This document shows positions 1-64,000 of a DNA stretch of 64,000 nucleotides, one piece after another. The stretch lies in contig CAXXHO010000001.1 in assembly GCA_963667725.2 (NCBI GenBank), positions 34,362 through 98,361 on the forward strand, read 5' to 3'. Made by a program: the position numbers and the translations under genes. How positions within the stretch are numbered: the stretch's first letter is position 1; each line of letters opens with the position of its first letter. The DNA is from Treponemataceae bacterium (GTDB lineage Bacteria > Spirochaetota > Spirochaetia > Treponematales > Rectinemataceae). The notes under the pieces were generated by a model that worked only from the letters and a program-made list of their open reading frames with translations, had not been told where the DNA came from and searched no databases.

Positions 1-43
1 ATAATAAGGAATTTAGGCGGAACATTCATAAATTACTGGCGAG

Positions 44-1339
44 CTAGAGTCCATCAGCTGGGCTGCGGACGCCGTTTGGACCGCGGTTAAGGACATGCGT
101 GTAGATCATCGTTGTCTTGACATCGCTATGACCAAGAAGCTCCTGGACAGTGCGAATATCGTAGCCGTTTTCGAGCAGATGGGTTGCGAATGAATGCCGA
201 AAGGTATGGCAGCTCGCGCGCTTCGCGATGCCCGATTTCACTATCGCCTCGTGGACAGCGGTCTGGAGAATGCTCGGATCCATATGATAGCGGCCTTCAT
301 TGCCAGTGCGGGGATCTTTCCATCGCCGCTCTTGCGGGAAGATCCATTGCCATGCCCATTCGGATGCGGCCTTTGGATATTTTTTCCCGAGAGCCTCAGG
401 GACGGGAACGCGCCCCCACCCTTCGGCGATATCCTTGCTATGAATAGCCTTTACGGCGATGAGATGCTCTTGCAGAGCAGTCTTGAGCGTCCCGGGAAGC
501 ATGGTGCGCCGATCCTTTCCTCCTTTCCCGTTGTGGACGATTATCTCATTCTGAGTGAAGTCGATATCCTGCACGCGAAGCTCGAGGCACTCCATGATTC
601 TAAGGCCGGTGCCATACATGAGCGAGGCGATGAGCCATTTGTCGCCAGAGAGTTCGGAGAGAACCGCTCGGACCTCCTGGCGGCTCATGACGACCGGAAG
701 CCGCTTCGGCTTTTTTGCGCGGATGACTTCGCCAATATCGCCGACAGGATTGTTCATTATGGTGCGAAAGAAGAAGAGCAAGGCGGCGAGGGCCTGGTTC
801 TGCGTCGACGCGCTCACATTTTCACCGGTGGCCAGGCGGCTTAGAAAAGCGTTGATGTCGGCGCCGCCCATCGCGGCGGGATTTTTCCCTTTATTGGCGG
901 CGATGAATCGCGACAGCCACTTCGAGTAGGATTCTTTCGTCCTATTGCTGTAGTGGCGCGCGCTGAGAGCGGCCAGGTATCGCCGCATGTACGGGGAGCC
1001 TTGATCCGGCGCCGCTGGCTTATAGGGCTCGAGAGGCTGCGGATCATCCTCGAAGAAGTCAGCGGGCCCCAGTTTGATCGGGGCGTGGGCAAGGGCGGGT
1101 GATCTGCCTTTCGCCTGCGATAGAGCGTCGACCTTCGAGGGGACAGCGCGTCCTGAGTCGCCTAACGCCGCACGCACCAAGTCAAGGGAAGCTTTCGTTT
1201 TAGGGAAAAGCCATAATCTCCGTTCGGGATCCCAGCGTCGCCCGGGAATCCGCTGAAAGGCGGCGATTATGCTTCTATCGGTGCAATCCATCGATACGGC
1301 GAACCAGAGATCCCCATCGGCCGACACGGACACCTTCAT
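44..1339 (-). CDS. intI: Integron integrase (tyrosine recombinase) with N-terminal HARP-like extension
   Basis: Catalytic motifs YGTGLRIME, GKGGKDR, HTFRHSFATHLL, LLGH and TTMIYTH are present, as is the integron-specific insert GWGRVPVPEALGKKYPKAASEWAWQWIFP. ATG 1339 is preceded by AAGGAG. Confidence 0.95.
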   Translation of the reverse strand: MKVSVSADGDLWFAVSMDCTDRSIIAAFQRIPGRRWDPERRLWLFPKTKASLDLVRAALGDSGRAVPSKVDALSQAKGRSPALAHAPIKLGPADFFEDDPQPLEPYKPAAPDQGSPYMRRYLAALSARHYSNRTKESYSKWLSRFIAANKGKNPAAMGGADINAFLSRLATGENVSASTQNQALAALLFFFRTIMNNPVGDIGEVIRAKKPKRLPVVMSRQEVRAVLSELSGDKWLIASLMYGTGLRIMECLELRVQDIDFTQNEIIVHNGKGGKDRRTMLPGTLKTALQEHLIAVKAIHSKDIAEGWGRVPVPEALGKKYPKAASEWAWQWIFPQERRWKDPRTGNEGRYHMDPSILQTAVHEAIVKSGIAKRASCHTFRHSFATHLLENGYDIRTVQELLGHSDVKTTMIYTHVLNRGPNGVRSPADGL

Positions 1340-1515
1340 GCTGCCAATCTCCTTAACGACATTCCGCAAAGGAAGCACATGGACACAAACATTACGCGCG
1401 GAATGCGCATGATGGCTTCAACGGGGAGGATGATGGTGCGCGGCTCCTTTCTTCGCCGAAACAGAATGAAAAGGGCCGGATCGTACCTTTTTTAATCATT
1501 CTAAACGCAGTATTT

Positions 1516-1543
1516 ATCATACCCTCATTGACGGAGAAGTCAA
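1516..1543 (-). promoter_or_regulatory. Candidate intI promoter (TTGACT-16-TATGAT) overlapped by the palindrome ATTGAC-N6-GTCAAT
   Basis: Sigma70-like hexamers read on the minus strand; inverted repeat at 1527-1544. Confidence 0.5.
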
Positions 1544-1614
1544 TTGTGAAACCAAGGAGCGAGAGCGGCCATCGCGGCGAAGGGGAGGAGAATTGCAGAT
1601 GCCAGAGGTCGGCT

Positions 1615-2823
1615 CTACGCGAGCATGGAACGAATGACGGTTTCGAGCGCGGAGGCGTCGAGGACGATGGGCACGGGATAGGGCGTGCCGTGAGCCTCCT
1701 TGAGCGCGGCGACGGCGATGGCGGGAATGTCGTCCGCGACGAGGAAGGCCGCCTTGGCGGGGATGCCGATGTCGGAGGCAAGCGAGCGGACCGCGTCGAC
1801 GAAGGCTTGCGCGGCCGAGGCGACATCGCCGGCCGCGGCGGCTCGGTCGCGGATGCCGGCCGCGGCGGCCAGGTCGGCCAGACGCTCGGGGCAAGCATCG
1901 CGGTAGAGGTCGAGGAAATACGGCAGGGCAATGGCGTTCGCGAGGCCATGCGGCACATGGTAGCGCTCGCCGAAGCGATGCGCGACCGCGTGGACGTAGC
2001 CGACGAAGCCGCGCGTAAAGGCTCGCCCGGCGAGATGGGAGGCTCTGAGCATGGCTTCGCGGGCTTCGACTTTACCGCCGTCGGCGCAGGCGGCGCGCAG
2101 ATTGGAGAAGATGAGCCGCACCGCCTCGATCGCCTGGACGTCAACGTCGGAGTAATGGAGAGTATTCGTGTAGGCTTCAACAGCGTGCGTGAGGGCATCC
2201 ATGCCGGTGGCGGCAGTCATGGCGGGGGGCAGGCCGATGGTTATGAGAGGATCGAGGATAGCGGTGTTGGGGGGCAGGCGCGGATCAAGAACGGTCTGCT
2301 TGCGGTGGCGCGCCGCATCGGTGAGGACGGCGGCGGCCGTTGCCTCGCTGCCGGTGCCGGCCGTGGAGGGGGCGCAGATAAAGGGAAGCCCGCCGTTGCG
2401 GAAGGGCAGCAGGCCGACGAACTTGGCGATGCTCTTGCGATGCGTCGCGCCCATGCGGATGAGTTTGGCCGCATCGATCACGGAGCCGCCGCCGACGGCG
2501 ATCACCGCGTCGCAGGCGCCCGCGCGCAGGGCCGCCAGGCCCTGCGCGCAGACTTCGTACGTGGGATCGGGAAGGATCTTGTCGAAGACTGCATAGGGGA
2601 TGTCGGCGGCCTCGAGTATCTCGGTGACGCGCGCCACGACTCCGGTCTTTACCAGAACGGCATCGGTGACGATGAGGGGTTTCTTGGCGCCGAGAACCTC
2701 GAGTTCGGAGGGGATGAGCTTGAGGCTGCCCGCGCCCGTCAGCAGGGTCGGGACTTTCTGCGGCAGGATAGTGAGCGCCCGGGCTGCGATATTGAACCAG
2801 ATACGCTTTCCTGCATGCTTCAT
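1615..2823 (-). CDS. Iron-containing alcohol dehydrogenase
   Basis: Motifs GGGSVIDAAK, TAGTGSE, GMDALTHAVE, HAVAH and HGLANA; RBS AGGAGG. Confidence 0.92.
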   Translation of the reverse strand: MKHAGKRIWFNIAARALTILPQKVPTLLTGAGSLKLIPSELEVLGAKKPLIVTDAVLVKTGVVARVTEILEAADIPYAVFDKILPDPTYEVCAQGLAALRAGACDAVIAVGGGSVIDAAKLIRMGATHRKSIAKFVGLLPFRNGGLPFICAPSTAGTGSEATAAAVLTDAARHRKQTVLDPRLPPNTAILDPLITIGLPPAMTAATGMDALTHAVEAYTNTLHYSDVDVQAIEAVRLIFSNLRAACADGGKVEAREAMLRASHLAGRAFTRGFVGYVHAVAHRFGERYHVPHGLANAIALPYFLDLYRDACPERLADLAAAAGIRDRAAAAGDVASAAQAFVDAVRSLASDIGIPAKAAFLVADDIPAIAVAALKEAHGTPYPVPIVLDASALETVIRSMLA

Positions 2824-2887
2824 CGTCCCTCCTAAAGTGGCGGGACCTTGCTGGGCACAGAATGCCGGCAGGTTCCGCCCCGGCCTG

Positions 2888-3238
2888 CTAGCGTTTCAGA
2901 CAGCGGAGAAAGCCGCCTTTGTCGATATAGTTGCTCTCGCGGGCGAAGGCGCCATCGCGATAATAGCGCACGTAAGGAATTTCATGGTTTCCAAAGGAAT
3001 CTTCCTTGAAGGCGCGGAAATCGTCGAAGAAGGCCTCGCGATCGTACTCGATCCAATAGACATCGACGCCTTCTTCCTCGGCGATGGATCCGAGGTAGGA
3101 CTTCATCCAAAGCCATTGCGGGCACCAGCTCTGGGTGAGGACGACGGCGACGTTCGGCGCGGAAGCGATCAGCGAGGCGGGAAATTCGCCGTCGCGCATC
3201 GCCGCCCTGCAGTCATCCTCGCTAAGCTTCAATTTCAT
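2888..3238 (-). CDS. Small thioredoxin-fold protein with a monothiol WCPQW motif (116 aa)
   Basis: C-terminal part of ORF 2888..4651, containing VVLTQSWCPQW and a cis-Pro-like EIPYV. Its own promoter sits directly upstream. Confidence 0.7.
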   Translation of the reverse strand: MKLKLSEDDCRAAMRDGEFPASLIASAPNVAVVLTQSWCPQWLWMKSYLGSIAEEEGVDVYWIEYDREAFFDDFRAFKEDSFGNHEIPYVRYYRDGAFARESNYIDKGGFLRCLKR

Positions 3239-3244
3239 GGCTGA

Positions 3245-3273
3245 ATGATACCTGCGGAGAGAGCGCGGCGCAA
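3245..3273 (-). promoter_or_regulatory. Leaderless promoter TTGCGC-17-TATCAT, 6 nt before ATG 3238
   Basis: Read directly from the sequence; there is no room for an SD sequence. Confidence 0.6.
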
Positions 3274-3276
3274 GCG

Positions 3277-4641
3277 CTAGACCGTGATGTGCACCCAACG
3301 CCCTCTTCGGTAGCGGATGGCGATAAGGAAGAAGCGGACAATGACGTCCGTCATGAGGGCGATCCAGGCGCCGAAGAGGCCAAGCGAGAAGAATTTGATC
3401 ATAATGACGGCCAGAAGAGGCCGGATGCCGAGCGTGCCGAGCGCCATGGAGAGCGCCGGATAGAGAGAATCGCCGGCTCCGCGGAGGGCGCCCGAGTAGA
3501 TCTGGAAGGAGGACGAGAAGGGCTGGTTGATTGCGGCGAGGATCATCACGCTCGCGCCAAGCTCGATGATGATCGATTCCTGGGTGAAACAGCCGATCAA
3601 CTGGCGGCGGAACACGAACATGACGATGCCCATGAGGGTCGAGATGAGGGCGCCGATTCGCTGGCAGGCTGCGGATGCTGTCCTGGCTCCATTGGGATCG
3701 CCGCGGCCGAGCGCCTGGCCTGTGAGGCTGGTGGCGGCGATGCCGAATGCCTGGCCGTTCACGAAGGACAGGTTGAGGATCGTAAGTACGATCTGATGCG
3801 CGGCGAACACGTCGGTGCCGAGCGCTGCGACGGAGAGCGTGTAGAGCAGGAGGCCGAGGCGGAGGGCGACCTGCTCGCCCGCCGAGGGGAGGCCGATCCG
3901 GAATATGCGCTTGAGCATGGCGAAATCGGGCTTGATGTTGGCGCGGCTGAAATGAAGTTCGATAAATTCGGACGCAGCCTTGCCCGGTTTTCGGAAAGGT
4001 CGGCCGAGGATAGCCCAGAAGGCCATGGCGCATCCGACGGTATTGCCGATGACGGTGGCGACGGCTGCGCCGGCGACCCCGAGGCGGGGAAAGCCGAACT
4101 TGCCGTAGATGAGGAGGTAGTTGAAGAAGATGTTCACGAGGTTGGCGGTGAGGTTGTACCGCATGGAGAGCTTGGTGTCGCCGACGCCCCGCAGAAGGGC
4201 CGAGATGGAAATCGGCAGCACGGTCGGAATGAAGCCGAGCATCAGGATCTGGAAATAGACGGTGCCCGCCTCGATGGTATCGGGGCCGGCGCCCATGAAC
4301 GTCACCATGGGCCGTGCGAACACGATACCGGGGATGGTGAGAAGGAAGCCAAGAATAAGGGTGAGAAGGATCGACTGGGTCGTGACGATCCCGGCGTCGG
4401 CCTTGTTTTTCTGGCCTTTGAAACGGGCGACGAGGGCGGTGGTGCCCACGTTGAGCGCGACGAAGGTGGCGAGCATGATCAGGCGGGGCTGGTTGGTGAG
4501 TCCGACCGCCGAGATGGCATAGGCGCCGAGCTGGCCTACCATGATCGTATCGGCGAGGGATGTGGCCGAAGTGAGGACAAGTTCGACGACGGCGGGGGCG
4601 GCGATGACCAGGACGTTGCGGTACAGGGGACTGAGCTTCAT
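3277..4641 (-). CDS. MATE family efflux transporter
   Basis: About 12 hydrophobic segments; DTIMVGQLG, LRGVGDTK, LRGAGD and FGFPRLGVAGAA motifs. Confidence 0.93.
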   Translation of the reverse strand: MKLSPLYRNVLVIAAPAVVELVLTSATSLADTIMVGQLGAYAISAVGLTNQPRLIMLATFVALNVGTTALVARFKGQKNKADAGIVTTQSILLTLILGFLLTIPGIVFARPMVTFMGAGPDTIEAGTVYFQILMLGFIPTVLPISISALLRGVGDTKLSMRYNLTANLVNIFFNYLLIYGKFGFPRLGVAGAAVATVIGNTVGCAMAFWAILGRPFRKPGKAASEFIELHFSRANIKPDFAMLKRIFRIGLPSAGEQVALRLGLLLYTLSVAALGTDVFAAHQIVLTILNLSFVNGQAFGIAATSLTGQALGRGDPNGARTASAACQRIGALISTLMGIVMFVFRRQLIGCFTQESIIIELGASVMILAAINQPFSSSFQIYSGALRGAGDSLYPALSMALGTLGIRPLLAVIMIKFFSLGLFGAWIALMTDVIVRFFLIAIRYRRGRWVHITV

Positions 4642-4723
4642 GTGCTTCCACTATACCGAGATGAGCTGGAGATGCTCAAGAAAGGGAGCGAAGGCAACGG
4701 TAAAAAATGCAAAAAAAGTGGAA

Positions 4724-4765
4724 CGGCAGAGGGGGCGCGGCCGGCAGGCCGCGCCCCCTCTGCCG
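4724..4765 (-). terminator. Rho-independent terminator of the AOR operon
   Basis: Perfect 19-bp stem with a 4-nt loop, followed on the minus strand by TTCCACTTTTTTT. Confidence 0.75.
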
Positions 4766-4781
4766 CGAGGTCGGCGAAACA

Positions 4782-4817
4782 GGGCAGCGGCGCGCGGCGA
4801 GCCGCGCGCCGCTGCCC
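4782..4817. repeat. Perfect 17-bp inverted repeat with a 2-nt loop
   Basis: GGGCAGCGGCGCGCGGC-GA-GCCGCGCGCCGCTGCCC. Confidence 0.7.
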
Positions 4818-4830
4818 GCCGATACGGCCG

Positions 4831-7032
4831 CTACAGGTGCTTGCGGACCACTTCGAGGACCTCGGGTAGGTCGATGCCGATAGCCGCGAGGTGTTCGGGT
4901 GTCGGCACGCCCTCGTCCGTCCATCCGCGGCGCTTGAAGACGGCATCCACGAGGCTTTCGTACTGCGCCTCGCGGTATTTGCGCGTGGCCGCCACCTTGG
5001 CCTCCAGCGTCATCGAGGCGGGATCGAGCCCTACCTTCTCGCGAAGCTGCTTGTCGTAGCGCTCCTGGCGGGAAAGGTATTCCTTTTCGGTGACGGGACC
5101 CATGGCGCGGTAGGGCGGATAGTCGTCGGCGCGCTTGCCGTGGCCGCAGCGCAGGTTGAAGACCCGTTGGAAGTTGTAGACCCTTTCCGACTGGACGATG
5201 AGCTCGGGCCAGGACAGGGTTTCGCCGGTGATGGCCGTGTAGAGCAGCCGATAGTTGTCGACATGCTCCGGCACCTTGTTGGGCTCGGACCAGCGGGCGT
5301 TGTCCGCCGGCTCGATGTCGTTCCAGGGCAGCTTGCAGATTCCCTGCAGCCCGAACCAGGTGCGGAACATCGGGAAGTAGTGCAGCGCCTCGGCCTTGTC
5401 TTCAAAAGAGGGAATTCGGTTGTTCACCATATCCATGAAGATGAGCCAGGCTTCGTCGTGCTGGGGGCCTTTGTTGGTGAGATAGTAGCCGCCCTGCTGA
5501 GCCAGCGACTCCTTGGAGATGTACTGGCTCTGCTCGAGGCCCTTGCCCTGGAGGGCGATGTCCTTCATCAGCCGCGGGTCGGCGCCGTACTGCTCGACGA
5601 AGTAGTCGGCGAGGAACCGCACGCCGCGCCCGACGAGCATGCCGAAGCCGCGGCCTTCCGCCATCTGGTGCATGAGCTCGCAGACGGACTTCCAATTGCC
5701 CCAGCTCAGGTCGACGCCGCCGGTGCGGGCTTCGTTCAGGATGCCGTACTCCCAGCATTCCATGAGGAAGCTGGAGATAGTGCCGACGCTGATCGTATCG
5801 ATGCCGTAGGTGTCGCAGTAGAAATTGATTTCGAGGACGCCCTCGGGATCCCAGACGGCGATGTTGGAGCCGCAGCCGGCGGCGGTCTCGTATTCGGGGC
5901 CGTCCACGCAGACTTTCTGGCCGGCATAGGGACCGGTCTTGAGCTCGAACTGATCCACGGCGTGGGCGCAGGCGAGGGTGCAGCCGTACCAGCAACCGTC
6001 GGGGAGGCCCTGGGAGAAGAGCTTCTCCCAGACCCAGGATGCCAGCTCGGGGCCGCGCGGATCCTGGCCGTAACGGTGGTTCTGCACGGGCAGGAGGTCG
6101 TAGTCGTTCATGACTTCCATGAGGTGGGCGGTGCCGATGCGGCGCATCTTGCACTGCTTGTCGTCTTCCTTGACGATTTCGCGATGGAGCTTGAGGCCGA
6201 GGCGCTGGACGGCGGCCGGGTCGGCGGCGCCGTTGGAGTCTTGCGCGAGTGTGGAGAAGCGGCAGACGAGGGCTTTAATCTTCTTGTCGCGGAAAACGGT
6301 GCCTATGCCGCCGCGGCCGGCCTGCTTGACGCGGCAGCCTTTGCGCCTGCGGTCGTAGAGGCTGAAGTTGAGGAGGCCGAGGACGGTGTGCTCGGCGCCC
6401 CGCCCCGCCGACACGATCGAGACGGCGGCCAGATCGGCCTCGTCCTGGGATGCCGCGAAAGCGTGGGTGAGCTTTTCGGCGAGGATGTGCGTATCCGACT
6501 CGAGGCCTTCAGGCGATTCGTAGAGTTCGATAGTGCCGGCGTCGCCGTTGATGAAGACGATGACGTCGCGGTCGGCCTTGCCGGTCAACTCGAGAGCGTC
6601 GAAGCCGGAGAACTTGAGGAAAGGACCGAAGTATCCGCCGACGTTCGAGTCGATGGGGATGCCGGTCATGGGCGAGAGGCTGACGACGAGGCTCTTGCCG
6701 GAGCCGGGGTAGTTGGTGTTGCCGCAAACAGGACCCATGGCGATGACGATCTCGTTTTCGGGGTCGTCCCATTTTGTGGAAGGTTTCGTGCCGTCCCAGA
6801 GGAGCCTGAGGCCGAAACCCTTGCCGCCGACGAAGCGCTTCTTCATTTCGGCGCTGACGGGCTTTTCGAGGAAGCCGGGAGTCGCGGAACCAGCGGCCGA
6901 TGCGCCCGGATGGCCGCCCGAGGCGGCGCCGACGTCCAGGGCGAGAGTGCGGTTGTTGTAGCCGCGTTTGAGCGGGCGCTTTTCATACTCCCATCGGGCG
7001 ATCCGCTTGAGTTCGTTCATGTTCAGGGTCAT
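4831..7032 (-). CDS. aor: Aldehyde:ferredoxin oxidoreductase (W/Mo bis-pterin AOR family)
   Basis: SLSPMTG..DSNVGGYFGPFLKFSGFD, AGRGGIG, CxxGCxxxC, GPEYET and CDTYGIDTIS motifs. Confidence 0.92.
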   Translation of the reverse strand: MTLNMNELKRIARWEYEKRPLKRGYNNRTLALDVGAASGGHPGASAAGSATPGFLEKPVSAEMKKRFVGGKGFGLRLLWDGTKPSTKWDDPENEIVIAMGPVCGNTNYPGSGKSLVVSLSPMTGIPIDSNVGGYFGPFLKFSGFDALELTGKADRDVIVFINGDAGTIELYESPEGLESDTHILAEKLTHAFAASQDEADLAAVSIVSAGRGAEHTVLGLLNFSLYDRRRKGCRVKQAGRGGIGTVFRDKKIKALVCRFSTLAQDSNGAADPAAVQRLGLKLHREIVKEDDKQCKMRRIGTAHLMEVMNDYDLLPVQNHRYGQDPRGPELASWVWEKLFSQGLPDGCWYGCTLACAHAVDQFELKTGPYAGQKVCVDGPEYETAAGCGSNIAVWDPEGVLEINFYCDTYGIDTISVGTISSFLMECWEYGILNEARTGGVDLSWGNWKSVCELMHQMAEGRGFGMLVGRGVRFLADYFVEQYGADPRLMKDIALQGKGLEQSQYISKESLAQQGGYYLTNKGPQHDEAWLIFMDMVNNRIPSFEDKAEALHYFPMFRTWFGLQGICKLPWNDIEPADNARWSEPNKVPEHVDNYRLLYTAITGETLSWPELIVQSERVYNFQRVFNLRCGHGKRADDYPPYRAMGPVTEKEYLSRQERYDKQLREKVGLDPASMTLEAKVAATRKYREAQYESLVDAVFKRRGWTDEGVPTPEHLAAIGIDLPEVLEVVRKHL

Positions 7033-7433
7033 TCGGCCGCCTCCTTGGTGAGGATTTCAAGGGCTCCCTTGGGGCAGGCTCGGGCGCAGGCTCCGCAGGC
7101 GACGCATTTGAAGGTCGTCGGATAGCCGGGAAACCAGCGCATGGCGCCGATGGGGCAGACGGCGACGCAGGCGAGGCAGCCCACGCAGCGTTTTTTGTCG
7201 ATGACGATGGCGCCCGCCTTGTTGCGGGAAATCGCCCGTGTCGGACATTCACGGACGCAGGCCATGCATTCCTGGTCGCAGGCGACGAGATGGAAAGCGT
7301 TGGCCGCCGCTTCGTTCACCTGGATGCAGGATTTCGCGGGGTTGTCTTCCTTAAAATAGAGCTTTGAGCAGACCGAGGCGCAGGTCATGCAGCCGACGCA
7401 TTTGGCGTCGTTCATCGCAAGGTATTTGATCAC
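7029..7433 (-). CDS. 4Fe-4S dicluster ferredoxin-like subunit partnering AOR
   Basis: Multiple CxxCxxCxxxC motifs; GTG start after AAGGAGG; 4-bp overlap with aor. Confidence 0.9.
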   Translation of the reverse strand: MIKYLAMNDAKCVGCMTCASVCSKLYFKEDNPAKSCIQVNEAAANAFHLVACDQECMACVRECPTRAISRNKAGAIVIDKKRCVGCLACVAVCPIGAMRWFPGYPTTFKCVACGACARACPKGALEILTKEAAE

Positions 7434-7584
7434 GGGGGAGGCTCCTCCTTGTACCGCCAGGGCTTGGGGGCAGTCGAGCGTCATTATAGTACGAATCCGG
7501 GCGGGGAGCAACGAAAGACGGAGAGGAATGGAAGCCCGGGGCGCCGGCTTCGCTGCCAAACGCCCCGGAATTGTTCAGTATCGT

Positions 7585-9318
7585 TTATTTTTTAAGGGAA
7601 GCGGCGGCGTTCGTGCCCGCGATGCGTCCAAAGACGGTGATGTCGGCGACGGCATTGCCGCCCAGGCGGTTGCCGCCATGGACGCCGCCGGTGACTTCGC
7701 CCGCGGCCCAGAGGCCGGCGATGGGCTTGCCCGCTGCGGAGATGACGCGCGCCGAAGTGTCGATCTTGACGCCGCCCATGGTGTGGTGGACGGCGGGCGT
7801 GATCTCGATGCTGTAGAAGGGGCCGGCCGCCAGCGCGCGCGGCATGTCGGCGCGCTTGAAGTCGGGGTCGGCCTTGGCGGCGACGGCCGCGTTATAGCGG
7901 TCGAGGGTCGCCGCGAGCGCGTCGGCGGGAACGCCGATCTTGGCGGCGAGTTCGGCGGGCGTGGCGCCTTCGGCGACGATGCCCATCCTCACGTAATCCT
8001 CGATGGCCTTGAGGCTCTTACGGACGGACTGGTCGAAGACGATATAGGCTGTCTTGCCTTTCTGGGCGAGGACGGCGGCGGAGACGACGTCGCGGGTCTC
8101 GAGTTCGTTGATGAAGCGTTTGCCTTCGTGGCCCACCAGAATGGCGCCGTTGCCGCGGACGGCTTCGGTGATCATTTCCTTTCCGGGGGCGTAGGTCGGG
8201 TGGGTCTGTATTTCCTTCATGTCGACGAGGGCGGCGCCGATCTTCTCAGCCATGGCGATGCCGTCGCCCATGGCGCCCGAATGGTTGGTCGTGGCGAAAC
8301 CGCGGAGCGAGGGTTGGTAGGAGGCGACCATCTCATTGTTGGCCGCGAAGCCTCCGGCCGCCAGGATGACCGCCTTGGCGGCGACTTTGTAGTCCTTGCC
8401 ACCGATGGTCACGCGGATGCCGGATGCCGCGCCGGCTTTGTCGAGGAGGATCTCCTGGACCTTGGCGCTTGTGAAGATGGCGATGCCGGTCTGTTTGTCG
8501 GCGGCGCCTTTCAGGGTTTTGACCACCTCGGGGCCGACGGGGGCGCCGCCGACCGGCCGATGGGCGCGGTTGACCGAGGCGCCGGCAAGCCTGCCCACGT
8601 CGGAAAGGTTGGCGCCGAGGGACTCAAGCCAGGCGACCGTCGCCGCGCCCTGCTCCGCGAGGGTGCGCACGAGTGCGGGGTCGTTCTTGTTGTAGCCGCC
8701 CTTCATGGTGTCCTGGAAGAAGAGCTCGGCGCTGTCCTTGATGCCCGCGGCGGCCTGTTCCTTCGTGCCCGCGGCGTTGAGGCCGCCCGTGGCGCGGAGG
8801 GTGTTGCCGCCGACGAGGCCCATCTTCTCGAAGACCGCGACGGAAACGCCCGCTTCGGCGGCCGCGTTGGCCGCGGAGAGGCCGGCGCCGCCCGCCCCGA
8901 TGATCACGATATCATAGGACTTCGCCGGCGCCTTGGCCGAGGCGGAAGCCGCGGCCGCCACGGGCGCGCCCTTGAAGCCGGCCTGGTTCAAGGCGTCCTT
9001 GATGGCCTCGAGAATGCCGCCCGAGGATTCGGACGCGCCGGCCACGACGTCGACGTTGGCGCTGTTCGCCTTCATGACGCGGTCCGAAAGTTCCTTGAAT
9101 GCGGCGTCGCCGATGCCGGCGGTCTCGCCGCTCTGCAGCAGCTCGATTTTCAGCACTTTGGCCGCGCTCACCGTAACCGCGACCTTGATGTCGCCGCCGT
9201 GGCCCTTGCCGGTGCCGATGTAGGTGCCGGCGGTGAATACCGGCGTCGTGGCGCAGGCTACAAGCGACAGCGCCGCCACTATGCCCAGAAGGGCGGACCA
9301 TAGAGTTCGTTTCTTCAT
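7585..9318 (-). CDS. Lipoprotein flavocytochrome-c-type fumarate reductase with an N-terminal FMN-binding domain
   Basis: Lipobox LVAC; FMN-bind GKGHGG...DVVAGAS; FAD motif GAGGAG; QTHPT, TEAVRG, ETRD, VHHTMGG and GNRLGGN. Confidence 0.9.
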   Translation of the reverse strand: MKKRTLWSALLGIVAALSLVACATTPVFTAGTYIGTGKGHGGDIKVAVTVSAAKVLKIELLQSGETAGIGDAAFKELSDRVMKANSANVDVVAGASESSGGILEAIKDALNQAGFKGAPVAAAASASAKAPAKSYDIVIIGAGGAGLSAANAAAEAGVSVAVFEKMGLVGGNTLRATGGLNAAGTKEQAAAGIKDSAELFFQDTMKGGYNKNDPALVRTLAEQGAATVAWLESLGANLSDVGRLAGASVNRAHRPVGGAPVGPEVVKTLKGAADKQTGIAIFTSAKVQEILLDKAGAASGIRVTIGGKDYKVAAKAVILAAGGFAANNEMVASYQPSLRGFATTNHSGAMGDGIAMAEKIGAALVDMKEIQTHPTYAPGKEMITEAVRGNGAILVGHEGKRFINELETRDVVSAAVLAQKGKTAYIVFDQSVRKSLKAIEDYVRMGIVAEGATPAELAAKIGVPADALAATLDRYNAAVAAKADPDFKRADMPRALAAGPFYSIEITPAVHHTMGGVKIDTSARVISAAGKPIAGLWAAGEVTGGVHGGNRLGGNAVADITVFGRIAGTNAAASLKK

Positions 9319-9345
9319 TTCATGCTCCTGAAATTGGGGTTGAAT

Positions 9346-9369
9346 ATATAGATAACAAATTATCTATAT
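9346..9369. promoter_or_regulatory. Perfect 10-4-10 inverted repeat upstream of the fumarate reductase (candidate operator)
   Basis: ATATAGATAA-CAAA-TTATCTATAT in an AT-rich upstream region. Confidence 0.6.
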
Positions 9370-9404
9370 TATGTCTAGCCCCGCGCGGCATGGGGCGAGA
9401 GTAG

Positions 9405-9496
9405 ACTGGATACGACAGGATACAACAGGATCACTGGATACAACAGGATCACAGGACCTTGCAGGATTTACAGGATTTACAGGATTTACAGGATGT
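9405..9496 (+). repeat. Tandem array of ten 8-10 bp ACAGGAT-core units
   Basis: actggatacg acaggataca acaggatc actggataca acaggatc acaggacctt gcaggattt acaggattt acaggattt acaggatgt. Confidence 0.85.
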
Positions 9497-10220
9497 GCTC
9501 CAGGAAGCGGCGCGTGCGGTCCTCGCGGGGCGAGGTGAAGAAGGTCTCGGGCGGCGCTTCCTCGACGATCTGGCCGGCGTCCATGAAGATGATCCGGTGC
9601 GCGGCCGCCCTCGCGAAGCCCATCTCGTGGGAGACGACCAGCATGGTCATGCCTTCCTTGGCCAGGTCGGTCATGACGTCGAGGACTTCCTTGATCATTT
9701 CAGGATCGAGGGCGCTTGTCGGCTCGTCGAAGAGCATCACCTTGGGGTTCATGGCGAGGGCGCGGGCGATGGCGACGCGCTGCTGCTGGCCGCCGGAGAG
9801 CTGCTCGGGCCAGGCGCCCTCCTTTTCGGAGAGGCCGACCTTGGCCAGGAGCCTGCGCGCCGTGGCCGCAGCCTCTTCCTTGCCCTGCTTGAGCACGAGG
9901 GTCGGGGAGAGCGTTATGTTGTCCAGCACGCTCAAGTGGGGAAAGAGGTTGAAGCTCTGGAAAACCATGCCCACTTCCTCGCGGATGTGGCGGATATCGG
10001 ACTTCTCGTCGGTGACGCACTCGCCGTCGATGAAGATGCTGCCTGAATCGAGGGCCTCGAGCCGGTTGACCGAGCGGAGGAGGGTGCTCTTGCCCGAGCC
10101 CGAGGGCCCGATGATGAGGACGACCTCGCCCTTCCTGACGCTCAGGTCCACCCCGCGAAGGGCCTGGACGGTGCCGCCAAAGGTTTTGACGGCGTTCTTT
10201 ATCTCAATGTACGTTTCCAC
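9486..10220 (-). CDS. Polar amino acid ABC transporter ATP-binding protein (GlnQ/ArtR-like)
   Basis: [23 protein letters not shown] and [11 protein letters not shown]. Confidence 0.95.
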
Positions 10221-11028
10221 GGTGCCTCAGCTTTTCTTCCATAAATGCGACGACGCGCGAGAAGAAGAGGGTCATCACGAGGTAGATCAGCGCGATGATC
10301 GTGTAGCTTTCAAAATAGCGGAAGGAGGTCGACGCGTACTCGCGCCCGCGCCGGAGAAGGTCCGAGACCGCGAGTATGGAGACGAGCGACGAGTCCTTGA
10401 GCAGGGCGATGAATTCGTTCCCGATCGGGGGCAGGATAACCTTGACCGTCTGGGGAATGATGATCTTGCGCAGGGCCTGGCCCCGCGACATGCCGAGGGC
10501 GAGCGCGGCTTCCATCTGCCCCTTGGGGATGGACTGGATGCCGGCGCGGAAAATCTCCGCCATGTAGGCGCCGTAGCAGATCGACATGGCGAGGATGGCC
10601 GCGGGCGGTCCCTGCAGCTTCAGGAGCGGGCCCAGCGCGTAGTAGATGTAGAAAAGCTGGACCAGGAGGGGTATGCCGCGGATCACCTCGACATAGATCG
10701 TCGCGATGCGGTTGATGGTCTTGTTCTGCGAGATGCGCCCGAGCCCCGCGAAGAGGCCGATCATGAGCGCGAAGGCGATCGAAATGAGCGTGACGGCGAA
10801 GGTCGCCACGAGGCCGTCGGGGACGAAGGAAAGTATTCGCAGGTAGGGATCGGGACTCACCAGGGGCAGCACGACCAGGAGGCCGATCGCCCCGAAGAAT
10901 GCGATGTTCCAGGCGGAAAGCAAGCCGCCCTCATCCTTTGAGGGGATGAGGGTGCCGTCGGTGACATTAATCGTCGTCCGGCCGGTAGTGTGATCCTCCC
11001 GGCCGCGACTCTGAGAGCCTTTGTTCAT
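10204..11028 (-). CDS. Polar amino acid ABC transporter permease
   Basis: [31 protein letters not shown] and LLKDSSL. Start chosen as the first ATG after the SBP stop codon. Confidence 0.9.
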
Positions 11029-11032
11029 GGTG

Positions 11033-11797
11033 CTATTTGAGCCATTTCGCAATGAGTTCGTCAAGCTTGCCGGAGGCCTTTACCTTGGCGAGGCCGTCGG
11101 CGAAGAGCTTGGCGGTCTTGGCGTCGCCCTTCTTGAAGGCGAAGCCGAGCCACTCGTCGGTGAAGGGCTGGCCGACGATCATGAGCTTGTCCTTGTAGGC
11201 GGGGTTCTGGAGGGCGAAGTTGGCGGCGATGGGGGAGTCGGCGACGACGCCGTCGATATTGCCGTTCGCGAGATCCTGATAGGCGAGCCCCACTTCGTCG
11301 TAGGTCTTGAGCTCGACGCCGGCGACTTTGCCGATTTCCATCACGCCGGTGGTGCCGATCTGTCCGCCCACCTTCTTGCCAACGAGGTCGGCGAGCGTGG
11401 TTACTCCAGCGGTTTCCTTGCGCACGACGAGGACCTGGCCGGCGTTGACGTAGCCTTCCGAGAAGTCCATGGTGGCCTTGCGCTCGTCGGTGATGGTGAC
11501 AGAGGAGGCGACTGCCTGATAGTTGCCCGCGGCGAGGCCGGCGAAGATGCCGTCCCAGGCGGTGTTCTTGATTTCGACTTCGAAGCCGGCGGCCTTGGCG
11601 ATCTCGTTGACGAGGTCGACGTCGAAGCCGACGACGTTCTTGTTCTCGTCGACGAACTCCATGGGAGGCCAGGTGGCGTCCGAGGCGACGACGATCTTGG
11701 AGGGTTTCTTGGCGCAGGAAGAGAGGCTCGCCGAGCCGATGACGACGAGGGCTGCGAGCAGCACGAAGGCGACGGGAGCGGACCAGGATTTCTTCAT
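11033..11797 (-). CDS. Basic amino acid ABC transporter substrate-binding lipoprotein
   Basis: Lipobox LSSC; DATWPPMEF, GFDVDL, ITDERK and QIGTTG; RBS AAGGAG. Confidence 0.92.
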   Translation of the reverse strand: MKKSWSAPVAFVLLAALVVIGSASLSSCAKKPSKIVVASDATWPPMEFVDENKNVVGFDVDLVNEIAKAAGFEVEIKNTAWDGIFAGLAAGNYQAVASSVTITDERKATMDFSEGYVNAGQVLVVRKETAGVTTLADLVGKKVGGQIGTTGVMEIGKVAGVELKTYDEVGLAYQDLANGNIDGVVADSPIAANFALQNPAYKDKLMIVGQPFTDEWLGFAFKKGDAKTAKLFADGLAKVKASGKLDELIAKWLK

Positions 11798-11894
11798 TGC
11801 GTTACTCCTTGGGTTCCGGCGGGCTGGCGCCATTCTGGTGCATGCCGCCGCGGCTGGGACGCCTCGCTGGCGTCGGCGCCGTTATTTCTTTGCG

Positions 11895-11923
11895 AAGATA
11901 CGATATTTAGCATACAGTGTCAA
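11895..11923 (-). promoter_or_regulatory. Promoter TTGACA-17-TATCTT for the amino acid ABC operon
   Basis: Hexamers read on the minus strand. Confidence 0.6.
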
Positions 11924-11942
11924 TGACGGCATTCGATCATCT

Positions 11943-11977
11943 GCAATAGTTATGCACTATTTATGCATAATAATGCA
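11943..11977. promoter_or_regulatory. Tandem ARG-box-like operators
   Basis: GCAATAGTTATGCA and TGCATAATAATGCA start 21 bp apart, the spacing typical of tandem ArgR boxes. Confidence 0.6.
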
Positions 11978-12081
11978 GAATATGCCCTGCTTTGAGCCCC
12001 TGCAGCGCATATTTGCAGCGCGGGCGGCCGAGGCGCCCCTCCACGCTTGCGTCTGGAGGGGCGCCGGGAGTAGGATCGGCC

Positions 12082-12285
12082 ATGGTCGTTACGGTCAATT
12101 TCGAGAAGGAAGAATATCCGGAAGCTGAACTCAGCGTAGCCGAGATCATCAAGCGCCGCCGATACTCCTTTCCCCATATCATCACCACGCTGAACGGCAA
12201 GCTGGTCGAGCGCGACCATCGCGAGACCACGCTGGTTTCGCACGGCGACGATCTCGAAATCTTCCATTTGATAAGCGGGGGCTGA
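12082..12285 (+). CDS. ThiS/MoaD family sulfur carrier protein
   Basis: 67 aa beta-grasp-like sequence ending in ISGG. Confidence 0.88.
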   Translation: MVVTVNFEKEEYPEAELSVAEIIKRRRYSFPHIITTLNGKLVERDHRETTLVSHGDDLEIFHLISGG

Positions 12286-12399
12286 ACCCTGGCGACGGCC
12301 GAGAAGCCAACATCCGGCTGCCTCGCGGTGCGTGTAGCCAAATCCTCAAGCCGTGATATACTTCACCCAGAATTCTAAAAGCGAAAGGGAGTTCCAAAC

Positions 12400-14166
12400 A
12401 TGAAGAAAATTGCGCTGCTTGCCCTCGCGCTCTGCCTGCTGGCCTCTGTGGTGCCGGCCGCCGAGAACGCGAACAACCTGCAGAAGATCTATCCGGTGAA
12501 TTCCGACGTCTACAAGGCGATCACCTATCTCTTCATCGACCAGGGACTGGCGCTGCCCTCCACGTCCGGTCCATGGAGCGGCGACGAGCTCTTGGGCATG
12601 CTGGACAAGGTGAGTCCCGACAAGCTCGCTTCGGGCGCGCGAGCCACTTACGACTACGCGCTGGCCGAGCTCGCCCAGCACCGCAAGGCGGTGAAGTTCA
12701 CGCTGGCCACCTCGCTCGAGGGGTACTACCACACCAACACGACCGACTTCACCAAGGACAGCCAGTGGATCCGCGGCTTCGACGAGCGTAATCCCGTCCT
12801 CGACATCATCCTCGAGACCTGGCCCTCGGAGCATTTCTACGGCTACAGCTCGCTGCCCGTGCAGAACAACCGCTACAACGGCGAGAGCGCGGCCGATGGC
12901 TACACGTCGACCCTCTGGGGATCGAGCGCTCTGACGACGAACATCCCGATGGTGGCCCCCGCCGTGATCGGCGACCTCAACATGAACGTGCCGTACCGGG
13001 CTTTCGGCGCCATCGGCGGCACGGGCTGGAGCGCCCAGATCGGCCGTGACAAGCTCTCCTGGGGTCCCGGCGAGTCGGGCAACTTCGTGCTCGGCGACCA
13101 CCTGCTTTACCACAACGTGGGCAGGCTGGCGACTTACGGTAAAAACTTCAAGTACACCTTCCTGACTTCGTTCTTTCCCTACCCGACCGACTACTACCCG
13201 ATCATCGATGGTTCGGGCAATTTCATCAACGAGGGCAGCCAGGATACCATCCAGAGCGGCATCAACATGTTCATCGGCCACAGGGTCGAGGGACGGCTCT
13301 TCAACAACAAGGTCGGCATCGCGCTCAACGAGGCGATCATGTACCAGTCGGCGGACAACGCCATCGACCTCCAGGTTCTGAGCCCCACGGCTATCTTCCA
13401 CGACTATTACATCAGGGGCAACGCCAACTCCATCATATCCCTTGAAGTGGACTATAACCCGATCAGGTATGTCGATCTTTACGGCCAGGTGGTGGTGGAC
13501 GAGTTCTACCTGCCCGGCGAGCCGGTTCCCGGCGTCGACGCTGACGCCCTGCCGAATGCTTTCGGATATATGGCCGGCGCCAAGGCGTCCTATCCGCTGG
13601 GAAAGGGAATGCTTTTCGGCTCGGCCGAGTGGGCCAAGACCGATCCCTACCTCTACTTGAGGGACGGCGGCGACCGCGACCAGGATCAGGGCGAGTACGG
13701 CATCAATTGGGTGGTGGCGCTCCGCGAATTCAACTCCAGTTCGGGCATCACCTACACTGAGGACTTTATCGGCTACCAGTACGGCTGCGACGCCATCGTC
13801 TACAACGCCAACCTTGGCTACAAGGTCTTTGGCAAGTGGTCCCTGGAAGGCAATATCTTCTATATGATACACGGCACGCATGACAAGTGGACGACCTGGG
13901 GCGGCCAAGGCGACGCTGCCCAGGACACCGAAACCACGCCAACCACGACCCATGTGACGGATAACAACGGCGACCTCAACGCCGACGAGCGCAACGCGGC
14001 GAGCTACACCTTCGTGGTGGGCGCCCATGGCGGCTACACGATCCTGAAGGGGCTCGAGGTTTACGGCCAGGTGGACTACATCCACATCACGAACCCGGGC
14101 AACATCAGCACGAACGCGCCGATCAGCGACGTGCAGATCACGGCGGGAGTCAAGTACTCGCTGTAG
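12400..14166 (+). CDS. Exported Wzi-like putative outer-membrane beta-barrel, paralog 1
   Basis: Signal peptide; GRDKLSWGPGESGNFVLGD, HRVE, YGQVVVDEF, TDPYLY and IGYQYG; beta-strand-like C-terminus ending VKYSL. Confidence 0.7.
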   Translation: MKKIALLALALCLLASVVPAAENANNLQKIYPVNSDVYKAITYLFIDQGLALPSTSGPWSGDELLGMLDKVSPDKLASGARATYDYALAELAQHRKAVKFTLATSLEGYYHTNTTDFTKDSQWIRGFDERNPVLDIILETWPSEHFYGYSSLPVQNNRYNGESAADGYTSTLWGSSALTTNIPMVAPAVIGDLNMNVPYRAFGAIGGTGWSAQIGRDKLSWGPGESGNFVLGDHLLYHNVGRLATYGKNFKYTFLTSFFPYPTDYYPIIDGSGNFINEGSQDTIQSGINMFIGHRVEGRLFNNKVGIALNEAIMYQSADNAIDLQVLSPTAIFHDYYIRGNANSIISLEVDYNPIRYVDLYGQVVVDEFYLPGEPVPGVDADALPNAFGYMAGAKASYPLGKGMLFGSAEWAKTDPYLYLRDGGDRDQDQGEYGINWVVALREFNSSSGITYTEDFIGYQYGCDAIVYNANLGYKVFGKWSLEGNIFYMIHGTHDKWTTWGGQGDAAQDTETTPTTTHVTDNNGDLNADERNAASYTFVVGAHGGYTILKGLEVYGQVDYIHITNPGNISTNAPISDVQITAGVKYSL

Positions 14167-14195
14167 GCGGAAGGCCGCTGCGAAAAAAATAAAGC

Positions 14196-14237
14196 GGGGC
14201 CGCCCGCGCTCCCCGGCCGGGGAGCGCGGGCGGCCCC
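14196..14237. terminator. 42-bp perfect palindrome between convergent genes (bidirectional terminator candidate)
   Basis: GGGGCCGCCCGCGCTCCCCGG/CCGGGGAGCGCGGGCGGCCCC, with an A-tract on the left and TTCTT on the right. Confidence 0.75.
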
Positions 14238-14286
14238 TTCTTATGCGCAGCCTGCCAAAATGCCTAAACGACCTTTCCGGACAGCC

Positions 14287-15720
14287 TTAAGGCGTCGCGC
14301 CCACGCCGAAGCGCCTGACGAAGCCAAACGAGAGAGAGATTGCCGGATCCTCGCCCTCGGCCTTTTCAAGGCCGGCGCTCACCGTAGCCAGGGACCTGCG
14401 TCCGATGAGGATCTCGGCGCGAAGGGCGGCGTCCCAACGCGTTGTAATAGGCTCCTGCGGTCCGAGCCAGTCGATTTCGTGATCGGCAGGCGTGGTGTAG
14501 GTCCATTGGCCCGACTCGTTGCCGAGAAAGGAGAGGCGCGCCTCGCCGCTCAGAGCCAAACCGGGAAAGTCGTAGCCAAGCTTAGCCCGCGCCACGATCC
14601 GGTCGGGTCCCAACGGATAGGCGAACCATGAGTCGATAGTGTGCCAGGCGCTGTCGGTCTGCATGAAATAGCGCGTGTAATAAGCCTGGCCGGAGCTGCC
14701 GGCGCTGCGCCTGTATAAGTAGGTCGAGGCCCAATAACCGTCCAGTGTCAGGACGAGGCCGCCTTCAAGGGGTTTGCCGACCATGGCGAGGCGGAAATCG
14801 TTGCGGAAATGCTTGGGCCGCTCCATCCTGCGCCCATCCAGAATCTTCCATTGCATTCCCGCCGAAAAGCCGAAGGCGCTGGGATTGGAACCTGTGCCCT
14901 CGCTGCCGAGCTGGAAGTCGTCCATCAAGGTTTCACCGTAGAGGCGGAACACGGGCGCGGGCCTCCACTCGCCGTCCACGTGGAACATGACGTTCGAACC
15001 ATCGGCGAAAAGATGATGGTAGACGAGAAAGGGCGCGAAGTCCTGGAAGTCGAGGTCCACGCCCGTGGACAGGTTGTACTCGGCGAAGCCCAAGGAGAAT
15101 GCCGGAAACTCGATGCCGAGGCGATGGTAGAAAAGATGTTTGCCGTCGTCCGCGGCGTCCGAGGTGCGAGGCACGCTGACGGCCAGAAAGTCGTAGTCCA
15201 GGCTGCCCTTTCCCAGGGAAGCCGAAAGGCCGGCGGTGGCGTGGTCGTAGCGGGGGTTGTCGCCGGAGAGCAGGAGTGAACCCATTCCGCGGCCCAGATT
15301 GATCGCCCGCCGCCCCAGGCTCGCGCGCCACCAGTCGCCCTTCCCTTCCAGGTACCCAGCGTTGGGGTAATTATTCGAAAAGATAATGCCGGTAAAGTCG
15401 CGGTTCACGATGAGGTTCGTGATTTCGCCGCCCTTGAGCATTTCACCCATGTCCTGCTGCAGCTCGAGCACCATGACGGCGTTGAAGGGGCCGGCTGCGA
15501 GGGAAAAGCCGCCCGATAGTATCGCCGGCCTGGAAAAATACCGCACGAGCTCGTCGATGCCCACGGCATCGGAGTCGGTATACGCGATCCGGTTGGAGAG
15601 CGTCGCCAGCGGCGCGATGTCGAACCACAAGCCGGCGCCAAGACCGCTTCCCTGCGCGAAAGACGGCGCCGCGGACATGACGAAAAGCGCGGCCAGGGCC
15701 GCGAGAAATGACTTTTTCAA
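14287..15720 (-). CDS. Exported Wzi-like putative outer-membrane beta-barrel, paralog 2
   Basis: Signal peptide; GRRAINLGRGMGSLLLSGD, HRLG, YGETLMDDF and YLYRR; TTG start after GAGGA. Confidence 0.65.
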   Translation of the reverse strand: MKKSFLAALAALFVMSAAPSFAQGSGLGAGLWFDIAPLATLSNRIAYTDSDAVGIDELVRYFSRPAILSGGFSLAAGPFNAVMVLELQQDMGEMLKGGEITNLIVNRDFTGIIFSNNYPNAGYLEGKGDWWRASLGRRAINLGRGMGSLLLSGDNPRYDHATAGLSASLGKGSLDYDFLAVSVPRTSDAADDGKHLFYHRLGIEFPAFSLGFAEYNLSTGVDLDFQDFAPFLVYHHLFADGSNVMFHVDGEWRPAPVFRLYGETLMDDFQLGSEGTGSNPSAFGFSAGMQWKILDGRRMERPKHFRNDFRLAMVGKPLEGGLVLTLDGYWASTYLYRRSAGSSGQAYYTRYFMQTDSAWHTIDSWFAYPLGPDRIVARAKLGYDFPGLALSGEARLSFLGNESGQWTYTTPADHEIDWLGPQEPITTRWDAALRAEILIGRRSLATVSAGLEKAEGEDPAISLSFGFVRRFGVGATP

Positions 15721-15732
15721 ATTCGCATTCCT

Positions 15733-16245
15733 CTAGCGCTTGGCCATGGAATCGTGAAAATCGATGTCCTTGGCGTCCCAGGGATAGACGATCCAGACGT
15801 CGTCCAGCTCCTCGCCGACGACGTAGTGCTTGACTTCCTGCGGGATGACGCCCCGTTTGTGCTTGTTCTTGTTGTGGAGGACGGACACGGCGATCTCGGC
15901 CGGCTTGTGCTTGAGCAGCTCCCGGATGCAGTACTCGAGGGTCGTGCGCGAGTCGTCCACCTCGTCGATCAGGAGGATCTTTTTGCCGGCCAGCTTGCGC
16001 TCGGCTTCCTCGATCCACTGGACCTTGCGGGGGAATTCGGTGGGCTTGTCGTTGGCGTCGTAGTAGGCGATGCCGACCGCGAGGATCGGGGCGCCCAGGA
16101 AGGTCCTGATGATGCGGGCGGGGATGAAGCCCCCCGTGCCGATCGCCACGATGACGTCGGGCTCGAAGCCCGCGGCGGCGATGCGCTCCGCCATGCTCTT
16201 GGCCGTTTTGTGTATTTCCTGATAGGAGAAATAGCGCTTTTCCAT
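15733..16245 (-). CDS. Type I phosphoribosyltransferase (xanthine/guanine PRT-like)
   Basis: VAIGTGGFIPA, the PRPP loop LLIDEVDDSRTT, and WIVYPWD. Confidence 0.88.
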   Translation of the reverse strand: MEKRYFSYQEIHKTAKSMAERIAAAGFEPDVIVAIGTGGFIPARIIRTFLGAPILAVGIAYYDANDKPTEFPRKVQWIEEAERKLAGKKILLIDEVDDSRTTLEYCIRELLKHKPAEIAVSVLHNKNKHKRGVIPQEVKHYVVGEELDDVWIVYPWDAKDIDFHDSMAKR

Positions 16246-16251
16246 GGAAGG

Positions 16252-16280
16252 ATTGTAAAGCAAGCTTTCAGATTGGGCAA
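16252..16280 (-). promoter_or_regulatory. Leaderless promoter TTGCCC-17-TACAAT, 6 nt before ATG 16245
   Basis: Read directly from the sequence. Confidence 0.6.
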
Positions 16281-16361
16281 TGGCAATGACCCCGCGCCCT
16301 GGATTCGCCGGTTTCCCGAAATCGGGAAATAGTCTAGAATTCCATGCATGCGAGGTCAGCG

Positions 16362-18107
16362 ATGGGAAAATTCCTGCTTCCGCTCTGCTTGATTGCATTC
16401 ATGGCCCTTCCCGCCCACATTTTCGCCCTGCCAAGCCTGGGTCCCGCCGAGATCTCCCAGGAGATGATTCCCCTCTCCTCGCCGATTTACGATGAAATGG
16501 ATGCGCTCTATCTGGTCCTCGGCGCGGGAACGCCCTCGAATGACCGGCCGTGGAGCAAGACCGAAGCGAACCTGATTCTGTCGCGCATCGAGAGGGCGGC
16601 GCTGAGTCCGTCGGAATCGCGGCTTTACGACACGCTGAGGGCGGAGATCGCGCCTGGCCTGAAATTCGCCTTCAGGGACGGCTTCGGTTTCGGCGCCGCG
16701 CTGACTGCCAGTTTCGAGGCTTACTCGCACAGCAACACCGAGTACGACCTGGAGTCGGACTGGATCTACGGCTTCGAGCAGCGCGCGCCCATGGCGAAGG
16801 TTTCGCTCGACTTCTCGATAAAGGATTTCTTCTACACCTACTGCGACATGCAGTACGGGCGCAACCGCTTCAACATAGCGGACGACCTGTTCGTGGCCAC
16901 GACGCGCTACGGCGCCGGAATCGGCGCGATCATAGACCCCACGGACGTAAACGCGATCCTCGGCGCCCATTCGTCCATCTACAGCCAGCCCTTCCTGACC
17001 AACATCCTCGAACACAGCATCGATTTCGATTTCCAGTGGCCCAAGAGGGCGGTGTCGGCCATCGGCGGGGCGAACTGGAACATTTCCCTCTCCCGCGACA
17101 AGCTGAGCTGGGGAAACGGCCACTCGGGCAACTTCGTGGTGGATGACCACGTCGACTATCAGGAGTTCGCCAGACTCGTCGCCTTCACCGATGCCTTCAA
17201 ATACGATTTTCTCAACATTTTCCTCGACACGAACACTTCGCCTGGCGAGACTCCCGACAGCGAGTTCAAGCTGCTCATGGCGCATCGGCTGGAATTCAGG
17301 ATCCTCAAGGGGCTTTCCTTCGCGATCTCGGAAAACGTGATGTACCAGAACACGGTCTTCGACTTCAGGTACCTCAATCCGGCCTTCATCTACCACAATT
17401 TGAACAACAGCAGCATCTTCAACGCGATCGCGCACGCGGAGCTCGATTACAGCTTCGCGAAAGGCTTCAATCTCTACGCGCAATTCGTGATGGATCAAGC
17501 GAGAGCGCCGAACGAGGGAACCGCCCAAGCCGACGCCAAGGGCTATATGGGCGGCATCGAATACGCCTCCCTGATCGGCCCCGGCATCTTCACCTCGTCA
17601 CTCGAGCTGGTGTCCACCGATCCAGTGCTCTACCGCCGCGAAAAAGTGGATTTCCTGATGTTCCGGAAATATTTCACCAACGGCAACCCCGGCGGTCCGG
17701 GCTATGTCCTAAGCCTGGACTATATCGGCTACCAGTACGGCGGAGACGCCCAGGTGCTGCAGTGGGATGCCGCCTACCGCCATCCCGGCAGGGGAACCGT
17801 GGGCCTGAGGCTCTTCGGGATGCGCCACGGCGAGATGAATTTCTTCAAGTCGCACAACTCCGGCGGCAATAACGCCGGCTACGCGGACTACGCGGGAACG
17901 ACCCCGTCCGGCGACCTGATCGCCGAGACCATAGCCGCGAGCCTGATGGGAGAATTGCAGGCGCCGAGGTTGCTTTCCTGGGCCGAGGCCAAGCTCTGGG
18001 CGGAGCTGGATTGGATCAACCGCAGAACCTGGACGAAATCGACCGACAGCCGCACGGCCTGGAGCGCCGATCTGCAGCTGAGCGCCGGCTGCTCGCTGAC
18101 GCTCTAG
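16362..18107 (+). CDS. Exported Wzi-like putative outer-membrane beta-barrel, paralog 3
   Basis: Clearly homologous to paralog 1: RDKLSWGNGHSGNFVVDD, HRLE, TDPVLY and IGYQYGGD; RBS GAGG. Confidence 0.7.
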   Translation: MGKFLLPLCLIAFMALPAHIFALPSLGPAEISQEMIPLSSPIYDEMDALYLVLGAGTPSNDRPWSKTEANLILSRIERAALSPSESRLYDTLRAEIAPGLKFAFRDGFGFGAALTASFEAYSHSNTEYDLESDWIYGFEQRAPMAKVSLDFSIKDFFYTYCDMQYGRNRFNIADDLFVATTRYGAGIGAIIDPTDVNAILGAHSSIYSQPFLTNILEHSIDFDFQWPKRAVSAIGGANWNISLSRDKLSWGNGHSGNFVVDDHVDYQEFARLVAFTDAFKYDFLNIFLDTNTSPGETPDSEFKLLMAHRLEFRILKGLSFAISENVMYQNTVFDFRYLNPAFIYHNLNNSSIFNAIAHAELDYSFAKGFNLYAQFVMDQARAPNEGTAQADAKGYMGGIEYASLIGPGIFTSSLELVSTDPVLYRREKVDFLMFRKYFTNGNPGGPGYVLSLDYIGYQYGGDAQVLQWDAAYRHPGRGTVGLRLFGMRHGEMNFFKSHNSGGNNAGYADYAGTTPSGDLIAETIAASLMGELQAPRLLSWAEAKLWAELDWINRRTWTKSTDSRTAWSADLQLSAGCSLTL

Positions 18108-18138
18108 CCCGACGCCCCGCCGACGCCCCGCGACCACC

Positions 18139-19797
18139 TCAATACCTCCAGAGGACGCCGCCGGAATAGAGGAAGAACTGCTGGGAGTTCCCTAAAACAT
18201 TCCGGTAATTCGCGTGATTCCAGTACTGGACGCTGGCGTTCACCTCGAAGCCCTTGGGAAGGGGCCATGTCCCTTTCAGGGAGACGCAATGGCTCAGCTG
18301 GTCGGGAAGCGCTCGGATGGCCGCGAGCGTGGTGGACTGCGTGATGTCCGTCCGCGTGTCGTAGTCGTAGTAGATGGGATTCCCGTTCGCGTCCATCATG
18401 CCGAGGTAGATCGGCCCCTTGATCAGGTACTCATAGCCCAGCTCGGCGGTCGCCCCCGTGGGCAGGCTCGCGCTCACGAAGACGCCCAGATGCTTGGCGT
18501 CGGGACCGTAGGCGAAACCGAGCGGCCAGTCCGTCGCCCAGCTCGGGCCCTGGATATGGCGGTCGTACATGGTGAGGTAGGGCTGCCACCGGCAATAGGC
18601 CCACTCGTTCGCGTAGGTATATTCGCCTCCCACGGTCAGGATGAGGCCGTCCGCCGGCTTGAACGAATAGCGGCCTCCCGCCTGCCAGGCGAACTGGGCG
18701 GGCTTGCCGCCGCTCCCCGCCTCGTCGCCGACGAGAAAGTCGTCCACGGTGACTTCGCCGAAAAGCTGCAGCCCGTCGAGAGGCACGGCCGCGGCGCTCA
18801 GCGTCAGCATGACATTGGTGAAGCCCGCCGAATAGGCGTTGTGGAAAAAAGAGGTCGGAAGGATGTCGAGGAGGCCGGGAACCTTGCCTCCGATCATGGC
18901 CATCTCGGCCACGCCGAAGCGGAACCTGTCCCAGAACCGCGCCTCGACCTGGTGATAGGCGTACACCTTGACCGCTTCCATCTCGGGGACGAAGTCGTGG
19001 TCGTTGATGGGATCCCAGGGGTTGATGCTGTTGTTCGCGGCGTCGTAGTCGTCCCTGAGCCGGTATTGGATGGCCGCCTCGGATTGATCGAGGAAGGTCG
19101 ACGATGTCCCGATGATCGAGGTGAAGCGGAAATTCTCATTGCCGAGGGCGCCCTGGACGTGGTCGTAATACTCGGACTTCGAGCTAAGCAGGGTGTTGCT
19201 GAAATGCCCGTCGCCCAGGCCCGACTTGAAGCGCCCCGCCGCGATCCAGGCATTCTTGCCGCCCGCGGAAACCCAGCCTTCCTGCGGAAATTTCCAGAAC
19301 ATCAGGTATCGGAGCATCGCGTCAAGGTTCCAGGGGGCGATGAGGGAGAGATCATTGGCTCCCACGTAATTCTGCCGCATCGAGAGGTCGATCTTGACCT
19401 TGCCGGCAAAGGAATCGCCGAGCGACATATCCGCCCCAAGCTCAAGGAAGAGCGGCAGGCCGTCGAGGAAATACAGGAGGGTGGGATCGGAATCCGGGGA
19501 CAGGCCATAGGTCTGGATGCCGGTGACGCCGGTCACGGCGGCGGGGTCGAGGGAAAAAAGGAGGCGGCTCCTGAATTCGGGGGATTTCGCCAGGCGGCTT
19601 TCGCAGCCGAGGATTTCCGCCGCCTCGTTGCCCGAGAAGACGAAGCCGTTGGTGACGGGGACTTTGCCCGCCATGATGTATTCCGCGATAGCCCTGGCGA
19701 TGTCGGGATCGTCCCGAAAAGCCAGCTGGGCGCCTTGGGCTCCAAGGCGGCAGACCAGACCAAGCAGCAGGAAAAAGCCATAGAGCAAGCGCTTCAT
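18139..19797 (-). CDS. Exported Wzi-like putative outer-membrane beta-barrel, paralog 4
   Basis: Signal peptide; GRFKSGLGDGHFSNTLLS, HQVE, FGEVTVDDF and LGFAYGPD; ends VLWRY. Confidence 0.65.
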   Translation of the reverse strand: MKRLLYGFFLLLGLVCRLGAQGAQLAFRDDPDIARAIAEYIMAGKVPVTNGFVFSGNEAAEILGCESRLAKSPEFRSRLLFSLDPAAVTGVTGIQTYGLSPDSDPTLLYFLDGLPLFLELGADMSLGDSFAGKVKIDLSMRQNYVGANDLSLIAPWNLDAMLRYLMFWKFPQEGWVSAGGKNAWIAAGRFKSGLGDGHFSNTLLSSKSEYYDHVQGALGNENFRFTSIIGTSSTFLDQSEAAIQYRLRDDYDAANNSINPWDPINDHDFVPEMEAVKVYAYHQVEARFWDRFRFGVAEMAMIGGKVPGLLDILPTSFFHNAYSAGFTNVMLTLSAAAVPLDGLQLFGEVTVDDFLVGDEAGSGGKPAQFAWQAGGRYSFKPADGLILTVGGEYTYANEWAYCRWQPYLTMYDRHIQGPSWATDWPLGFAYGPDAKHLGVFVSASLPTGATAELGYEYLIKGPIYLGMMDANGNPIYYDYDTRTDITQSTTLAAIRALPDQLSHCVSLKGTWPLPKGFEVNASVQYWNHANYRNVLGNSQQFFLYSGGVLWRY

Positions 19798-19899
19798 TGT
19801 TTCCTCCCTCTCGATTCGGTAAGTGTCGGCCTTTCTTCCGATTCCGTCAAACGGGGAATCCCCTTATGCGGAAGGCGCCAAAGCGCTAAAGTAGGGCGC

Positions 19900-20163
19900 A
19901 TGAGCATCTTCGAAATCATCATGCTGGTTTGCTTCGGGGCCGCTTGGCCTTTCTCGATCTATCGCTCCTACCGATCGCGAGCGACGGGCGGCAAGAGCGT
20001 GTTCTTCCTGCTCGTCATCCTGGCCGGCTATGTCGCGGGCATCGCCAACAAGCTTTTCTACCGCTTCGACAATGTCGTCTACCTGTACGTCCTCAACTTC
20101 GCCATGGTGAGCGTCGACACCGCGCTCTGGTTCCGCAACAGGAAGCTCGAGAAGAAGTCCTAG
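19900..20163 (+). CDS. Small 3-TM PQ-loop/SemiSWEET-like membrane protein (87 aa)
   Basis: MSIFEIIMLVCFGAAWPFSIYRSYRSRATGGKS..., the end of ORF 18214..20163. Confidence 0.7.
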   Translation: MSIFEIIMLVCFGAAWPFSIYRSYRSRATGGKSVFFLLVILAGYVAGIANKLFYRFDNVVYLYVLNFAMVSVDTALWFRNRKLEKKS

Positions 20164-20197
20164 CGTACTTTTGCGCGCTTTCGGCCGGACTGACCGC

Positions 20198-20230
20198 TTG
20201 ACAGGTTTATTGATAATGATTATCAATATC
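20198..20230 (+). promoter_or_regulatory. Fur box overlapping the promoter of fur-feoAB
   Basis: TTGACA at 20198. Perfect 7-1-7 TGATAAT-G-ATTATCA at 20211-20225. 20212-20230 matches the classical 19-bp Fur box at 17 of 19 positions. Confidence 0.88.
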
Positions 20231-20247
20231 AATACCAAGGAGCGGAC

Positions 20248-20706
20248 ATGAACGAAGAGCGCGACCTGTTCGAGCGTTACCTGCGGACCAAGGATCTGAA
20301 GATGACCTCCCCGCGGGAGACGGTGCTCCAGGCTTTCCTGGCCACTGAAGGCCACTTGAGCGCCGAGGACGTTCTCGCGGCGGCGCGGCGGATCGATCCG
20401 GGCATCGGCCAGGCGACGGTTTTCCGCACGCTGAAATTGCTGCAGGAGGCCGGTCTGGCGCGCGACGCCTGCGCCTGCACCGACGAGGGGCCGCGGCGCT
20501 ACGAGCACGCCTACCACCACAGCCATCACGACCACCTCCTCTGCATCCGCTGCGGGAAGCTCGTCGAATTCTTCGATCCGGCGATCGAGAAGGCGCAGGA
20601 GAAGGTCTTCAAGAAATATGGGTTCAAGGCGATCGGACACATGATGGAGCTCAAGGGGCTCTGCGCCGAATGCACCGATGCGGTGCGCGATTCCCTCGGC
20701 AAGTGA
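20248..20706 (+). CDS. fur: Fur family transcriptional regulator
   Basis: HLSAEDV, ATVFRTL, HHSHHDHLLCIRCG and a C-terminal CAEC. Confidence 0.92.
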   Translation: MNEERDLFERYLRTKDLKMTSPRETVLQAFLATEGHLSAEDVLAAARRIDPGIGQATVFRTLKLLQEAGLARDACACTDEGPRRYEHAYHHSHHDHLLCIRCGKLVEFFDPAIEKAQEKVFKKYGFKAIGHMMELKGLCAECTDAVRDSLGK

Positions 20707-20735
20707 TCGGGCGACGATTGGATAGGAGCCAACAA

Positions 20736-21026
20736 ATGCAGCTTTCGGAGTTGAGGCCCGGCGCCTCGTTTCGGGTGGGAAGGGTTATGGTGGGTGGAGA
20801 GATCGGCAAGCGCCTCGCCGATATGGGATTCACCGAGGGCGCCGAGGGCGAGCTGATCCGCAGCGCCTTTTTGCGCGGGCCGGTGCAGATCCGCATAAGG
20901 GGCTATGATCTTTTGATTCGGCGCTGCGAGGCGCGGCTCATAGAGGTCGAGGCTGCGGGCGGCGGCGCCACACAGACAGGACAAGACAGGATCGGCCGGG
21001 ACGGCGGCCAGGGAAGGCCCGAATGA
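20736..21026 (+). CDS. feoA: Ferrous iron transport protein A
   Basis: RLADMGFTEG...GPVQIRIRGYDLLIRRCEA; RBS AGGAG; upstream of feoB. Confidence 0.88.
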   Translation: MQLSELRPGASFRVGRVMVGGEIGKRLADMGFTEGAEGELIRSAFLRGPVQIRIRGYDLLIRRCEARLIEVEAAGGGATQTGQDRIGRDGGQGRPE

Positions 21027-23248
21027 GGACGATCAGCGTAGCCCTGGCGGGCAATCCCAACGCGGGCAAGACCAGCCTTTTCAACGCCATCACCGGCGCG
21101 CACCACAAGGTGGGGAACTACCCCGGCGTTACGGTGGAGAAGCGCGAGGGCATCCACGACTTCCGCGACACGCGCTTCAGGATCATCGATCTGCCGGGCA
21201 TCTACAGCCTGACCGCCTATTCGCTGGACGAGGTCGTGGCGCGCGATTTCCTCCTGGAGGAGAAGCCGGACATCGTCGTCGACGTGATCGATTCGACGAA
21301 TCTGGAGCGCAACCTCTACCTCTGCCTGCAGTTCCAGGAGCTGGGGATTCCGGTGGTCGGCGCGCTCAACATGTCGGACGAGGCCGAGGCGAAAGGCCTG
21401 CGCATCGACGCGGCCCTGCTCTCGAAGACGCTGGGCATTCCCCTCGTCAAGACGGTCGGGACGAACGGCGAGGGCGTCGAGGGCCTCCTCGAGGCGGTGC
21501 TCGCCGCGATTGCGTCGCCCGCGGTAGCGGCGCCCGCGGCAGCGGCGGCCGGGGCAGGGAATGTCCAGGGCGACGCCTCCGCCGCCGGGGCGGCGCCGCT
21601 GAAGATGCCCCACTATGGCGACGAGATCGAGTCGCGGCTTGGCCCGCTGACGGAGGTTATCGCCTCGGACAAAGCCTTCGCCGGGCGCTATCCCGCGCGC
21701 TGGCTGGCAATCAAGCTGCTGGAGAACGATACGAACGCCGCGGAAAAGCTGGCCTCCCACACGCGGGGAGCCGAAATCGGCGTACAAGCCGCAGCCGACC
21801 GAGTGTGGTTGGCGAAGCATTTCGGCAGGGAAGCGGAGATCATCGTGACCGAGCAGCGCTACGGCTACATCCGCGGCGCGATCAGGGAAGCGGTGAGACA
21901 GACGCCCGTCAGCCGCGTGCCGCTGACCGAGCGCATCGACCGCATTCTGATGAACCGGGTCCTCGGCCTGCCGATCTTCTTCCTGATCATCTGGGGCATT
22001 TTCAAGCTGACCTTCGCGCTGGGCGAGTACCCCGCCGCTCTGCTCGACCGCTTTTTCACGCTGGTGGCGGAAGGCGCGGAGCGGATCATCCCCGCGGGGC
22101 TTCTGCGCTCCCTGGTCGTCGACGGCATCATCCAGGGCGTGGGCGGCGTCTTCTCCTTCGTGCCCCTCATCGTCCTACTCTTCCTCGCCATCTCGATCCT
22201 CGAGGATACCGGCTACATGTCGAGGGCGGCCTTCCTGACGGACAAGATCCTGCACGCCTTCGGGCTCCACGGGCAGTCCTTCATGCCGCTGATGCTCGGC
22301 TTCGGCTGCAGCGTGCCGGCGATCATGGCCACGCGCACGGTGAAGAGCCCCAAGGACCGCATCGCGACGATCCTTGCCGTGCCCTTCATGAGCTGCGGCG
22401 CCAAGCTGCCGGTCTACGTGCTGCTGGCGGGCACCTTCTTCCCCGAGCACGCCGACAACGCCGTCATGCTCATCTACCTGGCGGGCGTCCTCCTTTCGCT
22501 GGCGTCCACGATATTTCTCCGCAAGACGGTGCTCAGGGGTGAGACGACCCCCTTCGTGATGGAGCTGCCGCCCTACCGCAGGCCGACCTGGCGCGGCGTG
22601 TTCTGGCATGTCTGGGGCAAGACGCTCAATTATATAAAGAAGGCGGGCACGGTGATCCTGGCGGCCTCGGTCCTGATATGGGCGCTCACCACCTTCCCGG
22701 CGCCCAGGGACGAACCCGCCAAGGCCGAGGCGCTCCGCGCCGAGCTTTCGGCGGGCATGGCGGAGGCCGAGGCGAACGCCTCTACTGAGGCGAGCGCCTC
22801 TATTGAGGCGAGTGTCCAGGCGGCGGTCGACGCGGCCCTCAGGGAGTACCGCCTCGAGTCGAGCGCGGCGGGAGCGATCGGCAAGATGATGACGCCGATC
22901 CTGAGGCCGCTGGGATTGAACTGGAAAGTGGGCATCGCCCTGATCCCGGGCTTCGCCGCCAAGGAGCTCGTCGTATCGACGCTCGGCATCCTCTACGGCA
23001 CGGACACGACGGACGTGGAGGAGACCGCCTCGCTGAAGGCGGCGCTCAGGCGCGATCCGGGCATGTCGCCGCTCGCGGCGGCGGTGCTGATGGCGATCAT
23101 CCTGATCATGCCGCCATGCTTCGCGAGCCTGGCGACGATCAGGGCCGAGGCTGGGGACAAGTGGATGATCTTCCAGGTGTTCTACGCGCTGGCTCTGGCC
23201 TGGGTGGTGGGCTTTATCGTGAAGCTCGTGGGCGGCGCGATCGCCTAG
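21023..23248 (+). CDS. feoB: Ferrous iron transport protein B
   Basis: GNPNAGKT, VGNYPGVTVE, DLPGIYSL, LGFGCSVPA and PFMSCGAKLP. Confidence 0.96.
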   Translation: MRTISVALAGNPNAGKTSLFNAITGAHHKVGNYPGVTVEKREGIHDFRDTRFRIIDLPGIYSLTAYSLDEVVARDFLLEEKPDIVVDVIDSTNLERNLYLCLQFQELGIPVVGALNMSDEAEAKGLRIDAALLSKTLGIPLVKTVGTNGEGVEGLLEAVLAAIASPAVAAPAAAAAGAGNVQGDASAAGAAPLKMPHYGDEIESRLGPLTEVIASDKAFAGRYPARWLAIKLLENDTNAAEKLASHTRGAEIGVQAAADRVWLAKHFGREAEIIVTEQRYGYIRGAIREAVRQTPVSRVPLTERIDRILMNRVLGLPIFFLIIWGIFKLTFALGEYPAALLDRFFTLVAEGAERIIPAGLLRSLVVDGIIQGVGGVFSFVPLIVLLFLAISILEDTGYMSRAAFLTDKILHAFGLHGQSFMPLMLGFGCSVPAIMATRTVKSPKDRIATILAVPFMSCGAKLPVYVLLAGTFFPEHADNAVMLIYLAGVLLSLASTIFLRKTVLRGETTPFVMELPPYRRPTWRGVFWHVWGKTLNYIKKAGTVILAASVLIWALTTFPAPRDEPAKAEALRAELSAGMAEAEANASTEASASIEASVQAAVDAALREYRLESSAAGAIGKMMTPILRPLGLNWKVGIALIPGFAAKELVVSTLGILYGTDTTDVEETASLKAALRRDPGMSPLAAAVLMAIILIMPPCFASLATIRAEAGDKWMIFQVFYALALAWVVGFIVKLVGGAIA

Positions 23249-23304
23249 GCTGGCGATGGCGGCGGGTGCGAGGGGGGCGGCGGGAGCCGCCCCCCTCGCC
23301 GCAT

Positions 23305-23715
23305 TCAGCGGCAGTGCGCCGCGATGCCGCTGCCGCCGTCGTTTTCGCGGCAGGACGCGCAGCAGCCGCTCGCGTAGAGCGTATGGCTGCGGATCGCCAC
23401 GCCCGTGTCGTCTTCCATTTCGCGGAGGATCGGCTCGACCCTGCAGGCACCCAGGTCCACGAAGCGGTGGCAGCGCTCGCAGTGGAACCAATGCCGATGC
23501 TGGGCTTTGCCCGAAACGTAGTAGCGCTCGGTGCCGTGGGCCTCGCAGTGGAGGACGAAGGACTCCGCGAGCCCCCGCTCCTCGAGGTAATGCAGGGAAC
23601 GGTAAATAGTAGCAGGGTCGCAGAGGCTCCCAGCGCGTTCCTCAACGTCGAGGGCGCAGAGCGGCGTTCCCGCCGCGTCGAGAATATCCTGGACAGCCTG
23701 TCTCGCCTTGGTCAT
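23305..23715 (-). CDS. Fur family regulator, probably Zur
   Basis: PATIYRSL, HRHWFHCERC and CASC; last gene of the znu operon; RBS GAGGAGG. Confidence 0.85.
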   Translation of the reverse strand: MTKARQAVQDILDAAGTPLCALDVEERAGSLCDPATIYRSLHYLEERGLAESFVLHCEAHGTERYYVSGKAQHRHWFHCERCHRFVDLGACRVEPILREMEDDTGVAIRSHTLYASGCCASCRENDGGSGIAAHCR

Positions 23716-23726
23716 GCGCCGCCTCC

Positions 23727-24566
23727 TCAAGCCTTCCGCCCGGCGCGGAGCGCCGAGACGGCGAGGAAGGTGGCCCCCGCCACCAGGACGACGATGGCTC
23801 CCGAGGGAAGGTCCAGCCCCCAGCTTATCGCGAGGCCGGCAACGGAGAAGGCCACCGAGAAAAGCGTGCCTATGGCCATCATGCCGGCGAGGTTGCGGGC
23901 GAAATAGCCCGAAGTTCCCGCCGGGAGGGTGAGCATGGCGATGACCATGACGATGCCGACGTAGGTCTGGAGGAGGACCACCGCGATGGCGGTGACTCCC
24001 AGAATGACGAGGAATACGGCGTCGGTGGAGACGCCCCGCGTGCGCGCGAACTCCTCGTCGAAGGCACTGGCCTCGATCTGGGGGTAATAGCGCCAGGCGA
24101 GGAAGATGACGGCAATGTCGAGGACCGCCAGCATGATGAGGTCGCGGGTCGACACCAGGAGGATGTTGCCGAAGAGGTAGCTCATGGGGTCGGCGTAGCC
24201 GGGGGTCTTGGCGATGAAGACGATGCCGAGGCTCATGCCGATAGCCCAGAGCGCGTTGATGACGGTGTCCTCGCGCTGCTTGGCCTTGAGCGAGACCAGG
24301 CCGATGAGGGCCGCCGATATCAGCGCGAAGACGAGGGCGCCAACGATGGGCGGCAGGCCGGGCACTATCTTTTTCGCCGACAGGTAGAGCGCCAGTCCTA
24401 TGCCGCCGAGCACCGCGTGGGATATGGCTCCGGCGAGGCCTGCGATGCGCTTCACGGTGACGACCGAGCCCAGGACGCCGAAGAGGATGCTCGAGAGGAT
24501 GCCGGCGATCAGGGCGTTGCGCACGAAGGGCATGGCGGGATCGAAGATGGCGGAGAAGAAGCTCAT
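23727..24566 (-). CDS. znuB: Zn/Mn ABC transporter permease
   Basis: AISHAVLGG, YLFGNIL, FDEEFA and VGIVMVIAMLTLP. Confidence 0.9.
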   Translation of the reverse strand: MSFFSAIFDPAMPFVRNALIAGILSSILFGVLGSVVTVKRIAGLAGAISHAVLGGIGLALYLSAKKIVPGLPPIVGALVFALISAALIGLVSLKAKQREDTVINALWAIGMSLGIVFIAKTPGYADPMSYLFGNILLVSTRDLIMLAVLDIAVIFLAWRYYPQIEASAFDEEFARTRGVSTDAVFLVILGVTAIAVVLLQTYVGIVMVIAMLTLPAGTSGYFARNLAGMMAIGTLFSVAFSVAGLAISWGLDLPSGAIVVLVAGATFLAVSALRAGRKA

Positions 24567-25492
24567 CGCTCGCCTCCTTGCGGCTCGGCATCGGTGTCGA
24601 CGGGGGCGCAGCTCGCGCAGCGCGCGTCGTCGGGCAGGTCGGTGTCGTGGAGGACCTGGAGGACGGCGCCGCCGTAGTGGCCCGAGGAGACATGTTCCAC
24701 CGGGCCCGAGGCGTGGCGCGTGACGCCGCCGGGAGCTTCCTCGCCGCCCCGGCCGTTGACGCAGAGCACCACGTCGGTGAGCGCGGAGACGAAATCCATA
24801 TCGTGCGTGGCGATGATAACCGTGGTGGAACCCTTGAGGGAGCCGAGGACGGCGTAGAGGCGGCGCTCGCTCTCCTCATCCATGTTCGCCGTGGGCTCAT
24901 CGAGGACGAGAAGGCGGGGCCTGGAGGCGAGGGCGCGCGCCACGAGGACGCGGCGGCGCTGCCCGCCCGAGAGGGCCGCGTAAGGCCGGTCGCGGAGATC
25001 GGCGACGTCGGCCATAGCCAGGGCGTCGTCGACGTCGGAGCAGCCGCCCTTCAGGCAATCGCGCCCCGTCCCGCTCAAGCGCCCCATGCGCACGACCTCC
25101 TCCACCGAGATGGGAAAGGCGCGGTCGAAGCTCATCGATTGGGGGACATAGCCCACGGCGCCGCGGGCAAGCTCGGGCGGCGCGCCGAAGACTTCGATCG
25201 ATCCCGCGCCCGGCCGGGCGAGCCCGAGGATGAGGCGGAGTATCGTGGTCTTCCCCGAGCCGTTGGGGCCGATCAGGGCGACGAACTCGCCTTCGTGAAC
25301 GTGGAAGGAGGCGTTCTTGAGCACCTCCGCCTCGCGGTGCGCGAAGTCGACGCCCAAAAAACGCACCGCGACGCGATGAGCGTCGCGAGCGGCACGATGA
25401 GCGTCGCGAGCGACCCGATGAGCGTCGCGAGCGGCGGCTTCGGAGGCGCCAGCCTCGGCCTGCCGCGCTCTATCGATTTCCAGGTTCATCAC
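24563..25492 (-). CDS. znuC: Zn/Mn ABC transporter ATP-binding protein
   Basis: GPNGSGKT, GYVPQ, LSGGQRRR and LDEPT; start is GTG 25492 or ATG 25489. Confidence 0.9.
   Translation of the reverse strand: MMNLEIDRARQAEAGASEAAARDAHRVARDAHRAARDAHRVAVRFLGVDFAHREAEVLKNASFHVHEGEFVALIGPNGSGKTTILRLILGLARPGAGSIEVFGAPPELARGAVGYVPQSMSFDRAFPISVEEVVRMGRLSGTGRDCLKGGCSDVDDALAMADVADLRDRPYAALSGGQRRRVLVARALASRPRLLVLDEPTANMDEESERRLYAVLGSLKGSTTVIIATHDMDFVSALTDVVLCVNGRGGEEAPGGVTRHASGPVEHVSSGHYGGAVLQVLHDTDLPDDARCASCAPVDTDAEPQGGER
25368..25430 (-). repeat. Three 21-bp in-frame tandem units encoding (ARDAHR[V/A])3
   Basis: GCGnnnCGATGAGCGTCGCGA occurs three times on the plus strand. Confidence 0.9.
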
Positions 25493-25517
25493 CGATCTCC
25501 TTCCATTATAAACGCGC

Positions 25518-26471
25518 CTATTTTATGGCGCGCTTCAGCGCGGCGCCCATTGCCTTGATGTTGGCGAGCCAGTCGGGCGCCAGCGGATCGACTTCCACCA
25601 CCACGCCGCCGATCGCGGCCGCGACAGTCCTGGCCGCGTTGGTCGAGAACTGCTTCTGCACGAAAACCACCTTGGCGCCGTCAGCCTTGGCCTCGGCGAT
25701 CAGCGAGGCGAGGGACTTCTGCGTCGGCTCCTTGCCGCCGAGCTCGACCGCCTCCTGAAGAATGCCGAAGCTGTCGAGGAAGTACCCGAAGGAAGGATGG
25801 TAGACGAAAACTTTCCTGCCCTTGAGCGGGGCCAGGTCCTTCGCGAGCGAGGCGAAGGCGGCGTCGATCTCCGCGACGTAGGCGTCGCGGTTCTTCCTGA
25901 ACAGGGCTGCGTCCGCGGGCAGGAGGGCGCAGAGCGCGTCGGTCGCGGCCGAGAGCTGGACCTTCACCGCGTCGCGGCCGAGCCAGACATGGGGGTCGGG
26001 ACCGCCTTCCTCATCATGATCGCCCTCGCCCGCTGCGGCGGGAGCGGCGCCAGAAGCCGCGGCCTCGCCCTCGTGGCTGTGGGATTCGAGCGTCCGAAAC
26101 TTTACGCCCGCCGCGGTGTCGACGATCCCGAGGCGCGGGTAGAGGGCTTTCACCTTCGGCATGAGCGCCTTCTCGAATTCGACGCCGCCGATGGTGAGCC
26201 AGAGCGAGGCGCCGCTCAGGTCGGCCATCTGACGGGGCGTGGGCTCGTAGCTGTGGGGAGAGGCGCCGGGACCGACGAGCGTGAGAATCTTTACCTTGCT
26301 TCCCGCGATGCGCGCGACAAACTCGGACTGGGGGAGAATGCTGACGACCACGGTCGGCGCCTGGGCGGGAGCGGCCGCGGGCGTCCCGGCCCAGACGCCC
26401 GCGAGCGCCGCGAGGGCGAAAACGGCCGCGAGCGGGAATTCGGCCCGATGTGACAAAACTGTTTTCTGCAT
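25518..26471 (-). CDS. znuA: Zn ABC transporter substrate-binding protein
   Basis: SPHSYEPTP, a His/Glu-rich loop, DPHVWL, YHPSFGYF and GKEP. Confidence 0.92.
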   Translation of the reverse strand: MQKTVLSHRAEFPLAAVFALAALAGVWAGTPAAAPAQAPTVVVSILPQSEFVARIAGSKVKILTLVGPGASPHSYEPTPRQMADLSGASLWLTIGGVEFEKALMPKVKALYPRLGIVDTAAGVKFRTLESHSHEGEAAASGAAPAAAGEGDHDEEGGPDPHVWLGRDAVKVQLSAATDALCALLPADAALFRKNRDAYVAEIDAAFASLAKDLAPLKGRKVFVYHPSFGYFLDSFGILQEAVELGGKEPTQKSLASLIAEAKADGAKVVFVQKQFSTNAARTVAAAIGGVVVEVDPLAPDWLANIKAMGAALKRAIK

Positions 26472-26487
26472 AGTCTTGGTACGTTCC

Positions 26488-26553
26488 TTTTGCGAATGAT
26501 TCGCAAAATTAAGTATAGCGAAACAGACCACTATTTGCAAGCCATTCGCAAAT
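26488..26553 (-). promoter_or_regulatory. znuA promoter (TTGCAA-17-TATACT) with two candidate Zur operators
   Basis: Perfect TTTTGCGAAT-G-ATTCGCAAAA at 26488-26508 and degenerate ATTTGCAAGCCATTCGCAAAT at 26533-26553. Confidence 0.75.
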
Positions 26554-26583
26554 CATCCCGGCAGGCAGCTTTCAGCCAGGCGC

Positions 26584-27375
26584 TCAGCTTAGGCGCTGCG
26601 TCAAGCGCCCGACGAGGTACACCGAGACGACGGAGGCGGCGAAGGCCAGCGCGGTGCCGAACCAGGGGCCGATCGTCGGATAGAGGATACCGACGCAGGT
26701 CGTGTAGACGATGATGTTGACGTTGGAAAGGATGAGGATCTTGCCCGTGGCGCGGGCGAAATCGACGCCCTGGCTCCTCACGAGGATGATCATCGTCGTG
26801 GTGAGAACCGCCGGGAAAGTGGCCAGCACGCCGGTCATGTAGGGAGGCGCCACCTGGGCGACAGCCACCGCGCCGGCGACGATGGTGCCGGCGAAGAAGG
26901 CGCGCAGGATCATGACTTTCCAGGAGAAAACGACCGGCTTTTTCTCGACCTTTTCCCTGCCCAGTCTGGTGTCAGCCAGGAAGAAGAGGGAAAGGGCGGC
27001 CGCGGCGAAAAGGGCGAGGGAGGCGGCGTAGCCCAGCGGAGGCAGAACGGCCACGGCGATCGTGGCGACAACAGCCCAGGCGGTCAGCGCGAGCCCGAGG
27101 GCGGCGGCCAGTCCCTTGCCGAGGGCGAAGATGAGGACGGCGACGAAGATCGAATCGATGGCCATGCCAATGGGGACGCCCGCCGTAGCCGCCGCCGCGT
27201 AGCCAGGCCCCTTGGTCAGCGCCATGAAAAGCAGGGAGATGAGGATATTGGACGGCAGATTCCCGATGAGGCCGGCTTTGCGGCTGCCGAGCCGCTCGCC
27301 GATGAAGGTTGCGGCGGCGATCCAGACGCCGGCGATGACGAAGGAGAGCGCAATGCGGAAGACGAGGATGCCCAT
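26584..27375 (-). CDS. Multi-pass membrane protein with two homologous halves (DUF3147-like)
   Basis: Hydrophobic throughout; the halves contain AGLIGNLPS and TGVLATFPA. TATACT lies 6 nt before the ATG. Confidence 0.65.
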   Translation of the reverse strand: MGILVFRIALSFVIAGVWIAAATFIGERLGSRKAGLIGNLPSNILISLLFMALTKGPGYAAAATAGVPIGMAIDSIFVAVLIFALGKGLAAALGLALTAWAVVATIAVAVLPPLGYAASLALFAAAALSLFFLADTRLGREKVEKKPVVFSWKVMILRAFFAGTIVAGAVAVAQVAPPYMTGVLATFPAVLTTTMIILVRSQGVDFARATGKILILSNVNIIVYTTCVGILYPTIGPWFGTALAFAASVVSVYLVGRLTQRLS

Positions 27376-27454
27376 GGGCGCAGTATAGCCCGGCCTTTGC
27401 CCGGGGGAAAAGGCCGTGGTAGAATTAAGCCCGGATCGGCTTAAGGAGGCTTTC

Positions 27455-28444
27455 ATGGACTATGTTCGCTGGGGCGTTCTCTCGGTCTCCACTCATTTCA
27501 GGCTCAGGGTGTGGAACGAGCTCAGGGAAGCTCCGCTCTCCAGAATCGTGGGCATCGCCTCGCGCGACGGCGAGAAGGCCGCCGCCGAAGCCGCGCGGCT
27601 GGACATTCCCCGCGCCTACGCATCCTACGAAGCCCTGCTGGCCGACCCCGATATCGACGCGGTCTACATACCGCTGCCCAACCACCTCCACGCGCCGTGG
27701 GTGAAGGCCGCGGCCGCGGCCGGCAAGCACGTCCTCTGTGAAAAGCCTTTCGCCATGAACGCCGACGAAGCCGAGGAGGCGATCGCCTTCGCGCGGGCGA
27801 AGGGCGTCCGCGTCATGGAAGCCTTCATGTACCGCTACCACCCCCAGTGGCAGCGGGCGAGGCAGATCGTCAGGACCGGGGAACTGGGCAAGGTGGTCAT
27901 GGTGCAAGCGGCCTTCGCCTACAACAACAAGGACCCGAAGAACATCCGCAATATAAAGGAAGCCGGCGGCGGCGGAATCATGGACATCGGCTGCTACGCG
28001 GTGTCCTGCGCGCGCTTCATCCTCGGGGAGGAACCGCGCCGCGCCCTCGCCCTGGTGAACCGCGACTCCCAGCTCGGCACCGACACGCTGAGCTCGGGAC
28101 TCCTCGACTTCAGCGGAGCCCACGCGGGCTTCACCGTGTCAACGCAGGCATTCCCCTTCCAGCGCGTGCAGGTGGTCGGAACCTCGGGCCGCCTCGAGCT
28201 GCGGATTCCCTACAACATGTACCCTGACGTCCCCGCCGAGCTGGAAGTGACGACTGGCGTAGGCGCGAGGACAGTGGCCTGCGGTCCCGCCGGCCAATAC
28301 CGAGCCATGTTCGAGGCCTATTCAAAGCGCATTCTCGAAGGTGCGCCCGAACCGACCCCTCCTGAGGATGCCGTCGCGAACATGAAAGCCCTGGACGCGC
28401 TCTTCCGCTCGGAACGCTCCGGGAGCTGGGAGGAGCTGCGGTAG
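27455..28444 (+). CDS. Gfo/Idh/MocA family oxidoreductase
   Basis: [16 protein letters not shown] and [21 protein letters not shown]. Confidence 0.92.
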
Positions 28445-28559
28445 GGCGCGGCAGCGTGCCGGCTCGCCGCCGGAAGGCGGCGAGCCGCGACCATGCCAGC
28501 ATCGGCATCAAAGGCGGAAGCGTCCAGCTTCCGCCTTTGCATTTTCCTCACTTTTTTCA

Positions 28560-28648
28560 TTGACAGATCCGGAAAGCCGTTCAACAATACAACCGTCGAA
28601 TGTAAACGTGTACATTCATGAAAATGCGTATGGTAATCGTATACATTC
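28560..28648 (+). promoter_or_regulatory. Promoter (-35 TTGACA) with LacI-type operators
   Basis: GAATGTAAACGTGTACATTC at 28598-28617 and a weaker copy, GGTAATCGTATACATTC, downstream. The operon contains a LacI gene. Confidence 0.7.
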
Positions 28649-28679
28649 GGCTAGCAACCCTCTTAAAAGGAGCGCGTCC

Positions 28680-30218
28680 TTGGCAGAACCCCTGATCGTC
28701 GTCAAGAACCTGAACAAGTCCTTTCCGGGCGTCCACGCGCTCAAGGATGTTCGCTTCGACCTCTGCCCGGGCGAAGTGCACACGCTGGTCGGGGAAAACG
28801 GAGCGGGCAAGTCCACCCTCATGAAGGTGATTTCGGGCGTCTACCAGAAAGACTCCGGCGAGATCCTCCTCGATGGCAAGCCGGTCGCCATTCCCAACCC
28901 CAAGGCGGCCCAAAAGCTCGGCATCGCGATCATCCACCAGGAACTCAACCTGATGAACCACCTGACCGCCGCCCAGAACATCTTCATCGGCAGGGAGTCC
29001 AAGGACAGGACGGGCATCTTCCTGGACGAGAAGACGATGAACCGGAAAGCGCAGGAGCTTTTCGGCCTCCTGAAGATCGACATCGATCCGCGCGTCAAGA
29101 TCGGCGAGCTGACCATCGCCAAGCAGCAGATGGTCGAAATCGTGAAAGCCCTCTCCTACGACGCGCGCGTCCTCATCATGGACGAGCCCACCTCGCCCCT
29201 GAACGACGCGGAGATCGAGGAGCTGTTCGGCATAATCCGCGACCTGCGGAGCAAGGGCGTCGCCATCATCTACATCTCGCACCGCATGGACGAGCTTTTT
29301 CGCATCTCGGATCGCATCACGGTGATGCGCGACGGCCAGTACGTCGCCACGCTCAAAGTGAGTGAGACCAACCTCGACCACGTCATCTCCCTGATGGTCG
29401 GCAGGTCGATCGAAGTGACCACCCCGCAGGTGGACCTGGGAGCGAACCGCCCCGTAATGCTCGAAGTGAAGGGGCTGAACCGCGGCAAGGCGCTGAGGGA
29501 CATCAGCTTCAACGCCAAGAAGGGCGAGATCCTCGGCTTCGCGGGGCTCATGGGAGCGGGGCGGACCGAGGCCGCGCGGGCGATTTTCGGCGCCGACCCC
29601 ATCGATTCGGGCGAGATCTGGATCAACGGCGCCAAGGTGAGCATCCGCCACCCCTGCGACGCCGTGCGCCACGGCATCGGCTATCTCTCCGAGGACCGCA
29701 AGCGCTTCGGCATCGCGATAAGCATGGACGTGGAGACGAACTCGGCCATGGCCTCGATGCAGCGCTTCACCGGCTTCGCGGGATTCGTCAGGCGCAAGGA
29801 CATAAGAAAAGCGGCCGAGGACCATGTCGCGAAGCTGTCGATAAAGACGCCGAGCCTGCAGCAGAAGCTCAAGTTCCTGTCGGGCGGCAACCAGCAGAAG
29901 GTGGTCATCGCCAAATGGCTGATCCGCAACTGCGACATCCTCTTCTTCGACGAGCCGACCCGCGGCATCGACATCGGCGCCAAGCAGGAGATCTACTCGC
30001 TGCTGAACGAGCTGGCCGACGCCGGCAAGACCATCATCATGATTTCGTCGGAGCTGCCGGAGATCCTGAGGCTGAGCCACCGCATCATCGTGATGTGCGA
30101 GGGCAGGATCACCGGGGAGCTTTCCGCCTCCGAAGCGACGCAGGAAAGGATCATGAAGCTCGCCACGCAGCGCGAGACCATGGTCAAAGCGGCCGCGAAA
30201 CAAACCGTGAAGGAATGA
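28680..30218 (+). CDS. Monosaccharide ABC transporter ATP-binding protein (RbsA/MglA-like)
   Basis: GENGAGKS, two ABC domains and [11 protein letters not shown] start after AAAAGGAG. Confidence 0.94.
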
Positions 30219-30220
30219 CT

Positions 30221-31222
30221 ATGGCAACAGCAGCAACCATGAAGACCGAAGGCGCCGCGAAGGACGCCTTCAAATCATCGCAGGCGAAGCAGAAGATCCT
30301 GGCCTTCTCCAGCCTGGTCATCCTGATCGTGGGATTCTCGCTGGCGTCGCCCAACTTCTTCCAGCCGGCCAACCTGATCGCCATCATGCTGGCGACGGCG
30401 GTGAACGGCGTGCTGGCCGTGGGCGTCAACTTCATCATCATCACCGGCGGCATCGACCTGTCGATCGGCACGCTGATGACGCTGACCGCGGTGATGTCGG
30501 CCCAGGCCGTCGTCAACTGGCATCTGCCCATCTGGGTCGGCCTGGCCGTCGCCATCCTGACCGGCGTAGTCTGCGGCGGGCTTTCGGGCGTGATGGTGGC
30601 CAAGCTCAAGCTGCCGCCCTTTATCGCCACCCTCGGCATGAACCTGTTCACCAAGGGGCTCTCGCTGATCATCGCCCACTCCAAGCCGATCTACTTCTCG
30701 GAGTACCCGGCCTACAACCAGATTTCGATGGGATCGCTCTTCACCTTCACCGAGGATTTCCAGATACCGAACGCGGTGCTGATCTTTTTCGCCGTGGCCA
30801 TCGTGGCGGCGATCATCCTGACCAAGACGACCTTCGGCCGCTACACCTTCGCCATCGGCTCCAACGAGGAGGCTGTGCGCCTGTCGGGCATCAACACCGA
30901 CAAGTGGAAGATCGCCGTGTACGCCTTCTGCGGCGCCATCGTCGGCATCGCCGGCATCCTGATCGGTTCGCGGCTCAGCTCGGCGCAGCCGGCCCTGGGC
31001 CAGGGCTACGAGCTGGACGCCATCGCGGCGGTCGTGATCGGCGGCACGTCGATGTCGGGCGGCGAGGGCACGATCCTGGGCACCATCATCGGCGCCTTCA
31101 TCATCAGCACGCTGACGAACGGCCTGCGCATCCTGTCGGTGCCCCAGGAGTGGCAGATCGTGACGACGGGCGCCATCATCATCTTCGCCGTCTACCTCGA
31201 CATCCTGCGACGCAGGAAATGA
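30221..31222 (+). CDS. Monosaccharide ABC transporter permease (RbsC-like)
   Basis: GGIDLSIG, PPFIATLG, GSNEEAVRLSGI and YELDAIAAVVIGG. Confidence 0.93.
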   Translation: MATAATMKTEGAAKDAFKSSQAKQKILAFSSLVILIVGFSLASPNFFQPANLIAIMLATAVNGVLAVGVNFIIITGGIDLSIGTLMTLTAVMSAQAVVNWHLPIWVGLAVAILTGVVCGGLSGVMVAKLKLPPFIATLGMNLFTKGLSLIIAHSKPIYFSEYPAYNQISMGSLFTFTEDFQIPNAVLIFFAVAIVAAIILTKTTFGRYTFAIGSNEEAVRLSGINTDKWKIAVYAFCGAIVGIAGILIGSRLSSAQPALGQGYELDAIAAVVIGGTSMSGGEGTILGTIIGAFIISTLTNGLRILSVPQEWQIVTTGAIIIFAVYLDILRRRK

Positions 31223-31361
31223 GGCGGCGGCGCTGCAGGAAGTGAGGCGGAAGCGCCGGGCCGCATGAGGCCAAGCCCGAGGGCGCGCCGGCAAGGGGCG
31301 CATCGATATTGTTTCTACCCGGTCCCATCGGGGAACCGGAGAGTAAAAAGAGGAGGTTGCT

Positions 31362-32309
31362 ATGAAGAATAAGAAGCTCGTCGCGAGCCTTATCGTAGCA
31401 ATGCTATTGGTCACGGTGTCCGGGGTGTTCGCCCAGCAGCAGCTGTACATTCCCCTGATCTCCAAGGGCTTCCAGCATCAGTTCTGGCAGGCCGTCAAGC
31501 AGGGCGCCGAACAGGCGGCCAAGGATTACAAGGTCACGATCACTTTCGAAGGCCCCGAGTCCGAAACCATGGTCGACAAGCAGATCGACATGTTGTCCGC
31601 CGCGCTGGCCAAGAAGCCGGCCGCCCTCGGATTCGCCGCCCTCGACAGCAAGGCCGCCCTGCCCCTGCTCCAGAAGGCCAAAGCCGCCAACATCCCCGTC
31701 ATCGCCTTCGACTCCGGCGTCGACAGCGACATCCCCCTGACCACCTGCGCGACCGACAACGTTGCCGCGGCCGCCTATGCCGCCGACATGATGGCCAAGC
31801 TCATCAACAACGAAGGCGAAGTCGCCGTCATCGTCCACGACCAGACCAGCCGCACCGGCATCGACCGCCGCGACGGTTTCGTCAACAGGATCAAGGCGAA
31901 GTATCCCAAGATCAAGGTCGTCGCCGTGCAGTACGGCGAGGGCGACCACCTGAAGTCCACCGACCTGGCCAAGGCCATCATCCAGTCCCACCCGAACCTC
32001 AAGGGATTCTTCGGCGCCAACGAAGGCTCCGCCATCGGCGTGATGAACGGCGTCAAGGAAATGAAGAAGATCGGCAAGATCGTGGTGATCGGCTACGACT
32101 CCGGCGCCCAGCAGATCGCGGCCATCAAGGCCGGCGAGATGAACGGCGCCATCACCCAGAACCCGGTCGGCATCGGCTACAAGACCGTCGAGTGCGCCGT
32201 GAAGGCCCTCAAGGGCGAGAAGTTCCCGAAAGTCGTCGACACCGGTTTCTACTACTACGACAAGACCAACATCGACGATCCCAAGATCAAGGCCGTCTTG
32301 TATCAGTGA
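31362..32309 (+). CDS. Monosaccharide ABC transporter substrate-binding protein
   Basis: Signal peptide; HQFWQAV, FDSG, TDN and TQNP; RBS GAGGAGG. Confidence 0.93.
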   Translation: MKNKKLVASLIVAMLLVTVSGVFAQQQLYIPLISKGFQHQFWQAVKQGAEQAAKDYKVTITFEGPESETMVDKQIDMLSAALAKKPAALGFAALDSKAALPLLQKAKAANIPVIAFDSGVDSDIPLTTCATDNVAAAAYAADMMAKLINNEGEVAVIVHDQTSRTGIDRRDGFVNRIKAKYPKIKVVAVQYGEGDHLKSTDLAKAIIQSHPNLKGFFGANEGSAIGVMNGVKEMKKIGKIVVIGYDSGAQQIAAIKAGEMNGAITQNPVGIGYKTVECAVKALKGEKFPKVVDTGFYYYDKTNIDDPKIKAVLYQ

Positions 32310-32338
32310 GCCTTTCTCCGGTAAGGTAATTTGACTAT

Positions 32339-32378
32339 GGCGCCCCGCGGCCCGCGCGGCGGCGGGGCGCCCGCTTTT
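32339..32378 (+). terminator. Stem-loop or possible terminator after the SBP gene
   Basis: GGCGCCCCGC...GCGGGGCGCC followed by CGCTTTT. Confidence 0.5.
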
Positions 32379-32413
32379 AAACCCATCATACGGAATACAT
32401 TCGGAGCTGCGCG

Positions 32414-33373
32414 ATGATCATCTGCTGCGGGGAAAACTTGATCGACATGGTGCCGGCCGAAACCGGCGAGAAGACGCCCTATGGAAGCTTCCGGGTCGCC
32501 CCCGGCGGCTGCCCCTACAACAGCGCCATCGCCGCGGCGCGCCTCGGCGCCGACGTGCAGTTCCTGGGGGCCATGGCCTCCGATTTCCTCGGCGACAAGC
32601 TCTTTTCGCGGCTCGCCGAGAACAAGGTCGGCACCGACCTCCTCGTGCGCGCCGACCGGCCCGTGCTCCTGGCTTTCGTCGAGAAGAACGCAGCCGGCGA
32701 GGCGCGCTACGCGTTCTACGCCGAGGGCGCGGCCGACCGCTCCCTCTCCTGGGCCGACATCCCGCCCGCCCTGCCGTCCGCGGCGCGCTTCCTCCTGGCG
32801 GGATCGATCTCCATCGTCATGGAGCCGGAAGCGGGCACCATCCTCAGGCTGGTCGAGCGCGAGAAAAACCGGCTCATCGTCAGCTTCGACCCGAACATCA
32901 GGCCCTCCCTCATCCCCGACCGGGCGGCCTATCTCAAGAAATTCGAAGCCTTCTGCGGCGCCTGCGGCATCGTGAAGGCTTCCGACACCGACCTCGAATG
33001 GCTCTACGGTCCCATCCCCGAGGAGGAGATCGTATCGAAACTATTGAAACTGGGACCCGAGCTCGTCTTCGTGACTCGGGGCGAGAAGGGCAGCGCGGCC
33101 TATACCAGAATGGCCAAAGTCAGCCTGCCGGCATTCAAGGTTCCCGTCGCGGACACGATCGGCGCGGGCGACACCTTCCACGCCGCGGTGCTCGCCGCCC
33201 TGGACCGCAAGGGCGCGGACAGCCGCGAAAAACTGGCCGGGCTCAAAGCCGCCGACCTCGAGGCGCTCCTGCGCTTCGCGGCCGCGGCGGCCGCCCTGAA
33301 CTGCACGAAGGAGGGGGCCAATCCCCCCACCCTCGCCGAACTCGAACGGGCGTATCCCGGCTGCGGCCTTTAA
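32414..33373 (+). CDS. PfkB family carbohydrate kinase (fructokinase-like)
   Basis: GENLID, PGGCPYN, FDPNIRP and DTIGAGDTF. Confidence 0.92.
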   Translation: MIICCGENLIDMVPAETGEKTPYGSFRVAPGGCPYNSAIAAARLGADVQFLGAMASDFLGDKLFSRLAENKVGTDLLVRADRPVLLAFVEKNAAGEARYAFYAEGAADRSLSWADIPPALPSAARFLLAGSISIVMEPEAGTILRLVEREKNRLIVSFDPNIRPSLIPDRAAYLKKFEAFCGACGIVKASDTDLEWLYGPIPEEEIVSKLLKLGPELVFVTRGEKGSAAYTRMAKVSLPAFKVPVADTIGAGDTFHAAVLAALDRKGADSREKLAGLKAADLEALLRFAAAAAALNCTKEGANPPTLAELERAYPGCGL

Positions 33374-33399
33374 AGCAGCAGGAACCTTAGGAGGCACTA

Positions 33400-33840
33400 G
33401 TGCTGATCGGCATCAAACCCTGCATTTCCGCGGAGCTGCTTTCCGTGCTCTACCGCATGGGACACGGCGACGAGATCGTCCTCGCCGACGCCTTCTTCAC
33501 CGGCGACGCCCTCAACGCTAGGGTGGTCCGCGCCGACGGCATCAAGATCGCCGACCTGCTGGACGGGATCCTGCGCCTCATCAACCTGGACGCCTACGAC
33601 AAGGCGCCGGTCGTCATGATGCAGCCCACGGCCGGCGACGCCATCGACCCGTCCGTCGAGCGGCGCTACCGCGAGGCGATCGACCGCTACTGGCCCGACA
33701 CCCCGCCCATCGCGCGCATGGAGCGCTTCGCCTTCTACGAGCGCACGAGGAAGGCCTTCGCCGTCGTGATGACGGGCGAAACCGCCCCCTACGGCAACAT
33801 CATCCTCAAGAAGGGCGTTCCGCCCATCACGGTAGCGTGA
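33400..33840 (+). CDS. fucU: L-fucose mutarotase (RbsD/FucU family)
   Basis: MGHGDEIVLADAFF, ERFAFYE and TGETAPYGNIILKKG. Confidence 0.9.
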   Translation: MLIGIKPCISAELLSVLYRMGHGDEIVLADAFFTGDALNARVVRADGIKIADLLDGILRLINLDAYDKAPVVMMQPTAGDAIDPSVERRYREAIDRYWPDTPPIARMERFAFYERTRKAFAVVMTGETAPYGNIILKKGVPPITVA

Positions 33841-33853
33841 GGAAAAGCCCGCC

Positions 33854-34861
33854 ATGACCAAGCGCAGCGTGACCATCCGCGACGTGGCGAGGTACGCCCT
33901 CGTGTCCACGGCCACGGTGTCGCGCGTGCTCAACGACGACGACCGAGTGGCCCAGGCGACCCGCGACAAGGTGCACGAGGCCATGGACCGGCTGGGCTAC
34001 AAGGTCAACTTCGTCGCGCGCAGCCTCAAGACCTCGCGCACCAAGACCATAGGCATCATGGCGCCCGACCTGTCGGGCGACTACTTCATGTACATCGCCG
34101 AGAGCATGGACCGCGAGCTTCAGGCGAATGGCTACTCCCTCGTCGTCTGCGTGTCCCACGACTCGATCGACGAGGAGTCGAAGCGCCTCAGGCACCTGGC
34201 CGAGCGCCTGGTGGACGGCGTCGTCATGATTCCGGCCACCGACCGCGGCTCCCACTTCGCTTTTTTGAAGGAGTGCGGCATTCCGGTGGTCTGCGTCGAC
34301 CGCATGGTCAAGGACATCGGCATCGACAGCGTGCTGACCGAGAACGAAGAGGGCGCCTACGAGGCTACGAGCGCCCTGATCAAGGACGGCTGCGCGCGCA
34401 TCGGCTTTATCGGCGGCAAGCCCGAGATCTCGACCTCTATCGAGCGCTTCGCCGGCTACAAGCGGGCAATGGAGGAAGCGGGCTTGCCGATCGAGCCCGA
34501 CTTCGTCCGATTCGGCCCCCCGACCCTCCCCTTCGGCTACCACGCCATGGAGGAGATGGTCAAACGCGAGGATTCGCCGGACGCATGGTTCCTGGTGAAT
34601 GCCTTTACGCACATCGGCGCGACGAACTACCTGTTGACCGAGGGCAGGGCGCGCGCCACGCGCACGGTGTTCGCCGCCTTTGACGAGATGCCCTACTCGC
34701 CCCTGCTGCGCTTCTGCCGCTACTCGGTGCAGCAGCCCATCGCCGAACTGGGCAAAACGGCGGCCAGGCTCATCATCAAGCGGATCAGGGAGCCCGACGA
34801 AAGCGCGGCCCAGATAATCAGGCTAAAAACGCGGCTCATACGGCACGCGGTCAGACAATAG
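33854..34861 (+). CDS. LacI family transcriptional regulator
   Basis: [24 protein letters not shown] followed by a sugar-binding domain. Confidence 0.94.
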
Positions 34862-34890
34862 ACGAACAAAATTCCATCAGGAGGATCGAT

Positions 34891-36699
34891 ATGGCAGAAT
34901 TCGAAGTGAAGGCGCCGACGATGAGGCTGCAGGGCGGACTACCCAAGGTCGGCATCAGGCCGGCGATCGACGGGCGCCGCCGCGGCGTGCGCGAGAGCCT
35001 TGAAGACGTGACCATGGGCATGGCGGCCGCGGCTGCCAAGCTCATTTCCGAAAACTTGCGCCACGCGTCCGGCCAGCCGGTCGAGTGCGTGATCGCCGAT
35101 ACGACGATCGGCGGCGTCGCCGAGGCGGCGGCCTGCCAGGCAAAGTTCGAGCGCGAGGGCGTGGCCGTGACGCTCACCGTGACGCCCTGCTGGTGCTACG
35201 GCTCCGAGACCATGGACATGGACCGCTCGACCATCAAAGCCGTGTGGGGCTTCAACGGCACGGACAGGCCCGGCGCCGTCTACCTGGCCGCCGTCCTGGC
35301 CGCGCACAGCCAGAAAGGCCTGCCCGCCTTCGGCATCTACGGCCGCGACGTCCAGGACATGAACGACATCGGCAGCATCCCCGCCGACGTCGCCGACAAG
35401 ATCCTGCGCTTCGCCCGCGCGGCCATCGCCGCCGCCGCCATGCGCGGCAAGAGCTACCTCTCCCTCGGCTCGGTCTCCATGGGCATCGCCGGTTCCACCG
35501 TCGACCCGGACTTCTTCCAGGACTACCTGGGCATGCGGAACGAGTACGTGGACATGAGCGAGATCACCCGCCGCCTGGAGGAGAAGATCTATTCCGACGC
35601 CGAATTCAGGCGCGCCCTGGCCTGGACCAAGGAGCACTGCAAGGAAGGCCCTGACAACAACCCGCCCGAGATCCAGCACTCCCGCGCCAAGAAGGACAAG
35701 GTCTGGGAAACCTGCGTCAAAATGACGATGATCATGCGCGACCTGATGGTCGGCAATCCCGATCTGCGCCGCAAGGGACTGGACGAGGAGGCCCTCGGCC
35801 ACAACGCCATCCTGGCCGGATTCCAGGGCCAGCGCCACTGGGACGACCACTCGCCCAACGGCGACTTCCTCGAGACCCTGCTCAACACCAGCTTCGACTG
35901 GAACGGCATCCGCGAGCCCTACATCGTCGCCACCGAGAACGACTCCCTGAACGGCGTGGCCATGCTCTTCGGCCACCTGCTCACCGGCCGCGCGCAGATA
36001 TTCTCCGACGTGCGCACCTACTGGAGCCCCGAGGCGGTCGAGCGCGTCACCGGCTGGAAGCCCACGGGCGTGGCCAAGGACGGCTTCATCCACCTGATCA
36101 ACTCCGGCGCCACCACCATGGACGGCACCGGCGCCCAGCGCGACGCCGAGGGCAAGCCGACGATGAAGCAGTGGTGGGAGGTGACCGAGAAGGACGCCAA
36201 GGCCTGCCTGGACGCCACGAGCTGGCGCTACGCCTCCCTGGGCTACTTCCGCGGCGGCGGCTATTCCTCAGACTTCCTGACCGAGGGCGGTATGCCCGTG
36301 ACGATGATGCGCGTCAACCTGGTGAAAGGCCTGGGGCCCATGCTCCAGATCGCCGAGGGCTGGACCGCCACCCTGCCGGCCAACGTCCACGACAAGCTCG
36401 ACCTCCGCACCGACCCGACCTGGCCGACCACCTGGTTCGTGCCCAGGACGACCGGCGAGGGCGCCTTCAAGGACGTGTACTCGGTGATGGCCAACTGGGG
36501 CGCCAACCACGGCGCGATCTCCTACGGCCACGTCGGCGCCGACCTCGTCACCCTGGCCTCGATGCTGCGCATCCCCGTGGCGATGCACAACGTGCCCGCC
36601 GACGAGATCTTCAGGCCGAGCTACTGGCGCGCCTTCGGGATGGACGCCGAGGGTTCGGACTACCGCGCCTGCGCCGCCCTGGGGCCGATGTACAAGTAA
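34891..36699 (+). CDS. fucI: L-fucose isomerase
   Basis: IGIRP-like [36 protein letters not shown] and WGANHG. Confidence 0.96.
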
Positions 36700-36729
36700 A
36701 TCTCAACGATACTGAACATTTCCCTCATT

Positions 36730-36765
36730 AAAAAAGGCCGCCCCGCGAGGGACGGCCTTTTTTTT
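36730..36765. terminator. Bidirectional Rho-independent terminator
   Basis: AAAAAAGGCCG...CGGCCTTTTTTTT between convergent genes. Confidence 0.85.
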
Positions 36766-36815
36766 CCGCGAGGAGGCGGCGGGGCGCGCGGGTCGTTCCG
36801 GCGCGCCCTCGCGCC

Positions 36816-37988
36816 TCACTCCGCGAGCCGGTAGATCTTCTCGATGTCGGCGGAGGTCAGTTTGACGAACTGGCCCGTGGTGAAGGCGTCACCCTCGGTG
36901 CACTTGCGCGCCATCTCGGCCGCGCGGTCCAGGTTGATGCCGAGGCCGGAGAGGCGGACCGGCAAGCCGAGCCCCTTCCAGAACGCCTCCAGGCGAGCGA
37001 TGCCCTCGCGGGCGACCGCCTCCTGGTCGAAGTAGCCGGCCTCGACACCCCAGACGCGCACGGCGAGCTGGGCGAAACGGGCGACGTCGTGGGAGAGCGT
37101 GTACTTCATCCAGGCGGGGAAGATGACGGCGAGGCCCGCGCCGTGGGCGACGTCGTAGATGCCGGAGAGTTCGTGCTCGATCATGTGGGATGCCCAGTCG
37201 CCGATCCGCCCGCGGTCGAGGAGGTTGTTGTGCGCCAGGCAGCCGGCCCACATCAGCTCGGCCCAGGCGTCGTAGTCGGTCTTGTCCGCGAGGATCAGCG
37301 GGGCTGCGGCGATCACGGCGCGCAGGGTGGCCTCGATGAGGCGGTCGGAGAAATCGACGTGCCGGACGTTCGTGAAATAGCGCTCGAAGAGGTGGGCCAT
37401 GATGTCGGCCGCGCCGTTGGCGATCTGGCCGGCGGGAAGGGTCATGGCCAGCTCGGGGTTCAGGATCGAGAAGCGCGGCACGATGCAGTCCGCGTTGAGG
37501 GCGCGCTTGAGGGCGCCCTCCTCGTTGGTGAGGACCGAGCCGCCCGAGGACTCGCTGCCGGCGGCCGGGATGGTGAGGACGGTGCCGACGGGCAGGGCGT
37601 CCTTAGGTTCAGGCGCGGCGCCCGAGTAGTAATCCCAAATGTCGCGGTCCGCCAGCGCGCCCACGGCGATGGCCTTGGCCGAGTCGATGACGGAGCCGCC
37701 GCCCACGGCGAGGACGATGCCGACCTTCTCCGCCTTGGCGAGGGCGATGCCCCGGCGGACTAGGCTCAGCGCGGGGTTCGGCTTGACGCCGCCCAGCTCG
37801 ACCCATTCGACGCCGGCGGCGGCCAGGGAGGCGCGCACGCGGGCAAGGAGACCGGATTTCTCGGCGCTGGAACCGCCGAAGTGGAGAAGAGCTTTCTTGG
37901 AATAGCGGACGGCTTCGGCGCCGACGCCGACCTCCGTGCCGCGCCCGAAGATGATCTTGGTGGGAAGCTGCGAAACGAAATTTTCCAT
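36816..37988 (-). CDS. Iron-containing alcohol dehydrogenase (BdhA/YqhD-like)
   Basis: PTKIIFGRG, GVKPNP, GGGSVID, HMIEHELS and HGAGLA; TATAAT and AGGAG upstream. Confidence 0.92.
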   Translation of the reverse strand: MENFVSQLPTKIIFGRGTEVGVGAEAVRYSKKALLHFGGSSAEKSGLLARVRASLAAAGVEWVELGGVKPNPALSLVRRGIALAKAEKVGIVLAVGGGSVIDSAKAIAVGALADRDIWDYYSGAAPEPKDALPVGTVLTIPAAGSESSGGSVLTNEEGALKRALNADCIVPRFSILNPELAMTLPAGQIANGAADIMAHLFERYFTNVRHVDFSDRLIEATLRAVIAAAPLILADKTDYDAWAELMWAGCLAHNNLLDRGRIGDWASHMIEHELSGIYDVAHGAGLAVIFPAWMKYTLSHDVARFAQLAVRVWGVEAGYFDQEAVAREGIARLEAFWKGLGLPVRLSGLGINLDRAAEMARKCTEGDAFTTGQFVKLTSADIEKIYRLAE

Positions 37989-38045
37989 GGCGAACTCCTG
38001 CCGCCCATTATAGCCGAGGTCGGGGGCTCGCGGAACGGGCTTGCC

Positions 38046-38075
38046 TTGACAGCGGCGGAAAGAGGCGGCTATTGT
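38046..38075 (+). promoter_or_regulatory. Leaderless promoter TTGACA-18-TATTGT, 6 nt before ATG 38082
   Basis: Read directly from the sequence. Confidence 0.65.
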
Positions 38076-38081
38076 CTCGGC

Positions 38082-38990
38082 ATGCCGAAAAAATTCCTCG
38101 CCGTCTGCCTCAATCCCGTCATCCAGAAAACCCTCGTGTTCGACGGCCTCGCCATCGACCACGTGAACCGCGCGCGCATCGCGCAGACCGACGCCTCCGG
38201 AAAGGGCATCAACGTTGCGCGCGTGCTCTCGCAGCGCGGTGCGGAAGTCGCCCACCTCACGCACGCTGGCGGCGCCAACCGCGAATGGTTCCTCTCCCTC
38301 TGCGCCGCCGACGGCCTCGACATCCGCTGGGTGGACTCGGGCTCGGAGGCGCGCATCTGCACCACCGTGATCGACGCAGCGGCGCATACCGCCACCGAGC
38401 TCGTCGAGGAAGCCTCGCCCATAGGGCCGGGCACCGAGGAAAGGCTGCTCGACCTTTACAGCGCCACGATACCCGGGTTCGACGTCCTCGTCGTGTCGGG
38501 AACGAAGGCGACCGGCTACTCCGACCGGGTGATTCCCGCCATGGTGGAGAGGGCGGCCGCGCATGGCGCCCTCATCGTCCTCGATATCAAGGGCAAGGAT
38601 CTCCTCGCCTGCCTGCCGTTCAGGCCCGCCGTCGTGAAGCCCAACCTGAGCGAGTTCCTGGGCACCTTCCCCGCCCCCGCCGGCTCCGGCGAGGGAGAGG
38701 CGCTGCGCGAGCATGTGCGCGCCGCCGCCGCCTCGCTCAAGGAGCGCTACGGCACCGAGCTGGTGATCACGCGCGGAGGCAAGCCGATCTGGTTCAACGT
38801 GGGCGGCGCGGCGGCGGAAGAGCCGATCGTGCCGGCCAAGGCGATCAACCCGACGGGATCGGGCGACTCCTTCACCGCGGGTCTGGCCTTCGCCCTGGCG
38901 AACGGCGCCACCCTGCGCGAGGCGATCGCGGACGGCGCGCGGATGGGCGCCCTCAACGCGGAAAACCTCAAGCCCGGCTCGATCCGCTGA
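38082..38990 (+). CDS. PfkB family sugar-phosphate kinase (FruK/LacC-like)
   Basis: LNPVIQ, SGKGINVARV, VKPN and NPTGSGDSF. Confidence 0.9.
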   Translation: MPKKFLAVCLNPVIQKTLVFDGLAIDHVNRARIAQTDASGKGINVARVLSQRGAEVAHLTHAGGANREWFLSLCAADGLDIRWVDSGSEARICTTVIDAAAHTATELVEEASPIGPGTEERLLDLYSATIPGFDVLVVSGTKATGYSDRVIPAMVERAAAHGALIVLDIKGKDLLACLPFRPAVVKPNLSEFLGTFPAPAGSGEGEALREHVRAAAASLKERYGTELVITRGGKPIWFNVGGAAAEEPIVPAKAINPTGSGDSFTAGLAFALANGATLREAIADGARMGALNAENLKPGSIR

Positions 38991-39855
38991 AGACGCGGGC
39001 GCCTGGCGATTGATCCGCCGCGCCCTTCCCGGCCTTCCCCCCCTCGACGAAGTCCACCTTCTGGAGAAACCTGTCCCTGTAATCGCTCGGCGAAATGCCT
39101 ATGGCCTTGTGAAAGGCCCTGCTGAAGGAGAACTGGCTTTCAAAACCCAACTTGTCCGAAATCTCGCCGATGCGGAGATTCGTGCTCGACAGCATAGCGC
39201 AGGCCGCCTCGATTTTCAGGCGCGCGTAGTAGCGCATCGGGGGCATGCCCATTCCCGCCGAGAAGAGCCGCACGAAATGCTCGCGCGACACGTCCAGAAT
39301 GCCGCAGAGTTCACCGAGGTCTATGTCCCGCTCGATGCGCGACTGCATTATTGCGATGGACTTTTCGATATGGGCGTTGTCCGCCGCTCCCCAGCCCGAC
39401 TGGCCTTTGCCGGCGGCGATCTGGTAAAGCAGCGAGATCAGGCTATGCCGCGCCGAGTATTCGAGTTCCTCTTCGGTTGAAAGATGCTTCTCGAGGATGT
39501 CGGCGAAGAAGAAGCGATAGCCCGTTCCCACGATCCGCCCCTCCCCCTTGCCCACCAGGCGTTCGAGGAGGGCCGCCACTTCGCCGTCGTCGGCGACATC
39601 GATGAGGAGGGCGTAGTAGGTGATGGGCTTTTCGGGAACGGTGGCCAGGATTTGGTGGCGCATGCCGGGCGAGCTGAAATAGAGGCTCCCCTTCTGAATC
39701 GCATAACGCGTCGACGCGTTCCGGAAGCTCCCCTCGCCCGAGACGAAGTAGTGCATCTCGTAGAGGCAGGCGCCGTGGGCGTGGTCCCTGCCGTGCCACG
39801 CGATCTGCCCGGGGTCGCTCAAGTGGTATACGAAGACGATATCCTCGAAACGCAT
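38968..39855 (-). CDS. AraC family transcriptional regulator
   Basis: N-terminal cupin (HAHG..YEMHY..H) and a C-terminal double HTH (GFESQFSFSRAF..G.SP). Confidence 0.92.
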   Translation of the reverse strand: MRFEDIVFVYHLSDPGQIAWHGRDHAHGACLYEMHYFVSGEGSFRNASTRYAIQKGSLYFSSPGMRHQILATVPEKPITYYALLIDVADDGEVAALLERLVGKGEGRIVGTGYRFFFADILEKHLSTEEELEYSARHSLISLLYQIAAGKGQSGWGAADNAHIEKSIAIMQSRIERDIDLGELCGILDVSREHFVRLFSAGMGMPPMRYYARLKIEAACAMLSSTNLRIGEISDKLGFESQFSFSRAFHKAIGISPSDYRDRFLQKVDFVEGGKAGKGAADQSPGARVFSGSSRA

Positions 39856-40032
39856 CGCCGCTCCTCCCGGAGACGATACCCCACATTCGCGCTGGGCGCC
39901 AGAATAAAAATATCACTTTAGGATATATACTATCAATTCGCGCCATTCCGATCCGCCAAAAGTGGAACATTATATATACAAAGGCTTTAGGTCTCTGTCC
40001 TTGCCGAAAAAAGGCAAAAGGGGGATGTGGGA

Positions 40033-41085
40033 ATGAAAAAATTACTGCTAGTGTTTCTCGGGGTGGCCATCGTCGTTTCCGGCGTATGGGCGCAGAAAGG
40101 AGCGCTGATCGGCGTCGCCATGCCGACCCAGTCGCTGCAGCGCTGGAACCAGGACGGCGCGAACATGAAGGCGAAGCTCGAGGCCAAGGGCTACAAGGTC
40201 GTGCTCCAGTACGCGAACAACGATGTGAACACCCAGGTCCAGCAGCTCGAGAATATGATCACCCAGGGTTGCAAGGTCCTCGTGATCGCCTCGATCGACG
40301 GCTCGGTGCTGAGCGATGTCCTGAAGCAGGCCAAGGAGTTCGACATCAAGGTGATCGCCTACGACAGGCTGATCATGAACACGCCCGACGTCGACTACTA
40401 CGCCACGTTCGACAACTTCAAGGTCGGCGTGATCCAGGGCCAGTACATCGAAAAAGCCCTCGGACTCAAGGAAGGCAAGGGCCCCTACAATCTCGAGCTC
40501 TTCGCCGGATCTCCCGACGACAACAACGCCGTGTTCTTCTTCAACGGCGCCATGAGTATCCTGAATCCGTACATCGCCGCGAAGAAATTCGCCATCCCCT
40601 CGGGCCAGAAGGACTTCACCGTCATCGCCACCCAGAGCTGGGATTCCGCCAAGGCGCAGGCCAGGATGGACAATCTCATCACCGCCAACTACGCCAAGGG
40701 CGCTAAGCTGGACGTCATCCTGTCGCCCAACGACTCGGTGGCCATCGGCGTGATCGCCTCCCTCAAGAACGCGGGATACGGCGCCGGAAAACCCTACCCC
40801 GTGCTGACGGGCCAGGACTGCGACAAGGCGAACGTGAAGGCCATGATTTCCGGACAGCAGTCCATGTCGATCTTCAAGGACACGAGAACGCTCGCCGCCC
40901 AGGTCGTCGACATGGTCGAGTCGCTGATGGCGGGCAAGTACGCCAAGGTGAACGACACCAAGACCTACTTCAACGGCGTCAAGACCGTGCCGTCCTTCCT
41001 CTGCGACCCCGTGTACGCGGACAAGAACAACTACAAGGCCCTGCTCGTCGACAGCGGCTATTATAAGGAAGCCGACCTCAAGTAA
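40033..41085 (+). CDS. chvE: Multiple-monosaccharide binding protein (ChvE-like)
   Basis: [37 protein letters not shown] and TGQD. Confidence 0.88.
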
Positions 41086-41103
41086 TTCTGGCCCTCGGCC
41101 ATG

Positions 41104-41143
41104 GCGAAAGGGCTGGCCCGCAAAGGCGGGCCAGCCCTTTCGC
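41104..41143 (+). terminator. Intercistronic 18-bp stem-loop between the SBP and ATPase genes
   Basis: GCGAAAGGGCTGGCCCGC-AAAG-GCGGGCCAGCCCTTTCGC. Confidence 0.65.
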
Positions 41144-41177
41144 GTCCGCGCCGGAACAGGGCAAGGAGCGAGCAACG

Positions 41178-42728
41178 TTGAGCGATATCATCCTTGAAAT
41201 GCGGGACATCTCGAAAACTTTCCCGGGCGTGACGGCGCTGAGCCACGTGAACCTTTCGATACGCCGCGGAGAGATCCACGCGCTCGTGGGGGAGAACGGC
41301 GCGGGAAAGTCGACGCTCATGAACATCCTGAGCGGCGTCCTCCCCCACGGAACCTACACGGGGAAAATCATCTTCGAGAACGCCGAATGCGCCTTCCACG
41401 ATGTCAGGGACAGCGAGAAAAAGGGCATAGGAATCATCCACCAGGAGCTCGCGCTCATTCCCTACCTCTCCATCGGCGAGAATGTCTTCCTGAGGAACGA
41501 GCGGGCGAAACGAAATATCATCAACTGGGATGTCACCTACCGGGAGGCGAAGAAATATCTCGACCTCGTCGGGCTCCGGGAAAATCCCAGAACCGCGGTC
41601 AAGGACATCGGCGTCGGCAAGCAGCAGCTCGTCGAGATAGCCAAGGCGCTGTCGCGCCAGGCCAAGCTCCTCATCCTGGACGAGCCGACGGCGTCGCTCA
41701 ACGAGGACGATTCGCGGCACCTGCTCGAACTGCTCCTCGACCTCAAGTCGAAAGGGCTCACCTCGATCCTCATATCGCACAAGCTCAACGAGATTTCGCA
41801 GGTGGCCGACTCCATCTCGATCCTGCGCGACGGCCTCACCGTGGAGACCTTGCTGAAAGGAACCGACGCCATCGACGAGAACCGGATCATCAAAGGCATG
41901 GTGGGCCGCGAGCTGGTGGACCGCTTCCCCAAGCGGACCCCGAATATCGGCGGCGTCGCCTTCGAGATCAAGAACTGGAATGTCTTCAGCCCCATCAATC
42001 CGGACCGCCAGATAATCAAGAATGTCAGCATCCATGTGCGCGAAGGCGAAGTCATCGGCTTGGCGGGCCTGATGGGGGCGGGGCGCACGGAATTGGCGAT
42101 GAGCATTTTCGGGCGTTCCTTCGGCACGAAGATCAGCGGCCGCGCAATCAAGCGGGCTAAGGAAATCAGCATCGGCAGCGTCCAGCAGGCGATCGAGCAG
42201 GGCATTTCCTACGCGACGGAGGACCGGAAGACGGCCGGCCTCAATCTCATCGGCGACATCAAGGAAAACATAACGATAGCGGGCCTGAAAAAATTGTCCA
42301 AGCGTTGGGTGATCGACGCGGACCGCGAGATCGGCGTCGCCGAGGAATACAGGGCGAAGCTCAATATCCGGTCGTCCAGCATCCTTCAGAAGGCGGGCAA
42401 TCTGTCCGGCGGGAACCAGCAGAAGATCGTCCTCTCGAAATGGATCTTCACCGAGCCGGACGTCCTCATTCTTGACGAGCCTACGCGCGGCATCGACGTG
42501 GGCGCCAAATTCGAAATCTACACCATCATCAACAAGCTCGCGGACGAGGGCAAATCGGTCATCTTCATCTCGTCCGAGCTTCCGGAGATCTTGGGCATCT
42601 CCGACCGGATATACGTGATGAACGAAGGCCAGATCGTCGGCGAGTTCCCCCGCGGGGAAGCGACGCAGGAAGGCATCATGAAGTGCATCATGCAGAGCTC
42701 AAGGGAGAGCGGCAATGGAAAACATTAA
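41178..42728 (+). CDS. mmsA: Multiple-monosaccharide ABC ATP-binding protein (MmsA/GguA)
   Basis: [15 protein letters not shown] and LSGGNQQK; follows chvE. Confidence 0.88.
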
Positions 42729-43887
42729 AACCATACTGAAAAACAACCTCCGGCAATACGCGATGCTCATCGCCCTCGTCTTCATCATGGGGCTCTTCCA
42801 GATTCTCACGAAAGGCATCCTCCTTGTCCCGATGAACGTGACGAACCTGATCCTGCAGAACGCGTACGTGTTCATCCTGGCGATCGGCATGACGCTCTGC
42901 ATCCTGACCGGCGGCAATATCGACCTTTCGGTCGGCTCCATAGTCGCCTTCATCGGCGCGCTTTGCGGCAATTTCATCATCACCATGAACATGAATCCGG
43001 CCGCGTCGCTCGTGCTGGTCCTGCTCATCGGCCTTGTGATCGGCGTCTGGCAGGGCTTCTGGATCGCCTACGTGCGCATTCCGGCCTTCATCGTCACGCT
43101 GGCGGGGCAGCTGCTTTTCCGCGGCCTCACGCTCTTCATGCTGAAGGGCCTGACGCTGGGACCCTTCCCCGAACAATTCCAGCGGATCAGCTCGGGGTTC
43201 GTTCCCGACATTCTGGGGATGCCCAAGGGCGCGCTGAACGGCACCACGCTCATCGCGGGAGGGCTCGCGGTCGCCTTCTACTGCGTCTCGCAGATCGCCC
43301 GGCGGGCCTCGCACAAGCGCAACGGTTTCGAGGTTCCGCCCCTCGCCGCCTTCGTCGCCAAAATGGCGCTCATGACGCTCGTCATCGTCCTGGCCACCTT
43401 CTGGCTCGCGCGGTACAAGGGCTTGCCGATCATTTTCGTGATCATCTGCGTGCTGATCGCGGGGTACTCGTTCTTCACGATGCGCACGGTGCCGGGAAGG
43501 TATCTCTACGCCATGGGCGGCAACGAGAAGGCCGCCCAGTTGTCGGGGATCAACACCAACAAGGTCCTTTTCCTGGCCTATGTGAACATGAGCGTGATGG
43601 CGGCCATAGCGGGCATAGCGTTCACGTCCCGCCTCAACGCTGCCTCGCCGCAGTCCGGGCAGAACTTTGAGCTGGACGCGATCGCCGCCTGCTTCATCGG
43701 CGGAGCCTCGGCCTACGGAGGCGTGGGCACGATCATCGGCGCCATCATCGGCGCGCTGGTCATGGGCGTCCTGAACAACGGAATGTCGATCCTGGGCATG
43801 GGCAGCGACGTGCAGCAGATCGTCAAAGGGCTCGTGCTGCTCCTCGCCGTCGCCTTCGACGTGATCTCCAAGAAAAAGGCGCGCTGA
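42715..43887 (+). CDS. mmsB: Multiple-monosaccharide ABC permease (MmsB/GguB)
   Basis: [25 protein letters not shown] and [12 protein letters not shown]. Confidence 0.88.
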
Positions 43888-43902
43888 GGGTTTTTGCGGG
43901 GA

Positions 43903-43942
43903 ATAGGACAGGACAACAGGACAAGCAGGATTCACGGGAGTC
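43903..43942 (+). repeat. Degenerate ACAGGA tandem units after mmsB
   Basis: ataggacaggacaacaggacaagcaggattcacgggagtc. Confidence 0.55.
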
Positions 43943-44025
43943 AGCGGCGCCCAAGCAGCCCCCGCGGCGCCGCCCCTCCTCCACGCCCGAGACGATCGTG
44001 AAATAATTCCTTATCGTGTTTCAAG

Positions 44026-44053
44026 TTGACAAGGCAAAAATTCTCGATACTAT
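44026..44053 (+). promoter_or_regulatory. Promoter TTGACA-16-TACTAT for the peptidase/transporter operon
   Basis: Read directly from the sequence. Confidence 0.6.
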
Positions 44054-44107
44054 GGGCGCAGTGGATAAAAAACCATCCATTCGCTGGATGGTCAAGGAGG
44101 ATGTGCT

Positions 44108-45769
44108 ATGCGAAAGAGACTGGCGCTCACGGCGGCTATCCTGGCGCTCGCGGTTCTCGCGGCCGGCGCCGCGGACTTCTCCCAATACGCTTCTCCGGAC
44201 CTGGAGCCCGGCGAATGCACGGCCCTCATCATCGGCAAGCTCGCCTCGACGGACGGCTCGGTGATGACCTCGCACACCTGCGACGGCAACTACGACTCGC
44301 GGCTCACCGTTGTGCCCGGCAAGAGCTTCAAGCCCGGCGAAACGGTGAAAATTCTCAAGGATCTCCTCTACTCCGACAATCCCAGCGTCAAGGTGACGGT
44401 GCTGGGCGAGATCCCCCAGGTCGAGAAGACCTACACCTATTTCCAGATCGCCTATCCCTTCATGAACGAGAACCAGGTCATGATCGGCGAGACGACGATC
44501 GGCAACAAGAAGGAACTCAACAACCCCAGCGGCATGTTCTACATCGAGCAGCTCGAGGCTATCGCCCTGCAGCGCGCCAAGACCGCCCGCGAGGCCGTCA
44601 AGATCATGGGCGAGCTGGCCGAGAAATACGGCTACGCCGACGGCGGCGAGTGCCTGACCGTGACCGACGCGAACGAAGGCTGGGTCTTCGAGTGCCTGGG
44701 CGCGGGTCCGCTCTGGACCAAGGATTCCGGACAGCCCGGCGCCGTCTGGGCCGCTGTCCGCGTTCCCGACGACAAGATCTTCGTGTCCGCCAACCGCTCG
44801 CGCATCGGCGAGCTCGACCTGTCCAAGCCGGACTGGTACATGGCCTCCCCCAACGTCTTCAGCCTGGCCCAGGACATGGGCTTCTGGGACGGCAAATCGA
44901 CCTTCCGCTTCCGGGAAGCCTACGCGCCCAAGGACAATCCCTACAACTCCAGGCGCGAGTGGCGCGTCTACTCGGCCTTCGCCCCCTCCAGGAACTTCGA
45001 TCCCTTCGCCCGCCGCTATCCCTTCGCCGTGACCCCCGACAAGAAGATCAGCGTGCAGGACGTGATGGCGATCTACCGCGACCACTACGAAGGCACGCAG
45101 TTCGACCTGACCAAGGGCGTCGAGGCGGGCCCCTTCGGGAACCCGAACCGCTGGGCCACCAAGTCGGCGCCCGGCTCCGGCGGCTGGGAACGCGCGATTT
45201 CCATGTTCCGCTGTTCCTACTGCTTCGTCTCACAGGCCAGAAGCTGGCTGCCCGACGCCATCGGCGGCGTGCTCTGGTTCGGCGAGGACGCCCCGCACGC
45301 CACGGTGTACATGCCGATCTACGCCGGCGTCACCGCGGTGCCCAAGTCCCTCGGGATCCAGAACCGCTACGCCTTCAGCCGCGACTCGGCGTGGTGGGCC
45401 TTCGACTTCGTCGAGAACTGGGCCAACCTCTCCTACTCCTACATCATCAAGGACATCAAGGCCAAGCAGGCCCAGTATGAGGGCGAGTTCTTCGCCATGC
45501 AGGGCCCCGTCGAGGCGGCCGCCGCGGCGATGTACAAGACCGACCCGGCACTGGCCAAGTCCTTCCTGACCCGCTACTCGAACGACGCGATCAACCGCGT
45601 GGTCGGCGAGTGGTGGAACTTCGCGGACGAGCTCGTGGCCAAGTACAACGACGGCTACCTCTGGTACAAGACCAAGGGCTACCCCGACGAGTGGCTCGCC
45701 GCGGTCAAGTACGGCGATTCCGCCAAGTTCGACAAGTACAAAGACCTCATCTACCCGGACGAAAAGTAA
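44108..45769 (+). CDS. Secreted C69 family dipeptidase (Ntn hydrolase)
   Basis: Signal peptide, then ECTALIIG..ASTDGS, MNENQV.IGETT, AKTAREA and WERAIS. Confidence 0.9.
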   Translation: MRKRLALTAAILALAVLAAGAADFSQYASPDLEPGECTALIIGKLASTDGSVMTSHTCDGNYDSRLTVVPGKSFKPGETVKILKDLLYSDNPSVKVTVLGEIPQVEKTYTYFQIAYPFMNENQVMIGETTIGNKKELNNPSGMFYIEQLEAIALQRAKTAREAVKIMGELAEKYGYADGGECLTVTDANEGWVFECLGAGPLWTKDSGQPGAVWAAVRVPDDKIFVSANRSRIGELDLSKPDWYMASPNVFSLAQDMGFWDGKSTFRFREAYAPKDNPYNSRREWRVYSAFAPSRNFDPFARRYPFAVTPDKKISVQDVMAIYRDHYEGTQFDLTKGVEAGPFGNPNRWATKSAPGSGGWERAISMFRCSYCFVSQARSWLPDAIGGVLWFGEDAPHATVYMPIYAGVTAVPKSLGIQNRYAFSRDSAWWAFDFVENWANLSYSYIIKDIKAKQAQYEGEFFAMQGPVEAAAAAMYKTDPALAKSFLTRYSNDAINRVVGEWWNFADELVAKYNDGYLWYKTKGYPDEWLAAVKYGDSAKFDKYKDLIYPDEK

Positions 45770-45825
45770 GCAGACTATCGGGGGCGGCCGCCGCCCCCGG
45801 TTTTTCCCCAGGAGGAGAACTCACC

Positions 45826-46452
45826 GTGCGAAGCATCACCATAATCAATAAAGGCTCGAAAGCCGGAAACGCCTCGGCTTCGGCGATCGTCATCGCCCTT
45901 CTCGCGGCGTTCGTCTTCTGCGCGGCCGCCGGCGCCCAGCAGGCACCCTTGCCCAAGGGGCTTCCCGAACTGAGGGCGCCCATACTCATCACCGCCTGCG
46001 GCCAGAGCCCCGGCGGCGTCTACGTCAAGGTCGTATGCCGCCAGGTCAAGCTCGACGCCGATCTGGACGAGATGGCCACCGTCCAGACCCTGGGCGCCCG
46101 CGCCTACAAGACTCTGGTCATCATCACCGGTACCAGTCTCAAGGGCATGGGCTCGGCGGGCGTCGAGCTTCCCGACGAGATCAAGCGCTGCACCGAGCTT
46201 ATCAAGAAAGCCAAGGCCGCCGGTATGAAAGTGATCGTCGCCCAGGTCGAGGGCGCCTCGCGCCGCGTCGACGAGTCCGACGAGCAGTCCATCCGCTCGA
46301 TGACGCCGCTCGCCGACCTCCTCGTCACCCACAACCAGGCGAACAAGGACGGCTACTTCACCAAGACGGCGGCGGAGAAGAAGATTCCGCAAATCTTCAT
46401 CGACCAGCAGCTCGATCTCGTGAAGATATTCCCGCAGATTTTCTCCAAATAG
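45826..46452 (+). CDS. Exported alpha/beta protein, DUF6305-like
   Basis: Signal peptide; LITACGQSPG, G.SLKGMGSAG and N.DGYF. Family name is recalled from motifs and context. GTG start after AGGAGGAG. Confidence 0.6.
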   Translation: MRSITIINKGSKAGNASASAIVIALLAAFVFCAAAGAQQAPLPKGLPELRAPILITACGQSPGGVYVKVVCRQVKLDADLDEMATVQTLGARAYKTLVIITGTSLKGMGSAGVELPDEIKRCTELIKKAKAAGMKVIVAQVEGASRRVDESDEQSIRSMTPLADLLVTHNQANKDGYFTKTAAEKKIPQIFIDQQLDLVKIFPQIFSK

Positions 46453-46468
46453 CGCCAAGGAGGTCGCC

Positions 46469-47758
46469 ATGCTCAACCATGCGCTGCTCGTCCTGGGGGT
46501 GATGGTCGCCGCGTTCGCCATCGCCAGCCGGCTCAAGGTGAGCGTGGAGCTCTCCATGCTTCTGGCCGCCGTCGCCGGTGGCCTGGCCCATGGCTCGGGC
46601 TTCTCCGCCCGCCATATTGTGGACGGATCTTTCACCTATTTCGACGTTACGCTGATCTTCCTCAGCGCGACCTTCTTCATGAACATCGTGAAGGAGTCGG
46701 GCGGGGTGGATTACATCGTCGGCGGCATCGTCAAGCGCTTCCACGCGAACCGCTTCCTCTGCCTCCTCTTCCTCACCTTCATCCTCCTGATCCCGGGCGC
46801 CCTCACGGGTTCGGGGAGCGTCACGGTCCTGGTCGTGGGCGCTTTGGCGGCCAAGGTGCTTTCCGAGATGGGCATACCCAAGGAGAAGGTCACGGCGATC
46901 GTCTTCCTCTGCGCCGCGATGAGCGCCGCCGCGCCGCCCGTGAACCTTTGGGCGATGATGGCGGCCGCCGGCTCCAACATGCCCTACGTGGGATTCGTCG
47001 GGCCGCTCGGCGCGCTTTCGATCGCGGGAGCGCTCTTCAGCATGTTCTGGCTCGGCTGGAAGGGCACGCCCATCGACGCGCCCAAAGTTCTCGCCGAGAT
47101 CAAGGTCGACGCGAGGATGCGCGGATGGCGGGTCGGAATTCCCTTCGCCGCGCTGATCGCGCTTATCGCGCTGTCCAGGATCTTCCCGCATTCCTTCCCG
47201 ATCCTCGGCCTGCCCCTCTGCTTCATGATCGCGGCGGCAGCAGCCGCCGCGACGAGCGCCAAGAGGCTGCCGCTGCTCAAGATCGCGCGCGACACGGTGG
47301 ACAGCCTCCTGCCCCTGATAGGGATGATGGTTGTCGTGGGCATCCTGGTCCAGGCGATGAGCCTGAGCGGCGTGCGCGGGCTGATATCGCTGAGCGTCGT
47401 CACCCTGCCCCTGGCTGTTATCATCGGCGCCCTCTTCGTCATCCTGCCCCTGTCCGAGGGGCTCGTGCAGTACGCCTCGGCGCCCCTGCTCGGCGTCCCC
47501 CTCATCCTGCTTTTCAACATGAAGGGCATCGATCCCGTGGTGGCGCTCTCGGCCATGGCGATGATGTGGCCCCTCGGCGACATGCTGCCGCCGACCCTCG
47601 TGGTCGGCCGCGCGGCGGTCATGGTCACCGGCTACGACGGCGCCTATTACCGGGGCTTCGTCAAGGCGACGCTCGTGCCGGCCCTCTTCATTCTGGCCCT
47701 CTCGACCCTCGCCGTGGTCTTCAACGGCCAGCTCACTTTCCTCAAGGCCTTGGGATAA
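46469..47758 (+). CDS. DctM-like / ion-transporter superfamily permease
   Basis: About 12 TM segments; PGALTGSG, AAAPPVNLW and GDMLPPT hairpin motifs. Confidence 0.75.
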   Translation: MLNHALLVLGVMVAAFAIASRLKVSVELSMLLAAVAGGLAHGSGFSARHIVDGSFTYFDVTLIFLSATFFMNIVKESGGVDYIVGGIVKRFHANRFLCLLFLTFILLIPGALTGSGSVTVLVVGALAAKVLSEMGIPKEKVTAIVFLCAAMSAAAPPVNLWAMMAAAGSNMPYVGFVGPLGALSIAGALFSMFWLGWKGTPIDAPKVLAEIKVDARMRGWRVGIPFAALIALIALSRIFPHSFPILGLPLCFMIAAAAAAATSAKRLPLLKIARDTVDSLLPLIGMMVVVGILVQAMSLSGVRGLISLSVVTLPLAVIIGALFVILPLSEGLVQYASAPLLGVPLILLFNMKGIDPVVALSAMAMMWPLGDMLPPTLVVGRAAVMVTGYDGAYYRGFVKATLVPALFILALSTLAVVFNGQLTFLKALG

Positions 47759-47770
47759 GGAGGCGGCGCG

Positions 47771-47926
47771 ATGAACGAAGCGGTGATGGCGCTCTATTAC
47801 GCCACGACGGCATTTTTCGCCGCCATGATGGCATGGAATTTCGTCCGCGCGAAGGACGCGCAGAAAGCCCTCCTCTACCTGGTCGTGCTGATGCCCTTCG
47901 TCATGCGGCTCCTCAGGCTCAAGTGA
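47771..47926 (+). CDS. 51-aa two-TM membrane protein (not in the ORF track)
   Basis: MNEAVMALYYATTAFFAAMMAWNFVRAKDAQKALLYLVVLMPFVMRLLRLK; RBS AAGGAGG; fills the operon gap. Confidence 0.75.
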   Translation: MNEAVMALYYATTAFFAAMMAWNFVRAKDAQKALLYLVVLMPFVMRLLRLK

Positions 47927-47943
47927 CGGAAGGGAGGCTTGGT

Positions 47944-49122
47944 ATGAATAAAGCCGAACAGGGCAAGGCCCTGATCGCGATCAAAGCCCTCGGACTGGCC
48001 TCCTGGGCCGTAGTGATGATCTTCGCGGGCGTCGCCTTCCGCCAGCACCGGACGTGGCGGGAGCCCGTCGTTCTCGGGCCGGGCGTCACGGAGGTGCGGT
48101 CGCTGCACGAGTGGTTCCCACCGCTCGAGGGCACCGAGAACGACTGCAACGTCTACGTCCTCGACTCCGGCGTGCCGGGCTCGACCATCCTCGTCCTCGG
48201 CGGCACCCACCCCGAGGAGCCGGCGACGAACCTCGCGGCCGAGCTCCTGGTGGAGAAGGCCAAGCCGACGGCCGGGAAGCTGCTGGTGGCCATCCACACG
48301 AACCGCAGCGCCTCCACGGTGACGCGCCCGGGCGAGGCCTATCCGCAGTTCTATTCGATCAAGACGGACTGGGGCCAGAAAAAGTACCGCATGGGCGACC
48401 GCTCGGCCAACCCGCTGGATTCCTGGCCCGATCCGGAAACCTACGTCCACTTCCCGAGCGGCCAGATGCTCGCCTATATGGATATCAGGAACATCAACAG
48501 GACCTGGCCGGGCAGGCCGAACGGGCTGCTCTGCGAGCGCACGTCCTATGCTTTCATGCAGATGATCAGGCGGGAAAAGGTCGACCTCGTGATCGACTAC
48601 CACGAGGCCGAGCTGGAGTATCCCGTGATCGGGACGATCGTCGCCCACCAGAAGGCGCAGGAAGTGGCCGCCATGGTCTCGATGGATCTCTCGGCCAGCC
48701 AGTTCCGCATCGGGATGGAAGTGTCGCCCAAGACGCTGCACGGCCTGACGCACCGCGAGATCGGCGATTTCTCCGACGCCACCGCCCTGCTCTTCGAGTC
48801 GCCCGAGCCCTTCCTGGACCGCGTGCGCGGGGCCACGAACGAGGCGCTGCTGCTGACGGGCAAGGACGAGTTCGTGCTGCGGGCGGGAAAGGCCGGCCTG
48901 CTCTACTGGCCGATCGACGAGAACGGCTGGCCCATCGAAGTGCGCGTGGGGCGGCATGTCGCGACGACGTCCAAGGTTTTCGAGGTCTGGAATCTCCTCT
49001 ATCCGGATAAGCCGATCATGGTCGAAGGCATGCCCGGCTACGAAGACTTGGCGGCCAAGGGCGTCGGCGCGTATTTCGCCGATCCGTCAGCGCTGCCCAA
49101 GGATCGTGTCGCGTTCGAATGA
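47944..49122 (+). CDS. Membrane-anchored succinylglutamate desuccinylase/aspartoacylase (M14-like) enzyme
   Basis: N-terminal TM; GGTHPEE (HxxE), NINRTWPG and DYHEA; RBS GGGAGG. Confidence 0.8.
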   Translation: MNKAEQGKALIAIKALGLASWAVVMIFAGVAFRQHRTWREPVVLGPGVTEVRSLHEWFPPLEGTENDCNVYVLDSGVPGSTILVLGGTHPEEPATNLAAELLVEKAKPTAGKLLVAIHTNRSASTVTRPGEAYPQFYSIKTDWGQKKYRMGDRSANPLDSWPDPETYVHFPSGQMLAYMDIRNINRTWPGRPNGLLCERTSYAFMQMIRREKVDLVIDYHEAELEYPVIGTIVAHQKAQEVAAMVSMDLSASQFRIGMEVSPKTLHGLTHREIGDFSDATALLFESPEPFLDRVRGATNEALLLTGKDEFVLRAGKAGLLYWPIDENGWPIEVRVGRHVATTSKVFEVWNLLYPDKPIMVEGMPGYEDLAAKGVGAYFADPSALPKDRVAFE

Positions 49123-49124
49123 GG

Positions 49125-49159
49125 ACAGGATCCCAGGACTGGCGGGATTTACAGGAATC
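49125..49159 (+). repeat. Degenerate ACAGGAT tandem units just after a stop codon
   Basis: acaggatcc caggactg gcgggattt acaggaatc. Confidence 0.5.
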
Positions 49160-49227
49160 CGCTGCGCGGGGTCCCGCCGCACCGTTCCCCGCCGCAGCCT
49201 CGGCGCCCAGCCTCCCCGCTCCCGCGC

Positions 49228-51015
49228 CTACAGCGCGGAGCAGCGGTTCTTGCCCAGGCGCTTGGCCTCGCGCAGGGCGCGTTCGGCGCGCTCCACGAAA
49301 GCCTCGCCGGATTCCTTCCCGTCGAATTCAGCGATGCCGATGCTCAGCGTAAGCTCCCAATCGATCGTGGGCTCGGGTTCCGCGCCTTCTCCCGCCTCGG
49401 GATCGGCGCCCGAAACAAAGTCGGCGCCTGGCGTCGAGTCAGGCGAAGGCACGGCGCGGACCGACTCGGCCGCGAAACGGGCGCGTACGCGCTCGGCGAC
49501 GGCGGCTGCCGACTTCGCCGCGATGCCCGCGACGATCACCGCGAACTCGTCGCCGCCGAAGCGGCAGAGTATGTCCCCGTCCCTCGTGCAGCGCTTGAGC
49601 ACGTCCGCGGCGCCGATCAGGATCTCGTCGCCCTCGGTGCGCCCCACCTCGTCGTTGAAGCGCTCGAAGTCGTCCACATCGAGGATGAGGATGGAGAGCG
49701 GCGCAGGAAGCTCCCGCGCGCGCTCGAGCGCCTTATCCAGCTCGAGCATGAAATAGCGCCTGTTATTGAGCCCGGTGAGCATATCGGTATAGTTGAGCTC
49801 GCGGTAGCGCGCCTCGATCGCGGCCATCTTCTCCGATTCGGCGGCCAGGCTCTTGAAGCGGTCGCTCAGGGCCATCGCCAGCAGGACCGACTGGACGGCC
49901 ATGCCGAAGGAAACGGCATTGACGGTGAAGAAATTGACGGGCAGAGCCTTGAGCCCCATGAGCGAGAAGATGATGCCCGACAGGGCGAGGGCCGACCAGC
50001 CGATGAGGTAGTAGAGGGCCGAGCGGAACCCCTGGCGCAGGCGCGCCACCGCGCAGATCATGACGGCCACGGGCAGGATCAGCGCCATATAGTGCGAAAG
50101 CGAGAAGGCTACCTCATTCCAGCCGGCAAGGCCCGTTATCGAGACGACGGCGCCGAGGCAGGCGAGGATGGAGACGATCGTGTGGAGCGCCGGGCTCCCG
50201 TCTTTGAGCCTGAGGAAAAGGAGGGTGAAGACGGCGCCCCAGGTGAGCATCCCGCCCGCGTTGAACCAGAGCATGAGCTGGTCGAAGCCGGCGTGCGGTC
50301 CGAAGAAATACTTGGCGTGCCCCTGCACGTAGAAGATCCAGAGCCCTGTGGCGCCGATGTAGAGGATATAGAAAAGATAGGCGAAATCGCGCAGCGAGAA
50401 GAGGAGGAAGGTGCCGTAGAGCAGCATCGCCACGAGGATGCCGTAGAGAATGCAATAAACGGCGATTTCGACGCCCTCGGCGCGGGTGTAGCCGATGGCC
50501 GGCGCCAGAGACACCTCGAAGCTCACGTCCGTCTGGCTGGCGAGGCGCAGGAAGCAGGGCGCGCCGGATGCGGCGCCTGAGGGCAGCTCGAAGGCGTAGT
50601 TGCGCGAGCGGAGTTCGCCGCCGCGCTCGGCGGCCAGGGCGCCCGAATCGAGCTCGATGTAGCCGCCGCCGGCTTTAGGGACGTAGAGGTCCGCATGGTC
50701 CAGAATGATGGAGAAGCTCGGCTTGACGACGAGGAGCCGCTGGCGCTGAGCGTCGCCCTCGCCCGGAGTCTCGGGAATGGCGAAGCGGAGCCATGCGGCG
50801 GGCGCGTCGCGGCCCACCCACAGGAGGCGGCCCGAAACCGGCGTGAAGCGTTCGTCGAGCCTTCCTGAGGCGAAGTCGGCGATGGCGAGCGCGGGATCGG
50901 CGTTGAAGTAGATATCGGCGCCCGCTCCGAGATCGATGGCCGCGGGCAGGGCCCAGGCCGCCGCCGCGGCGACAAGCGAGGCGAAAAAGAAGGCAACAAG
51001 CTTTTTTGCGATCAT
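49228..51015 (-). CDS. 7TM-DISM sensor diguanylate cyclase
   Basis: Signal peptide, extracytoplasmic domain, about 7 TM segments, DMLTGLNNRR, RDGD I-site and RFGGDEF. Confidence 0.9.
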   Translation of the reverse strand: MIAKKLVAFFFASLVAAAAAWALPAAIDLGAGADIYFNADPALAIADFASGRLDERFTPVSGRLLWVGRDAPAAWLRFAIPETPGEGDAQRQRLLVVKPSFSIILDHADLYVPKAGGGYIELDSGALAAERGGELRSRNYAFELPSGAASGAPCFLRLASQTDVSFEVSLAPAIGYTRAEGVEIAVYCILYGILVAMLLYGTFLLFSLRDFAYLFYILYIGATGLWIFYVQGHAKYFFGPHAGFDQLMLWFNAGGMLTWGAVFTLLFLRLKDGSPALHTIVSILACLGAVVSITGLAGWNEVAFSLSHYMALILPVAVMICAVARLRQGFRSALYYLIGWSALALSGIIFSLMGLKALPVNFFTVNAVSFGMAVQSVLLAMALSDRFKSLAAESEKMAAIEARYRELNYTDMLTGLNNRRYFMLELDKALERARELPAPLSILILDVDDFERFNDEVGRTEGDEILIGAADVLKRCTRDGDILCRFGGDEFAVIVAGIAAKSAAAVAERVRARFAAESVRAVPSPDSTPGADFVSGADPEAGEGAEPEPTIDWELTLSIGIAEFDGKESGEAFVERAERALREAKRLGKNRCSAL

Positions 51016-51124
51016 TTCAAGGCGAGTATACCCTAAAGAAACCTCCGCATAAACCGTTCAAGCAAGAAAAAACCCCGGGCTCGCGCCGCGGGGCTCCACT
51101 TTTGCGCGATCGGAAACGCGCCGG

Positions 51125-52387
51125 CTAGATCGAGGGCGCGTGCGCGAGGAGATAGTCTTCGGCAGCCTTGCACCAGAGCCCGTCGTTGGCCGCGGTCAGG
51201 CGGGCCAGCTCGGCGTAGAAGGGATCGGCCTTGCCGCGCTCGGCGAAATCGGCTATCGCGACCAGGTCCAGCTTCTTATGCGTGTAGATCAGCTTCTTGG
51301 CGCCGGGAATCTTGTCCAGGTTGATCGTGGTTTCAGCCACGGCGTTGAGCCCGCCGATATGGGTGATCATCACCTCGGGCTTGAGCGCGCGGGAGGCCAT
51401 CATGGCCAGCGACTCGACGATGTCGTCCGTGTTGCCGCCCGAGGTGCCCACGAGGTGGTGCGCCGCGTAGTGCACGTCGTAGAAGTTGAGCGATGCCGAG
51501 AAAGCCGGATCGTTGGGGCCGGCGAAGAAGTTGAGGCAGCCGTCCTGGCCGAGGAGCTTGTCGGCGAGCTCGACGACGGGCTTGACCGGCGCGAAGCAGA
51601 AGACGTCATCGAACTTTTTGCCGCCGTTGAGCGACACCAGGTGGGAGACCGGGTCGGGGATGTCCTTGGTGTTCACGTAGATCAGCTCGATGCCATTCTT
51701 CCGGGCCTCCTCCACGGTGATCAGGGAGGCGGCGCGCTTGAGCCGGGCGTCGTCGATGTCGGTGACGACGATGCGTCCGGGCTTGCGTCCGGCGTGGATG
51801 GCGTAGTCGATGGCGCCCATGCCCATGGGGCCGACGGAAGCCAGGAGGGCCAGGCTGCCGCCGGGTACGATGCCCATGGCATGCTCATAGGAGCCCGGCG
51901 TAGTGTGGTACTGGGCGTGGTAGGCGCCGACGATGCAGGACATCGGCTCGGAGAGCGAGCCCATGAAGAAGGCGTCGGCCTGGTAGGGCAGGAGGCAGCC
52001 CATCTCCATAACCTCGGCGGGAATGACGATATAGGTGGCGTCGCCGCCGATGTGCTTATAGGAGTAGCCGGGCGCCCAGAGCGTGCCCTGGTAGTTGATG
52101 GCCGGCTGGATGGCGAACTTGTCGCCCGCCTTGAATTGGTCCGTCCATTTGGCGCCGATTTTGACGAGCCTGCCGCAGAACTCGTGGCCGATGATCGCCG
52201 GCTCCTGGGCCAGCGGGCCGCGGACGCGCTTGTGCGCGTCGCCCTGCATGGCGAGCTTGTGGCTGGACATGCAGATCGAGTCGGAGACGACCTCCGCGAG
52301 GATTTCGTCGTCCTTGATTTCGGGGAGCTCGAACTCTTCGAGCCTGAGATCGTTGACGCCATATATGCGGACCGCTTTCGTCTTCAT
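51125..52387 (-). CDS. Zn-dependent MDR dehydrogenase, L-sorbose-1-phosphate reductase-like
   Basis: SDSICMSS, IGHEFCG, SEPMSCI, GTSGG and THIGGL; RBS AAAGGAG. Confidence 0.85.
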   Translation of the reverse strand: MKTKAVRIYGVNDLRLEEFELPEIKDDEILAEVVSDSICMSSHKLAMQGDAHKRVRGPLAQEPAIIGHEFCGRLVKIGAKWTDQFKAGDKFAIQPAINYQGTLWAPGYSYKHIGGDATYIVIPAEVMEMGCLLPYQADAFFMGSLSEPMSCIVGAYHAQYHTTPGSYEHAMGIVPGGSLALLASVGPMGMGAIDYAIHAGRKPGRIVVTDIDDARLKRAASLITVEEARKNGIELIYVNTKDIPDPVSHLVSLNGGKKFDDVFCFAPVKPVVELADKLLGQDGCLNFFAGPNDPAFSASLNFYDVHYAAHHLVGTSGGNTDDIVESLAMMASRALKPEVMITHIGGLNAVAETTINLDKIPGAKKLIYTHKKLDLVAIADFAERGKADPFYAELARLTAANDGLWCKAAEDYLLAHAPSI

Positions 52388-52515
52388 TCGCAAATCTCCT
52401 TTAATTCAAATCTCGATATATAACATACTCAACAAGGGTGCGGGAGGCCAAGGCGGCGCGTGCGCGGCGCGGCGGGGGGCGCTCATAGCGGCTCCGGCCG
52501 CGGCCCCGCCGCCCC

Positions 52516-54051
52516 TCACTTCGCCTCGGCGATCAGCGCGAGCCACTTCTCGCGGTAGGCCGCGAAATCCGCGAGGCCGGGCATCGGCTCGGCGGGGATT
52601 CGGGCGATCGAGAAGAGCCCGCCGAGGGCCGAGGGCGTCGTGCCTTCGAGGGCGGCCAGGCCCGTGAGCGCCGCGCCGAAGGAAGTCGCCTCGCTCATGT
52701 CCGTGAGACGGACGGGGTTGGCCGGCAGGGCGGCCGCGAGGATGGCGTTGTAGTCGCGGTTGTTGCGGAAGCCGCCCTCGGTGAAGATCGTCTGCCCCGG
52801 CGCGAGCCCGGCGCGCTCGAGGGCGACCATGGTCTGCAGGGCCAGGGAAAGGTTGAGGACGGCCTCGGCCGCGGCCTGATCCGCCATGAAGGCAGGCCGG
52901 GCGCGCCCCGACTCGATGTCGGCGAGCCTGAAGCGTCGCCCGCCCTCGACGGCCTGGGGTATGGAGCCGGGGAATTGTCCCGACCCGGGCACGATCTCAG
53001 GGAGAATGAAGGCCGAACGCTTGGCCAGGATCTTCGCGTAGAGGGCGGGGCTCGGCGAGGCCGTTGCCGCGGCAGGGGCGGCCGCGTGGGCCGAGCCGCC
53101 GGGCTTGGCGCCGAAGAGGCCCGTCCAGACCTCGTATTCCTTGCCGCCCAGGAAAATGGCGGTCTTGACCGGCTTGTTGTAGGCTGAGCGGTTGAAGAAG
53201 ACCACCTTGCCCAGCTCGTCGGGCGCGAATCCGTATTCCTCCTGCGGATGCATGAGGACGCACCAGGTGCCGGTCGAGTTCACGATGAAGTCGGTTCCCG
53301 AATCCTTGACCAGGTAGGGCAGGAGGGAGGCGTTGGAGTCGTGGATCCCCATGGTGACGACTGTGTCCGGTTTGAGCCCGGTGGCCGCGGCGACCTCGGG
53401 CTTAATGGCGCCCAATATTTCCCAGGAATCCTTGAGGGGGAATGGAAGCTTTTTTTCGATGCCGAGCTTTTCGGCCACCGATGAATAGCCGCCGCGCTTC
53501 CAGTCGTAGAGGTAGGTGTGGCAGCCGATGAAGGTGCCCTCGACGCCCGCCTTGCCGGTGAGCCTCATGCCCCAGTACTGGGGATAGGGCAGGACGAGGG
53601 CCGCCGAGGCGAATTCCGACGGATACAGCTCCTTGAGGAGGAAGAGCCCCTTGGCGGGGTTGATGAGGGCGGAGAAGTTGGGCGTTCCCGTGGCGGCCTG
53701 GAGCTCGCGCGGATCGCCGGCCATGGCGTAGAAACGCTTCTGGAATTCGCCGCCCGGCTCGTGCGTGTAGAAGAGGCAGGGCGCCACGGGGTTCCCCGCA
53801 GCGTCGGCGCACACGAAGGTGGCGCCGTGCGTGGTCACCGCGATGGCGCCGATGTCCGAATCGCGAGCGAAATCGCGCAACGTTTCTAGGAACCACGCCT
53901 CCATGCCGGCGAGGTCGTGGGCTTCGATTCCTCCGGCGATCTTCGGCTCGAAGACCTTCTTCCTTATGCCGACGAGGCCGAGACTCCCGTCGTAGACGGC
54001 CACTTTCTTGTTCGTCATCCCGATGTCGATGACGGCGATAGTCCTATCCAT
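52516..54051 (-). CDS. FGGY family carbohydrate kinase
   Basis: VIDIGMTNKK, TTHGA, GCHT, GIHDSNAS and STGTW. Confidence 0.88.
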   Translation of the reverse strand: MDRTIAVIDIGMTNKKVAVYDGSLGLVGIRKKVFEPKIAGGIEAHDLAGMEAWFLETLRDFARDSDIGAIAVTTHGATFVCADAAGNPVAPCLFYTHEPGGEFQKRFYAMAGDPRELQAATGTPNFSALINPAKGLFLLKELYPSEFASAALVLPYPQYWGMRLTGKAGVEGTFIGCHTYLYDWKRGGYSSVAEKLGIEKKLPFPLKDSWEILGAIKPEVAAATGLKPDTVVTMGIHDSNASLLPYLVKDSGTDFIVNSTGTWCVLMHPQEEYGFAPDELGKVVFFNRSAYNKPVKTAIFLGGKEYEVWTGLFGAKPGGSAHAAAPAAATASPSPALYAKILAKRSAFILPEIVPGSGQFPGSIPQAVEGGRRFRLADIESGRARPAFMADQAAAEAVLNLSLALQTMVALERAGLAPGQTIFTEGGFRNNRDYNAILAAALPANPVRLTDMSEATSFGAALTGLAALEGTTPSALGGLFSIARIPAEPMPGLADFAAYREKWLALIAEAK

Positions 54052-54143
54052 TCTGCCTCCAAAATCGCGCAACGCTTAAGGGCGTATAGCGCCGCGCGGC
54101 GCCATTGCCGACTCAGCGCCGCCGCGGCGAAACGTTGTGCGAT

Positions 54144-55364
54144 CTAGTTGAGCATCACCTGGCCGCCGGCTACCGGCAGGGCCTGGCCCGTCTCGTATTC
54201 CTGCTCCACGATGTAGTAGAGGGCCCGCATGACATCGGCGCCGGTGGCGCCCCGCCCCATCGGGACCTTGGCCTCGTAGAACGCCCGCACGTCGGCGACC
54301 GTTTTTGCGCCGGGCACTTTGCCCGAGTTGAGGTACTGCACGAAAAGGCCTTTCACGGGGTCGGACCAGAGCGGACCGTCCAGAAAGTTACCAGGGCAGA
54401 TGGCGTTCACCTTGATGCCGTGCGCGACCAGTTCCAGCGCGAAGCTCTGCACGAGGCCGAGGCCGCCGAACTTGGATCCCGCGTAGGCGCCGTTCTTGTT
54501 GGAGCCCTCGAGGCCGGACTTTGAGTTGATCTGCACGATGTCCGTGAGCCAGCGGGGCGCCGTGCGGCGCTGGCGCGCGAGGAGGCGCCCGCCGTGCTTG
54601 GCGATGAGGAAGAAGGCGACGTAGTTGACGTCGGTGACGAGGCGGAAGCTCTTCTCATCCTGCTCGAGAACGGAGCCGGCTCGGACGATACCGGCGTTCG
54701 ACACGATGAGGTCGAGGCCGCCCGTCGACGCGGCGATCTGGTCGAACATCGCGGCCACGGAAGTCTCGTCCGAGACGTTGACCGCCACCGCTTGGGCGCG
54801 GACGCCGCCCGGGGCCGCGTTCAGCTCGCCCGCGAGCTGCTCGGCGCCGGCGAGGTTCATGTCGGCGATGAAGACGAAGGCGCCCGAGGCCGCGAGGCCG
54901 CGGACGATCTCGGCGCCGAAGCCCTGGGCGCCGCCGGTGACGAGGGCGACCTTGCCCGCCACCACGGCCGCGCGGCCGAGTGCGGAGTTGGCCGCGGCGG
55001 CCGCGTGGGCGGCGGGAGAAATGCCGGGGATCGATTCGAGACGTGAGACGGCGTACGCCAGCTTCTCGCGGCCGAGGGACACCTCCACCAGCGCGGGAAG
55101 CGCGGCCTCCGCGCCGCCAGCCCGGACGGCATTGAACGCGGCCTTGAGCGCGGCGGCGGCCGCCGCCTCGTCCGGCCGGCCCTCCGTATCGAGGACGGAA
55201 TCGGGCAACGCGAGGGAGAAACGCGCGGCGGCCTCGGGCGCCGCGGCAACGTTGCGCGGCGCGTCAACGTTGTGCGGCGCGACGATCACGGGCGCCTTCG
55301 CCGCGTCGAGGAAGAGGCCCCGAACCAGCGGGGCGATCAGGGCATCGTTCAAAACGCTCATCAT
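54144..55364 (-). CDS. SDR, sorbitol-6-phosphate 2-dehydrogenase-like, with a ~135-aa N-terminal extension
   Basis: TGGAQGFG, QINSKSG, YAGSKFGG, CPGNFLDGPLW and YETGQA. Confidence 0.85.
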   Translation of the reverse strand: MMSVLNDALIAPLVRGLFLDAAKAPVIVAPHNVDAPRNVAAAPEAAARFSLALPDSVLDTEGRPDEAAAAAALKAAFNAVRAGGAEAALPALVEVSLGREKLAYAVSRLESIPGISPAAHAAAAANSALGRAAVVAGKVALVTGGAQGFGAEIVRGLAASGAFVFIADMNLAGAEQLAGELNAAPGGVRAQAVAVNVSDETSVAAMFDQIAASTGGLDLIVSNAGIVRAGSVLEQDEKSFRLVTDVNYVAFFLIAKHGGRLLARQRRTAPRWLTDIVQINSKSGLEGSNKNGAYAGSKFGGLGLVQSFALELVAHGIKVNAICPGNFLDGPLWSDPVKGLFVQYLNSGKVPGAKTVADVRAFYEAKVPMGRGATGADVMRALYYIVEQEYETGQALPVAGGQVMLN

Positions 55365-56803
55365 TCGTACCTTCCTTTCAAGAGCCGTTCGGCGGCGACA
55401 CGCGCGTCGATGCCGGCGCGGCCGAGATCGGCGCCCGCCTTGGCGTAGAGGGCTATCCTCTCCTCGAGGCCCAGGGCCGCGTAGGGGTTGGCCTTGGCGA
55501 AAAGCCCCAGGTCGGGATTCGCGGCCGAAAGAGCCTCGTGGGCGACCATGGCCCAGGTCGCCGCGTTGAGGTGGGCGAACTCCGGACGGCGCAGCTCGGG
55601 GCAGTTGAAGGACTGCCGCGGCTGGTTGATGTCCACGCCGGAAATTTCCATAAAGCCGTATTCGCGGCAGAGCTCCCGCATGCGGGCGAGCTGGGCCGCG
55701 GTGTTGCGCGGCGGCATGTAGGTCACCGCCAGAAAGCCGATCTCCTTCAGCTCCACGAAAAGCTCGGGGAGGAAATCGTCCTCGAACTTTTCGGCCTTCT
55801 TGTCGCCGGTGGGCGACTCGCCCACGTCGCCCAGGTAGGCGTAGGCGGGGATGGCGCCGATCGACCGCGCGAAGGCGCAGGCGTCCCGGGCCAGAACGCA
55901 TTCGTCCGCGGGCTGGATGAAGAAGCTGGGCAGGAATTCGGCCTTGAGGAGGCCGAGGAGGTCATAGACAAGGTAGGGATTGGCGGGGTCGGAGAGCGTA
56001 GCGCTGGTTTTGGGTTTGAGGGCCAGGCCCAGCTTCGATTCCAGGCCGGCAGCGAGGGCCTCGCCGAGGCCGAACCCGGCGATCAGAGCCTCCGCCATGG
56101 CGGCGAGAAGGTGCCGTTCCGTCACGGTGCCGCCCTGGGCGTACTTGGAGCGCCCGACGACGTCCCGCTCGAAATCGAAGGGTGCGAGGCCGGCGGCTTC
56201 GAGAATGCCGTTCGCCCTCCCCGCCATCGCGGCGGTGCGCGCGAGCCTGCGCTCCCTGACCGGGGCCAGGAACGCCGCGACCTTTTCGGCCGCCTGGACG
56301 GGAACGCCCTGGACGGTCATGTAGATGATGCCGGCGGAATCGGGGTTGTTGATCTTGCGCGAGGCGAAGGCCGCCGCCGCGCCGCCCGCCGCCACTTCCT
56401 CCGGCGAGTGCAGGAAGGCGCGGATCTCGAAGCCCGTCACCGCGCCCAGGCCGAGGAGGGCGCAGGCCGCGCGCATTTCGGCCGCGCCTGCCAGGGAGTC
56501 GTGGTCGACCGAGCCGGCCACGGTGAGGCCGGCCTTCCACGCCCCGAGCGCGGCCGCTGCCGGCGCGTAGGGGCTGAAGCTGTAGATCGTGTGGATATGG
56601 TTGTTGGATTCCTCGGCAACGGTCCGGCCAGCGGCGTTTGCCGCAGCGTTGGCCGCAACGCTGGCCGCGGCGCCGCCGTCGGCGGCCGCGCCCGCAGCAA
56701 CCGCCCTTCCGGCCGGGGCGAACCCCGGCGCCGAGGCGAAGGCCGCGAGGGCGGCGAGCCTCTCTTCGGGGCTGGCCGCGAAATCGTTGATCGCTTCGTG
56801 CAT
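55361..56803 (-). CDS. PHP-domain protein
   Basis: NNHIHTIYS, VDHDS, GFE and YAYLGD; the final motif SGVDIN is atypical. Confidence 0.75.
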   Translation of the reverse strand: MHEAINDFAASPEERLAALAAFASAPGFAPAGRAVAAGAAADGGAAASVAANAAANAAGRTVAEESNNHIHTIYSFSPYAPAAAALGAWKAGLTVAGSVDHDSLAGAAEMRAACALLGLGAVTGFEIRAFLHSPEEVAAGGAAAAFASRKINNPDSAGIIYMTVQGVPVQAAEKVAAFLAPVRERRLARTAAMAGRANGILEAAGLAPFDFERDVVGRSKYAQGGTVTERHLLAAMAEALIAGFGLGEALAAGLESKLGLALKPKTSATLSDPANPYLVYDLLGLLKAEFLPSFFIQPADECVLARDACAFARSIGAIPAYAYLGDVGESPTGDKKAEKFEDDFLPELFVELKEIGFLAVTYMPPRNTAAQLARMRELCREYGFMEISGVDINQPRQSFNCPELRRPEFAHLNAATWAMVAHEALSAANPDLGLFAKANPYAALGLEERIALYAKAGADLGRAGIDARVAAERLLKGRYE

Positions 56804-56830
56804 AGGTTCGCTCCGGTATCGGGCCGCGGC

Positions 56831-59287
<2,457 letters not shown>

Positions 59288-59310
59288 CGTCTATCTCCTT
59301 GTACTATGAC

Positions 59311-60693
59311 TTAGTCTTTCATGGCCCAGGCGGCTTCGCGGATGGCCTCGGAAACCGTGGGATGGGGGAATACGAGCTGGCGCAGGTCGGACACGCGCAG
59401 CTCCTGCTCGATCACGGCGGAGGCGCCCCAGATAGTCTCGGAGGCGTAGGCGCCGACGATGTGGACGCCGATGATCCTGCCCGAGGCGGCCTCGGCGATG
59501 AGCTTGGCCGTGCCGGGGGCGGCGAAGCCGTTCTCGGCGGCGAAGCGGCCGGAGACGCGCAGGGGCACGCTCGAGGTCTTGACCGCGATGCCGCGCCGCT
59601 CGGCTTCCTGCTGGGTGAGGCCGATGCCCGCCGCTTCGGGGATGGAGTAGACGGCCCAGGGGATCGCGTCCCAGCGGAGCGTCTCGCCGCGGGCGGCGGC
59701 GGCTTCGCCGTCGACGATGTTGGCGGCGGCCACTTCGGCCATGCGGTAGGCGGTGTGCGCCAGGAGGCTGCGCCCCGTGACGTCGCCCACGGCCCAGACC
59801 TTGGGTAGGTTGGTGCGCATGCGGTCGTCCACGACGACGCCCTTGGGCGAGACGTCGAGCCCCGCTTCCTTGGCGCCCCAGCCTTCGACGTTGGGCTTGC
59901 GGCCGACGGCCATCAGGACGAGGTCGGCTTCGGACTTGGCCTCGGATCCGTCTTTCTTCCTATAAAATACCGTGGCGCCCTCGATCTTCTCGACCTTGCA
60001 GCCGAGGTTGAAGGTGACGCCTTTCAGGCCGCGGCGCAGGATCGGCGCCGCTTCCCTGTCCATGAAGGGGACGATCTCGTCGAGCATCTCGACGACCTCG
60101 ACCTCGGCGCCGAGGGCCGAGAAGAGGCTGGCGAACTCGACGCCGATGACGCCGCCGCCGATCACGCAGAGGCGCTTGGGCACCTCGGGGACCGAGAGGA
60201 GGCCGGTCGAATCCACGACTTTGGGGTTGCCGCGGCAGCCGGGGATCGGCGGCATCACGGGAAGGGAGCCCGTGGCGACGATAATGTGTTCAGTATCGTA
60301 CACTTTTTCGCCGATCTGGACCTTGCCAGGGCCGAGGAGCTTGGCTTCGGCGGCGATCACGTCCACGCCGAGCTTCTTCTCGGTCAGGCCGATGGCGCCG
60401 ACGAGCTTGGAGACGACCTCTTCCTTCCAGGCTTGCATGGCCTTCCAGTCGTAGCGGACGTTGTCCGCGGAGACGCCGAACTTGGCGCCTTCCCTGGCAT
60501 GGACATAGAGCTTGGCCGAGTTGAGGAGGGTTTTGGTGGGTATGCAGCCGACGTTGAGGCAGGTGCCCCCGAGGGCGCTCTTCTCGGCCAGGGCGACTTT
60601 CTTTCCGGCGTGGGCGAGGCGCTCCGCGGCCAGGTAGCCGCCAGGTCCGCCGCCCATCACGATGACATCGTACTTGTCCATTTTTTTGTACAT
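59311..60693 (-). CDS. lpdA: Dihydrolipoamide dehydrogenase (E3)
   Basis: GGGPGG, GGTCLNVGCIPTK, GGGVIG and HPTVSE. Confidence 0.94.
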   Translation of the reverse strand: MYKKMDKYDVIVMGGGPGGYLAAERLAHAGKKVALAEKSALGGTCLNVGCIPTKTLLNSAKLYVHAREGAKFGVSADNVRYDWKAMQAWKEEVVSKLVGAIGLTEKKLGVDVIAAEAKLLGPGKVQIGEKVYDTEHIIVATGSLPVMPPIPGCRGNPKVVDSTGLLSVPEVPKRLCVIGGGVIGVEFASLFSALGAEVEVVEMLDEIVPFMDREAAPILRRGLKGVTFNLGCKVEKIEGATVFYRKKDGSEAKSEADLVLMAVGRKPNVEGWGAKEAGLDVSPKGVVVDDRMRTNLPKVWAVGDVTGRSLLAHTAYRMAEVAAANIVDGEAAAARGETLRWDAIPWAVYSIPEAAGIGLTQQEAERRGIAVKTSSVPLRVSGRFAAENGFAAPGTAKLIAEAASGRIIGVHIVGAYASETIWGASAVIEQELRVSDLRQLVFPHPTVSEAIREAAWAMKD

Positions 60694-60701
60694 CCTCCCG
60701 T

Positions 60702-62130
60702 TTAGGCGAGCATCACTATGTCGATGTTCGCGATGTAGTCGGCCAGGTCCTTGAGGTAGCGGGCCGCGTCCGCGCCGTCCACGATGCGGTGGTCGACGGT
60801 GAGCGAGAAGCCGATGCGCATCTCGACGCCCGGTTTTCCGTCGGGGCCGATGGCCGCGCGCGGCGCGATGTTGTCCACGCCCAGGATGCCGGTCTCGGGC
60901 TCGTTCAGGATCGGGGTGAAGCTCTCGATGCCGAAGGCGCCGAGGTTGGTCACGGTGAAGGTGGAGCCGGAGAGGCTGTCGGGGTTGGCGGCGCCGTCCA
61001 GGCAGGCTTTAGCGAGGCTCTTGGACTGCTCGGAGAACTGGCGCAGCGAAAGCGCGTTGGCGTTCCGGATCACGGGGACCATGAGGGCCGCGCGGCGTGT
61101 CGACCGCCAGGCCGAGGTGGACGTTCTTCCAGGCGCGCACCGTTCCGTCCACGACGTGGGCGTTGATCTTGGGATACTTGGCCAGGACGCGGCTCGCGGC
61201 GAAGGCGACCATGTCGCCGATCGTCACGGCGGAGAGGCCGAGGGCAGGGTCGGAATTCTTGAGGCGGTTGCGCATGGCCAGGAGCTTTTCCGCGGGGGCG
61301 CTGGCGTTGAAGGTGAGCTGGGCGCTGGCCTGCAACGAGTGCATCATGCGGTCCGCGATGATCTTGCGGATGCTCCTGATGGGCGTGTCCTCGTAGGGGC
61401 CGGGGAAGGAGGCTGCTGCTTGCGCAGCGGGGGCGGCGGGCTGGGGCGCGGCGGAGGCCGGGGCTGCCGCGGGGGCGGCCTTGGCGGCGTCGAGGTCGGC
61501 GGCGGTGAGCCTTCCGCCCAGGCCGGAGCCGGTCTTGGCGGCGTCGTAGAGGCCGCGCAGGACGGCGAGGTCCTTGGCCGAGGCGGTCATGCCGGCGCCG
61601 GCGGAAAGGGCGGCCTGCACATCGCGCTCGATGATCCGGCCGCCGGGGCCGGTGCCAGCCGCGACAGCCTCGATGGGGAGGCCTTCCTCGCGGGCGAGGG
61701 CCTTGGCGCGGGGGCTGGCGTGGACGGGTCCTGCGGGGACAGCCGCAGCTGCGGCTGCAGTGGCGGCCGGAGCGGCGGCGACTGCCGCGGGGGCGGCTTC
61801 GTCGGCCGGTGACGCGGCAGCCTCGGCTGCGGGAGCTGCGGCGGCCGGGCTTGCTCCCCGGATTCCCAACGCGGCCAGATCCACCGCCTCGCCGGCCTGC
61901 CCGACCACGGCGATCGGCGCCAGCACGGGGACATCGTCGCCCTCGGCGGCCAGGCGCTTGAGAAGCACGCCCGCGGCGCCGGCGGGGACGTCCATCGTCG
62001 CCTTGTCGGTTTCGATCTCGCAGAGGACGGCGTCGGCCGCCACGGCCTGCCCTTCCTCGATGTTCCATTTCACGATGATGCACGACTCCACGGTATTCCC
62101 GAGCTTCGGCATGACCACGACTTGAGCCAT
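60702..62130 (-). pseudogene. Dihydrolipoamide acyltransferase (E2) interrupted by a +1 frameshift near 61085-61087 (real or sequencing error)
   Basis: Lipoyl motif ETDKA, E3-binding ASPRAK and LAVDTPRG in one frame; LMVPVIR...DHRIVDG continues in the next frame. Confidence 0.85.
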
Positions 62131-62139
62131 AATGCCTCC

Positions 62140-62895
62140 CTAGACGACGCGCACGTTGAGCGCGTTTTCCTGCATCGCCGCAAGGGCGTTCTTTTCAATT
62201 CCGGAATCGGTGATGATGCCGTCCACCTCGGACAGCGCGAGCACGTTGACGAAGCCCGACTCTCCGTATTTGGACGAGTCGGCGACCAGCCAGGTCTCCT
62301 TGGCCCGCGAGCGCATGGCCTTGACCACCTCCGAGCCCTCGACGAGCTGGGTGGTGAGGCCGCGCTCCACGCTGAAGCCGTCCGTGCCGACGAAGGCCAG
62401 GCGCACGTTGAACTCGGAGATGGCCTTGAGGGTGACGGGTCCGACGAGGGACTCGGTTTCCTTCCGGAAGACGCCTCCCGTCAGGATGATGTTGAGGGCG
62501 GGGTTGAGCCGCGCGTAGGAGAAGACGAGGGTGGAGTTGGTGACGACCTGGACGCCGCGCCTTCCGGCGAGGTAGCGCGCGATGAGGGCGGTGGTCGTGC
62601 CCGCCTCGATCATGATGGAGTCGCCGTCGCGGACAAATTCCGCCGCCGCGCGGGCGATGCGGTTCTTCTCCTCCACGCGGAGGCGCTGCCGGTCGATGAT
62701 GTCCTTGTAGAAGGCGGGATAGGCGCCGCCCCGCGTGCGGTTTATGTAGCCCTTTTCTTCCAGGGCCTTGAGGTCGGAGCGGATCGTGACTTCGGAGACG
62801 GCGAGCTCGCGAGCGAGCGAGGCCACCGAGAGCGAGCCTTCGTTCGCAAGCTTGTCGAGCATAAAGGATTCGCGCTCGTTCAGGTCGAAGTTCAT
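62140..62895 (-). CDS. DeoR/GlpR family transcriptional regulator
   Basis: VSEVTIRSDL..L...G.I.RTRGGA, EAGTT, VVTNS and DSSK. Confidence 0.93.
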   Translation of the reverse strand: MNFDLNERESFMLDKLANEGSLSVASLARELAVSEVTIRSDLKALEEKGYINRTRGGAYPAFYKDIIDRQRLRVEEKNRIARAAAEFVRDGDSIMIEAGTTTALIARYLAGRRGVQVVTNSTLVFSYARLNPALNIILTGGVFRKETESLVGPVTLKAISEFNVRLAFVGTDGFSVERGLTTQLVEGSEVVKAMRSRAKETWLVADSSKYGESGFVNVLALSEVDGIITDSGIEKNALAAMQENALNVRVV

Positions 62896-62915
62896 CCGGG
62901 CCCCCAATGGATAAA

Positions 62916-62992
62916 TTTCGAATTACTTTCTTTGTAGTTTCGAAACTCTTTCGTTTCACTTATATCATACGGCGAGTTCCGAAAATCATCAA
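62916..62992 (-). promoter_or_regulatory. Promoter TTGATG-17-TATGAT followed by four 11-bp-phased TTTC(G/T) repeats (DeoR operator candidate)
   Basis: Repeats at 62916, 62927, 62938 and 62949; -10 at 62964-62969; -35 at 62987-62992. Confidence 0.7.
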
Positions 62993-63103
62993 GGGGGAAA
63001 GCTGGGATGCCCGGCGCTTTTCCGGTAACGCGGAGGCCGGCCGCGGGTTATCCTCATTGAAGGCGCGTCACGCGCGCCCTATCATGGGAACCAGGAGCGA
63101 ACG

Positions 63104-63829
63104 ATGAAAAAGACCATAGCGATATTCGCGGCGATCCTCGCCTTCGCGGCGGCGGCCGGCGCCGCGGCCCAGGCGGCCCAGCCGGGCCCGCCCGCGCGCT
63201 ACGTGCGGGTGACCGGCGAGGCGACGGCGACCGTGGACGCCGACCTGGCAATCCTGAGCCTGGGCATCGTGCAGCAGGCCAAGACCACCCTCGCCGCGCG
63301 CGAGGCGGTGACGGCCATCGCCGACAAGGCCATTGCCGCGGTGGCCGCGCTGGGCGTCGACCGCAAGGACATCCGCACGAGCGGCTTCAGCATTACGCCG
63401 GTCTACGACGAGCGCGCCGGCAAGCAGAACCAGATCGTCGGCTACAGGGCCGACTGCTCCATCACCCTGCGCCTCGAAGACACCGGCCTCGTGGCCGAGG
63501 CGGTCGACGCCGCCACGGGCGCGGGCGCGAACGAGGTGAGAAACCTGGATTACCGGAAGAAGAACGAAGACGAGCTGCGCATCGAAACGCTGAAGCGCGC
63601 CGTGGCGAACGCGGCGGCCAAGGCTTCCGCCATCGCGGCCACCCTGGGCGGGACCCTCGGGCCGGCGATCAGCGTCGAAGAGCAGGGCTACTCGCTGCGC
63701 GCCCCCGACTCGCGGCTTTACCTGGCCAAGGCGGCGATGGGGAGCGTCGCGGCATCACCGCGCGAGGCCTTTTCTCCCGGCTCCATCGAGGTGAGCGCCT
63801 CGGTAGCCGCCGTCTTCGAGCTGCGCTAG
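63104..63829 (+). CDS. SIMPL (DUF541) domain exported protein
   Basis: Signal peptide; VTGEA....ADLA, DIRTSGFSITPVYD, GAN, AV.NA..KA and PGSIEV. Confidence 0.88.
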   Translation: MKKTIAIFAAILAFAAAAGAAAQAAQPGPPARYVRVTGEATATVDADLAILSLGIVQQAKTTLAAREAVTAIADKAIAAVAALGVDRKDIRTSGFSITPVYDERAGKQNQIVGYRADCSITLRLEDTGLVAEAVDAATGAGANEVRNLDYRKKNEDELRIETLKRAVANAAAKASAIAATLGGTLGPAISVEEQGYSLRAPDSRLYLAKAAMGSVAASPREAFSPGSIEVSASVAAVFELR

Positions 63830-63880
63830 GCCCTCTTATCACGAAGCCGCCCAAGGGCTATAGTGGCCGCACAGAACGCG

Positions 63881-64000
63881 ATGAATAACTACCACACCCA
63901 CACCTACCGCTGCCATCACGCCCAGGGCGACGTTGCCGACTATGTGGCCGAAGCCGCCCGCGCGGGCTTGGGCGAACTCGGCTTCAGCGAGCACTGCCCC
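63881..64000 (+). CDS. PHP-family histidinol-phosphatase-like protein (5' partial, runs off the window)
   Basis: MNNYHTHTYRCHHAQG...GFSEHCP. Confidence 0.8.
   Translation, partial: MNNYHTHTYRCHHAQGDVADYVAEAARAGLGELGFSEHCP

What the first reader, a model, noticed from the sequence alone, without database searches (positions are those of the whole stretch)
44026..49122. Uncharacterised periplasmic peptide-processing and non-canonical TRAP-like uptake system
Seen: one promoter precedes five tightly spaced genes: a secreted C69 dipeptidase, an exported ~200-aa DUF6305-like protein, a DctM-like permease, a 51-aa 2-TM protein and a membrane-anchored M14 deacylase. No DctP, TAXI or DctQ gene is present. 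Inference: the small exported protein replaces the binding protein and the micro-protein replaces DctQ, giving a possible new tripartite transporter type coupled to extracytoplasmic hydrolysis of acylated or gamma/iso-linked peptides.
Basis: partly seen in the sequence, partly recalled or inferred. Interest (0 to 1): 0.7.

Follow-up and report, generated by a model that had tools for sequence, protein, structure and literature searches.

The report
Hydrolase-coupled uptake module for gamma-glutamyl compounds
These five genes are one copy of a conserved, apparently undescribed bacterial gene set: two amide-cutting enzymes predicted to work outside the cell, a small protein of unknown function predicted to be exported, and a predicted membrane carrier with a likely tiny partner; the set travels with the genes for making poly-gamma-glutamate and likely cuts glutamate-linked material outside the cell and takes the pieces back in.

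Summary
The five genes are real and belong to a conserved module. The permease is followed by the ~50-aa gene in 72 of 72 loci and by the M14 zinc hydrolase in 68 of 68. DUF6305 and permease co-occur in 22 of 23 genomes (61 searched). The permease has the elevator fold of the IT superfamily, nearest to TRAP M subunits by profile, but forms its own clade; the micro-protein is unrelated to DctQ.

Relatives swap C69 for gamma-glutamyltranspeptidase (GGT), DUF6305 is fused to GGT in two clusters, and the module accompanies pgsB-pgsC-pgsW (22 of 23 DUF6305 genomes; 8 of 10 in a second phylum).

Best reading (0.55): hydrolysis of gamma-glutamyl polymers or peptides outside the membrane, then uptake. 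That DUF6305 is the binding protein remains open: it is exported and conserves Lys/Arg, but it is a single domain and also occurs in permease-less hydrolase loci.

No searched paper describes the module. Earlier notes of this scan found it on other DNA. Nothing is tested experimentally.

The parts
44026..44053 (+). sigma-70-like promoter match TTGACA-16-TACTAT
   Evidence: 10 of 12 matches; kept in L026 and L027, not alignable in four more distant loci; activity untested
44071..44093 (+). short inverted repeat in the leader before the C69 ribosome-binding site
   Evidence: z -1.5, weak; kept in L026 and L027
44108..45769 (+). C69-family Ntn cysteine hydrolase, 553 aa; predicted signal peptide 1-21; Cys37 aligned to the N-terminal cysteine of solved dipeptidase 5iau; variable member of the module (GGT fills this slot elsewhere)
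   Evidence: 241 bits; NF033678 197 bits, below cut-off 250; E 2e-24
45777..45801 (+). GC-rich hairpin plus U-run between genes 1 and 2; possible partial terminator or mRNA stabiliser
   Evidence: 11 bp; by eye, hairpins of different sequence sit at the same place in relatives
45826..46452 (+). DUF6305 protein, 208 aa; predicted signal peptide 1-37; single six-stranded alpha/beta domain; conserved G59-Q60-S61, S104-x-K106-G107, E118, R121, R146-R147, D175, F178 (full-length numbering)
   Evidence: (pLDDT 93.6)
46469..47758 (+). IT-superfamily elevator-type permease, 429 aa, a family of its own nearest to TRAP M subunits
   Evidence: (pLDDT 91.2); 2813 relatives among 7999 scored
47771..47926 (+). 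51-aa two-helix membrane micro-protein; invariant Y9, P42, R46 and near-invariant K51; likely permease subunit
   Evidence: 70 sequences; 72 of 72 directly after the permease; no Pfam family; no DctQ likeness
47944..49122 (+). M14/AstE-AspA-type zinc amidohydrolase, 392 aa, with a predicted uncleaved N-terminal membrane anchor; H89, E92, H220, R182, N185, R186, E285 intact
   Evidence: 68 of 68 after the micro-gene

Best explanation
This operon likely salvages gamma-glutamyl-linked material, most likely the poly-gamma-glutamate-type product of the cell's own PgsB-PgsC-PgsW genes or short gamma-glutamyl peptides: the predicted exported C69 hydrolase and predicted membrane-anchored zinc hydrolase would cut it outside the inner membrane, and the predicted elevator-type permease, likely with its 51-residue partner, would import the freed glutamate or small fragments. 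Steps and their status: (1) the genes form one conserved module: shown. (2) Both enzymes keep their catalytic residues: shown; export or anchoring is predicted from sequence. (3) The C69/GGT slot acts from the amino end and the M14 enzyme releases a residue with a free alpha-carboxylate: inferred from the families. (4) The substrate is gamma-glutamyl: inferred from gene context, strong for the family, weaker for this copy. (5) Permease and micro-protein, and probably the M14 anchor helix, form one membrane complex, the small helices extending the scaffold as DctQ does: inferred from invariant order and conserved anchor residues. (6) DUF6305 is an exported carboxylate-binding accessory that holds substrate for the hydrolases or the carrier: inferred, with its partner undecided. 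(7) Cation coupling: inferred from the fold.
For: Order: micro-gene directly after the permease in 72 of 72 loci with enough flank, M14 next in 68 of 68, DUF6305 adjacent in 55 of 73 and elsewhere in the locus in 11 of the other 18. In the 28 widest loci: DUF6305 28, C69 20, pgs genes 15, C69 or pgs 27 (84 loci). GGT fills the C69 slot in 20 of 20 DUF6305-centred loci. GGT-DUF6305 fusion proteins P0267 and P0276. Cetobacterium somerae carries ggt-DUF6305-permease-micro-AstE-pgsB-pgsC-pgsW in one run. pgs genes lie in 33 loci, upstream, downstream, convergent and divergent; one, L045, is in the sister branch of the window's copy. In the window's family (37 genomes): DUF6305 and pgsW both 22, neither 13, one each alone; three genera have one genome with both and one with neither. 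Second phylum: 8 of 10 DUF6305 genomes have pgsW against 51 of 141 others, 6 of them within about 4 kb. Precedent (passages of PMC4497714): GGT removes single units from PGA's N-terminal side; the PGA hydrolase PghP is a carboxypeptidase-A-related zinc enzyme. All seven catalytic positions are intact in 105-109 of 109 M14 copies. Anchor residues G29 and R36 occur in 78 and 87 of 90 permease-linked copies against 8 and 3 of 19 unlinked ones, which mostly look secreted. Fold: Z 27-28 to ArsB, NaS1 and SiaM.
Against: No pgs or ggt gene lies beside this copy; the assembly's pgsBCW sits at paralogue L020. C69 enzymes are named dipeptidases, and the three papers found with C69, dipeptidase and gamma-glutamyl (listing, plus passages of one) give no gamma-glutamyl activity. 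The nearest solved M14 relatives are N-acyl deacylases. The assembly holds several divergent copies (29-48% permease identity) whose hairpin-tip motifs differ, so substrates may differ. pgsW occurs without DUF6305 in 84 of 86 phylum genomes and in 51 of 59 in the second phylum, so synthesis does not need the module. Two of 10 DUF6305 genomes there and 1 of 4 lack pgsW (incomplete assemblies). Kin are not independent, and the 80 metagenome loci are the best of 561, not de-duplicated.
Confidence: 0.55

Rival explanations
1. One reading: a true three-part transporter in which DUF6305 is a new, single-lobed (perhaps dimeric) binding protein that docks on the permease, and uptake depends on it. This is compatible with the best explanation on substrate and differs on delivery.
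For: 139 of the 150 best representatives have an N-terminal hydrophobic stretch, 40 with a lipobox-like motif (crude rule), often on long flexible tethers like lipoprotein binding proteins. Conserved K/R residues lie at the C-terminal ends of the parallel strands. All 22 permease genomes hold DUF6305. In G420 and G431 the only DUF6305 and the only permease lie in separate loci yet both are kept. Tandem DUF6305 repeats (P0128, P0138, L022) and one TctC-DUF6305 fusion (P0256) exist.
Against: TRAP binding proteins are 300-350 aa with two domains (PMC12344293, introduction); this is one 171-aa domain. 10 of 20 DUF6305-centred loci have hydrolases but no permease (two lineages only), and there it never lacks an M14 neighbour. 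Seven GGT-permease-micro-M14 loci lack it. The enzyme fusions seen are to GGT. G420 and G431 are 80% and 88% complete.
Confidence: 0.3
2. DUF6305 serves the hydrolases (as a substrate-binding or activating subunit of GGT/C69 or M14), and the permease is a binding-protein-independent carrier fed directly by the anchored M14 enzyme.
For: GGT-DUF6305 fusions; conserved DUF6305-M14-GGT-M14 loci without a permease; permease-micro-M14 is the only never-broken trio; anchor residues are conserved only in permease-linked M14; the permease is as close in fold to stand-alone ArsB and DASS carriers as to SiaM.
Against: The fusion is rare (2 clusters among 2839 candidates). The permease-less loci come from two lineages. 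Genome-level co-occurrence with the permease is nearly perfect.
Confidence: 0.4
3. This C69-type copy scavenges ordinary dipeptides or N-acylated amino acids, and the gamma-glutamyl link applies only to other paralogues.
For: No pgs or ggt gene beside this copy; C69 is a dipeptidase family; nearest M14 structures are deacylases; the C69-linked clade is separate from the GGT-linked rows in both the DUF6305 and permease trees; M28 peptidases recur nearby.
Against: Of the 27 rows in the C69-linked permease clade, 12 carry pgs genes in the same locus (labels), including a near branch (L045).
Confidence: 0.22
4. The module is part of polymer biogenesis: GGT/C69 anchors or trims the chain as CapD does, the micro-protein is a CapE-like stimulator, and the permease supplies precursor or exports product.
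For: Same-strand runs with pgsBCW; CapD is a GGT-family anchoring enzyme (PMC4497714 passage); PgsE/CapE stimulates synthesis (PMC3815933 passage).
Against: pgsW is found without DUF6305 in most genomes that have it. The micro-gene follows the permease, not pgsBC, and is absent from permease-less loci. Many copies lie far from pgs genes, and there are several paralogues per genome against one pgsW.
Confidence: 0.13

Closest known systems
TRAP transporters (DctPQM, SiaPQM 7qha, IseQM 9pym; TAXI-TRAP fused M)
   Same: Elevator fold over the whole chain (TM 0.70-0.71, Z 27.4 to SiaM); best profile match among four IT groups of this genome (fused M 80%, DctM 23% over 376 columns, Cit/Ars 4%, NhaC 0.2%); a small membrane protein and an exported protein in the operon.
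   Different: 13-18% identity; own clade outside DctM and fused M; a two-helix 51-aa protein unrelated to four-helix DctQ; no two-lobed DctP/TAXI gene in the module; a membrane-anchored hydrolase is a fixed member.
TAXI-GltS of Bordetella pertussis (PMC12344293)
   Same: Precedent for a new pairing of an exported protein with an elevator-type carrier for glutamate.
   Different: There the binding protein is a recognisable TAXI and the carrier is GltS; here neither is, and hydrolases are built in.
Bacillus poly-gamma-glutamate turnover (pgsBCAE-pgdS, GGT, CapD, PghP)
   Same: Exported gamma-glutamyl hydrolases of the Ntn and carboxypeptidase-A-like folds linked to PGA synthesis genes (PMC4497714 passages).
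   Different: The synthase here is the pgsB-pgsC-pgsW type (TIGR04012, TIGR04011, TIGR04332). The passages read describe no dedicated carrier, micro-protein or DUF6305 for Bacillus.
AstE/AspA deacylases (DoeB 6twm, Mlr6093 2qj8)
   Same: Zinc ligands and the NR carboxylate motif align (residue roles recalled from aspartoacylase and carboxypeptidase A).
   Different: Only two short stretches match, below family cut-offs; this enzyme is predicted to be membrane-anchored and outward-facing.
Stand-alone IT/DASS carriers (ArsB, VcINDY, NaCT, DcuC)
   Same: Same fold with equal Z scores (ArsB 28.2, NaS1 27.9).
   Different: Weaker profile match; from recall these are homodimers without an obligatory micro-subunit or hydrolase.

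Membership tests
TRAP transporter | M subunit with the DASS-like elevator fold | tested here: met
   model pLDDT 91; TM 0.70 and Z 27.4 over 394 residues to SiaM
TRAP transporter | M subunit belongs to the DctM sequence family | tested here: inconclusive
   window protein has no hit; 18 of 64 relatives hit PF06808 at E<=0.01 (best 4e-12), canonical DctM here score 229-409 bits; separate clade in a FastTree tree whose deep branches are weak
TRAP transporter | Four-helix DctQ subunit, separate or fused | tested here: not met
   the 51-aa protein has two helices and no DctQ likeness (hhalign 0.6%); the permease is 429 aa, unfused; all 15 DctQ hits of the genome lie beside canonical DctM
TRAP transporter | Two-lobed DctP or TAXI binding protein encoded with it | tested here: not met
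   none among the five genes; DUF6305 is one domain; none among 35 of 233 unassigned neighbour ORFs scanned, and no recurrent cluster of that kind. Orphan DctP/TAXI genes elsewhere in the genome were not searched
TRAP transporter | Transport depends strictly on the binding protein and a cation gradient | not testable with these tools
   needs proteoliposome assays
Solute-binding protein (Venus flytrap) | Fold match of DUF6305 to a binding-protein lobe | tested here: inconclusive
   best matches are generic Rossmann-like folds, Z up to 10.1, rmsd about 3
M14 AstE/AspA zinc amidohydrolase | HxxE...H zinc ligands, NR motif, catalytic Glu | tested here: met
   H89, E92, H220, R182, R186, E285 in 109 of 109 copies, N185 in 105; PDB profile E 8e-12
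Peptidase C69 | Pfam score above cut-off and N-terminal nucleophile Cys | tested here: met
   241 bits; C37 aligned with 5iau; below the NCBIfam equivalog cut-off
Poly-gamma-glutamate turnover system | Genomic linkage to PGA synthase genes | tested here: met
   met for the family; this copy is unlinked, pgsBCW lying at paralogue L020
Poly-gamma-glutamate turnover system | Enzymes hydrolyse gamma-glutamyl bonds | not testable with these tools
   needs enzyme assays
SGNH/GDSL hydrolase | Profile or fold match of DUF6305 with catalytic Ser and His | tested here: inconclusive
   Foldseek TM about 0.4, Z about 8, profile 0.2% against three genome proteins; Ser61 only 83% conserved and no conserved His at the expected place

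The most novel reading that the evidence does not exclude
A new class of bacterial importer: an elevator carrier braced by a two-helix micro-protein and by the anchor helix of a zinc hydrolase, so that the enzyme sits on the carrier and feeds it glutamate cut from gamma-glutamyl polymer, with a single-domain exported protein (DUF6305) acting as a new kind of substrate catcher. It would be the dedicated recycling arm of the pgsBCW polymer system in anaerobes.
Probability: 0.3. Interest if true: 0.82.

Novelty: new variant of a known kind. Interest (0 to 1): 0.6.

Why it matters
It gives testable roles to DUF6305, an unnamed micro-protein family and a permease family of thousands of members that databases label 'TRAP large subunit' or 'C4-dicarboxylate transporter' although the TRAP partners are missing. 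It would supply a breakdown-and-reuse route for the pgsB-pgsC-pgsW polymer in anaerobes of several phyla (named here: Spirochaetota, Fusobacteriota, Krumholzibacteriia; Atlas clusters add Bacillota, Thermotogota and Aminicenantota). If the hydrolase or DUF6305 hands substrate to the carrier, it widens the known ways an elevator transporter is fed. A cultured host, Cetobacterium somerae, makes this directly testable.

Tried and rejected
Complex prediction of permease + micro-protein + DUF6305, with DUF6305 scored: no answer, score 0.00 against a mark of 0.32; neither for nor against binding. The permease-micro-protein and permease-M14 pairs were not scored.

No binding-protein fold was among the 50 rows shown in either VIA list or the Foldseek list for DUF6305; absence from a list excludes nothing. 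The idea that DUF6305 is an SGNH pseudo-hydrolase came from weak Foldseek hits and found no profile support; it was set aside.

Search for long DUF6305 forms with the window protein: none of 1849 candidates, although one search then showed such forms, so that search was insensitive. The region search found only the two GGT fusions and missed P0128, P0138 and P0256, so it cannot exclude a DUF6305-permease fusion. P0146 runs from DUF6305 into permease-like sequence but has a scrambled junction and stops short; it was treated as a frameshift artefact. PDB sequence searches for the permease and DUF6305 gave nothing useful.

RNA runs: contigs from RNA libraries cover the flanks as well and may be DNA, so they show nothing about expression or co-transcription. 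Four weak DUF6305 matches in family f25 were below cut-off and not followed. The IQ-TREE permease tree did not finish; FastTree was used. Fisher p values overstate because kin are not independent.

Literature: DUF6305 appears in 0 papers. Searches listed none that describes the module; passages of 10.1101/536078 and PMC10057702 mention PGA genes and TRAP systems separately. No supplements were read; their gene tables may list these loci. Subscription papers, such as Candela 2009 on Fusobacterium (seen only as a reference), were not searchable.


Full report
Observation. Pfam names the first two (C69, DUF6305) above cut-off. The fifth matches AstE/AspA below cut-off and the permease matches nothing reliable. 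A consensus promoter lies at 44026-44053 and is kept in the two nearest relatives. A hairpin with a U-run follows the C69 gene, so downstream genes may be expressed less; RNA data were uninformative. Close relatives are labelled Rectinemataceae/Spirochaetes. Most long ORFs of the window's contig have 80-99% identical counterparts on two other contigs and the assembly has 6.3% contamination. The 85%-identical twin locus L018 is therefore probably an orthologue from a co-binned relative, not a true paralogue.

Conservation. I scanned 84 permease-centred loci (4; the best 80 of 561, not de-duplicated) with local profiles. The micro-gene follows the permease in 72 of 72 loci with 300 nt of flank and the M14 gene follows in 68 of 68 with 700 nt. 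DUF6305 is adjacent in 55 of 73, elsewhere in the locus in 11, and not seen in 7 (0.6-2.5 kb of upstream DNA held). Among the 28 widest loci, DUF6305 is in 28, C69 in 20, pgs genes in 15. Of 233 unassigned neighbouring ORFs, clustering showed no recurrent binding-protein family; 35 were scanned against Pfam and none was DctP, DctQ, TAXI or TctC. The assembly has 8 DUF6305 and 7 permease matches, besides 20 strong DctM matches and 15 DctQ, each DctQ beside a canonical DctM. In 61 related genomes, DUF6305 is in 23 and the permease in 22, all shared. DUF6305 is above cut-off in only 2 of 401 genomes sampled across the phylum.

The permease. The model is confident and matches IT-superfamily elevator carriers along the whole chain, with ArsB, NaS1 and SiaM tied at Z 27-28. 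Profile comparison against this genome's own IT groups ranks TRAP M subunits first (templates of unequal depth). 18 of 64 members hit DctM weakly. In a FastTree tree the 52 family rows form one clade apart from 15 DctM and 5 fused M proteins; the deep order is unresolved. It works like a TRAP/DASS carrier by fold but fails TRAP membership on the Q and P subunits as defined in PMC9971032 (passages) and PMC12344293 (abstract, introduction and start of methods).

The micro-protein. 70 sequences of about 49-58 aa have two hydrophobic helices, a basic loop and invariant Y9, P42 and R46. It has no family and no DctQ likeness. It is absent from the permease-less loci. PMC9971032 proposes that DctQ extends the scaffold so that the carrier works as a monomer; a like role here is inference.

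The hydrolases. All seven catalytic positions of the M14 enzyme are intact in 105-109 of 109 copies. The 90 copies next to a micro-gene have an anchor with G29 (78) and R36 (87); the 19 others mostly look secreted and keep these in 8 and 3 (many are close kin). Conserved residues in an anchor suggest packing against a membrane partner (inference). C69 keeps its nucleophile cysteine and belongs, like GGT, to the Ntn hydrolases (PMC9140057 passages for C69; PMC4497714 passage for GGT).

DUF6305. It is one six-stranded alpha/beta domain with only generic fold matches. Across 150 representatives its conserved residues, including K106, R146 and R147, follow the C-terminal ends of four strands, the usual ligand edge; a carboxylate site is inferred. 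It is exported, often as a tethered lipoprotein. Fusions: to GGT (two clusters), to TctC, tandem repeats, and one tandem with a dockerin. I fetched 20 of the 43 DUF6305 hits outside the own genome, chosen for score and flank. All 20 had M14 and GGT; 10 had no permease, and those fall into two lineages. Conversely, seven GGT-permease-micro-M14 loci lack DUF6305, and in G420 and G431 the two half-sets are the only copies found. Its partner is therefore undecided.

The substrate clue. Paralogue L020 and the Cetobacterium locus run on into pgsB, pgsC and pgsW. 33 loci carry pgs genes in many orders and orientations. Within the window's family DUF6305 and pgsW agree in 35 of 37 genomes. In the phylum of a Krumholzibacteriia genome, 8 of 10 DUF6305 genomes have pgsW against 51 of 141 others. 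The link is one-way: pgsW is common without the module, as expected of an optional recycling arm and not of a synthesis component. GGT and a carboxypeptidase-A-like zinc enzyme are known PGA-degrading types. Against this, the window's copy has no pgs or ggt neighbour, C69 has no gamma-glutamyl activity in the papers found, and the paralogues' motifs differ.

Verdict. This is a real, widely conserved hydrolase-plus-carrier module, likely for salvage of gamma-glutamyl material (0.55). It is TRAP-like in fold but not a TRAP member. No searched paper describes it. Earlier unchecked notes of this scan report the same module in this and at least 13 other genomes; I had reached this reading before seeing them and do not count them as support. 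Score 0.6; new variant of a known kind, categorically new only if hydrolase-fed or DUF6305-fed transport is shown.

Noticed in passing
G000:C1 (window contig) against C5 and C7: Most long ORFs from C1:34408 onward have 80-99% identical, co-linear counterparts on C7 or C5, so the window's contig probably comes from a co-binned close relative; on C5 the flanking sugar-ABC and GGDEF genes are neighbours without the module between them.
   Followed up: partly
L024:8463-13092 and L110, L112, L114, L116, L118, L123, L125, L126: Conserved permease-less set DUF6305-M14-GGT-M14 whose M14 enzymes look secreted; often beside two long genes that resemble acyl-CoA ligases by eye (not scanned).
   Followed up: partly
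L022:1506-13438: A copy with two tandem DUF6305 genes and GGT lies in a low-GC stretch behind a two-component pair and three genes that look by eye like a tripartite tricarboxylate transporter (not scanned).
   Followed up: no
P0256, P0138, P0191/P0207/P0238: DUF6305 fused to TPR plus TctC, to a dockerin between two copies, and to an unnamed N-terminal domain of about 160 residues.
   Followed up: partly
L066, L070, L072, L081, L092, L097, L101: M28 peptidase genes recur on the opposite strand between or beside DUF6305 and the permease in one lineage that also has convergent pgsBCW.
   Followed up: partly
phylum sample, families f20 and f41: pgsW (TIGR04332) is in 70 of 75 genomes of family f20 and in several of f41, none with DUF6305; what these make with pgsBCW was not examined.
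   Followed up: no
window 49228-51015 (-): 7TM-DISM receptor with a GGDEF domain converging on the operon; kept beside it in L001 and L027.
   Followed up: no
L018:10196-12595: An M20 amidohydrolase and a 392-aa membrane protein with no Pfam or NCBIfam match lie upstream of the twin locus on the same strand.
   Followed up: no
L106:1723-8253: Cetobacterium somerae has two ggt genes and a two-component pair upstream of the module on its 664-kb plasmid record.
   Followed up: no

Follow-up and report, generated by a model that had tools for sequence, protein, structure and literature searches.

A lipoamide/TPP complex with a fused E1 in a conserved L-fucose/L-rhamnose gene set of a Treponemataceae bacterium

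The window, a stretch of 64,000 nucleotides from a Treponemataceae bacterium (contig CAXXHO010000001.1), carries eight co-oriented genes on its minus strand at 51125-62907 (Table 1). All eight had been named in a sequence-only reading of the same DNA and all are present. Its SorE-like and SrlD-like calls were borne out: the zinc dehydrogenase is 44-47% identical to sorE-annotated plasmid genes and 54% identical to E. coli yggP over 99% of its length, and the nearest solved structure of the SDR is sorbitol-6-phosphate dehydrogenase 5o3z (148.8 bits; next best 99). A DeoR gene lies upstream of E2 in the related loci as well. No aldolase or transketolase gene was found inside the eight-gene cluster.

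Table 1. Features of the locus, in positions of the window
Feature	Position	Strand	Basis and remarks
L-fucose isomerase FucI	34891..36699	+	PF07881, PF07882, PF02952; putatively same island
Iron-type alcohol dehydrogenase (Fe-ADH), YqhD-like	36816..37964	-	PF00465; PRK15138 250 bits; putative association
CUT2-type sugar ABC transporter: binding protein, ATPase, permease	40027..43887	+	putative association
SorE/YggP-family zinc dehydrogenase (ketose-1-phosphate reductase family)	51125..52393	-	PF08240, PF00107
FGGY sugar kinase	52516..54072	-	PF00370, PF21546
SrlD-like SDR, 405 aa, 130-aa N-terminal extension	54144..55361	-	PF00106
PHP-fold protein, 480 aa	55361..56803	-	predicted fold (AlphaFold, Foldseek)
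Fused E1 alpha-beta, TPP-dependent, 818 aa	56831..59287	-	PF00676, PF02779, PF02780
E3 dihydrolipoyl dehydrogenase	59311..60693	-	TIGR01350 453.3 bits, cut-off 408.8; PF07992, PF02852
E2 dihydrolipoyl acyltransferase, two frames in assembly	60702..62130	-	PF00364, PF02817, PF00198
CCC run with one extra base, breaking E2 frame	61085..61087	-	sequence reading
DeoR-family regulator, operon gene 1	62140..62907	-	PF00455 175 bits, PF08220

The lipoyl, E3-binding and catalytic domains of E2 are divided between two open reading frames, 61009-62130 and 60702-61082. This frameshift is probably an assembly error, because every covering contig from four of four public runs has one base fewer in the CCC run and the two halves are in a single frame in all 55 related loci that hold both. 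The second genomic copy of E2 is intact (493 aa).

The fused E1 scores under the PDH E1 equivalog cut-offs (232 vs 321 and 180 vs 394). In the tree it forms its own clade (SH-aLRT 100), on long stems (0.82 for beta, 1.74 for alpha), separate from six split E1 references that include PdhAB, Bkd and AcoAB-labelled sequences. The complex is distinct from the housekeeping PDH, because its E1 clade is separate, AceE (over 1300 bits) is encoded alongside it, together with another E2, in all four actinobacterial carriers, and PFOR is encoded in the source spirochaete genome. It is less probable, though conceivable, that the operon encodes a sugar-induced pyruvate dehydrogenase that yields acetyl-CoA and NADH during deoxy-sugar use, the PHP and SDR proteins serving a separate step. 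The top named models of E1 and E2 are PDH components, the nearest solved structures are PDH/BCKDH E1 beta, and the catalytic Glu is retained, as is the His equivalent to Geobacillus H128-beta, a residue whose role is treated in PMC2663715. The DeoR-E2-E3-E1 operon stands isolated amid housekeeping genes in three loci inspected, and the source genome has no AceE and no E2 beyond these clusters except a short broken fragment on contig C7. However, every PDH equivalog cut-off was missed, the stems are long, PFOR is already present, and such an enzyme would be redundant with AceE in the four actinobacteria and redundant also in rhizobia and in three spirochaete genomes of one family (f44), where several further E1-beta-like genes accompany the fused E1 in each.

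A Pfam search with the PHP-like protein gave no match. Its AlphaFold (AF2) model has a pLDDT of 91.1, and the top Foldseek matches of the model are the PHP phosphoesterases 3e0f, 3o0f, 2yb1 and 9etk (E 3e-10 to 1e-8); by sequence, the alignment to PDB entries is limited to the first three strands. The invariant residues are H69, H71, D100, H101, D102, E126 and D391. The SDR start codon, set via alignment to the second copy, overlaps the PHP stop. At 210 bits the SDR misses the cut-off of the SrlD model NF009050 (307), it scores 110-118 bits on butanediol/acetoin reductase models, and R14 and G15 are invariant within its N-terminal extension. The substrates of the SorE/YggP and SrlD families are sugar phosphates. 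For the FGGY kinase the top named model is XylB at just 45 bits and the sole solved relative is 3h6e, and no canonical rhamnulokinase was found in the source genome (best score 67 bits, cut-off 528). The kinase belongs to an uncharacterised subfamily and is a candidate fuculose/rhamnulose kinase.

The fused E1 directly precedes the PHP gene in 59 of 80 related loci; it is absent there in 13 despite at least 3 kb of upstream sequence, and eight are too short to judge. The SDR gene directly follows PHP in 72 of the 80 (absent in 3, too short in 5). This arrangement is not chance. The sequence-only reading had named an E1 that groups with and behaves as an ordinary pyruvate or acetoin dehydrogenase, together with an unconserved linkage, as the findings that would overturn it. 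Neither was found, since the E1 clade is separate from the references used and the linkage is kept across phyla.

What that reading missed is the 6-deoxyhexose (L-fucose/L-rhamnose) context, and its overall interpretation is partly supported. FucI lies 15 kb from the cluster within the window. The source genome holds a second syntenic copy of the cluster with the same layout, in which DeoR is 86% identical, fucI is again upstream, and the adjacent transporter (PF13407, PF00005, PF02653) has proteins 95%, 82% and 80% identical to the CUT2 proteins of the window. Among the fetched loci the core adjoins fuc or rha genes in three phyla. In actinomycetes (15-16 loci) fucI, a RhaB-like kinase gene and fucU stand directly before the DeoR gene, and in Treponema (8-10 loci) PHP-SDR is flanked by rhaA, rhaM, a RhaE-like aldolase gene and a rhamnulokinase gene; the core-adjoining kinases of both groups are RhaB-like (340-453 bits to TIGR02627).

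Across 151 Spirochaetia genomes, PHP and RhaA occur together in 52, PHP only in 7, RhaA only in 7 and neither in 85 (phi 0.81). RhaA or FucI is present in all 59 PHP-bearing genomes and the fused E1 in 58 of them; the table of E1 against RhaA or FucI reads 70/7/12/62 (phi 0.75). XylA, used as the control for co-occurrence, gave a phi of 0.43-0.50. A pyruvate dehydrogenase would leave unexplained both this excess over the XylA baseline and the tight PHP-SDR operon link. These results give good support to the view that the cluster is one copy of a conserved L-fucose/L-rhamnose catabolic gene set. Equally well supported are its core, a DeoR-controlled lipoamide/TPP three-component complex with a fused E1 coupled to PHP-fold and SrlD-like proteins, and the spirochaete version, which adds a SorE-family reductase and a novel FGGY kinase. 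The same set adjoins fucose/rhamnose genes in several bacterial phyla, not only in the source spirochaete.

An alpha-ketol derived from a sugar is a plausible substrate for cleavage by the complex. Our preferred and still tentative reading, to which we give a probability of about one in three, is that the SorE-like and SrlD-like enzymes shift the carbonyl to the methyl end, after which the complex cuts off acetyl-CoA. The 6-deoxy-ketose from FucI (or RhaA) would be converted to the 1-phosphate by the kinase, and then reduced at C2 by the SorE-like and oxidised at C5 by the SrlD-like enzyme, comparable to SorE and SorD in the L-sorbose pathway. The product would be a 1-deoxy-2-ketohexose 6-phosphate, in which the carbonyl now lies at the methyl end, in effect a phosphorylated acetoin analogue. 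An acetoin-dehydrogenase-like oxidative cut of this methyl alpha-ketol would give acetyl-CoA, NADH and a tetrose 4-phosphate, and a phosphorylated intermediate or product may be the target of the PHP protein.

Several observations count against this acetyl-CoA scheme. In five of five near-complete Spirochaetia genomes where the E1-E2-E3 operon occurs without PHP, SDR and SorE-like orthologues (E 1e-30 or better) are missing too, so the complex can have a substrate independent of these enzymes. By our own Fischer-projection reading, the tetrose phosphate formed would be D-threose 4-phosphate or L-erythrose 4-phosphate and not D-erythrose 4-phosphate, and an extra step would therefore be needed. 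The scheme gives the PHP protein no defined step. When fermenting rhamnose, C. saccharolyticus, which by its printed annotations has the same gene set, forms 1,2-propanediol, acetate, H2 and CO2 in the ratio 1:1:1:1 (PMC4187192); under those conditions the methyl end thus leaves as propanediol and not as acetate. A pyruvate role would fit this balance.

Class II aldolase genes in or near the clusters also count against the scheme, since they make a classical aldolase split available. A RhaE-like gene adjoins rhaA elsewhere in the source genome, another lies within the cluster in termite-gut Treponema, and such genes score on bifunctional aldolase/dehydrogenase models. The absence of an aldolase, as first noted, therefore stands for the cluster and fails for the pathway. 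With such a split, FucA or a RhaD/RhaE-like aldolase would give DHAP and L-lactaldehyde, and the complex would convert L-lactaldehyde or a close derivative, e.g. methylglyoxal, to an acyl-CoA and NADH. We consider this about as improbable as a sugar-induced pyruvate dehydrogenase. It is the published guess for Caldicellulosiruptor, proposed on the grounds that those genomes lack lactaldehyde dehydrogenase and reductase (Rodionov 2021, PMC8579813). Aldolase genes adjoin PHP-SDR in Treponema and Caldicellulosiruptor, and the E1 complex tracks FucI or RhaA even where PHP, SDR and SorE-like proteins are not detected. Fe-ADH genes beside several clusters (related ones lie downstream in loci L013, L014, L017 and L018) suggest an aldehyde intermediate. 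However, lactaldehyde oxidation gives no role to the conserved SorE-like, SrlD-like and PHP genes, and two E1-carrying genomes, 97% (G013) and 95% (G109) complete, gave no class II aldolase match at all. It is also weakened by the fact that we know of no E1 whose physiological role is to oxidise a free aldehyde. Moreover, according to PMC4187192, lactaldehyde in C. saccharolyticus undergoes stoichiometric reduction to propanediol and not oxidation.

The sequence-only reading had offered glycolyl-CoA as an example product, formed with an aldose phosphate by a transketolase-like C2-C3 cut of a ketose or ketose phosphate. E1 and transketolase share a fold (PF02779, PF02780). On rhizobial plasmids a fused E1 53-54% identical to ours, accompanied by a free lipoyl protein and an AcoC-like acyltransferase, sits within ketose/polyol kinase loci without an aldolase. 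The example is nevertheless a poor fit and very improbable. RhaB-type kinases phosphorylate C1, and the core-adjoining kinases are RhaB-like, which would leave no free glycolyl end and block such a cut; a 6-deoxyketose would moreover release a 4-deoxytetrose, for which there is no known route. In a literature search on lipoyl/transketolase-type dehydrogenase complexes making it, none of the papers listed contained the term glycolyl-CoA.

We hold it just as doubtful that the cluster is an ordinary acetoin/2,3-butanediol dehydrogenase system whose proximity to sugar genes is incidental. For the Caldicellulosiruptor proteins, the best matches in print are AcoC, AcoL and an entry for acetoin dehydrogenase (33-42% identity), the SDR has its scores on butanediol/acetoin reductase models, and the rhizobial relatives employ an AcoC-type acyltransferase. 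However, the SDR scores far better on SrlD, E1 and the AcoAB-labelled reference separate in the tree, and fuc/rha adjacency is seen in three phyla, plus Caldicellulosiruptor by its published table. DeoR regulators usually sense sugar phosphates, which also counts against an acetoin system.

Among known systems, the closest is the rhamnose locus of Caldicellulosiruptor (C. bescii Athe_0695-0706, C. saccharolyticus Csac_0865-0876), with its 'predicted dehydrogenase' (PMC8579813). It comprises FucA, RhaD1, a hypothetical protein, SrlD, SorE, LipB, LipA, E2, E3, E1, the DeoR regulator RhaR2 and RhaA; E2, E3 and E1 are printed as 'homologous to acetoin dehydrogenase'. By these printed annotations it has the gene set of the window cluster, although it includes FucA and lipoate genes, which the window cluster does not. 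The cluster with rhaA and aldolase is reported in PMC4187192 to be upregulated on rhamnose. The association is thus already in print and not undescribed as first claimed; in PMC8579813 and PMC4187192, no function is assigned beyond the lactaldehyde-step guess, and to that extent the claim stands.

With RhaEW (Rodionova 2013), as in the present set, rhaA is accompanied by an SDR and by a protein of ~380-440 aa resembling class II aldolases. According to PMC3870299, this bifunctional rhamnulose-1-phosphate aldolase/dehydrogenase shows no cleavage without NAD+, so its two activities are coupled. Here, in contrast, one gene encodes the aldolase-like protein and another the SDR, and often the two do not share a locus; the window SDR reaches 141 bits on TIGR02632 (cut-off 568), and RhaEW organisms need no lipoamide complex.

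The window PHP protein resembles cog0613-type PHP phosphoesterases (the Cv1693/BAD_1165 pAp phosphatase and RNase AM) in its predicted model (Foldseek E 3e-10, TM to target 0.66-0.74) and keeps the HxH, DHD and Glu motifs on strands one to three, but is ~190 residues longer at 11-17% identity. In a by-eye mapping on predicted secondary structure, the later strands, which bear metal ligands in the canonical PHP family, showed no conserved His.

The pair of a SorE-type and a SorD/SrlD-type enzyme, encoded together in sor operons, recurs in the window cluster with the identities given above. However, the cluster has no sorbose PTS, its neighbours are fucose/rhamnose genes, and the conserved N-terminal extension and missed cut-off set the SDR apart from SrlD. 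The acetoin dehydrogenase system (AcoA, AcoB, AcoC, AcoL), to our knowledge the only known superfamily member to cleave an alpha-ketol in place of a 2-oxoacid, likewise combines an alpha-beta TPP E1, a lipoyl carrier, an acyltransferase and an E3, and rhizobial relatives of the fused E1 share its hydrolase-fold AcoC-type transferase. The window complex differs from it in a fused E1 on a separate long branch, an E2 of the standard 2-oxoacid_dh type with PSBD, the order E2-E3-E1, and DeoR and deoxy-sugar genes instead of acoR/sigma-54.

Eight closely packed genes on the minus strand (51125-62907 of the window; see the table) encode a DeoR regulator, the E2, E3 and fused E1 alpha-beta components of a 2-oxoacid dehydrogenase-type complex, a PHP-fold protein, a short-chain dehydrogenase (SDR), an FGGY kinase and a zinc dehydrogenase. 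The sequence-only reading had listed these same eight co-oriented genes, and all of them are present. The E1, E2 and E3 domains are all in place, and the cluster is predicted to encode a complex of this type. The E2 is read in two frames owing to one surplus base in a CCC run. Its two halves share a single frame in each of the 55 related loci that contain both. When contigs from four public runs were aligned to 60500-61700, every covering contig in all four runs had one base fewer at this site, including a 360-base contig from the best run that showed just four other differences. Since the covering contigs of all four runs lack the base, the break is probably a homopolymer assembly error and less probably a strain-specific lesion. 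Contigs of run X7, a sediment metatranscriptome library, are 90-99% alike and cover 28 of 30 bins of the E2/E3 stretch in the same interval, and this coverage is not counted as expression because DNA carry-over is possible. The cluster itself is confirmed and is not an artefact.

Coordinates of the features discussed (window positions unless a locus or contig is named)
Feature	Coordinates	Strand	Assignment or remark
L-fucose isomerase	34891-36699		
CUT2 ABC transporter	40027-43887		
Insertion relative to second copy	43887-49228		about 5 kb
Peptidase C69 gene	44108-45769		in insertion
DUF6305 gene	45610-46452		in insertion
Long ORFs	46469-49122		in insertion; no Pfam match
7TMR-DISM/GGDEF diguanylate cyclase	49228-51015		
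Zinc dehydrogenase		minus	422 aa
FGGY kinase		minus	
Short-chain dehydrogenase	54144-55361	minus	405 aa; start overlaps stop of preceding gene
PHP-fold protein	55361-56803	minus	480 aa; without Pfam match
Fused E1 alpha-beta	56831-59287	minus	818 aa; PF00676 + PF02779 + PF02780 in one protein
E3 dihydrolipoyl dehydrogenase		minus	TIGR01350 453 bits, above curated cut-off 409
E2 acyltransferase	60702-62130	minus	PF00364 lipoyl + PF02817 E3-binding + PF00198 catalytic
CCC run with surplus base	61085-61087		in E2
DeoR regulator	62140-62907	minus	
Second copy (L087)	G000:C5:588000-618000		compared with window 28000-63000
Fused-E1 set, Agrobacterium pAt15955	L094 12001-15484		
Fused-E1 set, Rhizobium indicum plasmid	L095 12001-16484		
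Split-E1 set, Rhizobium sp. B21/90 plasmid	L100 1-9251		
Lipoate-protein ligase gene	L045 7689-8741		adjoins module
LarA-like gene and dehydrogenases	L050 3223-5897		spirochaete locus; upstream of PHP gene

The fused E1 gave its best scores on PDH E1 models, yet it fell under every curated cut-off of the PDH equivalogs (NF006667, 232 bits against 321; NF008854, 228 against 454; TIGR03182, 180 against 394). At the residue level, the equivalents of the catalytic Glu and H128-beta of Geobacillus E1p were conserved in its beta part, F82-beta was aligned to a Tyr and the loop preceding the His was shorter by two residues. This comparison does not discriminate between the candidate substrates. The zinc dehydrogenase had been called SorE-like from the sequence alone, a call borne out by 44-47% identity over 99-100% of its length to three plasmid genes carrying automatic sorE annotations; it is also 54% identical to E. 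coli yggP. The closest solved structure to the SDR is sorbitol-6-phosphate dehydrogenase (149 bits versus 99 for the next), and SrlD is still its best family, although its score on the SrlD equivalog (NF009050, 210 bits) is below the cut-off of 307. It has a conserved N-terminal extension of 130 aa and scored 141 bits on the RhaEW model TIGR02632 (cut-off 568). In RhaEW the RhaW dehydrogenase domain is fused to the aldolase domain, whereas the SDR of the cluster is a separate gene. Fused RhaEW gives DHAP and L-lactate and was described as inactive without NAD+ in the available portion of Rodionova et al. 2013 (PMC3870299). A search for a close characterised relative of the FGGY kinase found none.

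The structural model of the PHP-fold protein (pLDDT 91.1, pTM 0.90) is predicted to adopt a PHP barrel. Its Foldseek matches belong to the Cv1693/BAD_1165/RNase AM group of PHP phosphoesterases (E 3e-10 to 1e-8), with a probability of 1.00 for 3e0f, 3o0f, 2yb1 and 9etk. Sequence alignment to solved structures covers the first three strands only (HxH, DHD and Glu), and the protein exceeds these relatives in length by about 190 residues. In the alignment behind this model, with 36 sequences picked from 80 loci plus both copies from this genome, the candidate metal ligands H69, H71, D100, H101, E126 and D391 were invariant, and inspection by eye against the predicted secondary structure showed no conserved His on the strands at 159-165, 318-322 and 385-388. 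A complex prediction for the PHP protein with the SDR scored 0.00, gave no verdict and counts neither way.

The gene order is conserved well beyond this genome. A search with the PHP protein yielded 353 confirmed relatives, and the best 80 loci were kept. Among these, the fused E1 lies directly upstream of the PHP gene on the same strand in 59; it is missing there in 13 with at least 3 kb available (in four of them it lies elsewhere in the locus), and eight loci were too short. The SDR follows directly downstream in 72 of the 80, is absent in three, and five loci were too short to tell. The full set of DeoR, E2, E3, E1, PHP and SDR genes occurs in 43. The loci come from Spirochaetota, from Actinomycetaceae (Schaalia, Actinomyces, Pauljensenia), from Propionibacteriaceae (Arachnia, Tessaracoccus) and, in one case, from Lentisphaeria (Lentisphaerota). 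In 15-16 actinomycete loci, fucI, a RhaB-like kinase, a LacI regulator and fucU stand directly ahead of the DeoR gene, and in 18 loci a 535-aa zinc dehydrogenase lies about 1 kb downstream of the SDR. The PHP-SDR pair has rhaA, rhaM, a RhaE-like aldolase, rhamnulokinase and a SorE-like gene on its flanks in 8-10 loci of the Treponema type, several of which derive from termite-gut MAGs. Four Propionibacteriaceae loci with full 10-kb flanks hold the six-gene core alone. A class II aldolase on a Schaalia contig (G001:C7), at one point suspected to lie within the cluster, proved to be AraD of an arabinose operon on another contig.

Co-occurrence was assessed in an even sample of 151 Spirochaetia genomes, with xylose isomerase (XylA) as a lifestyle control. 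PHP was present in 59 genomes, RhaA in 59, the fused E1 in 77, FucI in 74 and XylA in 75, in a sample whose relatives are non-independent and many of whose genomes are incomplete. PHP and RhaA occurred together in 52 genomes, PHP alone in 7, RhaA alone in 7 and neither in 85 (phi 0.81). The corresponding counts were 58, 1, 19 and 73 for PHP and the fused E1 (phi 0.76), and 70, 7, 12 and 62 for the fused E1 and either RhaA or FucI (phi 0.75). Against XylA they were 45, 14, 30 and 62 for PHP (phi 0.43) and 57, 20, 18 and 56 for the fused E1 (phi 0.50). All 59 PHP genomes carry RhaA or FucI. The link of the module to deoxyhexose isomerases is clearly above the XylA baseline.

The surroundings in this genome are of the same kind. 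In addition to the L-fucose isomerase and the CUT2 transporter, the window holds a LacI regulator, a YqhD-like iron alcohol dehydrogenase, two PfkB kinases and an AraC regulator. A second syntenic copy of the whole region, comprising FucI, the transporter, the GGDEF gene and then the eight genes, lies on another contig and has an intact E2. The proteins of the transporter and of the eight genes are 64-95% identical between the copies, and the two GGDEF proteins 51%. The two copies may represent co-binned relatives rather than a duplication, because each E1 is near-identical in the wider E1 tree described below to that of a different public MAG (L001 versus L007) and the assembly has a contamination rating of 6.3%; a third fucI lies on contig C7. 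Relative to the second copy, the window carries an insertion of about 5 kb between the transporter and the GGDEF gene, with a peptidase C69 gene, a DUF6305 gene and long ORFs. The GGDEF gene directly follows the SorE-like gene in both copies, and a frameshift suspected in it was ruled out by one full-length tblastn match, which showed it to be intact. Elsewhere in the genome, rhaA stands beside a 410-aa RhaE-like class II aldolase and a transporter, with no kinase or SDR. A canonical rhamnulokinase was not found in the genome (best match 67 bits, cut-off 528), and the FGGY kinase of the cluster would be the obvious candidate for this role.

These observed features, namely gene content, protein families, adjacency, co-occurrence and the separateness of the E1, frame a chemistry that we infer. 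In the L-sorbose pathway, SorE and SrlD-type enzymes shift the C2 carbonyl of a ketose 1-phosphate to the opposite end of the molecule via a polyol phosphate, and to our knowledge this shift is the only known logic for the pair. Methyl alpha-ketols are the substrate type of acetoin dehydrogenase. Acting on L-fuculose-1-P or L-rhamnulose-1-P, the SorE-like and SrlD-like enzymes would give a 1-deoxy-2-ketohexose 6-phosphate, a methyl alpha-ketol, which the fused-E1 complex would cleave to acetyl-CoA and a tetrose 4-phosphate. We give this carbonyl flip followed by acetyl-CoA release a probability of about one in three. It is proposed to join the kinase, the reductase, the SDR and the complex in one path. 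By our own stereochemical derivation it would yield D-threose-4-P or L-erythrose-4-P, not D-erythrose-4-P. The complex would then be a lipoate-dependent 'deoxy-sugar ketolase' that cuts acetyl-CoA from the methyl end of L-fucose or L-rhamnose after the flip, an assignment that is tentative and rather doubtful at present. The sequence-only reading had envisaged an undescribed pathway in which such a complex cleaves a ketose, a ketose phosphate or a 2-keto sugar acid to an acyl-CoA, for example glycolyl-CoA, and an aldose phosphate. This is partly supported overall: the conserved sugar-phosphate partners and the distinct E1 stood, and the cleavage stays conditional. The main reading leaves unexplained the PHP protein, the stand-alone operons described below and the stoichiometric propanediol of C. 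saccharolyticus, in which the available portion of Bielen et al. 2013 gives rhamnose conversion to 1,2-propanediol, acetate, H2 and CO2 at 1:1:1:1 (PMC4187192).

An ordinary function of the complex has to be weighed against this. Alpha and beta trees were built from 12 fused E1 sequences from the loci, two rhizobial fused sequences and six split references (one each labelled AcoAB, PdhAB and Bkd, and three unnamed), leaving out one 74-aa fragment. The fused E1 formed a single clade in both (100 SH-aLRT; long stems of 0.82 for beta and 1.74 for alpha). This phylogeny against PDH, BCKDH and AcoAB, suggested earlier as a check, set the fused E1 apart from the ordinary references, only six in number: apart from PDH E1, with a single PdhAB reference, and apart from the AcoAB-labelled Burkholderia sequence, a weak test with a single Aco reference. 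With so few references, the trees show separateness, not ancestry. The acetoin dehydrogenase system has an AcoC-type E2, with a lipoyl domain and an alpha/beta-hydrolase fold, whereas the E2 of the window has a PF00198 core; the AcoC-type transferase was seen in rhizobial relatives only. Each of the four actinobacterial carriers checked encodes a canonical AceE (>1300 bits) together with a further E2, with OdhA as well in three, so in all four the fused-E1 complex is an additional complex and not the housekeeping PDH. This spirochaete has PFOR. The idea that the fused E1 is the sole PDH of spirochaetes of family f44, in which no PFOR was found, was dropped, as several other E1-beta-like genes are present there. 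In a wider E1 tree of 60 rows, limited to complete ORFs of 780-900 aa, 26 of 26 actinobacterial fused E1 sequences are nested within spirochaete diversity, and this nesting suggests that the module was transferred between phyla.

The complex also occurs outside the sugar-phosphate setting. PHP is absent from 19 of the 77 E1-positive genomes, and in three such loci examined an E2-E3-E1 operon stands alone amid housekeeping genes, with DeoR ahead in two. In five PHP-less E1 genomes of 95-100% completeness, SDR and SorE-like orthologues were not found at E <=1e-30. In two of the five (G013 and G109; loci L104 and L105), both near-complete and with the E1 complex, a class II aldolase gave no match, and fucI is solitary, beside a LacI regulator only or near an FGGY kinase. 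In the wider 60-row tree, the E1 of PHP-less genomes fell outside the main PHP-linked clade, though not cleanly. From the stand-alone operons and the genomes without these orthologues, it appears that the complex can work without sugar-phosphate enzymes. Two other functions fit such operons better than the main reading does. The complex might oxidise lactaldehyde, which we consider unlikely; the available portion of Rodionov et al. 2021 suggests L-lactaldehyde handling and assigns no specific function (PMC8579813). It might equally be a sugar-induced pyruvate dehydrogenase, a similarly improbable role. Each fails either on the conserved sugar-phosphate partners or on the redundancy with AceE. 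The remaining probability goes to chemistry outside the readings considered. Literature searches for a mechanism of a lipoamide complex in fucose or rhamnose breakdown, for lactyl-CoA with fuculose or rhamnulose and for glycolyl-CoA with lipoyl complexes found nothing relevant.

Several neighbouring genes bear on cofactor supply and substrate. A lipoate-protein ligase gene adjoins the module in 4 of the 80 loci (L045, L026, L030 and L038), and a lipoyl synthase gene does so in Agrobacterium and, according to the table in PMC8579813, also in C. bescii; this adjacency suggests that lipoylation mainly serves this complex. In the spirochaete locus L050, a LarA-like gene (lactate racemase N-terminal), an Fe-ADH and a D-2-hydroxyacid dehydrogenase lie upstream of the PHP gene, which hints at lactate chemistry near that cluster. 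Plasmids of Agrobacterium and Rhizobium encode a fused E1 with 53-54% identity, and after it come genes for a free lipoyl protein of 78 aa and an acyltransferase of the AcoC type. These sugar loci also hold lipA, a mannitol-dehydrogenase-family (polyol) gene, xylB xylulokinase, a fructokinase-like kinase, a psicose-epimerase-like (ketose 3-epimerase-like) gene and fucU/rbsD, and the set looks like a ketose-linked system in its own right. On a third rhizobial plasmid (L100), a glucitol-type PTS and a sugar-binding regulator stand directly ahead of split E1 alpha and E1 beta genes, an E2 and an oxidoreductase of 441 aa, making another sugar-linked acetoin-dehydrogenase-like set.

Hosts and plants supply fucose and rhamnose as major sugars, and when these are fermented to 1,2-propanediol the process shapes cross-feeding in the communities of gut and mouth. 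If the complex is a ketolase, oxidation of all six carbons, without loss of 1,2-propanediol by excretion, would be open to anaerobes living in the mouth, the gut, the termite hindgut and sediments. Cleavage of a sugar-derived ketol would broaden the range of reactions of the 2-oxoacid dehydrogenase superfamily and alter the carbon and redox balances assumed for deoxy-sugar fermentation. A long-standing annotation gap is now reduced to directly testable reactions.

A lipoamide complex in rhamnose loci has been on record since the Caldicellulosiruptor genome work and was never given a reaction. In C. bescii, the available portion of the published account lists Athe_0695 (FucA), Athe_0696 (RhaD1), Athe_0697 (hypothetical protein), Athe_0698 (SrlD), Athe_0699 (SorE), Athe_0700 (LipB), Athe_0701 (LipA), Athe_0705 (the DeoR regulator RhaR2) and Athe_0706 (RhaA), with Athe_0702-0704 as the E2, E3 and E1 of a 'predicted dehydrogenase in rhamnose utilization' homologous to acetoin dehydrogenase (PMC8579813). 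The Csac_0865-0876 cluster was upregulated on rhamnose, and the role of its other genes is called unclear in the corresponding portion of Bielen et al. 2013 (PMC4187192). The present analysis shows that a tight link joins the module to deoxyhexose genes in Spirochaetota and in Actinomycetota of the families Actinomycetaceae and Propionibacteriaceae, that the complex is extra to the housekeeping PDH in the actinobacteria checked and that its partners are sugar-phosphate enzymes. The deoxyhexose-linked lipoamide complex has been noted in print and never characterised, and the system described here is a further, well-conserved member; if it is a ketolase, deoxyhexose pathways would be of four kinds and a complex of the 2-oxoacid-dehydrogenase type would have its first sugar-phosphate substrate.
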